Shown in pieces: positions 1-64,000 of a DNA stretch of 64,000 nt. Position 1 is the stretch's first letter. Each line of letters opens with the position of its first letter. A program made the position numbers and the translations under genes. The notes under the pieces were generated by a model, which had not been told where the DNA came from, did no database searches, and saw only the letters and a list, made by a program, of their open reading frames with translations. Origin of the DNA: Polyangiaceae bacterium (GTDB lineage: Bacteria; Myxococcota_A; Polyangia; Polyangiales; Polyangiaceae); assembly GCA_035351535.1 (NCBI GenBank), contig DAOPWJ010000028.1, positions 1-64,000 of the forward strand, written 5' to 3'.

Positions 1-77
1 GCAGGCAGTTGCGCGAAAGCGACAATGTATACGTTAAAGGACGCCCCCATGGTCTGGTCACCGAAGCCTCGATCCGC

Positions 78-419
78 CTAAACCATCACTTTGACCTGCG
101 GGTCAACCACCTCGTGTAGTCTTTCGATCACTTCGTCTTCGTAGCTATTTCGGTTATTGTTCAACATGGACTTGTCCACCGTTTTCCAGACAAGCGGCGT
201 CGCACGGCCGTGGCGGGTTATCAGGTACAATGCGATGGTGCATTGGTCGCCTGCATCGAACTCCGTCCAATCAACAGCGACCAGAATCTCTTCGCGCCCG
301 GCCAGCAGGTACTTCACCCATGCTTCGAACATGGTCCAGGTACTGAACTTGTTGTTCGCCAAAAGCCGGTCGATCTGCTTGATGGCGTGCTTGGGATCTT
401 TGGCCTCGGACCATGCCAA
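78..419 (-). mobile_element. IS4-family transposase N-terminal fragment; the motif LVAVDWTEF...ALYLITRHGRATPLVW resembles the first-Asp region of Tn5/IS4 DDE transposases; 113 aa, truncated
   Basis: Resembles the D-x-T first catalytic-Asp block and the following hydrophobic strand of IS4/Tn5 transposases. The ORF is far too short for a full transposase, and the rest is not in frame. Confidence 0.4.
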
Positions 420-951
420 GGCCCGGCCGATGACATGGATAGACAGTGTGACGGCAGCAACACGCCTACCAACCCCAATTTCAGCGAAAGAATCGTTCTG
501 GCATGCAGGTCAAATTGCAGGGTTTCTGCCAGGTATTTTTCTATCGCGGCAGGGCTCAAGCCCAATTTCCCTCTTTTTGCCGCCACTGTCGCAACGTGTT
601 GCTTTTCGAGGTCCCTTGGGTTGGAGGAGCGTTTGGACTGATTGCAATTCTTTCTCGTCGCCATGGTGGATGTAACACGCGAGGCCTCGAATGGATTCCA
701 GCTTTCCAAGAGGAGCGGAGAGAACGATTTTCGTCAAGTCCAGTAAAACCAGTGAAATATGAGGGGATCTTTCAGCATGATGAGGATACGAATGGGGAAA
801 TTGGCCGTGCCGCCATGTCATATCGCCTGCCCGCGCCATACGATAGGCCATCCCTTATGGCATTGTCGTTTCGGTTCTCTGCGTCCGCATGCAAACCCGG
901 ACTGCCTCGCGTGCGTGGATACCCGCCCGCCCCGTCGAGTACACTACCCAC

Positions 952-3102
952 ATGAAACGCTCATCGGCTCCCTATCGCATCGCCATCGCAGCGACGTTGT
1001 TCGCTCACTCCGCCCACCCCCAATCCGTGGTCTTTGCTCCCACGGGAACACAAGCCGATTTGCAAGCCGCCATCGAAGCCGTCGAATCACCGGCCGTGAT
1101 CGTGATCCCCCCTGGCAAATGGCAAGTCGTGGGGAGCATCAATCTCACGAAGGACGCCATCACCATCATTGGCGCGGGGATGGATAAAACCAGATTGCAT
1201 AGAGATGCCCCTCCCCCCAACGCCGACGTCGCCACGCTCACCCAATACCGAGCCCCTTTCTTCCGCTCGAAAGCCACCAGTTCGGTTCGTCTTTCTTCGT
1301 TTGGGATCACGAGTTGGCAGGCCGCCAGCCTCGAAGACCGAGAGGTCGGCATTTCTTTTTCGAATGTATCGGACTTTCGCGTGGATCAATGCTCCTTCCG
1401 TTTCACGGGAAATAGCGGCGTCATGGTTGGGGGCGAGTCCCGGGGCGTAATCAACAATTGTACATTTCGGGATATATACGAAGCCAGCATCGGCAACTAT
1501 GGCTATGGGGTTTCCGTCTATGGAACCGTTCATACGGGAGAACCTTACGGCACCGAGCGCGCCACCTTCATCGAAGACAGCCTCTTCGAAGGCTGCAGAC
1601 ACGCGGTCGCCTCGAACCGTGGCGCGCGTTACGTATTCCGGCACAACACCGTGAAACACAACACCGTGTCCCACGCCATCGATACCCACGGCGCTGAATA
1701 CCCTCCCAGTCCCAAACCCACCTGTAACCCATGCTATGATCCGGATCCGGATAATCCGGGAACCGAATGGGCCATCGTTCACGACAATGTCATTGACGAC
1801 CCCGACTACAGCGGCTCGGCCATTACCCTGCGCGGCGGCAAGGGACTCGTCTATCAAAATACGATCCGCGGCTACACCAGGGCCATTCAACTCTCGAAAC
1901 AGACGCCACAGGCCACGGGACCCATTCATATCTGGGACAACGACATCATCGATCCCACGCAATTGGTCACCGGCGTTGGAACATGCTGCGGAAGTGGACC
2001 GACTTGGGAGCTGACCAAACCGAGTACGTACAATCCCTATCCGTATCCTCACCCTCTCACGGACCATCTGGTCGCTCACGCTGGACCGGATCAACGTGTC
2101 ATGCCTCCCCCCCAGTCCAAGGTCGCTCAGGTATTCGTCGATGCCTCCGCCTCCAAAGCAAAAAAAGGCAATATTCAAGGCTTTGGTTGGTTCACCTCTC
2201 CTCAACCGAGTTCATCGTGCTCCCGCGACTTGCTCGAACTCCCCATCGGATCCCATGTCGTCTTGCTCGCGGTCCGCGGCCCAACCGGTTCCATCGAAGT
2301 GGATACTTTCACGGTCGACGTCCTGCCTCCGGGCCCGCTCGCATCCTCGAGTCAATGGAACAACCTTTTCTTTCCGCCGTTTCCAAAACAGGGAACCATC
2401 GTTTTCGATCTGGTTGCTCATAGCAACAACCTCGATGCCTACGTTGGGCTCACAGGACGAATCCCTGTCCAATCCCACGGGGACCACGCCATGCAACTTC
2501 GGCTCAATAGCCAAGGAACCTTCGACGTTCGAAACGCGGAGGTCTACGAAGCCCTCGCTCCCATCCCCTACGAAAGCGGAAAAACTTATCATATTGCGAT
2601 CGACTTCGATGTCGCCACACGGCGTTACGATGTGAGCGTGGATGGTAAGCCCATCGCCACACAATTCTCATTTCGAACTCCACAAGCCCTGATTGGACAG
2701 ATCACGGCTTGGCATGTCGATGGTTCGGCCGGGGTCGAAATCAAGGATCTGGCTTACTCGGGACAACAATTGGGCCCCGATCCCGCTTGCCAGGACCCCG
2801 TGGATGCGGGCGTGGACGCCACGATTCCCGATGCACAACTACCATCCGACGCCGAACGAGACGTGGCCAAGGATGGTGTTTCGGATCATGCGGTCGAAGC
2901 CACCACACCCATGCCCAACGATGCGGCAACCCCGCCAAGCGCCGATAGCCAGGAGGGCTGTGGTTGTCGCGTGCCCCAATCTCATAACCAACCGTATTCA
3001 TTATGGTTAATCGTGTTTGGCGCCTTGTGCGGGTGCCGGGGCTTACGCCGGAACACCCATCGCAAAACAGACGATCATGGATGGTTCGAACCAACCCCAT
3101 GA
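952..3102 (+). CDS. Secreted right-handed parallel beta-helix (pectin-lyase fold/CASH) protein with a C-terminal MYXO-CTERM sorting signal
   Basis: Signal peptide from MKRSSAPYRIAIAATLFAHSAHPQ. Repeated NxxGxxxxG beta-helix coils (NSGVMVGGESRGVINNCTFRDI...). C-terminus is GCGC + hydrophobic helix + RGLRR, the MYXO-CTERM pattern. Start chosen at the internal Met that precedes the signal peptide. Confidence 0.75.
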   Translation: MKRSSAPYRIAIAATLFAHSAHPQSVVFAPTGTQADLQAAIEAVESPAVIVIPPGKWQVVGSINLTKDAITIIGAGMDKTRLHRDAPPPNADVATLTQYRAPFFRSKATSSVRLSSFGITSWQAASLEDREVGISFSNVSDFRVDQCSFRFTGNSGVMVGGESRGVINNCTFRDIYEASIGNYGYGVSVYGTVHTGEPYGTERATFIEDSLFEGCRHAVASNRGARYVFRHNTVKHNTVSHAIDTHGAEYPPSPKPTCNPCYDPDPDNPGTEWAIVHDNVIDDPDYSGSAITLRGGKGLVYQNTIRGYTRAIQLSKQTPQATGPIHIWDNDIIDPTQLVTGVGTCCGSGPTWELTKPSTYNPYPYPHPLTDHLVAHAGPDQRVMPPPQSKVAQVFVDASASKAKKGNIQGFGWFTSPQPSSSCSRDLLELPIGSHVVLLAVRGPTGSIEVDTFTVDVLPPGPLASSSQWNNLFFPPFPKQGTIVFDLVAHSNNLDAYVGLTGRIPVQSHGDHAMQLRLNSQGTFDVRNAEVYEALAPIPYESGKTYHIAIDFDVATRRYDVSVDGKPIATQFSFRTPQALIGQITAWHVDGSAGVEIKDLAYSGQQLGPDPACQDPVDAGVDATIPDAQLPSDAERDVAKDGVSDHAVEATTPMPNDAATPPSADSQEGCGCRVPQSHNQPYSLWLIVFGALCGCRGLRRNTHRKTDDHGWFEPTP

Positions 3103-3414
3103 ACTCACCTCAGCCGACCGGATCGCCGTAAAGGGCATGCTCGTAAACGTGCTCGCAACTATCCAGATACGGATATGCATCGGGGCAATGATCGGATGCC
3201 TTGGCATGGTTGCCATGCGGCAGACAGAACAAAGAGTCGGGTCATGCCATGGTTCAGCACGAATCCCGGACGCGGTGACTCCAACCGGCAACACGTCTGT
3301 GGCGCCTTCACACCACTGTGGTCTGTCCACAGCGCCACTTTTTCCGTTGAAAAGCGCAATGCCACGAAAAACGAGTTCATCTTCGCTGGCACAACCATTG
3401 CTCGTCATTGGGGC

Positions 3415-4254
3415 ATGAAGACGCTCATCCCTTTCGTTTGCCTCACCAGTATGTTGTCGTTTTCCGCCTGTTCCATCGATTTGGAAAGCGAACCGGAGGG
3501 CCCCACGGCCAAAGATGCGCAGCAGGCTTGGCCTACCAAGCCCACCGTAGAACCCATCAGTCTCGAGTCGATAACCCGTGCGTGCATTGCCTACACCGCA
3601 TGCGATGCGGACAATGCCCTCGGCCTCATGCAAGTAGAAATCTGTTTGACAGACCTGGCTTGGTCCGCTGAACGAGCCATCCCCATCTCCACGTCAAACC
3701 TTTTGTTTTCCGTGTTGGGTGACACCAACGAACGAGCAGAATTCTTCGTGGATTGCGTAGAAAAATCCAAGGATTGCGGCGAAATCAAAGGATGCATCAC
3801 CTCACGGGAAGCGGACTTCTCATGCGAAGAAGATGGCTGCAAAGCCAATACAACATACTCCGTGTCCTGCGATGGAACCGTCGCCGTCATGACAACCGAC
3901 AACTCCACCATCCGTCGTGATTGCGCCCGCGTCTTCGGTGAATGTGACTCGAAAAGCCCCACGGGTTGCACCGACCGACACTACACCGCGTCTCCCTCCT
4001 CTCCTCCTCAGCCCGACCGTTGCGATGGCGATGTCCGTCTCGGTTGTGACAGTCTCCAACAAGTCAGCTACCGCGATTGCTCGAGGCTGAACGGCGTGTG
4101 CAAGCAAACCGAGGATTCCGCCATCTGCCACTACGGCGACGCCATCTGTGAGAAAACAGTGCGATGCGAAGGAGAAACGTTACACGCTTGTCTCGATGGA
4201 GCATCAGCTACCGTCCAAGCCCCCCACTTGTGTCCGCCCCCGGACCAACCATAA
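3415..4254 (+). CDS. Cysteine-rich secreted lipoprotein (hypothetical)
   Basis: MKTLIPFVCLTSMLSFSAC lipobox at an internal Met. Many spaced Cys pairs in the mature part. The long upstream extension of the ORF has no signal features. Confidence 0.55.
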   Translation: MKTLIPFVCLTSMLSFSACSIDLESEPEGPTAKDAQQAWPTKPTVEPISLESITRACIAYTACDADNALGLMQVEICLTDLAWSAERAIPISTSNLLFSVLGDTNERAEFFVDCVEKSKDCGEIKGCITSREADFSCEEDGCKANTTYSVSCDGTVAVMTTDNSTIRRDCARVFGECDSKSPTGCTDRHYTASPSSPPQPDRCDGDVRLGCDSLQQVSYRDCSRLNGVCKQTEDSAICHYGDAICEKTVRCEGETLHACLDGASATVQAPHLCPPPDQP

Positions 4255-4257
4255 GCC

Positions 4258-5685
4258 TTACCAAAGACCACTCCACCCAACGCCCATCACCGGAGCATAC
4301 GTACCGTCCGCTCGTAAGCTTTGTCCGATCACCCCCGCCATGGGATGAGTCAAAGGCGCGTCGGCGCTTTTTTCTTCACTCGCCGCTGTCATCCAAAACG
4401 CTGCCAATCCCCCCGCCACAGCGCCAGACATCGTCACCAACACCCACGCACGTTGCCGCCCTTCGGTCGAATCACCGATGAGAAGCGGGCTTCCCACAGC
4501 CGCAAAAGACAGCGCCCCAAGCCCAGCACCCACGTCCACCATCATGATGCGCGAAGGCGATTCCTGCACCCAACGTCCCCATATTCCACCGACCGCAACG
4601 CCCCCCAGAGCACCGTATCCAAGGCCTTCGTAGGGAGTCACATCGGCCTTGCCACGAATCGCCATCTCCACGCCAGCCCCCAAACCCGTACCGATAAATC
4701 CACCAGAATGCGCCACCGCCGCGCCACCTGTGCCCATGCCGGCAAAGCTCAGGGATATCGACGCCAACGACACGCCGGCCAGGCCACTTCCCACGGCCCA
4801 CGCATAGCGATCCAATTCAGGCTGCACGTCGCGCCCCTTCGCCAACATCATTCCCCCGAAGACCGGCCAAACCGCCCCCGCGGACATATACCACGCGTCC
4901 CCAAGGCCCACGTCCCACTCCTCCGCAATGATCAGCGCACCCCCAAAACCCACGCCCGTTCCAAGCGCCATCAACGGATACGTCAGCCTCGCATCGTCCG
5001 ATCCACTCGATTTTTGAAGAGAATATCCAACGAATCCGCCCAGCGCCGCCGCATGCATCACAAGCACCGCCCTTCCCTCGGAGCGACGTTGTTCCGGTCT
5101 CATCGGACGTAGATCTCCTTCGAATCCAGAACCCCGATCGTCGTAGGAAGGCCTTGCCCCACGCACAAGGTCGCGAAACATCACGACGGCTCGAACCTGG
5201 AAGTCCTCCGATGATACCGTCTCGGTGCGAACCAAAACGTGCTCCCCTCTCGGTGGCACCAAAAGCAAACGAAGGACGATATCCGAACCTTCGAATTCGA
5301 GGCGTGGTGATAACTGCCACGAAACGGAACGGGAAGCGCGGGCGAGCAATTCCCGCTCCGACACAATGACATCGGAGGTGCGAGGCTCCGACAAGTCGAC
5401 GACAAACCCAAGGTCTTGCGCCGTGTCGTGCAGCAGATTGTCCAACTCCCGCGCCTTGGTCCAAAGAAGACCATTTTGCAATTCGGGACGCCCCAGGGCC
5501 TTATCCGTAGGCACTTCACCCGTGGGCGTCAGGGTCGGAAGAATGACAATCCTGACCTCTTGCGCAACGGAAGAGGATGAGTCCTGGGCGTGAGCGCGCG
5601 GCGACACGCCCGCCACAAAGCACGCAAGGCCGAGCCATGATGCTTTTGCGAAACGCCTCAGAACATCACAACGCCATTGAGCCAC
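4258..5685 (-). CDS. Hypothetical secreted/membrane protein with glycine-zipper-rich hydrophobic C-terminal half
   Basis: N-terminal signal peptide (LGLACFVAGVSPRAHAQ). The C-terminal 250 aa are Gly/Ala-rich transmembrane-like segments. Lies immediately downstream of an outer-membrane protein gene on the same strand. Confidence 0.5.
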   Translation of the reverse strand: MAQWRCDVLRRFAKASWLGLACFVAGVSPRAHAQDSSSSVAQEVRIVILPTLTPTGEVPTDKALGRPELQNGLLWTKARELDNLLHDTAQDLGFVVDLSEPRTSDVIVSERELLARASRSVSWQLSPRLEFEGSDIVLRLLLVPPRGEHVLVRTETVSSEDFQVRAVVMFRDLVRGARPSYDDRGSGFEGDLRPMRPEQRRSEGRAVLVMHAAALGGFVGYSLQKSSGSDDARLTYPLMALGTGVGFGGALIIAEEWDVGLGDAWYMSAGAVWPVFGGMMLAKGRDVQPELDRYAWAVGSGLAGVSLASISLSFAGMGTGGAAVAHSGGFIGTGLGAGVEMAIRGKADVTPYEGLGYGALGGVAVGGIWGRWVQESPSRIMMVDVGAGLGALSFAAVGSPLLIGDSTEGRQRAWVLVTMSGAVAGGLAAFWMTAASEEKSADAPLTHPMAGVIGQSLRADGTYAPVMGVGWSGLW

Positions 5686-7232
5686 AGGTCCACCACGCTG
5701 ACATCGTCAACCTTGAACCGTTGCCCAACCTGGTTGATCGACGGTCGATAGTTGGGATTCGGAATACCGGTCGCGCTGAACGTGGAAGTATCCCCCACCC
5801 GAGACACGTTTCGGCAAGGGCCCGCCTTCGACATGTCTTTTTTGAAGTCCGGGTTACACGGCTGGTCCATCGTGATGAAGTGCGGCTGCACATACATATA
5901 TCCCACGCCGAGTTGGAACTTCACATACTCGCCCGCCTGCCACGTCACGCTACCCGAAGCCCGAAACTTGCCATGGGCCTGCACATCCGTAAGCCCTGTG
6001 AAGTACACCTTCTGCGATGATGGATTGACCACGGAAGGATAGGTTTGCGCCGTCGCAGGATCGGGATTGCGCTGGTACGAAGCGTAGTTGGGACGACGCA
6101 AAGACATCGCGTCGCTGGAGCCCAGGGCATCAAAAAGCTCACTATAATCGCGGCCTTCCGAACGATAGGCCCCTTCGACGCGCGCATCGAAGGTGAGCCG
6201 TTGGAACTGCTCCCGATTCTCCCAAGGAATGACCATCATCCCCATGACCATCCATCCTTCCAACGGCGGATGGTTGACCAACGATCCCTCCAGATCCATC
6301 AAACCATAATCGCTCTTGTCCGTGGGAAACTCGAATAGTGCCCGGAAACCACCGTACGGCTCCAGATACTTGATACGTCGCGAGACCAACGTATGCACTT
6401 CGATACCGGTGGTGCCACGACTCACCCCCGCGGACCGCTCCCCCGCTTTCGTTCCCTCGAGTTGATACGTCTGCCCAGTATGATCCGTATACGCGTAATT
6501 ACCCGCCGTCCCATCGCGATTGACGTCGGATGGATCTGCACAGGAAACCTGCTTGTTGCCTTGATTGCCCCCCCCCGCACCACAGGCATGCATCGGCTCA
6601 CTGAGACTGAACCTTCCCTCGAAACCAAACAACCACGTGGGTTTCGTGGCATCCCGTGCCTGGTTCATGATGTTCACATCAAACCCTAGCGCGAGATACT
6701 CGATACCCGATCGGTCCGGAGATTCGAAGGGCAGACGAAACAACTGCTCTCCCGGCATCCCCGCAAGCACGACGCTCTGCACCCGATCGCTTCCATCAAG
6801 ACCCGACAACTTGCTCGAGTCATTCAAGATGATCGGCATGCGAAGGTAAAGCGCGACATCCTTGTACAACCCCACATCCACCCGCGTGTTGAGCCTCGAA
6901 GTCGAGCCGGAATACTTCGCCACGTTCATCGTGTCCGCCACGTATCCGCCCGACGACAATGAGCCTTGGTCAATCGAGGTTTCACGCACGATGTTGGCGT
7001 TCTTCCACATATGTTGATAGCCAAGGGTGAGGTGCAAATCGAAAAGGTCGTCGTCGTCGAAAGCGTCGACTACGGCCGTCACCTCACCAGGCTCGTTGAG
7101 TACGGGCCGTTCCGTTGCCTTATACGGCTCGTCCGCATAACCGGGCGAAACACCAAAAAGCATCGCGAACGCAACGAGGGCCCCACATCCCACCGGCACC
7201 GAATAGAGCGATTTCGTGGCCATTAAGCACAT
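5658..7232 (-). CDS. Outer-membrane beta-barrel protein (hypothetical)
   Basis: Signal peptide (ALVAFAMLFGVSPGYA). Alternating amphipathic strands. C-terminal aromatic residue (…NGVVMF), typical of outer-membrane beta-barrels. Confidence 0.6.
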   Translation of the reverse strand: MCLMATKSLYSVPVGCGALVAFAMLFGVSPGYADEPYKATERPVLNEPGEVTAVVDAFDDDDLFDLHLTLGYQHMWKNANIVRETSIDQGSLSSGGYVADTMNVAKYSGSTSRLNTRVDVGLYKDVALYLRMPIILNDSSKLSGLDGSDRVQSVVLAGMPGEQLFRLPFESPDRSGIEYLALGFDVNIMNQARDATKPTWLFGFEGRFSLSEPMHACGAGGGNQGNKQVSCADPSDVNRDGTAGNYAYTDHTGQTYQLEGTKAGERSAGVSRGTTGIEVHTLVSRRIKYLEPYGGFRALFEFPTDKSDYGLMDLEGSLVNHPPLEGWMVMGMMVIPWENREQFQRLTFDARVEGAYRSEGRDYSELFDALGSSDAMSLRRPNYASYQRNPDPATAQTYPSVVNPSSQKVYFTGLTDVQAHGKFRASGSVTWQAGEYVKFQLGVGYMYVQPHFITMDQPCNPDFKKDMSKAGPCRNVSRVGDTSTFSATGIPNPNYRPSINQVGQRFKVDDVSVVDLWLNGVVMF

Positions 7233-7407
7233 GTCCGTGTCGCGGACGGTAATGGCCTGGGTGATGGGATGTCAATGAATTACTCCCCGACGGGCCGATC
7301 CTTGGGTTTCCCCGAACGTCCGACGCTGGATTTCATGGCTTTGGATTCGAGGCTTGCCGAAGGGAAAAAGCGCGGTCGAACCTTTGGGGCAAGGGAGCGA
7401 GTCCCTT

Positions 7408-8781
7408 TCATTCCCTATCTCGGTTGATCGTATTCGGAATGGTGGGACGAGAATGAATGTCCTGCTCCTCCGCCGACACGGTGTCTTCGGACTGTTCATC
7501 GCGAAAAATATCCGCGGTGATGTCCTCGATTTCCATTTCCTCCCGCGCCGTTCGCAAGTCTTTCGTGGTCCGATCCAACCGGTCGGCCAGAACACCGAGA
7601 AATTGCCAGAGCAATTTGACGGCCATCTCGTGCTCTTTTCGTAAAATATCAAAGAAATCCGTACGGTTAATCGCAATGATCTCGCTTTTGGTTTCGGCCA
7701 TGACATCCGCGCTTCGGGGCTGGCTTCGAATCAACGCCATCTCCCCAAAATGCTCCCCCTGTCCCAAGGTCGACAATTCTGCATCGCCCTTGAACACTTT
7801 GACCTGACCCGACAGCATGATGAAAAGCTCATCACCTCGATCCCCGTCCCGAATCACTTGTTGTCCTGGCTCGTAGGTTCGCACCTCCGCCACTTGCATC
7901 ACTCGCATCAATTCACGCTCGGATAGCTTGCCGAACAACGGCATGCGCATCAACACCTCGCGCTTGAGCGCCAAACGCTGAGCACGCTGCGCTTCCATCG
8001 CCGTGCCCTCGCCCACCACCCGCACCAACACCACCGTGATATTGTCTTTTCCCCCTTTTTCATTGGCCATCGCGATGAGCGCTCGAGCCGCCTGCCCCTC
8101 CGGCATCGCAAGAGGTGCCTCGAGTTCTTGCATGCTATCGAGGTAGCCATGCAGCCCATCCGAACACAATACGAGCTGGTCGCCCGGCAGCAATTCGAAC
8201 GATAGCGTGTCCACCTCTACCTGTTCGTAAACCCCCAACGCTCGCGTGATCGCATGTTTCTGCGCAACCTTCTCGATTTGATCCCGCGACAACTTACCCC
8301 GTTTGACCAGTTCGTTGAAAACCGTATGGTCTTCCGTGATCTGACGCCCCTTGCCGTTTCGTACGAGATAGATCCGCGAATCGCCCACGTGAGCAATGAA
8401 ACCCCGGTTCCCACACACCAAAAGAAGCGACAACGTCGTGCCCATTCCCCGTTTGGCCACATCCACTTGGGCCGCTTCATAGATGTGCTTGCACGCCTGC
8501 TGAACCGAATACTCCAGCAGGTTCAACACCCCCTTGACCGTCACCCGCGAAGCCCCTGAAGCTCCCGACAGAAAGTCGTCGAGCAACGTTCGCTCGCCTT
8601 TTATCTTCTCGTGAATCGTCCGAACCGCCAGCGCACTCGCTATCTCACCCGCCGCATGCCCCCCCATCCCGTCTGCCACCATGAACAACGATAATCCCTT
8701 GTCAACAAGGAAGTTGTCTTCATTGTGGTCGCGTTTGCGTCCAACGTCCGTCTCGGCGTGAAACAGGATGTTCGTCCCCAT
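7408..8781 (-). CDS. PP2C-family Ser/Thr protein phosphatase fused to a C-terminal cyclic-nucleotide-binding (cNMP) domain
   Basis: N-terminal PP2C motifs ([31 protein letters not shown]). C-terminal cNMP cassette ([14 protein letters not shown]...[10 protein letters not shown]). Confidence 0.85.
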
Positions 8782-8875
8782 GCCTCGTTCCGTCGTGTGA
8801 TTGATAACCGACCATACTCAATCGCCATGGTCGATGCGAGCCCTGGCGCACGTTGGCCCAACCCATCCGTGTCGC

Positions 8876-9886
8876 TCAAGCATCCATCCGCGGATTCGCC
8901 GACAGTCCAGACCGCTCCGGTTTGACGTTTCCAGTCGGTACGGCCCCTGGTCGACGCCCCGCCGCCAACGCTCGGAACTCTCGAAGTTCCTTGAGCAATG
9001 TCTCAATATTGACCTCGTTCTTCAAATTCACTTTGAAGTCCGTCTCCGCTTCCTTTCGATCCTTGGCTGCCTGTCGGTTCTGGCTCATCACGATGAGCGG
9101 CCCTTGCAACGCCACCAATACCGCAAGCAATAAATTGAAAAATTGATAGGGATATTCGTCGGGCGCGTGCGAAAACACCACTCCAGGAATGTTGATGAGC
9201 ACCCATCCTACCGTCAACCCCGATAGGATAAGGATGAACGACCAACTGCCATTCAACTCCGCCACCCGATCGGCCAGACGATCCGCCCAGCCCATCCCCT
9301 TTTCAAACTCCTCGATCACATTGCGTGCCGCTCGCTCGCTCAACATCGCGTTGGTCTGACGCAACCTTTCGGACATTGTTCGTAAAATGGCCATCGCCGC
9401 CCGCGGACGACGTTCCAAGTACGATGTCAACACGGTTCTTCCCAACTCCAAAAGCACCGTATCGGTCATGGCTTGGGCACTTGCACTCCGCGGCTTGTCG
9501 TCGAATAGCGCGACTTCCCCAAATACTTTTCCCACGGTCAAGTCCGCCAACGACACGCGCGTCGTTGGATCGCCCGGCAGATGAATATTCACCGTGCCCT
9601 CGGCGACAAGGTACATCGTATCGCCCGCCTCCCCTGCTTCGAATACGACCTGGCCCGCCGAATAGCGTCGTTCCACGAGTTCCGCGGCGAGGTCCTCGAC
9701 GTCCTGATCATCGAGCCCCTCGAACATCGGAATGCTTCGGAGCAGGTCAGCGGGGTTTTTCACGACCCGCTCAGTGTGGCGCGCCTTTCCCTCACTTGCA
9801 ATACTTGCGATGGCGGAAGGCGACTCTCCCTTTCGTTCCTTGCCCAATGTGCTAGACGACGCGCGTGAACGAAGCCATTGCAGCAC
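8876..9886 (-). CDS. cNMP-binding domain protein with C-terminal DUF1003-type membrane domain
   Basis: N-terminal cNMP motifs (GDTMYLVAEGTVNIH...FGEVALF). C-terminal hydrophobic pair of helices followed by a charged coiled tail, typical of DUF1003. True start uncertain (no Met near the domain start). Confidence 0.7.
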   Translation of the reverse strand: MLQWLRSRASSSTLGKERKGESPSAIASIASEGKARHTERVVKNPADLLRSIPMFEGLDDQDVEDLAAELVERRYSAGQVVFEAGEAGDTMYLVAEGTVNIHLPGDPTTRVSLADLTVGKVFGEVALFDDKPRSASAQAMTDTVLLELGRTVLTSYLERRPRAAMAILRTMSERLRQTNAMLSERAARNVIEEFEKGMGWADRLADRVAELNGSWSFILILSGLTVGWVLINIPGVVFSHAPDEYPYQFFNLLLAVLVALQGPLIVMSQNRQAAKDRKEAETDFKVNLKNEVNIETLLKELREFRALAAGRRPGAVPTGNVKPERSGLSANPRMDA

Positions 9887-10794
9887 AATGCGACGCTGCC
9901 TTTCTCATTCTCGACCATGCCGTCGCACGCGCCGAAGGGGCGCCCACCACCGCCCCCAACCTCCGCGTCACACCAGATTTTCCACTCGCTACACGCACCG
10001 CTCCTCAACAAGTGCGCCTCAGACTCGACCGCACGCTCATGGCCCCCGACCCGGAAAGCGGCCTCGATGCTCTGCTCGATTACGGTGTGCTCGACGCCCT
10101 GCTTCCGGAAGTCTCTGCCTTGGTCGGATTCGGGGATGGCGAATGGCGTCATAAAGACGTTTGGAAACATACGAAACAAGTCGTTCGACAAGCAGAAGCT
10201 CGCCTGTCCGTGCGCTGGGCTGCCCTTTTGCACGATGTGGGGAAAGTCAAAACACGAAGCATCAGCGCCGACGGCCAAGTTCATTTCTTTGGGCATGCGG
10301 AGTTGGGCGCACGCATGTTCGACCGCATTGGAAAACGATTGGGATTTTTTGAGCCCCCCCTGCACCGAAGCATCCGCTTTCTCATCTTGCACCACCTTCG
10401 CGCCAACCAATACGAAAAGGATTGGACCGATAGCGCGGTGCGCAGATTCGCACGGGAAATCGGCGCCGAACTCGATGACCTGTTGTGCCTCTCGCGCGCT
10501 GATATCACCACCAAACGCCCGGAGAAAAAACGCCGCGGGCTGCAGCAGATCGCAGAACTTTCTGAACGAATTCGCGAACTTGCCGTTCTCGACGCCCGCG
10601 TGCCTCCCCTGCCCTCCGGCGTCGGCAACGAAATCATGGACGCCTTCGGCATCCCCCCTTCACGCCTCATCGGCCAAATCAAACAAGCCCTGGAACAAGC
10701 CATCGAAGAAGGCGAACTGCCGGGTCACGAACCCTCCGCCTTCTACGTCGCCTTCCTCAAAGAAAACCGAACCCGATTCGGCCTGCCCGAATGA
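9865..10794 (+). CDS. HD-domain protein resembling the C-terminal HD/tRNA-binding part of CCA-adding/poly(A) polymerase enzymes; no nucleotidyltransferase head
   Basis: HKDVWKHT...LLHDVGK HD motif. The downstream helical region resembles the class II CCA enzyme body. No GGxVRD nucleotidyltransferase motif. Start uncertain. Confidence 0.65.
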   Translation: MNEAIAAQCDAAFLILDHAVARAEGAPTTAPNLRVTPDFPLATRTAPQQVRLRLDRTLMAPDPESGLDALLDYGVLDALLPEVSALVGFGDGEWRHKDVWKHTKQVVRQAEARLSVRWAALLHDVGKVKTRSISADGQVHFFGHAELGARMFDRIGKRLGFFEPPLHRSIRFLILHHLRANQYEKDWTDSAVRRFAREIGAELDDLLCLSRADITTKRPEKKRRGLQQIAELSERIRELAVLDARVPPLPSGVGNEIMDAFGIPPSRLIGQIKQALEQAIEEGELPGHEPSAFYVAFLKENRTRFGLPE

Positions 10795-10803
10795 CCCGAC
10801 GCA

Positions 10804-11379
10804 TCATTCCGTCACGGTTATCGTGATCTCATCCCAAGCGCGTTCCCGATGCTGCTGGTCGTAGCCCACGAGCCGAAGCGAATGAAAACCAGGCTCTGAA
10901 ATCCACAAACGCCCCGACTTCGTCAACACAGGCTCCCACAACTCCGTCAAAGGAATCGAATCCGAAAAAATTTGTACGTAATCCACGTGACGAGCGCCAA
11001 TCTCGAAAAAGAGGGGATTCGATAGCGCCGCCCCCTCCGACGGTTGGATGAAAAACACTTTGCTTTCCAAGGGTTCCATCGTGGAGGGCATGGCATCCTC
11101 CGCGTCGGCTTCCCCCTCGACAACACCCCCCTCCTGCCTTTCTTGGGCTTCCTCCTCGCCTCGCCCCGCATCCTGGAACGGCCATGGGGATGACGGCGCT
11201 TCCGCTTCGACCGAGTCTTGAGAAGGCTGCGGTTCAGAAGCCGTGGCCGCCTCAGAGGAAGGTTCATCAGTCATTTCAGGTTGATGACCGTCCGGAAATG
11301 AAACGAAAACCGGATCCGAACATCCCAAACCCAAGATCAACAACCCGCCTAGCACCATGGGGATAATCATCTTGCCCAT
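10804..11379 (-). CDS. Acidic low-complexity lipoprotein (hypothetical)
   Basis: MGKMIIPMVLGGLLILGLGCS lipobox. Glu/Asp/Ser/Pro-rich mature region. Confidence 0.45.
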   Translation of the reverse strand: MGKMIIPMVLGGLLILGLGCSDPVFVSFPDGHQPEMTDEPSSEAATASEPQPSQDSVEAEAPSSPWPFQDAGRGEEEAQERQEGGVVEGEADAEDAMPSTMEPLESKVFFIQPSEGAALSNPLFFEIGARHVDYVQIFSDSIPLTELWEPVLTKSGRLWISEPGFHSLRLVGYDQQHRERAWDEITITVTE

Positions 11380-11529
11380 GCCCAAGGAACTACAGCACAT
11401 ATACCTATATTGCCAGATATAAAAATACGATTAGCTACATTGTAGCAATACTGCGTTTGTCCGCTATGTTCAAACACCCCCGTGGCAAAGGACACCATTT
11501 CCTCGCCTCCCCGCCTGAAAAAGGCATTG

Positions 11530-12132
11530 TCATGGGGGGCGAAGTTCCACCTTTTTGACCACCATCACCTCGCAGGAACCAGCCCCCGAGTCCTGCCGTG
11601 ATAGCGACGAGCGCCATCTCCACCCGTCGCTCCCCCGAATTTCCACAAGATAGCCTTCGAGACGCACGATATCGTGTCTGCACACGGCTGCCAGCGCGGA
11701 TTTCACGTCCCCATTGGCGGGAATAACGTGCATATTGCCGCTGTGCCGAATAATTTCATCCACGGGGATCGGAGGTCCTTTGGCGTCCCAACGATAATGA
11801 TACCAACGGCCATATTGCTCGATTTCCAGTTTTCCATAGATGGCTGAATCGCTCATCGCCCCCCAGCCAAGCGCCAGGTCGTAGGGTGCCAATTCCGATT
11901 CACGACCAAACCAATAGCGCTCCTTACCAAGCACCCGCGCTTCGAGCTTCAGGGTCGCAAGCGCTTCGAACTCGTAATCTCCCAACTTTTCCATCTTGGG
12001 AGCCGGTAACGAAACCTGCACCGGATCGTTGGGCGCTTGCACGCCCGGCTCGGGAAGGCCGCCTTCACAGGCCATCGCGGCCAATCCAGCCGAAATAAGC
12101 CATCCGCCCGCCACGCAATCGCTGGTTCGCAT
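11530..12132 (-). CDS. Hypothetical lipoprotein
   Basis: Signal/lipobox (LAAMAC). Coding-like codon usage. No recognisable domain. Confidence 0.4.
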   Translation of the reverse strand: MRTSDCVAGGWLISAGLAAMACEGGLPEPGVQAPNDPVQVSLPAPKMEKLGDYEFEALATLKLEARVLGKERYWFGRESELAPYDLALGWGAMSDSAIYGKLEIEQYGRWYHYRWDAKGPPIPVDEIIRHSGNMHVIPANGDVKSALAAVCRHDIVRLEGYLVEIRGSDGWRWRSSLSRQDSGAGSCEVMVVKKVELRPP

Positions 12133-12161
12133 GCCATGGCCCGATCGAATTCGCCTGCCGG

Positions 12162-12662
12162 CTATTCACCCATCGCAGGACCGCTGGCTTCCCAATTCTC
12201 TGCCGACGTCGTCACCACCGCTGTCGTCCTGCGGTATTCCTTGTCGATGGGTCGCCCATAACACGGCAACGGATCGGAGCTTTCTGGGCTCTTTTCCGGG
12301 GTTGGGCTCTCTTTCGACAGCCCGGCTTCGCCCACAGAACGCACGATGATATAAGAAGGAATGGCCTGATCGGTGGGAAACCACCATGGATTCCAAACCG
12401 GGTCTTGCGCTTGTTTCAGCAACTGTACGGAAAGAATATCCACCCAAACTTCACTGACATTCAACGCGTTGACTTGCGCCAAAATATCTTCGAGGTCCCT
12501 ATCGAGGCATAAACAAGCTTGACGAACCGCATCATCGGCGTGTTGCGCTTGAACCACTTTCGCAGCGGGAAATGTCGCTCGATACGGCATGCAACTGATC
12601 CGTGTGTAACGCAAAACCAGCTCGACTCTGAAGTACCGAACGTTTTCGGGCTGATGCTTCAC
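12162..12662 (-). CDS. Hypothetical protein
   Basis: ORF in the same orientation as, and 3 bp from, fxsA. GC3-rich. No recognisable domain. Confidence 0.35.
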   Translation of the reverse strand: MKHQPENVRYFRVELVLRYTRISCMPYRATFPAAKVVQAQHADDAVRQACLCLDRDLEDILAQVNALNVSEVWVDILSVQLLKQAQDPVWNPWWFPTDQAIPSYIIVRSVGEAGLSKESPTPEKSPESSDPLPCYGRPIDKEYRRTTAVVTTSAENWEASGPAMGE

Positions 12663-13222
12663 GGTTCTTCGTCCTCCCGGATACTGTCGTCCGAACTACC
12701 CGGACCCAACAGCAATCCTTCTTGAATTTCGACACCTTCCGTATCCACGACCTCGCCATGCCCGCTTTTTGAAAAAAACTCCGCCGCGCCAGGCATCCAG
12801 CCGTGCTGTTCGGGGGCTTGTTCCCATCCTTGCGGATCGAGGGCAACGACCTGCATGACGCCTTGTCGAGCTTTTTTCTCCATGACCGCGCGCAGACGCT
12901 CTGCAACCATGCACCGAAAACGCGGAACGAGCAAAAGAAGACCGAAAAGGTCCGTCAAAAAACCCGGAAGAAGCAAGAAAACCCCGGCTGCGAGAATGAG
13001 AAATCCGCTCAGAATACCATCGCTCGGGAGCTGACCTTCGGATAACGACTGCCGCACCAGGCTCCAGACCCGAATTCCCCCCCGCTTGACCAGCACGCCA
13101 CCCAGCACGCCGGTGACGAGCATGAGGCCCAAGGTTTTCCAGACGCCAATCCACGATCCAACTGCCGACAGCACGAATACTTCGAGGACAAAAGCCAGCA
13201 GCAGAAAGGCAAAATAGCGCAC
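12659..13222 (-). CDS. fxsA: FxsA family inner-membrane protein
   Basis: N-terminus MRYFAFLLLAFVLEVFVLSAVGSWIGVWKTLGLMLVTGVLG matches the conserved FxsA signature (…E…IGxW.T…). Acidic C-terminal tail. Confidence 0.8.
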   Translation of the reverse strand: MRYFAFLLLAFVLEVFVLSAVGSWIGVWKTLGLMLVTGVLGGVLVKRGGIRVWSLVRQSLSEGQLPSDGILSGFLILAAGVFLLLPGFLTDLFGLLLLVPRFRCMVAERLRAVMEKKARQGVMQVVALDPQGWEQAPEQHGWMPGAAEFFSKSGHGEVVDTEGVEIQEGLLLGPGSSDDSIREDEEP

Positions 13223-13406
13223 GCCCCTACCCTAGCCACGACAAGGTCGAGTTCCAAAGTAGAACGACACCAGGGGGGAGAAGATTTTCGTTTCGCTTAT
13301 AAGTAATTATATTTATTGTGCTTTTTGGGGTTCTTCGAAGTCGATCCCCCCGCGAATCCCACGGCTATCCCCCAACCGCCCGTCGACCACGAGCCGCCGA
13401 AATCCA

Positions 13407-14957
13407 TCAGTCGGGTGAAGAGACCGCGGTCGGATCACGCTGGAAATAGCTCACGAAGGCCATGATTTCCCGAAAGACGTCCTGGGCTTCCATGTCTTGC
13501 ATCATCTCGTGACCGCTATGTTCGAACCAAACCATTTCCCGAATCGGTGAACTGACTTTTTCGTAAATGATATTGGCCGATTCCGGCGCAATGATTTGAT
13601 CCTTTTTCGACTGGAGAATGCGGATGGGGACATGGACTTCCGGCAAACGCTCGGCAATTCGCCGCGAATAATCGTAAAGGGAAGCGAAAGAGTCCGTGGC
13701 GAACATCGGATAGTTGGTGCAACGCTTCGCCAAGGTCGGGTCGTTGAAAGACTCGGGCGACGGCCAGTACCGGACCCCTTTGGAAAGCAGAGACGTAAAC
13801 ATGGCGAGCGGGTCTTTGAACTTGAGCGCCGCCGCCACCGTGACCAAACCCGCGATTTTGTCGGGATGACGCATGGCAAGCTCGAGCCCCACCAATCCTC
13901 CCATGCTCAGACCGACCACCACCACCCGATCCACGCGATTCCACAATTGAAGAAGCGCGCGGTCCGCATCCACATACCAGTCCCGCGCCGTGACCCCCCG
14001 CATGTCCTGATACCGCGTGCCGTGACCGCGCAGAATCGGCCGCTCATAGTCGATCCCCTGCTTTTCGAGAAATGGTAGCAGCCCATCGACCGTGTCCGTC
14101 GAGGACGTGAATCCATGCAATAGCAGCACACCAACCTTTTCGTAGGCGGGCGGCGCGGGAATGGGCACCTCGATGGGAGCGTAATTGCTGCGGTGATCGA
14201 CGAGTTCGGAGATGCGACGCATCAACTCATCGGTGAGTTCCCTCAGCACTTCCTTATCGACTTCTTGGCCGTGGTATTGGGAATAATCGATGGGCTCGCC
14301 GAACCGAATACGGATAGGAGAGGCGCCAGGCATGCGCAAAACCTCGAGCCGTGGATAGATTTCCGGAGGAAGCGCCCGCCCCGTGCCCGACACCCCCACC
14401 GGGACAATGGGAACACCTGCGCTGATGGCCAGTCGCACCGCGCCCGTCTTGCCCCTTAGCAAACCCGTCGACCGATCGACTGCACGACGCGGTATGTCTT
14501 CTTCTCCGGGGATCGTCCCTTCTGGGTAAATGGCCACCACCTTGCCCGAGCGAAGCGCTTCCTCAATATTATGCAGCGCTTCCGCATCGCCTCCACGGTT
14601 GACAAAGACGGATTCGGATAGCTCGATGAGATGACGCAACACCGGCCAGCTCTTGAACTCCATCTTCGCTACAAAATGAACACGACGCGGGCAAGAAGCC
14701 GTCAATACTTGAACATCCAGCCAGCTCTGGTGGTTCGATGCCATGACCAATCCACCGCTCGCCGGAACGTTTTCGGCTCCCTCGATGGCCAATTCATTGA
14801 GCCACTCAAACTGCGTGCGCATCATCCCGCCGAACGTGTTGTACGCAGCACTGGAAATACGGTCGAATACCTCGCGCTGCCGAATCGTCTGAAGCAGGCG
14901 GTCGAGTACCCAATCGGCTGGAGTCAAGACGGCGTTCGCAATCTTCTGTCGATTCAT
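13407..14957 (-). CDS. Fusion protein: PlsC-type lysophospholipid acyltransferase (N) + alpha/beta-hydrolase esterase/lipase (C)
   Basis: NHQSWLDVQVL (HX4D-type block), FVAKMEF and YPEGTIPG acyltransferase motifs. Then LLLHGFTSS...GLSMGGLVG (GxSxG nucleophile elbow) and the HSGHE catalytic histidine region. Confidence 0.8.
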   Translation of the reverse strand: MNRQKIANAVLTPADWVLDRLLQTIRQREVFDRISSAAYNTFGGMMRTQFEWLNELAIEGAENVPASGGLVMASNHQSWLDVQVLTASCPRRVHFVAKMEFKSWPVLRHLIELSESVFVNRGGDAEALHNIEEALRSGKVVAIYPEGTIPGEEDIPRRAVDRSTGLLRGKTGAVRLAISAGVPIVPVGVSGTGRALPPEIYPRLEVLRMPGASPIRIRFGEPIDYSQYHGQEVDKEVLRELTDELMRRISELVDHRSNYAPIEVPIPAPPAYEKVGVLLLHGFTSSTDTVDGLLPFLEKQGIDYERPILRGHGTRYQDMRGVTARDWYVDADRALLQLWNRVDRVVVVGLSMGGLVGLELAMRHPDKIAGLVTVAAALKFKDPLAMFTSLLSKGVRYWPSPESFNDPTLAKRCTNYPMFATDSFASLYDYSRRIAERLPEVHVPIRILQSKKDQIIAPESANIIYEKVSSPIREMVWFEHSGHEMMQDMEAQDVFREIMAFVSYFQRDPTAVSSPD

Positions 14958-15204
14958 TCCTTAAACCTCGAAATGGGGGCAGATTGCCGCAATCAACGCG
15001 GCGCGTTATCCATAGCATGAACTCGACCCGACGCGTCATCGATTTTTCCACCGAAAGCGTGATGAGCCTTCGTGAAAATAAGGCATTCGAGAACGATAGG
15101 GCGCCGCCCGCCTCGCTCGTATCCGCGTTGAAGTTCTTGCCCAACCCCCCCATGCTGAGGCAAGCCGAGGTAGAGCCCGTCGAACCCGCGCAAACGGATA
15201 GGCA

Positions 15205-16164
15205 ATGATCTTCGAGGACCAGAACGAACTCAAGGCCCGTATCGAACAAGTCACGCCGCGACGAGCCGCCAAGACCGTGGTCGTACATACGGATACCACG
15301 GCCTATATGGGAATCGAAGGCGGTCATGTCCTTCGCCTGCAAGGCAACGATTACTTCGTGCTCGGCGATGCCCAGGAAGGACGCTTCGGTATCGATGATC
15401 AGCCGAAATTTTGGGTCAAATACGCCGTGGACCTCACCACCGCCGAGCACAAAATCATCAAACTCGTCTTCCACGAACAGTTTTCCACCAACGTCGGCAT
15501 GGTGCGCGTTCGCTGCATCCGAAGCCCCCAAAAAGAATCGCGAGTGCTCGACCTCGTGTCCGGCCACGACCGATTCATGCAAGGCAAAACCGTCGTCGAC
15601 CCCGCAGGAAATCCCGTCCGAATCGTCGACTTCATCCGAGGAAAAAGCCTATACGCGGTCCTCGAAGCTTCCGATATGCCCCATGAACGTTATTGGAACG
15701 AAGTGCTGCCAGGCATCATGCAGCAGTTGCTCACATGCATGGAAGCCATGGCTTGGCTGCATAGCATGGGCGAACATCACGGCGATATTCGCAACGACCA
15801 TATCCTCATCGAACGCGAAACCGGACGCTTCACATGGATCGACTTCGATTATGAGGTGAACTTCTCCGACTACGATGTGTGGAGCATGGGCAATGTGCTT
15901 ACGTATGTGGTGGGGCAAGGCATGCATACGTTTTCACAAGTGCAAAAAAGCCCAGCTTCCTATCCTTACGCCCAGCCGCTGCAAGAAGAAGACGCCCTCG
16001 TCTTGTACAAGCATCGAATTGCCAATTTGCGCAAGCTCTTCCCTTATATCCCCATCGAACTCAACGAGATACTAATGCGCTTTTCCCTTGGCACCACCGA
16101 GCCCTACGAGGATCTCGATAGCCAGGTACGCGACTTGCGATCGATCTTCGGTCGTCTGTGCTGA
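15205..16164 (+). CDS. Protein-kinase-like fold phosphotransferase (APH/ChoK-like atypical kinase)
   Basis: HGDIRNDHILIE (Brenner HGDxxxxN catalytic loop) followed by WIDFDYE (D-x-D/E metal-binding). No canonical GxGxxG glycine loop. Confidence 0.65.
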   Translation: MIFEDQNELKARIEQVTPRRAAKTVVVHTDTTAYMGIEGGHVLRLQGNDYFVLGDAQEGRFGIDDQPKFWVKYAVDLTTAEHKIIKLVFHEQFSTNVGMVRVRCIRSPQKESRVLDLVSGHDRFMQGKTVVDPAGNPVRIVDFIRGKSLYAVLEASDMPHERYWNEVLPGIMQQLLTCMEAMAWLHSMGEHHGDIRNDHILIERETGRFTWIDFDYEVNFSDYDVWSMGNVLTYVVGQGMHTFSQVQKSPASYPYAQPLQEEDALVLYKHRIANLRKLFPYIPIELNEILMRFSLGTTEPYEDLDSQVRDLRSIFGRLC

Positions 16165-16269
16165 AGTGATTCTCACGAACCGAGAGGGACAGATGGCCAT
16201 CAGCATGGGGCAAACGAGTTATGCGTCATGTTCCGAATTCGGGCTGGGGCTCGGACGCTCTGCAACGAA

Positions 16270-17061
16270 TCACATTGGGCTGTCGCGTTTGACGACCAGC
16301 AAGGGCAATTCTTCCGCCAACGCCGAAGGCAAGACCCGCAGGAGCCACGTCTCGGGCCCCAGGCTTGTCGCATCATGAAACGCCTGTTCGTTGACCGCCA
16401 CGACTTGTCCGCTCAGCGGCATCGCCACGCCGTGGGCATCGCCCTCTTCATTCGATAGCACCAGCCCCACGAATCCCTGCTCGATCAACTCGATTTCCTG
16501 CGGTGGGGTGATGGCCAAAATGGCCCCCGTGGCTTTCAGAAAGCTCTCTTCCACACCCACCGCGAAGGTACCTTCTTGTTCGTAACGGGCCCAGGAGTGG
16601 TGCGGAAGAAAAACGGTCATTCCGGGCACGAGAGATTGAGGATGCACCACGCCTTCGCTCTCGTGAATGGCTTGATCCTCGATGCGCAACGCCCGTTTGA
16701 CCGGACTCAATAGTTCTTTTCGCGTGAAAGGCTTGGCCACGTAATCGACCGCACCCAGTCGCATGGCCTGGACGGCAGTGCGTATGGTCGGATAGCCCGT
16801 CACCATTAGAACAGGGGTCGTATTGCCCCGCGCACGCAGCTCTTGAAGCAACTCGATGCCGTTCATCTGCGGCATCATCAGGTCCGTGATGATCAAGTCG
16901 AACGAGTCGGTTTGGAGCCGCGCAAGACCTTCCCGAGCCGATAAGACTCCGTCCACCCCAAAGCCCAGACGAGACAAGACCTTCCTCATGCTCGCATGGA
17001 CGACGTCCTCGTCATCGATGACCAAAACCCTGCGGTTGGCAGCGTCGTGATTTTGGGTCAT
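16270..17061 (-). CDS. Response regulator: receiver domain fused to a GcvH-like (glycine-cleavage H / lipoyl-type) domain lacking the lipoyl-lysine
   Basis: Receiver motifs (VLVIDDE...DLIITDLMMP...VLMVTGY...VDYVAKPF). C-terminus aligns to GcvH (HSWARYE…VGVEESF…LSGQVVAVNE…ETWLLRV), but the VESVKA lipoylation site is replaced by VLSNEEG. The ATG overlaps the stop of the upstream histidine kinase (ATGA). Confidence 0.8.
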   Translation of the reverse strand: MTQNHDAANRRVLVIDDEDVVHASMRKVLSRLGFGVDGVLSAREGLARLQTDSFDLIITDLMMPQMNGIELLQELRARGNTTPVLMVTGYPTIRTAVQAMRLGAVDYVAKPFTRKELLSPVKRALRIEDQAIHESEGVVHPQSLVPGMTVFLPHHSWARYEQEGTFAVGVEESFLKATGAILAITPPQEIELIEQGFVGLVLSNEEGDAHGVAMPLSGQVVAVNEQAFHDATSLGPETWLLRVLPSALAEELPLLVVKRDSPM

Positions 17062-18944
17062 GAATAGCTCCCCTCGTGTTTCCTGGCTTCTTCCGTGGAA
17101 GAACCCCGTCTTCCCTCCCCGGCAGCGGGAAGGACGACACGAAATACAGTACCTTTTCCCATCGTGGATTGCACGGTGATGCGTCCGGCGTGTTGATCGA
17201 CGATGCTTCTGACGGCTGCAAGGCCCAAGCCGTTTCCCTGGGCTCCTTTGGTGGTAAAAAACGGCTCGAATACCCGTGCCCAATGCTCTTCGGGGATGCC
17301 CACACCCTCGTCTTTGACATCCAATACCACCATTCCTGCTTCATCGACCCCTACCCAGCAGTCGATGGCCCCTTTTCCTCCCATCGCATCGCGCGCGTTG
17401 ATGATGAGGTTGAGAATCGCTTGTTGAAGCTGGTTCGCATCCGCGAGCACTTCTGGCGTGTTGGGCTCGACATGCACACGAAAGACGATGTCGTGAAAAG
17501 ACGCTTGTTTTTCCACGAGCTTGAGCGCTTGGCGCAAGACGGATTCAGGACGAAGACGCTGTCGATCGGGTTTGGTTTGACGAGAAAAATCGAGCAAATC
17601 CCGTACGATTTGCCGACAACGCAGCGTCTCGCGAACCACGAAATCCAGGTCTTCCCGCGCGGTGGAATCAGGCTCCGCATCGTCGCGCAATTCCTCCGCG
17701 AACGTGAGAATCCCCGTCAGAGGATTGTTGATTTCATGGGCTACACCCGCCGCAAGCTTGCCCACGGCCGCATGTTTTTCCGTCAGCAATAGCTCGTGCT
17801 GCAAGCGTCGCGAATCGGTAACGTCCCGCGACACATTGCAGATCGCCACGATCTCGTTTTTGTAATCGCGCAGCAAAATCCGCTCCGAAATCAGGATTTT
17901 CTCCACACCCCCAAGAACCAACACTTCCTCATCACTGCGATGCCCCCCACTTCGCACGATGGCCGCATCGTTGCGTTCCATGACACTCGCAATGGCCGGA
18001 GAAAAAAGCTGTCGCGCCGTTTTGCCCAAAAATGCTTCGGTGGGAATGCCAAAAAAACGAGAGGCACTCGGATTCGCCAATTGATACCGGCCATCCAACC
18101 CCTTGATGGTGATGATGCCTCGCACGGTCGCCATGATTTGATCGAAACGATGAGCCGCTTCCTTCGTTTCCCGCGTGAGCAAGATCTGCTCGGTGACCTC
18201 TCGGGAGGTGATGACCACCCGTCGCTTTCCCGAAGGCGAACCGATGGGATTCGCGGTCACCTCGTAATACGCCTCCCGATCGCCGTTATGCGCGCCAATG
18301 CATGCATGCTGGCGAATGACAGTCAGCGGTTCACCGCTGGCAAGTACCTGAATTCGCGGACAATCCGGCACCACCACGCCGCGAGAACAATCCTCGTGCG
18401 GACAACAAACCGCCGCACAATACTGCCCCTGGATTTGCCCGTGATGAAGCGAGGTCAACGTTTCGAAACGACGATTGACGCGCTCGATACGGCCCTGCTC
18501 ATCGACCACCATGACGGCATCCGGCAAAGAATCGAGAATGTCCTGCAAGTTGCGACGATCCTGCTGGATTTCTGCTTCCAGCTTGGTTTTCTCATCGAGT
18601 TGACCGCGAAGGTTCTGGGCCACTTCGTCGAGATCCCAAAACACGCGAGCCATGGTGTGATCCATTACGCGCACACCGGCGGGAGCCCGACGCACGATCT
18701 CGTCGCGAACGATATCGATGCCAGTAACCTCGATGATCAATTCGAGGTCGGGCAATCGGATGGCTTCGGCCAGATCGGTAAAGGTTCGCCATCCATTTTC
18801 GCGAGCCAAAACCATGGCCGGCGCATCGGGGTCCAGGTCGACAACGCCAAGGATTTGCAGGCTGAGTGTAGCCAGCCGGCGCTGGATCACGAGTTCCAGC
18901 ACAGCGCGACAGCCTCGTCCGCCACCGACGAATACCGTTCTCAT
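17058..18944 (-). CDS. Sensor histidine kinase with N-terminal Rossmann-like domain, PAS domains, HisKA and HATPase_c
   Basis: H-box HELLLTEKHAAVGKLAAGVAHEINNPL. N, G1 and G2 boxes (NLIINARDAM, DEGVGIP, GNGLGLA). PAS-like segments in the middle. N-terminal RTVFVGGGRGCRAV beta-GxGxxG. Confidence 0.85.
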   Translation of the reverse strand: MRTVFVGGGRGCRAVLELVIQRRLATLSLQILGVVDLDPDAPAMVLARENGWRTFTDLAEAIRLPDLELIIEVTGIDIVRDEIVRRAPAGVRVMDHTMARVFWDLDEVAQNLRGQLDEKTKLEAEIQQDRRNLQDILDSLPDAVMVVDEQGRIERVNRRFETLTSLHHGQIQGQYCAAVCCPHEDCSRGVVVPDCPRIQVLASGEPLTVIRQHACIGAHNGDREAYYEVTANPIGSPSGKRRVVITSREVTEQILLTRETKEAAHRFDQIMATVRGIITIKGLDGRYQLANPSASRFFGIPTEAFLGKTARQLFSPAIASVMERNDAAIVRSGGHRSDEEVLVLGGVEKILISERILLRDYKNEIVAICNVSRDVTDSRRLQHELLLTEKHAAVGKLAAGVAHEINNPLTGILTFAEELRDDAEPDSTAREDLDFVVRETLRCRQIVRDLLDFSRQTKPDRQRLRPESVLRQALKLVEKQASFHDIVFRVHVEPNTPEVLADANQLQQAILNLIINARDAMGGKGAIDCWVGVDEAGMVVLDVKDEGVGIPEEHWARVFEPFFTTKGAQGNGLGLAAVRSIVDQHAGRITVQSTMGKGTVFRVVLPAAGEGRRGSSTEEARKHEGSYS

Positions 18945-19122
18945 CGTCTGGACTCCGTGTTGTTAGGGGGCTTAGACAAGGGTAACACGAAGGCCGCGGA
19001 TGGGAGCCGCGGAACTCGTGGCGCATGAGTCAGGGCGAAAACATGGCTTGTTGCCACCTGCTCGCGACCATGGCGATACGACTTCGAAAATTGCTTCGAT
19101 AGGGCCGAGGCCGCTGGGGGAT

Positions 19123-20208
19123 TCAACCCGCCGCTTCCATCACCGCCCGCGCCACCCGCTGCTGCTCATCCTCGCCCAAGTACGGATGCATCGGCAGGCT
19201 CAGCACTCGTTGCGCCAGGGCGTCTCCCACCGGCAGACTGACCTTCGCATCCGCCACGGCCGGTTGTTGATTCAACGGCATGGGATAATGCACGGCAGTA
19301 GGAATTCCTTTTTCTTTCAAATAGTTACACACTTTCCGACGATCGGATACCTGCAGGGTGTACTGCGCCCAGGCGCTGGTATTGTGGGGCGCGACGACGG
19401 GAAGGGTTACGGGGCAAGACGCCAACCACGCAGCATAACGCCCGGCCACTTGTTGTCGTAGCGCCAATTCTTCTTCGAAAATCGATAGCTTGGGTAAAAG
19501 TACCGCGGCTTGAAGGGTATCCAAACGGCTGTTGATACCCACGCGCACGTGGTGATAACGGCTCTGTTGTCCGTGACGGGCGATCTGGCGCATGAGCTGG
19601 GCCAGCGTTTCGTCACTCGTGAAGATGGCGCCGCCATCGCCATAACAGCCGAGAGGCTTGCTCGGGAAAAAGCTCGTGCAAGCGATGGTGCTGAGGTTAC
19701 CGCTTTTTCGTCCCTTGTAGCTGGCACCAAAGCTCTGGGCTCCATCTTCGATCACCGGGATGCCATGCCGCGCGGCGATCGCGTTGATGGCGTCCATGTC
19801 CGCGCATTGGCCGTAGAGGCTGACAGCGATGATGGCTTTGGTCCGTGGGGTGATGGCCTCTTCGAGCCGAGCGGGGTCGAGGTTATAGGAGCAAGGGTCG
19901 ACGTCGACGAAGACGGGTTTGGCACCGAGCAGGGCCACGGTTTCGGCGGTGGCGATGAAAGTGAAAGCGGGAGTGATGACCTCGTCGCCGGGGCCGATAT
20001 CGAGGGCCATTTGAGCGATTTGCAGGGCATCGGTGCCGTTGGCGACGCTGATGCAAAAGCGGGCGCCGGTATAGACGGCAAGTTTTTCTTCCAGTTCGGC
20101 CACTTCCGGTCCGAGGATGAACTGACCGTGGTCCAACACCTTCTGGATGTTGGTGTCGATTTGCGCTTTTACCCGTTGGTATTGGGCTTTCAGATCCACG
20201 AATTGCAT
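19123..20208 (-). CDS. DegT/DnrJ/EryC1/StrS-family PLP-dependent sugar aminotransferase (UDP/dTDP-4-keto-sugar aminotransferase)
   Basis: N-terminus MQFVDLKAQY…GPEV..LE..LA…G...ANGTDAL and a conserved Lys region, typical of ArnB/PglE/WecE-type enzymes. Confidence 0.9.
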   Translation of the reverse strand: MQFVDLKAQYQRVKAQIDTNIQKVLDHGQFILGPEVAELEEKLAVYTGARFCISVANGTDALQIAQMALDIGPGDEVITPAFTFIATAETVALLGAKPVFVDVDPCSYNLDPARLEEAITPRTKAIIAVSLYGQCADMDAINAIAARHGIPVIEDGAQSFGASYKGRKSGNLSTIACTSFFPSKPLGCYGDGGAIFTSDETLAQLMRQIARHGQQSRYHHVRVGINSRLDTLQAAVLLPKLSIFEEELALRQQVAGRYAAWLASCPVTLPVVAPHNTSAWAQYTLQVSDRRKVCNYLKEKGIPTAVHYPMPLNQQPAVADAKVSLPVGDALAQRVLSLPMHPYLGEDEQQRVARAVMEAAG

Positions 20209-20214
20209 GGGTCC

Positions 20215-20814
20215 TCAGGCTGATAATTTGCGAACGACGCGGCCCCTGAGTTCATATTTCGCGCCCATATGGGGGCAGACGGCATGTTCGTGGCCTTCCA
20301 AAGGAAGGTCGAGTCGCTCGCCGTATTCACTCATCCAGCCGATTTGACGAGCTGGCACTCCTACCATGAGCGCATAGTCCGGCACGTCTTGGTTGACCAC
20401 CGCTCCAGCCCCGACGAAGGCGTAGGAACCGATGGTAATCCCGCAAAGAATGGTGCAATTCGCGCCGAGGGTGGCGCCCTTTTTGACCAACGTGGCGCGG
20501 TATTCATGCTTGCGCTCGATGAGCGAACGCGGATTGTAGACATTGGTGAACACCATGCTTGGGCCGCAAAAAACACCTTCTTCCAACGTAACGCCATCGT
20601 AAACGCTAACGTTATTTTGGATTTTGCATCGGTCACCGATGACGACCCGATTGCCGACAAAAACGTTTTGACCGAGGGAAACCCCCTGGCCGATGCGTGC
20701 CCCGGCGCAAACGTGGACGAAGTGCCAGACACGGCTGCCAGTGCCGATTTGCGCGCCGTCATCGACGATGGCGCTGGGATGAATCAGGGGAGGCGTCATT
20801 TCAAGGGGATTCAT
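20215..20814 (-). CDS. Hexapeptide-repeat (left-handed beta-helix) sugar N-acetyltransferase (PglD/WbpD/QdtC-like)
   Basis: Tandem [LIV]GxxxxI hexapeptides throughout. Lies 6 bp upstream of the aminotransferase. Start chosen at the internal Met (MNPLEM); the ORF could extend to 20946. Confidence 0.75.
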
Positions 20815-21189
20815 GTTTTTTGGATACCGCCGCAAATTAGACAAGAAAAACTGCGAGCGCTTGACCCTATCCTCGACTGCCTTGGCACGGGATTCGGCCT
20901 CGAGCACGGGCCTACGTCTGTAATCATTCGTCGAGTTGGTATGCAAGAAAGAACGACGGCTTGCGCGCGGGAGCCATGGTCACGGTTCGAAGACAACGCA
21001 ATGGGTGGCGGGAGCGAGTGTGCCGCTTCGCGTCGCCCCTCGGGATGCGATGGGTGTGCTGATCGAAGTGGATTGAGAAGGACTGGCGCGGCGGGCCCAA
21101 CGGCATCCCAGGGGGGATTGACGATGGGTAGAGCGTGCCCACTGCCAGGGCGCGCAGAACATAACTATTGGAAATATAAAGATATTTTA

Positions 21190-21585
21190 TCAATTCGGAG
21201 CGGCTTCGGCCCCTTGAGATTTCTTTTCTTCCTCCGCGATCTTGGCTCGCACTTCATCCATGTCCAGCTCTCGGATCTTGCCCATCAATTCGTCGAGCAC
21301 GGGGGCTGGCAGCATTCCGGGTTGGGAGAAGATGAGGACCTTTTCGCGAAACACCATGAGCGTGGGAATGGATCGGATGTTGAAGGCCGCGGCCAGGCCT
21401 TGCTGTTCTTCGGTGTTGATTTTGGCGAAGACCGCATCGGTGTTTTTCTCGGAAGCTTTTTCGAAAACCGGCCCGAACGCGCGACAGGGAGCACACCAGG
21501 GAGCCCAAAAGTCGATGAGGACGATATCGTTATTTTCAATGGTTTCGTTGAAGTTGTCTTCGGTCAAAGTGATGGTCGCCATCAT
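21190..21585 (-). CDS. trxA: Thioredoxin
   Basis: WAPWCAPC active site (WCGPC variant). Typical ~130 aa length once the spurious upstream extension is trimmed at MMATITL. Confidence 0.85.
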   Translation of the reverse strand: MMATITLTEDNFNETIENNDIVLIDFWAPWCAPCRAFGPVFEKASEKNTDAVFAKINTEEQQGLAAAFNIRSIPTLMVFREKVLIFSQPGMLPAPVLDELMGKIRELDMDEVRAKIAEEEKKSQGAEAAPN

Positions 21586-21730
21586 GCTACTCCCCGCGCC
21601 TCGCGCGTGTTTGAATCCGCTTGTTGGGATTGGAGCAAGCCGCCCCACAAAGGATTCGCAAGCCGAAAAAAGATGAGAACCGAGGGGTGAATCGCTTGCG
21701 AATCGTGCAGGGAGGTGCTGGGCTTCGTGC

Positions 21731-23527
21731 ATGTCGAACGGTTCCCTCCTTGCCAGCGCGGGAGTTGTCATGATGGCCTGGAGTCTGGGATGTGGCTGTC
21801 CTTGCCCCGAGCCCGCCACACCGCAAGCTCCTGCCGCTGCTGCTGCGCGCACACGACCCACCCTACCACCCGGCGCCTTACGGCAACAATGCGCGGACAC
21901 ACCTGCTGAATCCACGTCACCCACGATCGAAGTGTTCGCGGACTTGGGCGTGATTCGATTGTCCGCGGACACTTTTGTGGATCTACCGGTGCAGCAGCGC
22001 AAGCTGGCCTACGCGCTGGCGAAAGTGGCGCAAGCGGCAACACCCATCCAATACGAGCAAAGGCACCCGCAAGGAAAGCACATCCAAATCCTGGCCGAAG
22101 AACTTGCCTTGCACCTGAACGCCGTTCCTGCCGATCTTCGGCCATCGGTCAAGACATTCGTGGCGCTAGTATTTGCGCATAAAGGCCCGCGGGATGCGTG
22201 GAGTGACGAGCGTTTGTCGTTTTCCCTGACCCGGGCACAGCTCGAAACGGCGGTGCTGGCAGCGTGGAAAGCTGGTGCCAGCTTTCCGGGCGTGAGTTCC
22301 GAACCCGCCTTGCGAACGTGGCTGTCGAAGCTGACTCCCGCGCTGTTCAACGATCACCCGCAAGTGTCCCCGCGAAAAGCAGATTCGGCCGATGCCAAGC
22401 GTTTCGAGCCCATTCGCCAGGCGTTGCGCGAAGCCAGACCCTACGCAACGGCCGCACAGCAGCGCTTGCTCGACTTGCAGGACCGGGCGCTTGATTCGAC
22501 GAATCCACAAGAGCAGCGGGCTTTCCTCGATGCATGGGTGTCCGATGGGTCCTCGCTCGAACTAGCGTTGAGCCTTCGCCCTGGCGAACCGCGGGAAGCT
22601 TCGCTGACCCCCCAGTTATTTCTGGTCGATTCATCGGCTACGGCGGCGCTGCAGGAACCCGTTGCCACCTTCGCGGGAACGACTGCGTCATCGGCTCGAT
22701 GGGTGGTTGCCACGCCGCTATGGATGGGATTGGTATCACCGACGCCCTGGGCCACGAGGATGCCGGATCAAGATAAAACCAAGATATTTCAAGTACCTAC
22801 AGCGGCATCGGCGATCTCACACTACCTTCGCGGCGCGATGGAACGGGCTTACGTATTGGATGCAGAACAGAAACAGGATCTGCTGCGGTGCCTGGGACCT
22901 TCGCAAAAAATCATGCAAATGGCGCAAGCAGCAGTCGCGCCCGCTTCCTCCCCCACCTTGCATACGGTCGCTCGGGCCCATGCCACGGCAGCGGTGCTCG
23001 CATCGCCCCTTTCCTTTTCCGACCTATTTGCCGACCGCACCTGCGTGAACCTGCTTGGGGAGACGTACTTGCTGGCTAGCTTTTTCGAGCTTGGTCTCGA
23101 AGGAACGGAAGAAGCATCGGCGCGGCTCACCCCCAGCGCGCTCATCCTTTCTTATGCCAGCCAACAGGGGGCTATTCAAGAGAGCCTGCGCGAAGGTCGA
23201 ACGCAGCTACAACCTTCGGATCAAGAGAGCTGGGCCCGGACGATGGCCGCGCTTCGGGATGAAACCAAGCGAATCATCGAAAAGCGGGAGGAAGGGGGCG
23301 CGGAAAAACTGCTGACCCAAAGCCATGAGTCACCGATGGGGCGATGGACCCATCAGGCCCGGCAACAAGTGCAAGCGCTGGGAATCGCGCGTCGATTCGT
23401 CTGGCAGCCCCCCCTGCTCATCCCGCTGCGCCATGACGACGGGTCCTTACAGGACGTGACGCTAGATGAGGAGGCGTCGTGGATCGAGGCATGTTTGCAA
23501 GCCCAGGGGCGAGAAAGGGGCCCTTAG
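21731..23527 (+). CDS. Hypothetical lipoprotein, 598 aa, Ala/Leu-rich helical
   Basis: Lipobox AWSLGC near the N-terminus. Long GC3-biased ORF. No recognisable catalytic motif. Confidence 0.5.
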   Translation: MSNGSLLASAGVVMMAWSLGCGCPCPEPATPQAPAAAAARTRPTLPPGALRQQCADTPAESTSPTIEVFADLGVIRLSADTFVDLPVQQRKLAYALAKVAQAATPIQYEQRHPQGKHIQILAEELALHLNAVPADLRPSVKTFVALVFAHKGPRDAWSDERLSFSLTRAQLETAVLAAWKAGASFPGVSSEPALRTWLSKLTPALFNDHPQVSPRKADSADAKRFEPIRQALREARPYATAAQQRLLDLQDRALDSTNPQEQRAFLDAWVSDGSSLELALSLRPGEPREASLTPQLFLVDSSATAALQEPVATFAGTTASSARWVVATPLWMGLVSPTPWATRMPDQDKTKIFQVPTAASAISHYLRGAMERAYVLDAEQKQDLLRCLGPSQKIMQMAQAAVAPASSPTLHTVARAHATAAVLASPLSFSDLFADRTCVNLLGETYLLASFFELGLEGTEEASARLTPSALILSYASQQGAIQESLREGRTQLQPSDQESWARTMAALRDETKRIIEKREEGGAEKLLTQSHESPMGRWTHQARQQVQALGIARRFVWQPPLLIPLRHDDGSLQDVTLDEEASWIEACLQAQGRERGP

Positions 23528-23692
23528 CGGTGCCGACGGTCTTTCCATACACGTGCATCTAGTGGATATCATTAGTTATTTTTTTGATTTTCCATCCTCG
23601 CAGCAAGGGGAAAGAACGGTTGCGTGCCAGATGCGAACGATGGGGGGTGTCTTGTGCGAGGCTCGAACCACGATTAGCCTGCCGCCTGCGTA

Positions 23693-24334
23693 ATGACGGT
23701 GCCCCAAGTCGACCCAGGCCATTATCAAGACCGTTCCTATGATACGAGGGAGCGGTTTCTATCCTACTGGCATCAGGCTGATGAGGTGCGACAACGTCAA
23801 CCGAGCAATATGCTCGAGGTGGGGATAGGCAACGGTTTTTTGCATCGATATTTGCGGTCCCGGGGAATCGACGTGCATACGCTCGACATCGATGAACGTC
23901 TCGGTCCCGATACGGTAGGGTCGGTGCTGGATCTTCCCTTCGAGCAAGGGTCCTTTGACTTGGTGTGTTGCTTCGAAACGTTGGAGCATCTGCCGTGGGA
24001 AAGCTTCGAACCAGCGTTGCGCGAGCTTCGCCGCGTGGGACGTCGCTGGGTGCTGTTGAGCCTTCCTGACATCACGCCCTATATGCGAATCGACGTGATG
24101 TACAAAACGCCGCTACGGGAGAAAAAGGTGCGTCGCTTGATGGAGCTACGGGGCTCGCCGCCGGTTCATGCGTTCGATGGGGAGCATTATTGGGAGATCG
24201 GCAAGAAGGGCTGGCCGTTGCGCAAGATTCTGGGCGTCATCGATCAGGTGGGTCTCGAGGTAGAAGGCGATTATCGTGTCTTTGAGCTTCCCTACCACCA
24301 TTATTTTTCGACGCGCATAGCGTCGGGCAAGTGA
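23693..24334 (+). CDS. Class I SAM-dependent methyltransferase
   Basis: Motif I LEVGIGNGF and acidic motif II (LDID). Post-I motif DLVCCFETLEHLP, typical of the Methyltransf_11/23 families. Confidence 0.8.
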   Translation: MTVPQVDPGHYQDRSYDTRERFLSYWHQADEVRQRQPSNMLEVGIGNGFLHRYLRSRGIDVHTLDIDERLGPDTVGSVLDLPFEQGSFDLVCCFETLEHLPWESFEPALRELRRVGRRWVLLSLPDITPYMRIDVMYKTPLREKKVRRLMELRGSPPVHAFDGEHYWEIGKKGWPLRKILGVIDQVGLEVEGDYRVFELPYHHYFSTRIASGK

Positions 24335-24353
24335 CGATTCGGGCAAAGGTGGC

Positions 24354-25814
24354 ATGACCAAGGGTCCTGTGAAGCGCGCCTTGTTGACTGGTTCCTTCTG
24401 GGTATCGGTGAGCGAGGGCATGACATCGCTGACGGACTTGGCTCGCCAAGTGGTTGCGGCGCGGGTATTGCTTCCTGGCGATCTGGGATTGATGGGGATC
24501 GTGCTGCTTCAGCTATCCGTATTGGATGCGCTGACGAAAACGGGTTTCGATCAAGCGCTCATCCAGCGGGAGAAGGATGTGGGCAGCTTGATGAACGTGG
24601 CCTGGACCTGGCAGCTCATGCGCGGTTTCGTGTTGGCAGCCATTTTGGCGGCGGCGGCGCCTTGGCTCGCCCGGGGTTATGATTTGCCGATTTTGGCGCC
24701 TCTTATCTGGGTGACGTGTCTTCACGTGGTCTTGCAGGGGATGCAGAACGTTGGGCTCATCTATTTCAGTCGCAATCTCGACTTCAAGACCTTGTTTTTC
24801 ATCAACGCCGTGCGCTCGTTGGTGCAAGCCGGCGTGGCAATCCCCGTTATCTTGATTCGCCGTGACGTTTGGGCCCTGGTCATTGGGTTGGTTGCGGGAA
24901 CCCTGGCATCGGTAATCGTTTCGTTCGTGGCGCATCCGTTGCGACCAAAGTTCGAATGGAATCTCGACAAAGCGCGACAACTTCTGAAGTTCGGCAAATG
25001 GATTACCGGTTTGACGATCATGGTATTTCTGATCGTGCAGGGCGACGCTCTTTTCGTGAGCTGGTATTTGGGTCCAGTCGCTCTTGGACTGTACATGTTC
25101 GCCTATGACGTCGCCGGTCTGCCGACGACCAAGATATCCTATGTGATCAGCCGGGTTGCGTTTCCCGCGTATTCGAGGTTGCAGGATCGTCCGGATGAAA
25201 TGCGCACGGTATTCGAGGATGTGATGCGAGCGACGATGCTGGTGTCGGGGCCGGTGTCGGTCATCCTATTTGCGATCATTCCGGATATCGTGCATTACGT
25301 GGTGGGGGATAAGTGGATACCGGTGATTCCGCTGGTGCGGATTTTGGTGATTGCGGGATGGATCCGTTCGTTTGCCGCGCTTGCGGGGCCGCTGTTTCAG
25401 GGAGCCAACCGACCCGATCTCGATTTCAAAATGAACTTGCCCCGCTTTTTGATCGCAGTACTGCTCATCTGGCCGGCCTGCGCTTACGGGGGGCTCGAAG
25501 GGGTCTCCTATATCGTGCTGGCCGGCATCGCCACTTGCCTGCCTACCTGGTTTTATGGCGTCAAAAGGATCATCGGCGTCAGCCCATGGCGAGTCTTTCA
25601 CACCAATTTGCTCGGCTGGATTACGACCGTCGTACTCGGACTGACGTTCTTGGCAAGTCGCCATCTGCTGCACGGCAATCTACCGCGCGATGTCGCATCA
25701 TCGATGCTCGCCCTCGGTGCCTGGATTGGCATCATGACGCTGATCGGATGGCTGACACCGATGAGTCTATTTCAGGAGATCAAGCGTCTCCGCAGCGCCC
25801 TGCGCGCGAAATGA
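24354..25814 (+). CDS. Wzx-type oligosaccharide flippase / polysaccharide biosynthesis protein (MOP superfamily)
   Basis: 12-14 predicted transmembrane helices. N-terminal GxFWVS…LARVL…G motif typical of Wzx/RfbX. Confidence 0.85.
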   Translation: MTKGPVKRALLTGSFWVSVSEGMTSLTDLARQVVAARVLLPGDLGLMGIVLLQLSVLDALTKTGFDQALIQREKDVGSLMNVAWTWQLMRGFVLAAILAAAAPWLARGYDLPILAPLIWVTCLHVVLQGMQNVGLIYFSRNLDFKTLFFINAVRSLVQAGVAIPVILIRRDVWALVIGLVAGTLASVIVSFVAHPLRPKFEWNLDKARQLLKFGKWITGLTIMVFLIVQGDALFVSWYLGPVALGLYMFAYDVAGLPTTKISYVISRVAFPAYSRLQDRPDEMRTVFEDVMRATMLVSGPVSVILFAIIPDIVHYVVGDKWIPVIPLVRILVIAGWIRSFAALAGPLFQGANRPDLDFKMNLPRFLIAVLLIWPACAYGGLEGVSYIVLAGIATCLPTWFYGVKRIIGVSPWRVFHTNLLGWITTVVLGLTFLASRHLLHGNLPRDVASSMLALGAWIGIMTLIGWLTPMSLFQEIKRLRSALRAK

Positions 25815-25819
25815 ATTCC

Positions 25820-26689
25820 TCACGATTCGATCAAGGCGCGAGCCCACGAACGCATCGCCTTCGCCCACATACGCCGGTCCAGCCTGCGACCACGCCATAA
25901 CGCCTGCATCATCGACAGACCGCGTCGGCCTACCAACGCGCGATAGGTACTGCCCGTCCATACTTCGAATTGCTGTTCATTCCACGCACGAAAGGATTGC
26001 AAGGCAAAGACGGCACCCTCGAAGTTCTTCACCGCATCGCTTCCCACGCGACTCGTCGGATGCACCCAATAGTCCACCAACACCTCCGGCACGAATACAA
26101 GCGGCGCGACCGTCGCAATCCGAAGCCATAAGGCGTAATCCTGACCACCTTTGCGCAAGGCTTCGGAATCCGGAAAACCCCCTACCTTCTGCACGCACGA
26201 GCGATCGACGACCACCGTGGAGCAACCCACGAAGTTGTTTCGCGCCAACACGCGGAGCGATGGTTGCAACGTCGACGAAGGATGCAGCGAATCGTCCCCC
26301 GGCTGTCCATCGCCGTGGGCCATCCGAAATCGGGTAAAACAAAAGGCCGCAACGCCCTGGGCTCGCAGACGTTCGATCTGGACAGCCAGTTTGCGAGGAT
26401 GCCACCTATCGTCGGCATCGAGAAAGGCTAGGTAGGTTCCCGACGCCTCGGCAATCCCTCGGTTGCGCGCGGCGGAAACACCGCCGTTATTTTGGCGTAC
26501 GACCCTGGGATGCAACGCGTGCCGCTCAGCGATATCCCCGGAGTTTTCAGGGCATCCATCATCGACCACGATCGTCTCGATGGGTCCCTGATAAGTTTGC
26601 GCGGCCACGCTATCCAGACATCCCTCGATGAACTTCGCCTGGCGATAGGCAGGAATGACGACGCTCACGCTGGGAAGGGGAGAGGACAT
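25820..26689 (-). CDS. Family 2 glycosyltransferase
   Basis: VSVVIPAYRQ…VDDGCPENS…FLDADD (DxD). Confidence 0.85.
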   Translation of the reverse strand: MSSPLPSVSVVIPAYRQAKFIEGCLDSVAAQTYQGPIETIVVDDGCPENSGDIAERHALHPRVVRQNNGGVSAARNRGIAEASGTYLAFLDADDRWHPRKLAVQIERLRAQGVAAFCFTRFRMAHGDGQPGDDSLHPSSTLQPSLRVLARNNFVGCSTVVVDRSCVQKVGGFPDSEALRKGGQDYALWLRIATVAPLVFVPEVLVDYWVHPTSRVGSDAVKNFEGAVFALQSFRAWNEQQFEVWTGSTYRALVGRRGLSMMQALWRGRRLDRRMWAKAMRSWARALIES

Positions 26690-27096
26690 CGGTGGTCGGT
26701 AGGAATACCGAACGGATGGGGCAAGTCAAGCCATGCGCCCTGCGCGGGATGCTGCCTCGGCTGACGAAGTCAACGGCTACTGCACGGCGGAGGCGTTGGG
26801 ATCGTTAGGTTATAACTATGTATTTTTATTATTATTTTCTCTTCTTAGGAGGCTGGTGGATGGGCAGGGCGGCAGGCGCTTCGACTCATGCGGAGGCTTT
26901 GAGAGGATAGGAATTGGTTGATGGCTTGGAGTGCTGGTTTTGGGAGATTGAGGAAAGGAAACGGAAGGTGGGTGTATGGGGTGGCGAAGGGGGGCACGCC
27001 GTGGAAAGAGGGAGCAGGGGCGATGAACGAGCGAGACGAAAGTTGGGGCCACAAAAGACAAGTAGCTGATTTCATGAAAGAAACCAGCTACTCCTG

Positions 27097-27170
27097 TCGG
27101 GGCGAGAGGATTTGAACCTCCGACACCACGGTCCCGAACCGTGTGCGCTACCAGGCTGCGCTACGCCCCG
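27097..27170 (-). tRNA. tRNA-Pro (anticodon CGG)
   Basis: Cloverleaf derived by hand: acceptor CGGGGCG/CGCCCCG, D-arm GCGC-AGCCTGGTA-GCGC, anticodon arm CACGG-TTCGGGA-CCGTG, T-arm GGAGG-TTCAAAT-CCTCT. CCA is not encoded. Confidence 0.85.
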
Positions 27171-27290
27171 TTAAGGCGATTGCAACCAAATCAATGGTCC
27201 GAATCAGGGGGCGCAGCATGGTGGGTACAGCATCCATTGTCAAGCGCTCGTTGCCTTATCCGCCACTTTTCACGTTCGCGACAATGGGTT

Positions 27291-37170: not shown

Positions 37171-37809
37171 GCTCGACAGCCTAGTCGCACGTCGATACGG
37201 TGGCCACCACAACACCCATTATTCCTGGCAAATACCACCGTGATCGGTGCAATCCCTGCGCCCGTGCCATGCCACCAAACCCTTCGCGAAAATGTCGAAT
37301 AGTCTCCCCCTTTTTCGTCCGCATGCACCAGCCCGTCATGCATCGGTACACGGATGCACCCGAGCGCCCACTCTCCTGTCGCAAGGCCGTGACTGCCCCG
37401 AGAGGTATGCGTCAAATGGCCGTAAAACCCAATACTGTCGTAGAAATCGGTCGCGCAACCCCGGGCCCGCAAAACGTCGCGTGAAAGATGGAGACGACAA
37501 CCGAAAAATATCTCGTCCTGAACCTGATAAGGCCTGCCTCCCTGCAAGGACAGCATGCCTCCAAGCCTGATACAAGTTCGAGACGCCTCTCGAGTGTGCC
37601 CGTAATATCGATCCGTAATACAATCAAGCCCCGCCACAGCGATAGCTTGAATGGCCTAATCACCCATCTGGGTCCTCGATGCGGAATCCCGTTCTCAGTC
37701 CAATTCAATACGTTAGACAAACGGCCCCCTCGGCCTTCTCCAACCTCCCGCCAGCGTTCTCGCTTCTCCAAGCAGCTTCTCCCACCCAATTCCCGATACC
37801 GGAGGGAAA

Positions 37810-39138
37810 TCACACCCCGGAAAACTGCACTTCATGGAACCGCATCGAAGGGGTCCGTGCCCCACGATACGGGTATGGATCCGAACCAAGCTCCGCCAAG
37901 GCTTGCCAGAACGTGAGGTGGTTGCCCGCAAGATTCATTTCGGCCACGGGTTTGACGATACGCCCGGACTCCACCCAATGCCCCCGGATGCCAATCGAAA
38001 AATCACCCGTCGCTGCATTGGAATTGCCCCCGGAAAACCCCGTGACGAGGATTCCTCTTCCCATCGTGCGCAACAATCCCGCAAGATCTTGTTTTCCTTT
38101 GGGAAATACTAGATTGCTCGTCTCCCCGACCGTCGGCTCCCACCCCAATTTGGAAGCGTAATAGGTATCCAACAAATACGTTCGCAAAACTCCTTTTTCG
38201 AAAATCGGACGACGTCGGGTGCTCATCCCTTCGTAATCATACGTTCGAGAAGCCGCCCCCTTTGGCAGCAGAGGGTCATCGTCGATGTGAAGGAGGATCG
38301 ACCCCACCTTTTCTCCGAGTTTACCCGACATATACGAGCGTTTTTGCTGCAAGGAGTTGCCCCCCAACGGCCCCAATAGCCCCCCGAGCAAACGATCCGC
38401 CACCCGGTTCTCAATGATACAAGGATACTTACCACTCTTCCAAGGGGTTTCTCCAATCCCCGCCAACGCCCTTCGCACCGCTTCTTTGCCCATGAGGTCC
38501 ATCGAAGGAAGTTCGGCATAATGATGAGTAGCAGCGTAGTCTCCCCCGGAAGGTTTTCGATCCCCTTCGCCTCGAACCGTAGCGGAAGCCGAGCGAGCGA
38601 AAACCGAAGATTCCCGCTCGCCTTTCGTGCCCTGACTATCCCTCATCGCGCTCATCGTGTGGTAGACACGCATCGCTCCCGTAGCCGAAAGGATGAGATC
38701 CGCGCCCTCGGCCTGCCGCATCGCTCGTTCCAGCTCCATCGCCTGCTTTTTTTGCGCCGCACCGTCGATGACACCAAGATTGTCCCTGTCCAACAGCAGA
38801 AGATCGCCCTCAAACCTCTCTTGGCAGCGCTCCAAAGGGGGAAGCTTGCGATGGGGATCCGGCTGAAGCACCTTGGTCATCGCCACCGACTCGGCCACGA
38901 AAAGCTCCATGGCTTCCGGACGCAAATCGCTTGTCGTGTGGGAAGAATAACGCCCATCGACAAATAAGGAGATGGAAAGGCCCTTGTGGACAGACTCACG
39001 CAAGCGGTCGAGCTTCCCATCGCGCCACTCCACACCACTTTCCCGCATGCGCCATACGCTTGCCCGCGCCGCCGCTGCGCCCTGCCGTTTCGCCAAAATA
39101 AGCGCATTTTCAACAAGTTGCATAAGCGTCGCGTTCAT
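37810..39138 (-). CDS. pmbA: PmbA/TldE-family metalloprotease subunit
   Basis: TldD/PmbA family signature along the whole length (…GGNSLQQKRSYMSGKLGEKVGS…). Start at MNATLMQ, overlapping the upstream tldD stop (ATGA). Confidence 0.8.
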   Translation of the reverse strand: MNATLMQLVENALILAKRQGAAAARASVWRMRESGVEWRDGKLDRLRESVHKGLSISLFVDGRYSSHTTSDLRPEAMELFVAESVAMTKVLQPDPHRKLPPLERCQERFEGDLLLLDRDNLGVIDGAAQKKQAMELERAMRQAEGADLILSATGAMRVYHTMSAMRDSQGTKGERESSVFARSASATVRGEGDRKPSGGDYAATHHYAELPSMDLMGKEAVRRALAGIGETPWKSGKYPCIIENRVADRLLGGLLGPLGGNSLQQKRSYMSGKLGEKVGSILLHIDDDPLLPKGAASRTYDYEGMSTRRRPIFEKGVLRTYLLDTYYASKLGWEPTVGETSNLVFPKGKQDLAGLLRTMGRGILVTGFSGGNSNAATGDFSIGIRGHWVESGRIVKPVAEMNLAGNHLTFWQALAELGSDPYPYRGARTPSMRFHEVQFSGV

Positions 39139-40709
39139 GCTCCCCTCCCACCCACGGAAATACCACTCACTTTTAAGGTCGGTAATCCAAAACCCACCGG
39201 AACGCCCTGCCCATCCTTGCCACAATAGCCAGCCCCGGTGATATGCTTCAAATCGTTGCCGATCATCGCCACCTTCTCGAGAACGTTTGGGCCATTGCCG
39301 ATGAGGTTCGCATCCTTGATCACATGGGTCAGTTTCCCATCTTCGATGAGCCTTCCGTGTTTCAAATAGAAGGTAAAATCCCCGGCACCAATCATCACCT
39401 GTCCGTTGGTGAAGATCTCGGCGTAAATCCCCTTTTTGACGGAAGCGATGATCTCCTCCGGGCTTTCTTTCCCCGCAAGCATATAAGTGTTGCGCATTCG
39501 CGGCACCGGTGGATAACAATAGGATTCACGACGTCCCGAGCCTGTACGGGGCGCCTTGAAGTGCTGCGCTGAAATACGGTCGTGCAAATAGGTGCGTAAT
39601 ACGCCGTTTTCCACCAATACCGTCTCCTCGGTGGGATGCCCTTCATCGTCGATGTTGAGCGAACCACGCTGTCGTCCAGTGCCCCCATCCACGATGGTCA
39701 CACCCTCCGGAGCGATTCTTTTTCCAATCCGGTTCGCATAAATCGAAATCCCCTTGCGATTGAAATCCGCTTCCATCCCGTGCCCAATGGCCTCGTGCAA
39801 GAGCAGTCCTGGATTTCCTGGCCCAAGGACGACCGGCATGTCTCCCACCGGCGGAGACACGGCTTCAAAAAGCAACACCGTATTGCGCGCTGCCGTGGTT
39901 CCCGTGTCGTCGATATGAGCTGGCGTGAGAAAACGAATCCCATCGCGCTGGGCGAAGGTCCAGTACCCCGTCTCAGTTTTTCCCTTGTTTTCTCCTACAC
40001 AGGACACGGAAAGGACGCCCATGGGCCGCTCGTCGGCGACCAGCAGCCCCTCGGAATTGGCGATCAGGATGTGGGAGGTCTCATCTTGAAGAGCCACCGT
40101 CACCTTGATGATTCGCGTATCATGATTTCGCGCCGCTTTTTCCGCCCGCTGAACGATCGGAAGCTTGCGGTCGATGCCGACTTCGGTCCACGGCGTTTCC
40201 ACGGTGTAGCGAGACACGACGATACGAGGCGTGAGGGTTATCGAACGCGGGCTGGAAGGGCCATCGGCCACCGCGGAAGCCATGTCCGCGGCTTCGAGCA
40301 AGGCCCCGGGCGTCAGGTCCTCCGTAAATGAAAATCCGGTCGTATCCCCTTGAATCACGCGAATGCCCGCGCCAAGACCCACCTCGGAATAGGCCCTATT
40401 GACCTCGCCATCTTCCATACCCACCCAATGCGATACCCTGTGCTGCAAAAATATTTCCGAAAAAGAAGCCCCCCGCGACAACGCCCGGGATAATACCTTG
40501 CGTATCAATCCCTCATCGACACCGAAAGCATCAAAATGACTCACGCTCACCGCTCCCGAATCCTTGCCCGGTTCCTGCAAACTCGGTGACTTGGAAGTCA
40601 AACGCTGGATTTCCGTGCGACCACAACCCGCCACGAAAGGCAGCGATACGGTAGCCGCACCGTAGCCCATGACTTGCAATAAGTCCCTGCGATCCAGAGA
40701 AGTGGACAT
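39135..40709 (-). CDS. tldD: TldD-family metalloprotease with N-terminal twin-arginine (Tat) lipoprotein signal
   Basis: TldD HExxxGH-type region (LLHEAIGHGMEAD). N-terminus MSTSLDRRDLLQVMGYGAATVSLPFVAGC is an RR-x-LL Tat motif plus lipobox. Confidence 0.8.
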   Translation of the reverse strand: MSTSLDRRDLLQVMGYGAATVSLPFVAGCGRTEIQRLTSKSPSLQEPGKDSGAVSVSHFDAFGVDEGLIRKVLSRALSRGASFSEIFLQHRVSHWVGMEDGEVNRAYSEVGLGAGIRVIQGDTTGFSFTEDLTPGALLEAADMASAVADGPSSPRSITLTPRIVVSRYTVETPWTEVGIDRKLPIVQRAEKAARNHDTRIIKVTVALQDETSHILIANSEGLLVADERPMGVLSVSCVGENKGKTETGYWTFAQRDGIRFLTPAHIDDTGTTAARNTVLLFEAVSPPVGDMPVVLGPGNPGLLLHEAIGHGMEADFNRKGISIYANRIGKRIAPEGVTIVDGGTGRQRGSLNIDDEGHPTEETVLVENGVLRTYLHDRISAQHFKAPRTGSGRRESYCYPPVPRMRNTYMLAGKESPEEIIASVKKGIYAEIFTNGQVMIGAGDFTFYLKHGRLIEDGKLTHVIKDANLIGNGPNVLEKVAMIGNDLKHITGAGYCGKDGQGVPVGFGLPTLKVSGISVGGRGA

Positions 40710-41325
40710 GGATTTGCCTCATTTTCCAAGGGTTTTCCCTGGTCTACCGGAGAACCTTCGAAGACGCCAACGGAAAAAGTCTCCACCCGTCATCTTGGCC
40801 GATCCCGCCGGGACTTCCATGCTTTTTCGAGCATGTGCCCTGCCAACGCAACACCCCCTTGACGCGTTCCCATGGTGGTTGACTACACCCAAAACGACCG
40901 CTGCAGCCCCAAGCGCCCACCACGTCGATACTGCATCATAACGAGTTCACCGCATTGACATACTTCCTTGTTGAGCCTTTTCGACAGGTTGGATCTCGAC
41001 CAGGGCGGGCTCGTGTTGCGCCATCACGACTCTGTCGGCGATGCCGAGGTTTTTCCCCGCAGCGGCGTCGATAGCCGGATACTCCCACGCCACAAGACTC
41101 CCGAGCCATGGACGAGCACAGATTCATATTCATCAATTATTTCCATTGCTTACACATTAATCACCCATGCCGATGCGTTCAACCTTGCGGAAACGAAAGC
41201 CTGTCCCGCTCATTCGCTTTGAAACCGCGTCATCGGGTTGTCTTGCAACCAGATAGTCGCCGGAACTCTCCACTCCCGCACAACTCGACCTTGCTCCCAT
41301 CACCGCATCACTGTATCCTTGGAGA

Positions 41326-42819
41326 ATGAAACGCGCGCTTTGCCTCGCGGCGCTCGTCATTGTCCCACCCGCTTGCGCCGCGGACCGCGAGAGCCACGTT
41401 TCCGCCGGAGCGACCAATCCTGTGCTCGACGCCAGCATCGACCCGGATGATGTTTCTGATTCCTATATTCCATGGGATGGTTCGCCCGAAGAGCCCACCC
41501 CAGTCGATGCTTCCGATGAAATCGGCGGGGATTCATCGATCGACTCGTCTAAGGATGCCGGGGAGGAAAGCGCCATCGAGCCGTTCATCCCGGCCGAATT
41601 GCGGGTGGGGCTGATCCACACCGGACCTTCCCCCCAGACGACACCTGCCACATGGAATGCCCACCTGCCGAAAATCGTGGGCGACGGCGCATTCTGGTAT
41701 GCGGTCCATACCCATTATCCCCCCTCCGTAGCGGATCGTTATGCGGCAATCATGAGACGCGAGGCCGGAAGCGCCCTCCATGCTTGGGTGGAAGTTGCGC
41801 GTATCGCTTATCCGCATCAGTCCCCTGGGATCGTGATGGACATATCGCAGCGGCTGCACCTCATCTTCGATTGTATGCGCCCCGCCACGCAAGATGTGCT
41901 CTGTTTTCCAGGAGGAGCGGGGACGACGGGAAGAAACTCGCGATTCTACCACCTGATCTTCTCCACGCGGGATGGCAGCGGCGCGCTCCGTTTCGATACC
42001 TACAGCAACCATGACGAATGGACCGCGGAGTCCAACGGCTACCAGGGAATCGCAACCACCACCGACGGGGTGACAGTATGGGCACTGGCCGACTCTGCCT
42101 GGGGACGTGTGGTACAGTGGTGGTACAGCGGTGCGCAATACGGCACCATCGGCACGTTGACAGCCGCCCCCGCATACCTGCTTTATCCAATCTTGACCGG
42201 ACACCCGTCCCTCGGTTCTTCACAACTCATCCTTTACGCCGGGGAGTTCGACCCCGCGGGGGGCAATAACGCAAGCTACCTCGCTTCCACCGCCTACGTT
42301 GGAAATACGTCGTCGCTGAGCCAATTATTCCGTCGTGCGCCAGCGCAACCCGTTCCAGGCATAGTCAGCGCCTATCCCTCGGACCTCGAACACGACGCGC
42401 AGGGCACGTTGTACGCGCTCTCCTATTTACCGAAAAGTGAAAAACAATGCACGGAACTCCTTCGCTTCGACAGCGAGCTCGCGCAGCCGCCCACGATCGT
42501 GCCAGTGGGATGCGTAAGCAACTACGCCAAGCTCAAATTCGCTAGCCATGGAGCGCTATACCTGCTCGACGCCGGCCCCGGCGCGACTATATCCCTTGGC
42601 GTGAGCATGGACCGGGGCGATAGCTGGACATGGCATTCGGTTCCCATCACGGGATTGCCATCCAACGGTGATATTCGCTACGTGGGATATACGCCGGTTA
42701 AGCCCTACACCTCGCCACTTACGTACGAACCAAATCGATGGGTGGTGTTTTTCTCCGGACTCGATGAGTCGAACGGATCGGTGCATAGCTACGTCGGCGA
42801 GATGGATCTGGCGCCGTAA
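41326..42819 (+). CDS. Hypothetical secreted protein (497 aa)
   Basis: Signal peptide MKRALCLAALVIVPPACA. Acidic linker. Beta-rich body with no recognisable motif. Confidence 0.5.
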   Translation: MKRALCLAALVIVPPACAADRESHVSAGATNPVLDASIDPDDVSDSYIPWDGSPEEPTPVDASDEIGGDSSIDSSKDAGEESAIEPFIPAELRVGLIHTGPSPQTTPATWNAHLPKIVGDGAFWYAVHTHYPPSVADRYAAIMRREAGSALHAWVEVARIAYPHQSPGIVMDISQRLHLIFDCMRPATQDVLCFPGGAGTTGRNSRFYHLIFSTRDGSGALRFDTYSNHDEWTAESNGYQGIATTTDGVTVWALADSAWGRVVQWWYSGAQYGTIGTLTAAPAYLLYPILTGHPSLGSSQLILYAGEFDPAGGNNASYLASTAYVGNTSSLSQLFRRAPAQPVPGIVSAYPSDLEHDAQGTLYALSYLPKSEKQCTELLRFDSELAQPPTIVPVGCVSNYAKLKFASHGALYLLDAGPGATISLGVSMDRGDSWTWHSVPITGLPSNGDIRYVGYTPVKPYTSPLTYEPNRWVVFFSGLDESNGSVHSYVGEMDLAP

Positions 42820-43176
42820 TGCCCGGGCCGCGAACGGAAGCGTCGCGAGATGGCCACCCCCTCGACAGCAAGACCGCTGCCAAGCTCCAAAGCGCGAAGA
42901 TTCATCCCATGATTTCCAAGGCAAGCCGCTCGTTTTTCAACATCCTCCTCAAGGCTCCCCCCAATATCCACCGCACTATCGCATAGACTACGATCCATGA
43001 AAGCTCGTCTCCCCCGCGCACGAGCAGCCGGGATGTGACAAATCTGTCGTATCTCGCTCATTCCAATGTCCTTATCGGGACTGCTTCGCAGACCTCCCTG
43101 TCGAAAAACGTCCACCCGCGGTGCCATTATCACAGGACCATAGCAGGAAAGATCGCTGGAACTTACCCGCGTTGGC

Positions 43177-46100
43177 CTAGATACCGTACTCAGCGCGCTC
43201 GATCAGCTCGAGCTGCATCTGCTTGTTCAGCGTGACGAAATAGGCATTATACCCGGAAATCCGCACGAGCAAATTGCGATAGTTCTCCGGATGAACCATC
43301 GCGTCGCGAAGGGTATCGGACGTGACTGCGTTGAGCTGCATTTGCATGCCCCCCAGCGAAAAATAGGACTTCACGTACGCGGCCATCGTGTCGACCGTCC
43401 GCTCCCGCGACTCATGGGCCGATGGCACCACCTTCACATTGAAGGCAATATTGTTCGGCATATTGGCCGGATCCAACCTGGCCACATCACGGATATTGTC
43501 CAATAGGTTCGGCGATGCCCCCGGTGTGGGAGTCAGACCTGGCGTAAATGGCTTGCCCGCCAACCGCCCCGACGGCAAAGCTCCAGCCAGCGTGCCGTAA
43601 GATACATGCGTAGACATCGACCAGAACCCAGCCGCATAACGGCCTCCCCGGTAGTTGGTATACCGATCATACAGCGACTGCACCATCTTGGTAATGCGGT
43701 TGCCCATCGCCACGGCGTCTTCGTTGCCCGAGCCAAAAAGCGCTACTTTGTGGGATACCTGCGCCAATAACAGCGGATCGTTGGCGAAATTCGTGTCCAC
43801 TGCCCGCTTGAGGTCAGCGAATGACACAACTCGTTGCTCGAATACGAGCTTCTGGATCACCAACATCGAATCGATGACGTCAACCAGCCCGATGCACGCA
43901 GCCCCAGAACTGTTGTACCTGGCTCCCCCATACGTAACATCCTTTCCCGATGCAATGGTGCCCTCGATCAGGCTGGACAGCAGTGGCGTCGGACGAAGCT
44001 GCTGATGCGCCTTACCCAACATCTCGTTGTACTCGATCGATCGGTCGACCAGAAAAGCCACCTGCTGCCGGTAAGCCTCGAAAAACTGGTCGAAATTCGC
44101 AAAATCGCCAGCCTCGATCGAACCGGTAGATGGTCCCACCTTCCAATCCATCAGCGGATGCCAGCCGTCGTTCAACGCCATCTCCAGCGCCGCCACCAGA
44201 CTGAGCATCTGGAAATTGGTATGGCCGATATGCTTTCCCGACAGCGTCGGCTCCACACACCCGGTCGCCGCCCAATCACGCACGTCACGTACCTCATAGC
44301 CATAGCGGCTCAAGGCCTTCCCCACGACCTCGTCGTTATGCAACGACGGAGTCGCCGCCGTGATCAGATTGACCTCGCAAAGACGCTTCAGGTACGCTTG
44401 GCTGTTTTTGCCCAGATGGAATCTAGCGTTCACATTTGGGTCGCGAAGACTAAGGATTTCAGTGACTTTCAAGAATATATACGTCATATCGCAGACCGCG
44501 TCTTCGCCTTCGGGGGTCACCCCGCCCAGCGTGATCGCTTGATCCGAGGAACTGCCACCAAAGTAGTAGTTGGCCACGTCGGGAGTCAGCGGCAAGTGGT
44601 CCGTGCAGCGCAGCATCAAGTCACCCACCAGTTCAATCGCACGTTTGGTGTAGGCCCGCCGCTGCTCCAAAGTCTCCAACTTGCCCATATCGGCCTCGAA
44701 ATATGGCTGCAGCCACTGGTCCAACCGGCCCATCGACAGCCCGGCATTGGTGCTTTCCATATGCAGCCCCACCCACGTGATCCACACCGAATTCACCGCC
44801 TCATCGAGCGTGCGGGCTGGCCCCACGACCACCTGGCTACAGATCTCGGCCAGTCGGCGCAACTCAGCCGCCCGACTGGGGTCGCTTTCCCGCTCCGCCT
44901 CATACGCCGCTTGCGCCGCCAAATGCCGAGAATAGGTGCCCAACCCCTCCAGCGCGAGAATGAATGCCCGCCGGGTGGTATTACGCTCCTCATCCGAGTC
45001 GGCAGCCATCGCTTCCTCGATCTCGGCGATGATGCCGGACGTTCCCAGCCGCAACATCTTGGGGAAATCCGGGATCGTGTGTGAGATGGTTGCGGTTTTC
45101 CAGTCGAAATAGACCGCAAATCGGTCGTCGATACGCTGGCCCAAAGGCGAACGGTAGTGGTCTCGCACCCATTCCTTGAAGTTGCGACGGCTCCAATAGG
45201 GGAATACATCCTTATGCAGCAATTCTCGGGTCTCCTCCGAGACACCGTAAGGATTCAGAGGTCGATGCGGCACCGTCAGCAGCTCGCCCCAGATCATCGT
45301 CCCATGCCCCTCCGGATAGACAACCACACCGGTTTCCTTGGTAGTTGTCGTGCCGGCAATGAGGTCGTTGGCATGGATGATCGGCCGACGATTCTCCATC
45401 ACATATTGATAGGCCAGGGCTTTGCGCAGCACCGGGTGCCAGGGCTTGCCCTTCGAATCTCGCTCGAAACCGTGTTTTCGATGCCATTCGGTCAATAGTT
45501 TCGGCAATTCTGGGCATACCTCGGCGTCATGGTCGAGGTGCCGGTTCAAAAACTTAGCTAGCCGCGGGAAATCCTTCAAACTGAAATCACGCAAGTAGGG
45601 GTCCTCGAGATATTTCACACCCGGATCGACTTGCGAAGTCGCAATGCGGTAGTCCGCACGCTCGCGCATCTGCCGGGCCAGATCAGGATTCGTGGCACCG
45701 GCTTGTGTGCGACGATCAGCGTTATCGTTACGAAGATCTTTCGCCAGATTCTTGATTTGCTGGCGGAAAAGGAGTCGGGAAATCAGATATACGAACAGGT
45801 TTAGCGATGATGTATTGCCATCGACGTAAAAGTCGTTGCGCAACGTCATGAGGACCTGCTCGGTTGGCGTGGCCGTGAGGAATTTCGTAACTTCAGCGTC
45901 GGATTTGAATACCAGCACGACATCGACGGCCTCGGGAATGCGGCCCATCGCCTTTGCTTTGCCATCTCGAAACCGGATTCCGGTGCGCACGGAGCCAGAG
46001 CGGGTGCGAATGCCGACCACAAGATCGATCCAACCGTCCTTGATACGCAATTCGTCACGCAACCTGGGGTGCCAGGTGTAGAGCTTGGCCATGAGACCGA

Positions 46101-46284
46101 GCAGCCCACGCACGATCAATTGTTGCGGACTGTGGCGCGCCGCATCGCTCACCGCCGGGTCCGGATGAAATGGGCGCATGTCCAGCGGGTCCACCGGGGG
46201 CAGCTTCACAGCGGTCGGTTCGGCCATGGTCATGGCATGCTCGGTTCCGGAAGAAGTGGACGAAGAGGTGTTGGGGAACGTCAT
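43177..46284 (-). CDS. Glycyl radical enzyme (PFL-like fold, single-Cys 'GCVEP' dehydratase/lyase class) with a ~230-aa N-terminal extension; substrate unknown
   Basis: C-terminal glycyl radical motif RISGYNAYFV. Active-site loop TGCVEPT (Cys-x-Glu, not the Cys-Cys of pyruvate formate-lyase). 1035 aa. Confidence 0.9.
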   Translation of the reverse strand: MTFPNTSSSTSSGTEHAMTMAEPTAVKLPPVDPLDMRPFHPDPAVSDAARHSPQQLIVRGLLGLMAKLYTWHPRLRDELRIKDGWIDLVVGIRTRSGSVRTGIRFRDGKAKAMGRIPEAVDVVLVFKSDAEVTKFLTATPTEQVLMTLRNDFYVDGNTSSLNLFVYLISRLLFRQQIKNLAKDLRNDNADRRTQAGATNPDLARQMRERADYRIATSQVDPGVKYLEDPYLRDFSLKDFPRLAKFLNRHLDHDAEVCPELPKLLTEWHRKHGFERDSKGKPWHPVLRKALAYQYVMENRRPIIHANDLIAGTTTTKETGVVVYPEGHGTMIWGELLTVPHRPLNPYGVSEETRELLHKDVFPYWSRRNFKEWVRDHYRSPLGQRIDDRFAVYFDWKTATISHTIPDFPKMLRLGTSGIIAEIEEAMAADSDEERNTTRRAFILALEGLGTYSRHLAAQAAYEAERESDPSRAAELRRLAEICSQVVVGPARTLDEAVNSVWITWVGLHMESTNAGLSMGRLDQWLQPYFEADMGKLETLEQRRAYTKRAIELVGDLMLRCTDHLPLTPDVANYYFGGSSSDQAITLGGVTPEGEDAVCDMTYIFLKVTEILSLRDPNVNARFHLGKNSQAYLKRLCEVNLITAATPSLHNDEVVGKALSRYGYEVRDVRDWAATGCVEPTLSGKHIGHTNFQMLSLVAALEMALNDGWHPLMDWKVGPSTGSIEAGDFANFDQFFEAYRQQVAFLVDRSIEYNEMLGKAHQQLRPTPLLSSLIEGTIASGKDVTYGGARYNSSGAACIGLVDVIDSMLVIQKLVFEQRVVSFADLKRAVDTNFANDPLLLAQVSHKVALFGSGNEDAVAMGNRITKMVQSLYDRYTNYRGGRYAAGFWSMSTHVSYGTLAGALPSGRLAGKPFTPGLTPTPGASPNLLDNIRDVARLDPANMPNNIAFNVKVVPSAHESRERTVDTMAAYVKSYFSLGGMQMQLNAVTSDTLRDAMVHPENYRNLLVRISGYNAYFVTLNKQMQLELIERAEYGI

Positions 46285-47213
46285 ATCGCCTCCAGGCCGA
46301 GATCAACGAGATGTTGGCGCAGTCGGGCTGCCAGGCCGCGGGGCAGCCATGTCCGCATAATATCTAACTCAGTGAATTTGTTAGCAATTCCCAATTGAGG
46401 ACCCTTGTCTACCCAGGTTGGATTGTAATCCAGCAACCGGACTTGACGAACCCCCACATCGAGCAGAAATCGGCCGATCGCCGTCAGGTTTTCTTCCGTC
46501 GCGGTGATATCCGGGACCAGCGGAATGCGCGGCTGCAGATCGAACGTCCCGGCACGGGATAGCTCCACCAACCGCTTGAAATTGGCCAGGATCCGCTCGT
46601 TCGGCACCCCGCAATACGCACGGTGGTCCTCGGAATCCATGAGTTTCAGGTCATAATAGATGGCGTTCAGATGCGGCAGCACCCCTCGTTCGAACGGCTC
46701 CCACCGAAAGTATCCGGCAGTCTCTAAAAGGGTGTGTATACCTTCGGCACGACAGGCCGCGGCAAGTTCCCCAAGCAGCTCCATCGCTAGAGTCGGCTCT
46801 CCCCCGGAAAAGGTGACGCCGCCTCCGGAGGCTTCATAAAAGGGCTTATCCGCGCGAAGCTTGGCCATCAACTCGGCGACGTTGGCTGGCTTACCCACCT
46901 GGCGCAAAGCCCCCGATGGACAGACCGGTACGCAGTCGAAGCATCTGGTGCAGGCCCAACGATTGATGCCGACACCAGGCATGATGGCGTCCTCGGGGCA
47001 GTGGCCACGACATCGGGTACAGCCGGAAATACAATCCGCAACATTAAATGACAACTCAGCGTTTTGACTCAAACTTTCCGGGTTATGACACCATCGGCAC
47101 GACAGCTTACAGCCCTTGAAAAAAACCACCGAGCGAATGCCCGGACCGTCGTCAAGCGCGTTGCCTTTCACCTCGAGCAGCAACGGTTCGTGCTTCGTCA
47201 GAATGGCCGTCAT
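46281..47213 (-). CDS. Glycyl-radical-enzyme activating enzyme (radical SAM) with additional ferredoxin-like 4Fe-4S clusters
   Basis: CRWCHNPE (CxxxCxxC radical SAM motif with the GRE-AE His/Asn pattern). Two further clusters CTRCRGHCPEDAI and CTRCFDCVPVCP. Stop overlaps the GRE start. Confidence 0.9.
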   Translation of the reverse strand: MTAILTKHEPLLLEVKGNALDDGPGIRSVVFFKGCKLSCRWCHNPESLSQNAELSFNVADCISGCTRCRGHCPEDAIMPGVGINRWACTRCFDCVPVCPSGALRQVGKPANVAELMAKLRADKPFYEASGGGVTFSGGEPTLAMELLGELAAACRAEGIHTLLETAGYFRWEPFERGVLPHLNAIYYDLKLMDSEDHRAYCGVPNERILANFKRLVELSRAGTFDLQPRIPLVPDITATEENLTAIGRFLLDVGVRQVRLLDYNPTWVDKGPQLGIANKFTELDIMRTWLPRGLAARLRQHLVDLGLEAI

Positions 47214-47228
47214 CGCTGCTATCCCTCC

Positions 47229-47909
47229 TCACTGCAGGGTTGGCTGCTCACGCGCAGCGGTGGGGTTCAGAGCGAGAATCTCATGGACAACGCTATTTTT
47301 GATCCGTGTGATCATGCGCTCTTTCAGAGAAGCCGGGTCAGGATGCATGTAGTCGATGAGGTGGTTGTGGATGCCTGCGATATAACCATGTAACTGCGTC
47401 CACAGGCGAACCGTGATGAAGTACAGGTCATCCCTTGCTGGCGGCGTGCCGGTGCAGGCAGCGATGGTAGTGGCAGTCAGGCGGAGACTGTCGAGCGCCG
47501 TCTCGAGTTCGACCCGAGCCGTGTTCTCCATCGCCGTGCCCACGTAGTCGTCATACTTGGGCACATGCCAGGTGAACATCAACCCGTATAGGTGTGTATT
47601 GTCGAAGGCAAACGTCACGTAGGCATCGATCAGCGCGTCGAGCCGTTCGAATGGGTTGGTATGGGGTTCGGCCGCTTTGGCAAGAGCCTGACCGAGGCTA
47701 TGAAAGCCGCGGGTGAGCAGACCGAGGTACAATTCGTCTTGGGAGGCGAAGTAGTTGTAGACCGTTTTCGCGGCGATGCCCAGGCGAGCGCCGAGTTTGC
47801 GCATGGAAAAACCTTGCCAACCTGCCTCCACGAACAAGTTCAATGCCTCGTCCAAGATCTGGTTTCGCACGGCTTCGACCTCGTTTTCCGAACGACGGCG
47901 TCTTGGCAT
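47229..47909 (-). CDS. TetR/AcrR-family transcriptional regulator
   Basis: N-terminal HTH (FSMRKLGARLGIAAKTVYNYFASQDEL). Confidence 0.85.
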   Translation of the reverse strand: MPRRRRSENEVEAVRNQILDEALNLFVEAGWQGFSMRKLGARLGIAAKTVYNYFASQDELYLGLLTRGFHSLGQALAKAAEPHTNPFERLDALIDAYVTFAFDNTHLYGLMFTWHVPKYDDYVGTAMENTARVELETALDSLRLTATTIAACTGTPPARDDLYFITVRLWTQLHGYIAGIHNHLIDYMHPDPASLKERMITRIKNSVVHEILALNPTAAREQPTLQ

Positions 47910-47945
47910 GGGGGCTCCTTCCGGTGCGGTTCGTGGATGTAATGC

Positions 47946-47958
47946 TGTTACAATAACA
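47946..47958. promoter_or_regulatory. Candidate TetR operator: inverted repeat TGTTA-CAA-TAACA ~37 bp upstream of the TetR start codon
   Basis: Perfect 5+5 inverted repeat read directly from the sequence, with adjacent GTTAC direct repeats. Confidence 0.3.
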
Positions 47959-48423
47959 CCGTTACCTTAACGTCGCAACCGACTGATCGGCATGTATTTC
48001 GGCTCTGAGCACGATTTTGGGAAGCCCCCTAACGCCGCGACTGTGCAAGCGCCGACTGCACGGGGCTGCCGCGTCTGCTACAACCCATATTATGCTGAAT
48101 CGACGAACGTAAGCCGTGCGCGCCTTGGTTCGATGCGTTGGTGATTCGCCATCGCGTGAGCAGGGAAGCTGGAAGGACGGTTTTCCGCTGGAGGTGAGCG
48201 AGTGTTGATCTGATTTATCCGCTACGTGGCCCATCCCCCGCGGAACCACCTCCCCACAACCCATGGCCCTTCGAATCACCCCGATAGACCAACGTCAATA
48301 CCACCCAATACACCGCCCTAAGCGTGTATATTGTTGTATTTATTATAGTTTATCAATACCCCGACGTTCGATGGAAACGACACGGTCACCGGAGCGGATT
48401 CTCTTGCTCTCTATTGATCGGAA

Positions 48424-49323
48424 TCAACTTCCGAACGCAATGAGTTCGCTTTTACGAGCTTTGCGGGAACGTCCGTCCTGGTCCACGATGAGCACTCCTT
48501 TGGCATCGATACTCTGCACCCGGTACAACTCCCACACCGACCCTTTTCTCGGACGAGCCAGAACCATTTGCCCCGGTTGCACATCCTGCGGCTTTTTCGG
48601 TTTCGGCGTGACCTCACGCGCTTCCCGGATCGAAAGCGGTGACTTATCGTCCCACGAAACATGCACGTTCGTGGGCGTGATGCGGCGAATCCTTCCTCCA
48701 CGCCAGGAGCCGTCTTCGTGTCTTGCCACCACTTCATCGCCTGGTTTTGGCTCCCATCCCGGCGGTTGATACGGTCGTGTTTGCTGGTTCATGGCCGCGA
48801 AAAAATCTCTATGTTCGGACAATTCCTTGTGTTTTTGACCGATCCGCCGCCGCGTCTCCTCCCGTAGCCCCACCACATCGCCCTCCGCTAGGTCATACGT
48901 CTTGCCCTGCGCATCTTCCACCTCTACCCGTCCCGAAGCGACCTGCTTGATGAGACAGCCCACCCAGGTATCCGGGGCAGTTTTGCACGCCGCAAAATCG
49001 TTGATGGTTACCGCGGCCGCACGAGAACCCAGCCCATACACCCGGTCGTCGGAAACCCTGATCTTCGTTTTTCGGCCGCCATATTCCACCGTGATCGGGT
49101 CGCCGTCCTTGACCACACGGCCTTGCACAAACTGCCCATCTTCTTTTTCCACCAACACATTCTCGCCCATTGACGGTCTCGAAGGTTGTTGCACCGGAGC
49201 AGGCGCCGACACCGTCGACGACGCCGAGGCTACCCCTTGGTCGGATGGTTCACGATGGGAGCACCCCATCGAAGGAAGGAATGCCCAACCTAGCAAGAAA
49301 CCAACCGCGAAACGCCACGCCAT
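48424..49323 (-). CDS. Lipoprotein with three or four Tudor/SH3-like repeat modules (hypothetical)
   Basis: Signal AVGFLLGWAFLPSMGCS. Repeated G(D/Q)xVxAR…G(S)W…R(V/I) modules (GDEVVARHEDGSWRGGRIRRI, GQMVLARPRKGSVWELYRVQSI, DGQFVQGRVVKDG). Confidence 0.5.
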   Translation of the reverse strand: MAWRFAVGFLLGWAFLPSMGCSHREPSDQGVASASSTVSAPAPVQQPSRPSMGENVLVEKEDGQFVQGRVVKDGDPITVEYGGRKTKIRVSDDRVYGLGSRAAAVTINDFAACKTAPDTWVGCLIKQVASGRVEVEDAQGKTYDLAEGDVVGLREETRRRIGQKHKELSEHRDFFAAMNQQTRPYQPPGWEPKPGDEVVARHEDGSWRGGRIRRITPTNVHVSWDDKSPLSIREAREVTPKPKKPQDVQPGQMVLARPRKGSVWELYRVQSIDAKGVLIVDQDGRSRKARKSELIAFGS

Positions 49324-49365
49324 GGGCGCCGACGATAGTGCAGGTTGCCCCAGAGGCAAGGACCG

Positions 49366-52074
49366 TCAGTGGGCGTCGGCCCAGCTTGGTCCAACCCCGA
49401 CATCGACGAGCAACGGCACATCCAGATCCATCACCGACTCCATGGCCTGACGAACGCGGTTTTCGGCTTCCTCCACATGGTTTTCGGGTACTTCGAAGAT
49501 CAATTCATCGTGAACCGTCAAAATCATTCTGGCCCCTGGCACGACAGGAGCCGCCAAACGAACCATTGCAAGTTTCAATAGATCGGCGGCGCTCCCTTGA
49601 ATTGGCGTATTTCCCGCTATTCGCTCCGCTTGGGCGCGCAGGACACGGTTTGAGCTACGCAAATCCGGCAAATACCGACGTCGACCTAGAATGGTTTCCA
49701 CGGCCTGCCCTTGACGTGCCGCTTCCAACGTCGAATCCATGAACCTTCGCACGCCTTCGTACCGCGAAAAATACCGATCGATGAATTGTCGAGCCTCCCC
49801 CCGCTCGATCCCTAGTTTCTTCGATAGCGCCACTTCTCCCATTCCATAAATCACACCAAAGTTGATCGTCTTGGCTTGACGACGTTGCTCGGCCGTTACC
49901 TGTTGCGACGATACGCCAAAGATTTCCATCGCGGTGCGCGAATGAATATCTTCATGATTTCTGAAGGCATCGATGAGCACTGGATCTTTCGATAGATGCG
50001 CCAGGACCCGCAATTCGATCTGCGAATAGTCGGCGCTCAACAACGTATAGCCTTGTGGAGCAATGAAAGCGCGACGAATGGCCAGGCCTTCTTGCGTTCG
50101 CACCGGGATATTTTGCAAGTTCGGATCGCTGGAGGAAAGCCTACCCGTGGCGGCCACACTTTGATTGAACCGTGTATGAATACGCCCCGTGGTCGGATGA
50201 ACCAACTTCGGCAGGGTTTCGACATAGGTGCTTTGCAGCTTCGAAAGCTGACGAAGGGCAAGAATCGTCCCAACCAACGGATGCATGTCCACCAACGCTT
50301 CCAGCACACTGGCATCGGTGCTGCGCGCGCTTTTGGTCCGCTTTTTCACAGGAAGCCCAAGCTCATCGAAGAGAATCGTTTCGAGCTGTCGGGGGGAACC
50401 CACGTTGAAGTCGCGTCCCGCCTGCTGTTTCGCTGTAGCTTCCAACTCTTTCATCCGCTCTTGCAGCATCGATCCTAGCTGCTCGAGCTGAATGACATCG
50501 ATCAGCACGCCAGCGCTCTCCATATCTATCAGCACGGAAATCAACGGGATTTCGACTTGCGTGAGAAGATCGCTCATCCCTTGTCGTTCGATTCGATCTC
50601 GCTGCAGGTGGTGAAGCTGCAAAGACAGATCCGCATCCGCGCACGCATAACGAGACGCTCGTTCGAGTGGCACCTTATCGAATGTGACTGCCTTCGAACC
50701 TTTGCCTCCCACCACCTGCTCGTAGGTCATCATCTCCACGTGAAGTTCGCGTTTCGCAACCTCCTTCAGTCCATGGGAAGCTTCAGGGTCCAACAGATAA
50801 CTCTCGATCATCGTATCGGAGGCCACGGCTTGCATCGGACCGAAGCCGTGGCGGCGCAACACGGTTTCGTCGAACTTCACATGGTGCCCCACCTTGCGAA
50901 CTTCACTCGAAATCAGCAGTGGATTGAGAATTTCCCGAACGCGGTCGATGTCCAATTGCGAAGGAACGCCAAGGTAAGCATGCCCGACCGGGATGTACCA
51001 CCCCTCATGGGGACGACAGGATAGAGAGATTCCCACGAGGCGAGCTCGCATGGCGTCGGTGGAATCCGTTTCCGTATCCAGGCCCATCAGGCCAGCCTCA
51101 TGACAGGCTTGCACGGCCGAACGAAGATCCGCCTCCTCAAGCACCAAGCGATAATCGTCTGCCTGGGGCTGATCGAAGTCGATCTCCATTTGTGGACGCA
51201 TCGCTTCGAGCATGCGCGAGAACCCAAGCTCGACATACGCGGCCTCCAAGCCTTTCCAATCCGTTCGAGCATGAAAATCCAAGGCCGATCGCTCGAACGA
51301 AACGTCCAAGTCGTCGCGCAAGGTCACGAGCAAACGTGCAAGTTCCGCAGAGGCGCGATGCTCGACAAGGTTCTCCCGAAGCTTGCCTTTGATCTCGTCG
51401 ATTCCTTCGTACACCCCTTCGATGGATCCGTATTGATCCAGCAGCTTGGCCGCCGTTTTCGGTCCGACCGAGGGAATGCCCATCACATTGTCGGAACTAT
51501 CTCCCGTCATGGCGAGAAGATCCCTCATTTTATCAGGAAAAACCCCAAATTTTTCTCGCACTTCCGCGGGCCCGTACACCTTGTTGCGCATCGTGTCCCA
51601 CATAACCACAGATGCACCAACCAACTGCATGAGGTCCTTGTCCGCGCTGATGATCACCACGCGAAGACCTTCCGAGCAGGCTCGTTTCACCCCACTGGCG
51701 ATCAAGTCATCCGCTTCGAAACCATCTTGTTTCCAGACGGTAAGACCAAGCAAGGACACGAGCCCGCGAACGCGTTGCATTTGAATCGAAAGGTCTTCGG
51801 GAGGAGGCGGGCGATTCGCTTTGTAGGCATTGTCGATTTGCTTTCGAAACGACGGACCTTTCGAATCCATGGCCACCGCCATCAGCGTCGGCTTTCGCTC
51901 ATCGATCAGTCGGTTGAGCATCGTGATAGTGCCGTAGGTGGCATGCGACGGCTCGCCGGTCGGAGAGGAAAGCGGAGCAATCGCGTGGTATGCGCGAAAC
52001 ACGTAGCCAGACAGATCAACGATATACAGGGCATCGGTGGCCCCAACCGGAGGAAGCGTCGTCATGGGAGCCAT
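49366..52074 (-). CDS. polA: DNA polymerase I
   Basis: 5'-3' exonuclease N-terminus. 3'-5' exonuclease region. Pol A motifs (DYSQIELR, RRQAKTINFGVIYG, VHDELIFE). Confidence 0.95.
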   Translation of the reverse strand: MAPMTTLPPVGATDALYIVDLSGYVFRAYHAIAPLSSPTGEPSHATYGTITMLNRLIDERKPTLMAVAMDSKGPSFRKQIDNAYKANRPPPPEDLSIQMQRVRGLVSLLGLTVWKQDGFEADDLIASGVKRACSEGLRVVIISADKDLMQLVGASVVMWDTMRNKVYGPAEVREKFGVFPDKMRDLLAMTGDSSDNVMGIPSVGPKTAAKLLDQYGSIEGVYEGIDEIKGKLRENLVEHRASAELARLLVTLRDDLDVSFERSALDFHARTDWKGLEAAYVELGFSRMLEAMRPQMEIDFDQPQADDYRLVLEEADLRSAVQACHEAGLMGLDTETDSTDAMRARLVGISLSCRPHEGWYIPVGHAYLGVPSQLDIDRVREILNPLLISSEVRKVGHHVKFDETVLRRHGFGPMQAVASDTMIESYLLDPEASHGLKEVAKRELHVEMMTYEQVVGGKGSKAVTFDKVPLERASRYACADADLSLQLHHLQRDRIERQGMSDLLTQVEIPLISVLIDMESAGVLIDVIQLEQLGSMLQERMKELEATAKQQAGRDFNVGSPRQLETILFDELGLPVKKRTKSARSTDASVLEALVDMHPLVGTILALRQLSKLQSTYVETLPKLVHPTTGRIHTRFNQSVAATGRLSSSDPNLQNIPVRTQEGLAIRRAFIAPQGYTLLSADYSQIELRVLAHLSKDPVLIDAFRNHEDIHSRTAMEIFGVSSQQVTAEQRRQAKTINFGVIYGMGEVALSKKLGIERGEARQFIDRYFSRYEGVRRFMDSTLEAARQGQAVETILGRRRYLPDLRSSNRVLRAQAERIAGNTPIQGSAADLLKLAMVRLAAPVVPGARMILTVHDELIFEVPENHVEEAENRVRQAMESVMDLDVPLLVDVGVGPSWADAH

Positions 52075-52160
52075 GCGTAGCGCACATTGAGCAAGGATAG
52101 AATGCTTACGGTTGGCGACCGCACCAAGGAAAAGGTAGTCTAGGGGCGGCGAACGAAACG

Positions 52161-53522
52161 ATGAACGACGCAGCAGACGCTCCGAACAGCGAATGGATAG
52201 CCGGCAAGTACCGATTGATACGCATGATCGGACAAGGGGGAATGGGCACGGTCTGGGAGGGGCAACACATTACGTTGGGAACGAAGGTCGCGATCAAGAT
52301 GATCGAACACGACCTGGCCGAAAACCACGAAGCACGGAATCGATTCGACAAGGAAGCCCGCGCCGCGGCAACGCTTTCCTCTCGTTATGTCGTCACCGTC
52401 TTCGACCATGGAGTGATGCCCGATGGTCGTCCTTTCATCGTCATGGAATACCTTCGGGGGCAAACGCTCGAAGAGCGTGCCGCTACCAATCACCGTCTGC
52501 CTCTTGTCGAAGTGGCACGGATCATCGACCAGGTCGCTCGCGGCCTGTCCAAAGCGCACGAGCATGGCATCGTGCATCGTGATCTCAAACCAGAGAATAT
52601 CTTCCTGACCGAGTCTCCCGATGAAGACGAAACCGTGGCGAAGATCGTCGATTTCGGCATTGCCAAATTCATCGAAGGCACCCCGCTGTCTCAGCCATCG
52701 TCGACGCGTTCCGGTACGATTTTAGGAACGCCCGTGTATATGAGTCCAGAACAGGCTCGCGGCCTTCGGGATATCGACCATAGGAGCGACCTTTGGGCCC
52801 TGGGCGTCATCGCTTACCGCTGCGCCGTCGGCACCCTACCGTTCCAAGGCGAAGCCGTCGGCGATATCGTTGTCAATATCTGCACCAAAGATCCCGTGCT
52901 CCCCAGCACACTCGTTCCTTCCCTTCCTAAGGCTTTCGACGATTGGTTCCGTCGTTGCGTGGCCCGGGACCGCGAGATGCGCTTTGACTCTGCCAAAGAA
53001 CTCGCCTCATCGTTATGGGCGGCGTCGGGTTCATCGCCCCCTCAGTCCTTCGCCACCGACCTTCTCAACCCGCACCTGGTCGAAAGCCGCACAAATGCTT
53101 CTCATTCATCGATCGAGAGTGCCACGACACAAGTCGCGACCACGAATCCGCCAGGGCGCAGCCGAATGTCCAGGGGTGTGTTGGGAGGAACACTCGTGCT
53201 GTTGGGAGCTTGCGCATCGCTGCTGGTGGGCTGGTGGTATTCGTCGGCTTCCCTTTCCGAACCGATGGCCGCCGAGGCGTCCCATCCTTATTTTCCTGAG
53301 GAAATACAAATAGTTAACATGATTGCGCCCGCAGCGAACTCGGAAGAGGAAGCCTCAATTTCCTTGCCTGAATCGATGGCCTCGAATGCTGCCGCCTCGG
53401 ATGCGCCATCGTCATCACGCCCAAAAATACGCCCACCCCAGGCATCGGCTGTCCAAACCGCAAGCCGGGGACCAAGTCGAACGTTACCGCCCTCGACGAC
53501 AACCATTGACCTAGGGTATTGA
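52161..53522 (+). CDS. Hanks-type Ser/Thr protein kinase with C-terminal TM segment and Ser/Pro-rich tail
   Basis: GQGGMGTVW (Gly loop), VAIK, HRDLKPEN, DFG, TPVYMSPE. Hydrophobic segment LGGTLVLLGACASLLVGWWY. Confidence 0.9.
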   Translation: MNDAADAPNSEWIAGKYRLIRMIGQGGMGTVWEGQHITLGTKVAIKMIEHDLAENHEARNRFDKEARAAATLSSRYVVTVFDHGVMPDGRPFIVMEYLRGQTLEERAATNHRLPLVEVARIIDQVARGLSKAHEHGIVHRDLKPENIFLTESPDEDETVAKIVDFGIAKFIEGTPLSQPSSTRSGTILGTPVYMSPEQARGLRDIDHRSDLWALGVIAYRCAVGTLPFQGEAVGDIVVNICTKDPVLPSTLVPSLPKAFDDWFRRCVARDREMRFDSAKELASSLWAASGSSPPQSFATDLLNPHLVESRTNASHSSIESATTQVATTNPPGRSRMSRGVLGGTLVLLGACASLLVGWWYSSASLSEPMAAEASHPYFPEEIQIVNMIAPAANSEEEASISLPESMASNAAASDAPSSSRPKIRPPQASAVQTASRGPSRTLPPSTTTIDLGY

Positions 53523-53621
53523 GACTGCAAACCTGCCAAGCGACGCTCCGCCTGTTGACCAATGCCTCGCAAAGATCCAGGGTCATACGGCTCAGCCCAA
53601 GGCGAGTACCATGATGGAGAA

Positions 53622-53921
53622 ATGATGACGGACACTAGAATTTTATGGGACTTCGATGTGCGCGTTCGAGACCGGAACTTGAAAACCGGTCGTCTGAAGA
53701 AAGACGAAGTGGATAGGTACTACGACAACCTCGTGGACGTGACCAACAACGTCGATGCGATGGAGGCGCGTCAACCCACATTGCCGACCGCGGAAGACAA
53801 GCACGAGGAAGAGCCTTCGGCAGTCCAAGGGTCACCGTCGATGGGATACGCCCCCGCGGCTCCCGGACTACCGATGATGCAGCCTATCATTCCTCACGCC
53901 AAGAACGAGGACGATTACTGA
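53622..53921 (+). CDS. Small hypothetical protein
   Basis: ORF downstream of the kinase gene. Charged N-terminal half, Pro-rich tail. Weak support. Confidence 0.3.
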   Translation: MMTDTRILWDFDVRVRDRNLKTGRLKKDEVDRYYDNLVDVTNNVDAMEARQPTLPTAEDKHEEEPSAVQGSPSMGYAPAAPGLPMMQPIIPHAKNEDDY

Positions 53922-53946
53922 GTTACGGGCCCTATGGGAGGCGAGC

Positions 53947-54234
53947 ATGGCGGACGAAAAGGCACAACAAGCCACTGAACTTCCAAAGACGGATTTTTCC
54001 ACGTTCGTGTTGTCGTTGAGTCATTCCGCGCTCGTGCATCTCGGGGACGCGCCATCCCCCGACGGGGTTGCGCGAACGCCCAATCTCGTTTTGGCCCGAC
54101 AAACCATTGATTTGCTCGAGATTCTTTCGGAAAAAACCAAGGGCAACCTCACGGGAGAAGAAGAACGTCTGCTCGAGCATATTTTATATGAACTGCGGAT
54201 GCGTTTCGTCGAGGTCGCCAAGGAGAAGTCGTGA
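53947..54234 (+). CDS. DUF1844-family small protein
   Basis: FSTFVLSLSHSALVHLGD…LARQTIDLLEIL.EKTKGNLT.EE..LL...LYELRMRFV matches the conserved DUF1844 pattern. Stop overlaps the htrA start (ATGA-type). Confidence 0.55.
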   Translation: MADEKAQQATELPKTDFSTFVLSLSHSALVHLGDAPSPDGVARTPNLVLARQTIDLLEILSEKTKGNLTGEEERLLEHILYELRMRFVEVAKEKS

Positions 54235-55412
54235 ACGGCTGGATGCGCGCTTGGAGGGCAGCGTCGCTGACGATCAGTTTGCTCACGCTGCTTTTGCCGG
54301 TATCGTGTGGCAAAGGGCATTCTTCGCCGACGGCGGAGCAGACGGAAAGCGCGGTTCCTGCTGTCCAGGCGGCATCCGTGACGCCCCCCACGACCGCGGC
54401 GGCGCCGACGCCGACCATGATGCCGATGGGGGCACCCATGTCGTTTGCATCCTTGGCAAAAACCGCAGATCCCGGCGTGGTGACGATCCAAAGCCGTGTA
54501 GAACGAACGTTTGGAAGCGGTCGACGTCGCGTGCTTTCCGAAGGACTTGGAACGGGATTCGTGTACGACAAAGCCGGTCTCGTGCTCACCAACAACCATG
54601 TGATTGAGGGGGCCACGGCGGTGGTGGTTCAATTCGCGAGCGGGCGTTCGGTGCAAGCGGAGGTGAAGGGACGGGACCGTCATACGGACGTGGCGGTTTT
54701 GCAGTTGGAGAAAGCCGAAGGGCTACATGCGTTGCCGCTGGGTGACTCCGATGGGATTGAGGTAGGTGATTGGGTGGTAGCGATTGGCAATCCTTTTGGG
54801 CTGGCTCACACCGTTTCGGCGGGGATATTGTCTGGAAAAGGGCGAACGAAGGACGATGTCAAGGGCCTGGACCCGAGCGGGTATTTCAATTTTCTTCAGA
54901 CGGATGCGGCGATCAACCAGGGCAATTCCGGCGGGCCTTTGTTGAATTTGCGTGGGGAAGTGGTGGGAATCAACACGGCCATCCGCGCGAATGCCAACAA
55001 CATCGGTTTCGCGATTCCGATCAACATGGTCAAAGAGCTGCTGCCGATTTTGGTCAAGGATGGGAAGATCACGCGTAGCGCGCTGGGTATCAGTGTCCGG
55101 GAGTTGGATTCCACCGAGTCGGAACGATTGAAAAGGCCGGACACGAAGGGAGCGTGGGTGGTGGATATTGCTCCGGGCTCCGGAGCCGACCGCGCGGGAA
55201 TTCGTCCAGATGACGTAATTTTAGGATTTGACGGTAAACAAGTTCTGGATCCGAATATGCTTCGGTGGTGGGCGAGCATTGCGGGTGTGGGCAAGACGGT
55301 GGATGTGAAGGTGGGAAGAGGAACGAGGACGTTCGATGTAAAAGTTACCTTAGGGGAGTTACCGGAACAACCGGAACCACCGTCTCCGGGATTTCCGCCT
55401 GGATTTCCGTGA
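54231..55412 (+). CDS. HtrA/DegP-family periplasmic serine protease with PDZ domain
   Basis: GTGFVYD…LVLTNNHV (His), D, GNSGGPLLN (Ser). One C-terminal PDZ. N-terminal signal peptide. Confidence 0.9.
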   Translation: MNGWMRAWRAASLTISLLTLLLPVSCGKGHSSPTAEQTESAVPAVQAASVTPPTTAAAPTPTMMPMGAPMSFASLAKTADPGVVTIQSRVERTFGSGRRRVLSEGLGTGFVYDKAGLVLTNNHVIEGATAVVVQFASGRSVQAEVKGRDRHTDVAVLQLEKAEGLHALPLGDSDGIEVGDWVVAIGNPFGLAHTVSAGILSGKGRTKDDVKGLDPSGYFNFLQTDAAINQGNSGGPLLNLRGEVVGINTAIRANANNIGFAIPINMVKELLPILVKDGKITRSALGISVRELDSTESERLKRPDTKGAWVVDIAPGSGADRAGIRPDDVILGFDGKQVLDPNMLRWWASIAGVGKTVDVKVGRGTRTFDVKVTLGELPEQPEPPSPGFPPGFP

Positions 55413-56170
55413 TGGACGATAATATCCGCCATGAGGAAGGCTCTGCTGGGAGCGTAGGAGGGGAGCAAGCTACGACCGTGGTGAATACCCAATCGGTGGT
55501 TGCGTCCAACCGTGAGCAACGAAGGGCGGAAGCCGAGGAAGATCGTGTACTCATCGAAGCAGCGCAGAAAGGTGACGTGGCCGCATTTCGAGCCCTGGTG
55601 GAAAAGCACCAGCGGCGAGTATTCTCGATTGCCCTTGGCATCGTGCGTGACGAAAACGACGCGCGAGAAATTTCTCAAGAAGCCTTTATTCGGGTGTACC
55701 GCGGATTGGACCGGTTCCAGGGCGGGTCGAGCTTTTTTACCTGGCTTTATCGAATTGTCACCAACTTATCCATTGACCTCATTCGTCGGCCCGGCAGGCG
55801 CGACGCGGAGCTTGTGGAAGATCGAAAGGTGTATGACGTCGCGGATGGGAGTCTCGAACCTTTCGTGGCCCGCCTGGAGGGGGAAGACCCTCTGCGAGTC
55901 GTGCGTCGCCGAGAAATTGCCGAACGTTTGCAGGAGGCGCTTGACGCATTGCCGCCCTACCACTTGGGCGTCATTCTGATGAGAGAGGTTGAAGGCATGT
56001 CGTACGAAGAAATGGCCGAGGCAATGGGCGTGTCCAAGGGCACGATCATGAGCCGTCTATTTCACGCACGACAGAAACTCCAGCGAGCACTTCGGGATTG
56101 CTATGAAGAGGAAATCGAATCCATCGACGAGCCGATGAGCGCGTCGGGAAAGCATGAGGCTCAACCGTGA
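55412..56170 (+). CDS. ECF (group IV) sigma-70 factor
   Basis: Region 2 (FRALVEKHQRRVFSIALGIVRDENDAREISQEAFIRVY…FFTWLYRIVTN) and region 4 (YEEMAEAMGVSKGTIMSRLFHARQKL). ATG overlaps the htrA stop by 1 nt. Confidence 0.85.
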   Translation: MDDNIRHEEGSAGSVGGEQATTVVNTQSVVASNREQRRAEAEEDRVLIEAAQKGDVAAFRALVEKHQRRVFSIALGIVRDENDAREISQEAFIRVYRGLDRFQGGSSFFTWLYRIVTNLSIDLIRRPGRRDAELVEDRKVYDVADGSLEPFVARLEGEDPLRVVRRREIAERLQEALDALPPYHLGVILMREVEGMSYEEMAEAMGVSKGTIMSRLFHARQKLQRALRDCYEEEIESIDEPMSASGKHEAQP

Positions 56171-56802
56171 ACAACCGCGCCAACAATAGCGATGGCCGTG
56201 GGGAACTGTCTTCGGATAGCGTGACTTCCCACGATTTGATGATGTTCGCGGACGGGGAGTTGGATGCGCAGCGTGAGGCTGCCGTAGCCTCGTATCTCCG
56301 GGAGAATGAGACTGGCCGTGCGGTTGTGTCCACGGTGTGGGAGATGGGGGCGAGGATACGGGAACTGCAGGATCGCAAGGCGATCGACGCCGGTGCGGAC
56401 GGGATTGCTTCTTTGGTGATGGCTCGCATCGAGCAGGAGGCGTCTGCACCGCGGAAAGAAAATGTCGTCCCGTTGGTAACGTCGGAGCGTCGTGCCGTGG
56501 GGTTTGGCCCTGTGGTGGTGGGGGGATTGGCGTTGGCGGCTGGGGTGGCGTTGTTGGTGTGGCGGCTGGTGGGGATGGATTTGACACAGCCTATCCCTGA
56601 GAAAACGGCCGGGGCTTTGAGCAGTGAGAAGCCGGTATCGGTTTCCGCCTTGTCGACGGAAGACGATCCGGAGCCTGGGGTGTCGGTGGATTCGATTGAT
56701 TTCGGTGCTCGAACGGGCACAATTTTCTATGTTCCTAACGGTGCAGGTTCTACGACGACGGTCGTTTGGCTCACGGATGATGAGGTCGGAGGCAACCCAT
56801 GA
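56167..56802 (+). CDS. Anti-sigma factor (single-pass membrane), cognate to the upstream ECF sigma
   Basis: N-terminal anti-sigma-like helix (LMMFADGELDAQREAAVASYL). One TM (VVGGLALAAGVALLVW). GTG start overlapping the sigma-factor stop (GTGA). Confidence 0.6.
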   Translation: MNNRANNSDGRGELSSDSVTSHDLMMFADGELDAQREAAVASYLRENETGRAVVSTVWEMGARIRELQDRKAIDAGADGIASLVMARIEQEASAPRKENVVPLVTSERRAVGFGPVVVGGLALAAGVALLVWRLVGMDLTQPIPEKTAGALSSEKPVSVSALSTEDDPEPGVSVDSIDFGARTGTIFYVPNGAGSTTTVVWLTDDEVGGNP

Positions 56803-57392
56803 CCCGAAGCGGATACACTGTATTTGGACTCGCCCCTCGGTGGATCGCGCTGTGTGGGGTGGGATTGATGGTTTCGGCCAGTTGGTGGGCTCACGCGCAG
56901 CAGCAACCAGCTTCTGAACCGCCAGTGGCTGAGCCGATGCAGGCCGATGGGGGGACCGCACCGCAACCGCAGGTTCCTTCCGAGATTCTTGTATTGCATG
57001 CCACCAACACGGGCGGCGGAATCGATCCCGAACTGCAGCATCTCAAACAGCTACAAAAACCGCCATTTTCCGCCTACGACACGTATCGTTTGCTGCATCG
57101 GCATTCGATTGTGTTGCGGTTGCAGCAACCAGATTCCACGCAACTTCCCAATGGCAGAACGCTGCGAACCGTGTTGAAAGCGGTATTGCCGGAAGAACGA
57201 TACCGGGTAGCGGCGAGCATCAGTCGACCACCGCAAGACAAGGATGGCGGATACTTACCTTTGCTCGAGGTAACGGCGAAAAGTGGGGAGCCATTTTTCG
57301 TAGCGGGGCAGAGCTATCGGGGGGGGATTCTCGTGGTGGGCATCCAGGTGGGAAAAGCTACGAAAAAAGACAAGCCTCCGGCGGATAAGTGA
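56799..57392 (+). CDS. Secreted hypothetical protein, third gene of the ECF sigma operon
   Basis: Signal peptide. ATGA overlap with the anti-sigma gene. Confidence 0.5.
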   Translation: MTRSGYTVFGLAPRWIALCGVGLMVSASWWAHAQQQPASEPPVAEPMQADGGTAPQPQVPSEILVLHATNTGGGIDPELQHLKQLQKPPFSAYDTYRLLHRHSIVLRLQQPDSTQLPNGRTLRTVLKAVLPEERYRVAASISRPPQDKDGGYLPLLEVTAKSGEPFFVAGQSYRGGILVVGIQVGKATKKDKPPADK

Positions 57393-57445
57393 ACGTAAGG
57401 GCTTCGTATTCGGACAGCGCTCGTGCTAGACAGTTGCCTCTTCGA

Positions 57446-57522
57446 GCGCCCGTAGCTCAGTTGGATAGAGCAGCGGCCTTCTAAGCCGCGGGTCACTGGT
57501 TCGAATCCAGTCGGGCGTGCCA
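57446..57522 (+). tRNA. tRNA-Arg (anticodon TCT), CCA encoded
   Basis: Near-identical architecture to E. coli tRNA-Arg(UCU): GCGCCCG-TA-GCTCAGTTGGATAGAGC-A-GCGGC-CTTCTAA-GCCGC-GGGTC-ACTGG-TTCGAAT-CCAGT-CGGGCGT-G-CCA. Confidence 0.85.
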
Positions 57523-57938
57523 CGGTCATTCCATCATCAAGAGCGTGACGACGATGGCGAGCCTGTGGGGTTGCGTCACAAGGGCCAGCGCAACAATGTC
57601 CTAGCGAGCCGTACGTTGGGCGACGGCTTCCATGATGACGTGCTTCGTTGGTTCCACCGATCGAACGCGCCCCTCGATGACCGACGCAACAGGCAGCGTC
57701 GATGGCGCTTCTCTTGGCGCTCACCCACAGTGGCAAAAAAACTTTATATTACTCATAGTTACACAGATCACGGTCGAGACCATCGACGACGATTCTGTAT
57801 GACAAACACCACGGGCGGAGGCGGCAGCCCAGGGGTTTTCTCGATGCAGCCGGTGGCGGAAGGCCCTCGACTTGGGCGAAGGCATAGGGAGCACGGACGA
57901 AGCGAGAGCCTGGTTTTGCCGTTCTTTCGTTCGAGACC

Positions 57939-59201
57939 TCAGGCATTGGTCAATACGTATCGCGCGGCTGCCGTGCCAGCTTCGACTCCCGTGGCGATGG
58001 AGGCCAATGAGGCCGCGGGTCGTTTCAGCGCCAATTCGCCTGCGACAAAAAGGCCCGCGAGTGGATTATTCGAGGCATCGAGGACCTGGACGCCATCGCG
58101 GAGCACATTGATCCTATCCATCCACCAAACGCCGTGGTCGTCGCGCGGCCAGGCGAGTCGTTCGAGATTGAACCCATGAAGGGATGCGACCGTTTCGGAG
58201 ATTCGACCATCGACCGTAAGGACCAAGGGCCCGCGATACGAAAGGGAAAATGGATGGGCTGGTGAAAACGACTGCTCGTTGCCCTCCTGGGGCTCACCAG
58301 AAGTGAGGATGATTCCACCTCCCGCGATACCGCCCGTCGCGACCACGACAGCCTTGGCCTGGTACGGGCGCTTCGACTGGGAAACATGCACATTCCAATC
58401 GCCATCGACCTGCTCGAGCCGCTGCACGCGATCTTGGATCCGCGTGATCCGTTGTTGGGTCAGCCACCGATTCGCGGCATGCTCCCACCGGGCTCCGGCG
58501 GTACTTCCAAGCCCCGCGCAAGCTTCTCCGATTTGTATCCCTATATGGTTAGTCAGGATCGAAGCAACGGGCGTATCGATGCCCAACCACGGTCCCAGCA
58601 ATACAGATTTTCCGCCTCCATGCCGCTGGACCTCCGCGCTCAGATGCTCACCGAATTTCGTACGACCCTCCGGACTATCAAGGTGAAAGGCGATTTCCGT
58701 ATCGGAACCAAAACGCATTCGATCGTCGTCGAGTGACGAGGCATCGAAGCTTTCGAAACGAAGACCTTGCTCACGGCACCAGAGATCTTCCGACCATGAT
58801 CGGGCGAGGAAATCAGCATCCCAATTCGGTCTATCGATACGAGGCACAAGAATCGTTTCGTTTTTGTGAGAGGCCAGATTGAGCAGGGCGCGGTCCGCGG
58901 CATCGGCGGTTCGAACGACTCCGGCGAGAGTGGCAACTCGTGTTTTTTCGGGATCAACACACCATATATCGATGGCGTCGATGAATTCTTTTTGTCGTTC
59001 GTCCAGCGATGAACTCCTGGGATGCAGGTTCCAGACGCCATGGTCCAAACAACCGGAATACAGCGTAGTGGCGCCATTTCCGAGGGAAATGAGCAGCGGC
59101 CGCACCCCCAGGCGAAGCGATGCATGAGCCGCGGCAACTCCCGCCGCGCCATCGCCAAGGATGATCACATCTTCGTGATGATTCACGGTTCTTGTCCCCA
59201 T
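57939..59201 (-). CDS. glpB: Anaerobic glycerol-3-phosphate dehydrogenase subunit B-like FAD protein
   Basis: N-terminal dinucleotide motif (VIILGDGAAGVAAA). Position immediately downstream of, and overlapping, glpA. Size (~420 aa) as GlpB. Confidence 0.65.
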   Translation of the reverse strand: MGTRTVNHHEDVIILGDGAAGVAAAHASLRLGVRPLLISLGNGATTLYSGCLDHGVWNLHPRSSSLDERQKEFIDAIDIWCVDPEKTRVATLAGVVRTADAADRALLNLASHKNETILVPRIDRPNWDADFLARSWSEDLWCREQGLRFESFDASSLDDDRMRFGSDTEIAFHLDSPEGRTKFGEHLSAEVQRHGGGKSVLLGPWLGIDTPVASILTNHIGIQIGEACAGLGSTAGARWEHAANRWLTQQRITRIQDRVQRLEQVDGDWNVHVSQSKRPYQAKAVVVATGGIAGGGIILTSGEPQEGNEQSFSPAHPFSLSYRGPLVLTVDGRISETVASLHGFNLERLAWPRDDHGVWWMDRINVLRDGVQVLDASNNPLAGLFVAGELALKRPAASLASIATGVEAGTAAARYVLTNA

Positions 59202-60868
59202 CCGACTTGTGCTCGAATCGCGGCTCTCAACAATGCTTCTTGCCGTGCCTGAGCGCTTCCCAGAGCGACCGCGCGCGTAAACGAAGACGAAAGCAAAAGG
59301 CGAAGGGCCTGCGAGCGCCCCTGCGATGGCGTCCACCCCAGTTCATCCGCCACGATGGCACCCGCACGAAGGACGCAATGCAGCCCCGCGCATGGTCCAA
59401 GCCCCAAACGAGTACGTCGAGACAAATCCTCGAAGCATCGAACGAATTCATGTCGAACGACGAATCGGATTTCTTCTTCCGTGATGGCTTCGCAAGAGCA
59501 GATGAAGCGAGGCGTACGTTTTGACTCGACGATTTGTTCTGCAATGAGACGCGCGCGACTTCCATGCCGGTAGATGAGTCGTCGCGCTGCCACCGGGTCG
59601 ATTCCGCAGATCTTGGCGAGTTCCCCGGCATCGAGGGATTCATCGCCGCCTGGCAAAGGCAGAAGATGTGTTTGGGAGGGCTGATGACAATCGAGGCGAG
59701 CGGCTACGATGTCGGTCATCTGTTGTGCGAAGATCCGGTAGCTTGCAAGCTTTCCACCGATCATCGAGTAGATGCCGTCTTTGCCATGGCTGGCGTGATC
59801 GATGATCTCGTGTTCACGGGACAATTTGTCAGGAATGGGTCCATAAGCGTACAAGGTGGGTCGCACACCCGCGAAGGTGTGAATGGCTCGTGCGTTTTGG
59901 ATGGACGGGAATACGCGGCGAATCGCCTCGATGAGATAGCGGACCTCATCACTGGTGGCGGTCACCTGATCGAGATCGCCGTAGTAGTCGGTGTCGGTAG
60001 TGCCCAAAATGCTGACATTTTGCCAAGGTTCGAGAAAGATCTGCCGATTGTCGATGGCCTGAGCCACCACGGCGTAGTTGGAAAGGCGTCGGTCGAAAAC
60101 GACATGGATGCCTTTTCCTGGACGAACGGCCGCGACGGAGGGCGGCATATCCGCGAGGGATGCGGTCAGGGGGGCCCAAGCGCCGGAAGCGTTGACGACG
60201 ACGCGCGTCGATACGGAGCCTGATTGATTGGTGATTCGATCCCGCCAGCGAACGGCCATGCGGGCTGGGGAAGAGGAAAGCAGTTCAAGCCCTTCGACCG
60301 TGGTATGCGTGCGAACGTGGGCTCCGCGTTGGTGAGCATCGACGGCATTGGCGGTGCATAGTCGTGCGCCGTCGATTCCCCATTCATCGAAGGTGACGGC
60401 ACCAACGATGTCGCCGGACAGGCCTGGCTCGAGAATTCTGGCTTGCTCTGGTGTGAGGCGCGTATGGGGGCGTCCTCGTTTGAGCGGTTGAAAGCTGTCA
60501 TAGGCGCCGAAGAAGGCATCCACGAGTTGGAGAAAAATCCGAGAGCCGATGCTGCGATGGATCGGCATGATAAACGGGATACGAAAGAGCAAGTGGGGGG
60601 CGATTCGTTGAATATAGCCGGAATCTAGGCATGACAATCGGGTGACCTTCGGACTGGAAGTGAGGTAGCGAACCCCACCGTGGATCATGCCACTGGAGTT
60701 GCCGCTAGCGCCGAAGGCCAGGTCATTTCGCTCGAACAAACACGCGGACAACCCTCGGATCGCGCAATCTCTGAGCACTCCCGTGCCATTGACACCACCT
60801 CCAATCACAACGACATCGTAGTCCGTGTTCGGGTGAGCCAAAGAAAGTGGCGATGGCGCCTCGGTCAT
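59183..60868 (-). CDS. glpA: Anaerobic glycerol-3-phosphate dehydrogenase subunit A (FAD-dependent, C-terminal BFD-like [2Fe-2S] domain)
   Basis: DVVVIGGGVNGTGV…GASGNSSGMIHGGVRYL (GlpA/GlpD FAD motifs). C-terminal CSCEAITEEE…GLGPCAGLHC BFD-like cluster. Confidence 0.85.
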   Translation of the reverse strand: MTEAPSPLSLAHPNTDYDVVVIGGGVNGTGVLRDCAIRGLSACLFERNDLAFGASGNSSGMIHGGVRYLTSSPKVTRLSCLDSGYIQRIAPHLLFRIPFIMPIHRSIGSRIFLQLVDAFFGAYDSFQPLKRGRPHTRLTPEQARILEPGLSGDIVGAVTFDEWGIDGARLCTANAVDAHQRGAHVRTHTTVEGLELLSSSPARMAVRWRDRITNQSGSVSTRVVVNASGAWAPLTASLADMPPSVAAVRPGKGIHVVFDRRLSNYAVVAQAIDNRQIFLEPWQNVSILGTTDTDYYGDLDQVTATSDEVRYLIEAIRRVFPSIQNARAIHTFAGVRPTLYAYGPIPDKLSREHEIIDHASHGKDGIYSMIGGKLASYRIFAQQMTDIVAARLDCHQPSQTHLLPLPGGDESLDAGELAKICGIDPVAARRLIYRHGSRARLIAEQIVESKRTPRFICSCEAITEEEIRFVVRHEFVRCFEDLSRRTRLGLGPCAGLHCVLRAGAIVADELGWTPSQGRSQALRLLLSSSFTRAVALGSAQARQEALLRAAIRAQVGWGQEP

Positions 60869-61064
60869 GTCGAAAGGTTACCCTTTCCTTCGTCGGTTTT
60901 CCGCAATGATGCGACCTTCGCGCAGAAGGTTCAGCTTTCCACGCTAGCGTCTGCCCAGTCGAGAAGATCAATCAATAATCAAGAAACAACATAGATTTAC
61001 AGCATTTCGACTCTTGCTAGGCGATAAGCTCGTCGAACGACGAAGCACTCGTCCCACCGGTTCA

Positions 61065-62132
61065 TCAAGGTCTGTCGAACCGGTCCAGCACCTCGTCAAG
61101 CTTCTCGAAAAGCATTCGATTGCCGTCTTGGTGGTGGTTGCCAAGAGCATCGAAGTACCGGTCTTCTTGCTGGAGAAACCAAGATAAAACGTCGAACTCG
61201 ATCTTCGAGGCTCCCAGGCCATAGCCTAATTTTTCGAGGTAGCGCGCGTTCATTTCCTGTTCGAATTGGTGGCGGATGGGCACGCTGAAGACGGGTTTTC
61301 GCAAGTAGATGGCTTCGTGAATCAGCGACAAGCCGCCATTGGATACGACCGCGCGAGCCGATGACAGGTCACGGATGAACTGATCTTCGCTGAAGTCTTT
61401 GATGATGCAATTGCCTTGCACCTCGTTTCGTCGCAGGCCGTAGATGATGAATTGGTGGTCGGAAAGGCGACGGAGGGTTGGGATGAGCGACGTATCCGAG
61501 ACGGAGGTTTGGTAAACGAGGATGTGTTTTGCGCGTGATGATGAAGCGTTGAGGATTTCCGGGCGAAGGATAGGCGGAACCAGGGTGGTATTTTTCGCGT
61601 GCTTCCCTCGGATCTTGGGGAAAAAGAAGGATGTAATGAAGTAGTGATCACAGCCTGGCAGCTTTGCTTTGACGAAAGCTTTGGTGGAGAAAAAATCGAA
61701 GTCGACGCCTTTTCGAATGTCTTCCTCGTGCTCGCAGCGGTGGATGATTTGTTGATTGTCGATGGATATGACGGGCGTGGCATGAGCTTTGGCGTAAAGG
61801 TAAGCAAAGGAGTCGAAGTCGCTGATGACGAGTTGCGGTGCGAAGTCCACGACTCGTTCGAAGTACGCCGCGGCGTTGCCAACGACAATGGCTGGCGAGC
61901 GCATCATGTTATCGAGCACGGACCGGTCACGGTCCATGGCTCCATCGTCGTAAGTAATGGAAAGTCCTTGTATTTCTACGACATCGTCGAAGTGTTTTTT
62001 CAAGAAGTGGTAAGCGCGCCCGGACACGACGATGCGAACGCGATGATTGTTTTCCAGAAGGTGGGCGATGACCACTTTGGATCGCGTGGCATGCCCCATG
62101 CCTTCGCCAACGACACCGTATAAAACACGCAT
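61065..62132 (-). CDS. GT1/GT28-family glycosyltransferase (MGT/MurG-like fold)
   Basis: N-terminus VVGEGMGHATRS (GxGHxxR typical of UDP-glycosyltransferases). C-terminal HGG…SL.E nucleotide-sugar region (VVSNGGLSLIHEAI). Confidence 0.75.
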   Translation of the reverse strand: MRVLYGVVGEGMGHATRSKVVIAHLLENNHRVRIVVSGRAYHFLKKHFDDVVEIQGLSITYDDGAMDRDRSVLDNMMRSPAIVVGNAAAYFERVVDFAPQLVISDFDSFAYLYAKAHATPVISIDNQQIIHRCEHEEDIRKGVDFDFFSTKAFVKAKLPGCDHYFITSFFFPKIRGKHAKNTTLVPPILRPEILNASSSRAKHILVYQTSVSDTSLIPTLRRLSDHQFIIYGLRRNEVQGNCIIKDFSEDQFIRDLSSARAVVSNGGLSLIHEAIYLRKPVFSVPIRHQFEQEMNARYLEKLGYGLGASKIEFDVLSWFLQQEDRYFDALGNHHQDGNRMLFEKLDEVLDRFDRP

Positions 62133-62158
62133 GGCTTTTCCGGATTCGATGTGAAACG

Positions 62159-63712
62159 TCAGAACGAGTGAGAAGCTCCAAACGATAGCGCATTGATGAC
62201 GGAACGATTGGAACCGCCATTGACTGGATAGTCTGTGCGATACGTGGGGGCAGCGCCAGCCAGGCCTTGGGTTTTGCCGTCCCCTTGGTTGTCGAGGCCT
62301 TGATAAAAGACGTGCGCATAAGCCACCATCAGGTCGAGGGCTCCAAACCGGACGGTTCCCCCCACATGCAGACCGAACTTGCGAGAGGGGACGTAATCGA
62401 CGTTCAGGTATTTGGGGTCTTGCGCTTCGGAATCGAAGAAGGCGCCGGCACGTGCGGCCAGTCTATTGGGCAACATGACGTAGTCGCCGCCGAGACGAAA
62501 ACCGAAGGAGTCTTTCCAATGGTGTGGGACGCGCGCATCGGTCGGCATGGCGAAGGCGACACTGGAATTCGGATTGGGATCCGCGGGGTTATGCACTTCG
62601 AGAAAGACGCCGTCGGGCATGGTGGCGTCGAGATATTTGAAGTGCGAGTTGTTGGCCCACGTCATATCGAGTTCGATATCCCAAACGTCGTTGGCGATGG
62701 GATCCCGCATTTTCGAATGGATTCCGTCTCTAGGTTGGTGCCATCGAAAACCAACTCGGGCCTGCATCGGCCATGGCGCAACGACCTGCACGCTGTCTTT
62801 GGGAGCACGCACGGAGTTTCGTGAGCTTGGGCGTTGATGGGGCGGGTCTCCGTAGACACTTCCTTCGACAGCCATATCTCCTTTGGCGCGGATATCGTCC
62901 ATCCAGTGGTACCAAGCAGCCACGTCAATGTTTGGCGAGGGCGACCATAACGTGCCGACGGTGAATCCCGGAACGAACAGGTCTTTGACATCGATATCGG
63001 CTTGGAAATCGAGGTATTGTTCCGCGAGGTATGGGTAGTTTTGAATGGTTTCGCCGGCGGATCGTCCGGCAGCGAGGATGGAGAACTTCAGCCGAGCGAT
63101 GCCCCAGATCAACGAAGCACCGAAGCGCAAATCATCGATGGGTTCCCAACCGATACCGATTTGGGGCCATATGAACAATAGTTCGTCGCTTTGCAGCAGA
63201 TAGCGTTGGGGGCTCGGGACTTCTCGTTCGACTCCACCGACTCGAGAGCCCGTGACATGGGATGGGAACGTGAATTGGCCGCGGGTCGAGGGGCCGAGGA
63301 CGGCGAGGCCCAAGCCAAGACGGTCGGACAATCGTAGGACTCCCGCGAGTTGCGGGTTAGGGAAAGGGGTACCGCTATCGTCGTTGCAGACTTCGTTGGG
63401 GTATTGATAGGCGCCACCATTTCCCAGACGAACGGGGTTGCCGTCGGGGTAGGTGCGTTTCAGACAATTTTTTTGCCAGATCAAGGAAGAATTGAGCAGC
63501 AGGCTGGAAGGCTGGCCGGCGAGGCCGGCGGGATTGAAAAACGTGGCGAGAGAGTTGGAAGCGCGCGCGGTCCACGCGCCGGCACGGCCAAGCTGTTCGG
63601 TTCCGTTTTCGGGGAATTCGTAGCCCGTCGAAGCATCCGTACGACTCGAAACAAGCGCGAGAGATAACGCAGCAGCGATGCAAACCACCGAAGGACATCG
63701 AGTCACCTGCAT
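62159..63712 (-). CDS. FadL/TodX/OMPP1-family outer-membrane hydrophobic-compound transporter
   Basis: Signal peptide. N-terminal G(Y/F)E…GLGRAGA…NPAGLA hatch motif. Terminal aromatic residue (…ASHSF). Confidence 0.7.
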   Translation of the reverse strand: MQVTRCPSVVCIAAALSLALVSSRTDASTGYEFPENGTEQLGRAGAWTARASNSLATFFNPAGLAGQPSSLLLNSSLIWQKNCLKRTYPDGNPVRLGNGGAYQYPNEVCNDDSGTPFPNPQLAGVLRLSDRLGLGLAVLGPSTRGQFTFPSHVTGSRVGGVEREVPSPQRYLLQSDELLFIWPQIGIGWEPIDDLRFGASLIWGIARLKFSILAAGRSAGETIQNYPYLAEQYLDFQADIDVKDLFVPGFTVGTLWSPSPNIDVAAWYHWMDDIRAKGDMAVEGSVYGDPPHQRPSSRNSVRAPKDSVQVVAPWPMQARVGFRWHQPRDGIHSKMRDPIANDVWDIELDMTWANNSHFKYLDATMPDGVFLEVHNPADPNPNSSVAFAMPTDARVPHHWKDSFGFRLGGDYVMLPNRLAARAGAFFDSEAQDPKYLNVDYVPSRKFGLHVGGTVRFGALDLMVAYAHVFYQGLDNQGDGKTQGLAGAAPTYRTDYPVNGGSNRSVINALSFGASHSF

Positions 63713-63742
63713 GGGGACACTCCTTTGGGGAGCCAGGGTTGC

Positions 63743-63970
63743 TTATCGAACGGGGCTAGCTTTGAGGGCAGCCCTCCCATCCTTGACGTAGACCGTGAAT
63801 TTGACGCGTTTACACTTGGTTTTGGCAATGAGTTGCTCTCGATTTTTTCGGAGCGTGACCTGAAACTTTTCGAAGGTCAGCCCGGAGGTGGGCTCTCCAC
63901 ATTGTTTTTTGGTTCGGAGGAATTCCTCGAAGGTGTTGTGCCATTCGGCGATCTCACCGGCTTCTTCCAC
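63743..63970 (-). CDS. Hypothetical protein (N-terminus may lie beyond the annotated GTG; possibly partial)
   Basis: ORF runs to within 30 bp of the window edge. Lys-rich. No recognisable domain. Confidence 0.25.
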   Translation of the reverse strand: MEEAGEIAEWHNTFEEFLRTKKQCGEPTSGLTFEKFQVTLRKNREQLIAKTKCKRVKFTVYVKDGRAALKASPVR

Positions 63971-64000
63971 CGCGGCATGGGCACCGGTCGCGGAGGCTTC

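Follow-up and report, generated by a model that had tools for sequence, protein, structure and literature searches.

A glycyl radical enzyme fused to a predicted SCP2-fold domain that probably cleaves carbon–oxygen bonds in fatty or detergent-like molecules

The best-described relatives of the enzyme reported here are the C–O-cleaving 1,2-eliminases glycerol dehydratase (GD; DhaB1, PDB 1R8W) and propanediol dehydratase (PD; PDB 5I2A and 9RCO), which are glycyl radical enzymes (GREs) with dedicated activases containing ferredoxin-like clusters. All characterized C–O-cleaving eliminases and isomerases retain a CXE motif, and in GD the Glu435 of this motif is the base and His164 the acid (PMC13450708, a GRE review of June 2026). 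The leaving-group site is common to GREs, with His160 in HypD, Asp216 in CutC and Gln193 in IslA (PMC8473560). CutC is also a CXE eliminase, and its long form (PDB 9F3W, 1150 aa) has a large N-terminal extension. Other GREs, the X-succinate synthases (BSS and MASS), act on hydrophobic substrates via a hydrophobic channel, and those characterized carry small accessory subunits (PMC13450708). Archaeoglobus fulgidus PFL2 (PflD; PDB 2F3O) has also been tied to hydrophobic substrates (PMC13450708, PMC8163825); whether it is a GD or an alkylsuccinate synthase is debated (PMC13450708), and PflD-like archaeal GREs have been named Ass/Bss (PMC8163825). SCP2 (sterol-carrier-protein-2-like) domains or partner proteins are used for hydrophobic substrates by the alkyl sulfatases YjcS and SdsA1, the SCPx thiolase, MFE-2 and UbiJ/UbiT.

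The locus lies in a 64,000-nt stretch of DNA (the window), in which three minus-strand genes form one compact operon: tetR (47229-47909), a GRE activase (46281-47213) and a 1035-aa, oxygen-sensitive GRE (43177-46284) with matches to PF02901 and PF01228. The TGA stop of the activase and the ATG of the GRE overlap as ATGA (46281-46284), and GGAGG at 46289-46293 precedes this ATG. As with GD and PD, the activase (310 aa) is a radical SAM enzyme carrying a ferredoxin-like insert for two clusters. Its score against TIGR02494 is 247 bits, where the cut-off is 174, and it contains C36-X3-C40-X2-C43 together with two ferredoxin-like Cys motifs, one at aa 61-72 and the other at aa 88-98. This gene anatomy, the catalytic loops and the palindrome upstream of tetR, all listed in an earlier note, were found where it had placed them. 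An identical GRE sequence is recorded from Polyangiaceae MAGs, with one source record named ADurb.Bin207, and the G+C content, 57%, is low compared with classical myxobacteria. The note proposed an unrecognized anaerobic capability; for a Polyangiaceae MAG, living anaerobically would be no surprise in itself.

The catalytic core, a PFL-like barrel and glycyl radical domain, occupies aa 241-1035 (43177-45564, minus strand) and is defined by PF02901 (aa 249-897, E 5e-154), PF01228 (aa 913-1017), and PDB and Foldseek matches. By sequence, the best PDB matches are A. fulgidus PFL2 (7e-111, 375 bits, about 29% identity), GD (5e-105), PD (1e-104) and CutC (2e-101). The nearest solved structures are PD, GD, CutC, HypD and PFL2, with TM-scores for the core, normalized to target, of 0.82-0.86; in the full-length model, confidence is low in three parts of the core, one of which includes the glycine loop. 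GD and PD have the ten-stranded barrel and glycyl radical domain in common with our enzyme (TM 0.84-0.86), but identity is only about 27-29%. PFL2 shares a GCVE loop and an (A/Q)(G/A)xSMGR beta1 segment; however, it is 776 aa long and lacks the SCP2 domain, and since its own function is debated, no assignment can be drawn from it.

The Cys loop, T674-G-C676-V-E678-P (44248-44265), has a single Cys within a CXE motif and aligns to C433-V-E435 of GD; C676 and E678 are invariant among 35 family members. His402 (45079-45081), also invariant, occupies the beta1 leaving-group site aligned to GD His164, where CutC has Asp216. The glycine loop, R1008-I-S-G1011-Y (43249-43263), is the glycyl radical site within the PF01228 match, is invariant in the family and aligns to the RVAGY/RVAGW of GD and PFL2. 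Judged by these signatures and the nearest structures, the enzyme belongs to the CXE (dehydratase/lyase-type) group and not with PFL, as the earlier note had argued. An isomerase reaction would likewise be consistent with a CXE motif and a His. None of the curated equivalog cut-offs is reached; the CutC family model TIGR04394, for example, gives 367 against a cut-off of 1050.

Unlike GD and PD, the protein carries a 235-aa N-terminal extension containing the SCP2-fold domain, and models of the GRE core start at about aa 240. The first 50 residues (46135-46284) are a variable, low-complexity, lineage-specific tail, with 77-79% gaps in these columns among 117 homologs and a pLDDT of about 30-50. 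Residues 51-176 (45757-46134) form the SCP2-fold domain in the predicted structure, and aa 177-240 (45565-45756) comprise, by conservation profile and secondary structure, a long helix, a poorly conserved linker and, just before the core, a motif conserved in the family, DPGVKYLxDPYLxxxxLxDFPRL. The beta-rich segment VVLVFKSDAEVTKFLTATPTEQVLMTLRNDFYVDG, which had been suggested to be a ligand-binding module, is in this model the core of the SCP2 lipid-binding fold. Searching aa 1-250 against Pfam gave no match at E up to 1, the SCP2 family included, and a profile of the extension matched no PDB chain, long CutC included. An SCP2 fold is no proof of lipid binding by itself: in Eis acetyltransferases, which rank 15-19 among the fold matches, the same fold is structural. 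Compared with the SCP2 users named above, the domain here sits at the N-terminus of a radical enzyme, and we found no such fusion in the literature searched; TPTEQ is a family-specific motif.

The architecture is widespread. Among the matches listed, 117 of 120 homologs are 960-1050 aa long with query coverage of 93-98%, and an HMM of the N-terminal domain matches every full-length family member. The 80 genomic loci retrieved come from Thermodesulfobacteriota, Spirochaetota, Actinomycetota, Acidobacteriota, Myxococcota, Chloroflexota, Bacillota, Bacteroidota and Promethearchaeota, and members occur often in Smithellaceae and Desulfobacterales. The extension had been called novel; it occurs in hundreds of database proteins, labeled merely "pyruvate formate lyase family", but we could not find this large family of many anaerobic bacteria and some archaea described in the literature searched, including the June 2026 review (PMC13450708).

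Gene neighborhoods beyond the tetR-activase-GRE core are not conserved, so pathway context is thin. An SDR gene, with matches to HpnA (1.5e-37), OleD (6e-29) and SdmB (1.6e-17), neighbors the GRE in 11 loci and in three of these sits between activase and GRE; a Zn-alcohol dehydrogenase gene is directly downstream in three loci, and a Leptospiraceae locus has genes for 3Beta_HSD and VTT/DedA proteins nearby. Shell genes were said to be lacking, and we found no record of any microcompartment shell gene within 10 kb on either side of the GRE. (PduCDE, which the note grouped with GRE loci in this comparison, is B12-dependent and not a GRE.)

The 226-aa repressor encoded by the first gene (PF00440, TetR_N, aa 18-62; PF13305, TetR_C_33, aa 91-202) has same-family counterparts adjoining the GRE in 25 of 81 loci. 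Upstream, on the minus strand, are a candidate promoter and operator (47946-47978). A −35-like TTGCGA (47973-47978) and a −10-like TATTGT (47950-47955) are separated by 17 nt, and the latter sits inside the palindrome TGTTA-TTG-TAACA, TGTTACAATAACA (47946-47958), which occurs once in the window where 0.01 would be expected. A second GTTA-N3-TAAC core, GTTAAGGTAAC, lies at 47961-47971. The core recurs across phyla upstream of 19 of the 25 GRE-adjacent tetR genes, mostly at 34-71 nt and at most at 159 nt, and is usually the sole match in its locus; in two loci, it falls within an over-long ORF call. Each of 15 related loci contains a single match to a 19-nt consensus. This phylogenetic footprint strengthens the earlier suggestion of a TetR operator and indicates that the palindrome is part of a conserved putative operator overlapping the −10 element.

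Our preferred explanation, to which we give a probability of roughly 60%, is that the operon is a self-contained, TetR-autoregulated unit of repressor, activase and SCP2-fold/CXE-type fusion, encoding a predicted inducible C–O-cleaving eliminase, or possibly isomerase, acting on an alcohol, hydrophobic or amphiphilic, that the SCP2 domain would supply. Without inducer, TetR would occupy the tandem GTTA-N3-TAAC operator and block the promoter, until the operator is freed by a hydrophobic ligand, which is probably the substrate itself or something closely related to it. The activase, using SAM and its [4Fe-4S] clusters, would generate a radical on Gly1011 that is relayed to Cys676. The SCP2 domain may take a poorly soluble amphiphilic alcohol from a membrane or micelle and pass its polar head to the barrel, where the thiyl radical would remove hydrogen from the hydroxyl-bearing carbon, Glu678 would deprotonate the hydroxyl, and His402 would protonate an oxygen leaving group (hydroxyl, alkoxy or acyloxy) on the adjacent carbon. 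C–O cleavage would yield an aldehyde or ketone, as in GD and PD chemistry but on a lipid-like substrate, and in some genomes the adjacent 3-beta-HSD/OleD/HpnA-type SDR or Zn-alcohol dehydrogenase would convert this carbonyl product. Candidate substrates include long-chain 1,2-diols, mono-alkyl and mono-acyl glycerols and other ether lipids, polyol lipids and alcohol ethoxylates.

Could the enzyme instead be an ordinary dehydratase of small soluble polyols such as glycerol or propanediol, with the SCP2-like domain serving only oligomerization, membrane tethering or stability? The core resembles GD and PD about as strongly as it does any other protein, it has the same catalytic Cys, Glu and His set as GD, and Eis provides a precedent for a purely structural SCP2 fold. 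Mapped through GD, the pocket is a mixture of polar and hydrophobic positions: H281-S282 become A514-G515, D447 becomes N690, L639-Y640 become F887-W888, and Y339 becomes D581 within an invariant GGSSSDQ segment. The Ser/Asp-rich stretch 578-582 would fit a purely polar substrate as well, but H281, S282, D447 and Y640 are all substituted (by A, G, N and W), and the score against TIGR01774 is 500 bits, below the 678-bit cut-off. The usual pdu- or dha-type partner genes and shell genes were not seen at the locus. TetR regulators and 3-beta-HSD/OleD-type SDR neighbors typify hydrophobic-compound pathways. Moreover, the SCP2 domain has been kept throughout the family's history in two domains of life, which argues that its function is tied to catalysis. 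We consider a small-diol dehydratase unlikely.

More doubtful is a biosynthetic or remodeling role, in which the enzyme would modify the lipids of its host cell's membrane, for instance by deoxygenating a head group or backbone. UbiJ and UbiT are SCP2 partners serving the biosynthesis of a membrane-bound lipid, and VTT/DedA and HpnA-like SDR genes lie near some loci. However, the patchy distribution across phyla, the tandem paralogs (loci L018, L019 and L023), the insertion sequences within some operons and the autoregulated TetR switch are more typical of accessory, inducible catabolism spread by horizontal transfer.

We regard as slightly less probable again a fumarate-adding, alkylsuccinate-synthase-like hydrocarbon activator to which the SCP2 domain would bring alkanes. 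An alkane would suit the SCP2 domain, the family is frequent in Smithellaceae and Desulfobacterales, and both the debated PFL2, the top PDB sequence match, and the Asgard PflD-like GREs called Ass/Bss (PMC8163825) point in this direction. Yet similarity to MasD (185 bits) and TutD (157 bits) is far below that to eliminases and isomerases (330-375 bits), and Foldseek places both last among GREs. Conserved small beta/gamma subunit genes are absent alongside the GRE, and the CXE and His dyad, an eliminase signature, fits hydroxyl chemistry. Nor does the GRE have an Arg 14-15 residues past the catalytic Cys, the presumed position of the fumarate-binding Arg508 of BSS.

As for the start, independent gene callers agree on the 1035-aa form and one NCBI record begins 19 codons later; the first codon is Met1, Met18 or Met20, with GGAGG supporting the ATG at 46284. 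That translation truly starts near residue 230-240, with the upstream frame non-coding, an objection that the note itself had raised, would fit the unconserved, disordered first 50 residues and the shorter record, but is refuted by the conservation of aa 51-240 (32-60% identity across phyla, archaea included), which also fold confidently into a known domain in the predicted structure, in a stop-free frame with the upstream GGAGG and the activase overlap.

Elsewhere in the window, the reported glpAB is represented by a GlpA-like gene (59183-60868; DAO, DAO_C and BFD) and an adjoining, weak GlpB-like ORF (57939-59336).

The best-supported reading of this locus is that it encodes an inducible radical eliminase, or possibly an isomerase, of the CXE type, whose substrate would be hydrophobic or amphiphilic. 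The minus strand carries three ORFs in head-to-tail order: a TetR-family gene (47229–47909; 226 aa, matching TetR_N PF00440 and TetR_C_33 PF13305), a gene for a radical SAM protein that activates glycyl radical enzymes (46281–47213; 310 aa, TIGR02494 at 247 bits against a cut-off of 174) and the glycyl radical enzyme (GRE) itself (43177–46284; 1035 aa, with PF02901 at aa 249–897 and PF01228 at aa 913–1017). The activase, which carries additional ferredoxin-like cysteine motifs, begins 15 nt past the TetR stop and is translationally coupled to the GRE. The earlier note had described its stop as overlapping the GRE start, and the two indeed share the ATGA at 46281–46284, with GGAGG at 46289–46293. 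In crude ORF maps, an activase adjoins the GRE in most related loci with flanking sequence. Also in agreement with the earlier note, no match to a microcompartment shell gene (PF00936, PF03319) is on record within 10 kb on each side of the GRE, and no shell-sized gene family recurs next to the GRE across 80 related loci.

The protein has the hallmarks of the GRE superfamily: a glycyl radical domain (PF01228, E = 1e-22), a catalytic Cys on a PFL-like barrel (PF02901, E = 5e-154) and an activase nearby. Both loops reported previously, TGCVEP and RISGY, are found (T674-G-C-V-E-P and R-I-S-G1011-Y), and the glycine loop VRISG1011Y is invariant in 35 family members. Within the Cys loop, C676-V-E678 is invariant and conforms to the CXE motif that defines GRE 1,2-eliminases and isomerases (PMC13450708). 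In glycerol dehydratase (GD), Glu435 deprotonates the C1 hydroxyl and His164 protonates the leaving hydroxyl (PMC13450708); the His164 site is a common leaving-group site, at which hydroxyproline dehydratase (HypD; His160) has a His, CutC an Asp and IslA a Gln (PMC8473560). GD residues H164, C433 and E435 align to H402, C676 and E678, all three invariant in the family, and H402 thus sits at the beta1 leaving-group site as in GD, propanediol dehydratase (PD) and HypD. Since this site holds a His, an oxygen leaving group is indicated.

Among solved proteins, the nearest by sequence are A. fulgidus PFL2 (375 bits), GD (356), PD (354) and CutC (344), with MasD (185), BSS (TutD; 157) and PFL (94) more distant; a Foldseek search with the full-length model returns the solved relatives in the same order. 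PFL proper is marked by a CC motif, in place of which this enzyme has the single Cys of TGCVEP, and its TIGR01255 score of 108 is far below the cut-off of 994. It also stays below the NCBIfam equivalog cut-offs, and even the subfamily model for glycerol/propanediol dehydratase, TIGR01774, gives 500 bits (cut-off 678); the other scores are CutC 367 (1050), HypD 356 (1100), HpsG 340 (1000), HpfG 338 (1000), IAD 259 (1100) and HPAD 173 (1150). The CXE motif, His402, the proximity to GD, PD and CutC and the missing CC motif together bear out the earlier assignment to the dehydratase/lyase class rather than to PFL.

The pocket was mapped through a sequence alignment to GD plus two other papers. In this comparison with characterised GREs, which had been proposed as a check, the catalytic Gly and Cys loops align, C676 falling on GD C433. 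Beyond Glu435 and His164, we take H281-S282, D447, Y339 and L639-Y640 to be substrate contacts of GD. Their counterparts in the GRE are A514-G515 for H281-S282, N690 for D447 and F887-W888 for L639-Y640, and the Y339 position falls in an invariant GGSSSDQ segment. The resulting mix of polar and hydrophobic residues would fit an amphiphile. The GRE shares with GD the Cys, Glu and His positions, whereas H281-S282, D447 and L639-Y640 differ. The shared positions are what a small-diol dehydratase with a purely structural SCP2 domain would display; the altered contacts speak against such an enzyme, which we consider an unlikely explanation.

What, then, is the N-terminal extension? Alignment to core models and to all solved GREs starts only at about residue 240–277. 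A Pfam search with aa 1–250 matched no family at E up to 1, the SCP2 model included, and the N-domain profile had 0 matches among PDB sequences. The extension is an SCP2 lipid-binding fold of the alpha/beta type (aa 51–176), for which lipid binding is predicted. Its structural relatives are the SCP2 domain of the alkyl/aryl sulfatase YjcS, archaeal SCP2 and human SCP2, and further yeast and mosquito SCP2 and UbiJ. By hhalign, the beta-rich segment is in register with the core of human SCP2, weakly (E = 0.02, probability 2%), and it is because the sequence match to SCP2 is so weak that sequence libraries miss the domain. The beta-rich, putatively ligand-binding module that the earlier note had suspected within its ~230-aa extension can thus be given a fold, with binding itself still a prediction. 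A long helix (aa 158–195) follows the SCP2 domain. Between this helix and the barrel come a linker of low conservation and then the family motif DPGVKYLxDPYL...DFPRL, which is strongly conserved.

The AlphaFold model of the full-length GRE has a pTM of 0.85. Within it, pLDDT drops to 34–49 in the highly conserved core segments aa 578–599, 891–923 and 1006–1011 (about 44488–44553, 43516–43614 and 43252–43269). The glycine loop and the invariant pocket segment GGSSSDQ are among the residues affected; a shallow alignment or mobile active-site loops may be responsible. Inside the SCP2 domain, a TPTEQ motif at aa 139–143 (45856–45870) is nearly invariant, a conservation unusually strict for a lipid-carrier fold, and it may form an interface or gate toward the catalytic barrel.

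If an eliminase is joined to a lipid-carrier domain, how might the two cooperate? The SCP2 domain would recruit a hydrophobic or amphiphilic substrate and hand it to the barrel, where the radical eliminase would cleave a C–O bond, releasing a putative leaving group beside a hydroxyl-bearing carbon. In its most specific form, to which we give a probability of roughly one in eight, this reading holds that the enzyme is an O2-independent lyase that takes off an alkoxy or hydroxyl group adjacent to a free hydroxyl in glycerol-type ether lipids or polyol lipids, and would be the first lipid-acting GRE. Putative substrates include 1-O-alkylglycerols, archaeol/GDGT cores, bacteriohopanepolyols and man-made alcohol ethoxylates. 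Source-record names of the hosts point to activated-sludge- and digester-type habitats, goat rumen and jejunum, sediment-associated Desulfobacterales and Promethearchaeota; ether and polyol lipids are expected to be plentiful in such habitats. The only known alkylglycerol-cleaving enzyme, alkylglycerol monooxygenase, depends on O2 and tetrahydrobiopterin (PMC7911779). If the lyase reading is true, the GRE would provide its counterpart, an anaerobic route to ether-lipid breakage, and would help to account for what happens to the membrane lipids of archaea and bacteria in sediments, digesters and guts.

A June 2026 review lists GREs whose substrates are small soluble metabolites or hydrocarbons; it names no lipid or amphiphile as a substrate, and it points out that whole clades, archaeal especially, have no GRE assignments (PMC13450708). 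We found no paper joining glycyl radical enzymes to SCP2, sterol carrier proteins, ether lipids or alkylglycerols, nor to archaeol or hopanepolyols, and papers on glycyl radical enzymes and polyethylene glycol gave no mention of this family either. A paper on a "limonene glycine radical enzyme" describes a fumarate-adding enzyme resembling BSS and has no bearing on this family.

Two other readings concern the role or the chemistry of the enzyme. That the enzyme serves lipid remodelling, in a biosynthetic role, strikes us as quite improbable. A fumarate-adding activator of hydrocarbons, similar to the X-succinate synthases, has been proposed for A. fulgidus PflD (PMC13450708) and for Asgard PflD-like GREs (PMC8163825). 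However, similarity to MasD and BSS is much lower than to eliminases and isomerases (CXE enzymes in the PDB match at 330–375 bits, against 185 for MasD and 157 for TutD), genes for small (beta, gamma) subunits are missing, no small-subunit ORF family being conserved next to the GRE in the related loci at an ORF floor of 70 aa, and the CXE-His dyad also counts against it, such that we hold this reading to be very improbable here. The family cautions against calling PflD-like GREs alkylsuccinate synthases by similarity alone.

The joining of an SCP2 domain to a GRE core is not peculiar to this genome. The best 120 database homologues are mostly 985–1045 aa long and align over 93–98% of the query at 60–84% identity. 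When 117 of them are aligned, residues 1–50 are variable and mostly gapped, residues 51–175 are 32–55% identical to the query and residues 176–225 form a loose linker; from residue 226 onward, 25-residue blocks have 43–90% identity, most of them above 55%. A profile HMM built on the N-domain matches every full-length family member, the archaeal ones at E of about 1e-14. Since the extension is conserved across homologues, archaea included, and recognized by this HMM throughout, the alternative that it is an annotation artefact of a wrong start near residue 230, which the earlier note had named as a possible refutation, fails and merits practically no credence. The 1035-aa start is also used by gene calls on public contigs with an identical protein; the first codon could be Met1, Met18 or Met20. 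The identical protein occurs in NCBI under Polyangiaceae MAGs, and in one record under the name "Deltaproteobacteria bacterium ADurb.Bin207".

A scan of species-representative genomes yielded 80 loci with GREs of this architecture (SCP2-GREs), in Desulfobacterales, Syntrophales/Smithellaceae, Spirochaetota/Leptospirales, Actinomycetes, Vicinamibacteraceae, Myxococcota, Caldilineales, many gut and rumen Clostridia, Bacteroidales and Promethearchaeota. An exhaustive profile search with the N-domain against 1.84 billion representative proteins gave 276 matches; among the matches listed, all that cover the profile start sit near the protein N terminus, and no other architecture is apparent, the matches being full-length GREs or short fragments. 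A word-indexed homologue search with the N-domain as sole query returned only two fragments. One of the two, P0121, a candidate for a stand-alone SCP2 protein, was rejected as an assembly artefact, its contig carrying the GRE in several pieces, apparently through frameshifts. Proteins of this architecture form a large family, for which the only database label is "pyruvate formate lyase family". The extension is novel, as the earlier note had put it, in that we found no description of it in the literature, but not in the sense of being unique to this genome.

Tandem SCP2-GRE paralogues are present at three loci, L018 (1865–7978), L019 (3908–9899) and L023 (3257–9395), from Syntrophaceae, Geothermincolia and Spirochaetota, which suggests a diversified substrate range. 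At two others, L084 (6629–7588) and L085 (5256–6305), tetR is separated from the GRE or activase genes by transposase genes (Transposase_mut; IS110 family); the hosts are a Leptospiraceae genome and a 7.4-Mb genome, and these operons may be disrupted or deregulated. Together, the tandem paralogues and the insertion sequences in some operons suggest an accessory, mobile and inducible function.

How might the operon be induced? The palindrome TGTTACAATAACA at 47946–47958, which the earlier note had offered as a candidate TetR operator, occurs just once in the window, against an expectation of 0.01 matches. On the coding strand upstream of tetR, TTGCGA (47973–47978) is followed after 17 nt by TATTGT (47950–47955), and this −10-like hexamer lies inside the palindrome TGTTA-TTG-TAACA. 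A second operator core, GTTAAGGTAAC, is found at 47961–47971. A same-family TetR adjoins the GRE/activase pair in 25 related loci, and for 19 of these 25 tetR genes a GTTA-N3-TAAC core is found between −250 and +60 relative to the called start, mostly 34–71 nt upstream and usually as the sole occurrence in a locus of 10–23 kb. Overall, the core occurs 40 times in 1.21 Mb, against about 13 expected. A more stringent 19-nt pattern, TAACRNYGTTANNNTAACA, picks out 15 loci with a single match in each, which lies just upstream of tetR wherever tetR was called. At three loci (L006, L016, L029), TTGACA or TTGACT stands exactly 17 nt before a TAnnnT embedded in the palindrome. This phylogenetic footprinting is strong evidence for the conserved core as a candidate autoregulated operator that would occlude its promoter. 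In its three main elements, the extension, the enzyme class and the operator, the interpretation in the earlier note is upheld, now as an SCP2 fold, an eliminase-type GRE and a core conserved at tetR genes that overlaps the −10 hexamer.

Four loci in which no tetR was called carry the operator core twice, 15 bp apart: L040 (381/396), L049 (9066/9081), L074 (9001/9016) and L078 (6131/6146). Three are of Clostridia class and L049 is an unclassified MAG; in L049 and L074 the doubled cores lie about 0.9–1 kb upstream of the GRE start. The gene for their regulator may lie elsewhere, or ORF clustering may have overlooked it.

Because it combines a TetR with a conserved operator, the three-gene module offers a handle for finding the presumed TetR inducer and, through it, the substrate. 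A public assembly collection has the identical protein in 105 of its indexed blocks, so existing metatranscriptomes can be mined. A GRE with a lipid-carrier domain that is conserved from Desulfobacterales to gut Clostridia to Asgard archaea suggests that hydrophobic alcohols undergo an anaerobic reaction so far unrecognised. Such a reaction could bear on the turnover of lipids and surfactants in sediments, digesters and guts, on the preservation of lipid biomarkers and on radical biocatalysis with poorly soluble substrates.

Outside tetR, activase and GRE, the neighbourhood is not conserved. An extended SDR recurs in 11 loci, in three of them between activase and GRE; its best curated matches are HpnA (1.5e-37), the 2-alkyl-3-oxoalkanoate reductase OleD (6e-29) and the sterol demethylase SdmB (1.6e-17). 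A Zn-dependent alcohol dehydrogenase recurs in five loci, directly downstream in three, and 3Beta_HSD and VTT/DedA genes are found nearby in one Leptospiraceae locus. These neighbours are circumstantial, and compatible with the processing of a hydrophobic carbonyl product. In gut Clostridia, the neighbours are a transporter, a GH31 protein and a CoA-transferase; being present in two loci each, they were not counted as recurrent partners.

Several other genes in the window relate to lipids or glycerol. At 57939–60868 (−) lies a GlpA-like glycerol-3-phosphate dehydrogenase (DAO, DAO_C and BFD 2Fe-2S) with a GlpB-like flavoprotein ORF; of the anaerobic glpAB reported in the earlier note, the first gene is borne out and the second is weak. 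About 1.3 kb beyond this pair is an outer-membrane transporter of the FadL/TodX type for hydrophobic compounds (62159–63712, −). These genes are 10–16 kb from the GRE operon, and no conserved linkage of either to it was seen. A 516-aa fusion of a PlsC-type acyltransferase and an alpha/beta-hydrolase (Hydrolase_4) at 13407–14957 (−) is a further lipid-metabolism gene. About 2.5 kb beyond the GRE stop, a TldD/PmbA metallopeptidase pair (37810–40709, −) is, as far as we can see, unrelated to the operon. An 829-aa vault-protein-like gene (27291–29780, −) matches PF11978 at E = 1.8e-27 and has a weak Vault_3 repeat. Finally, ORFs of 473–598 aa without a Pfam match are found at 41326–42819 (+), 4258–7232 (−) and 20269–23527 (+); among them is a 497-aa ORF that runs convergently to the GRE and for which public contigs also have a gene call.
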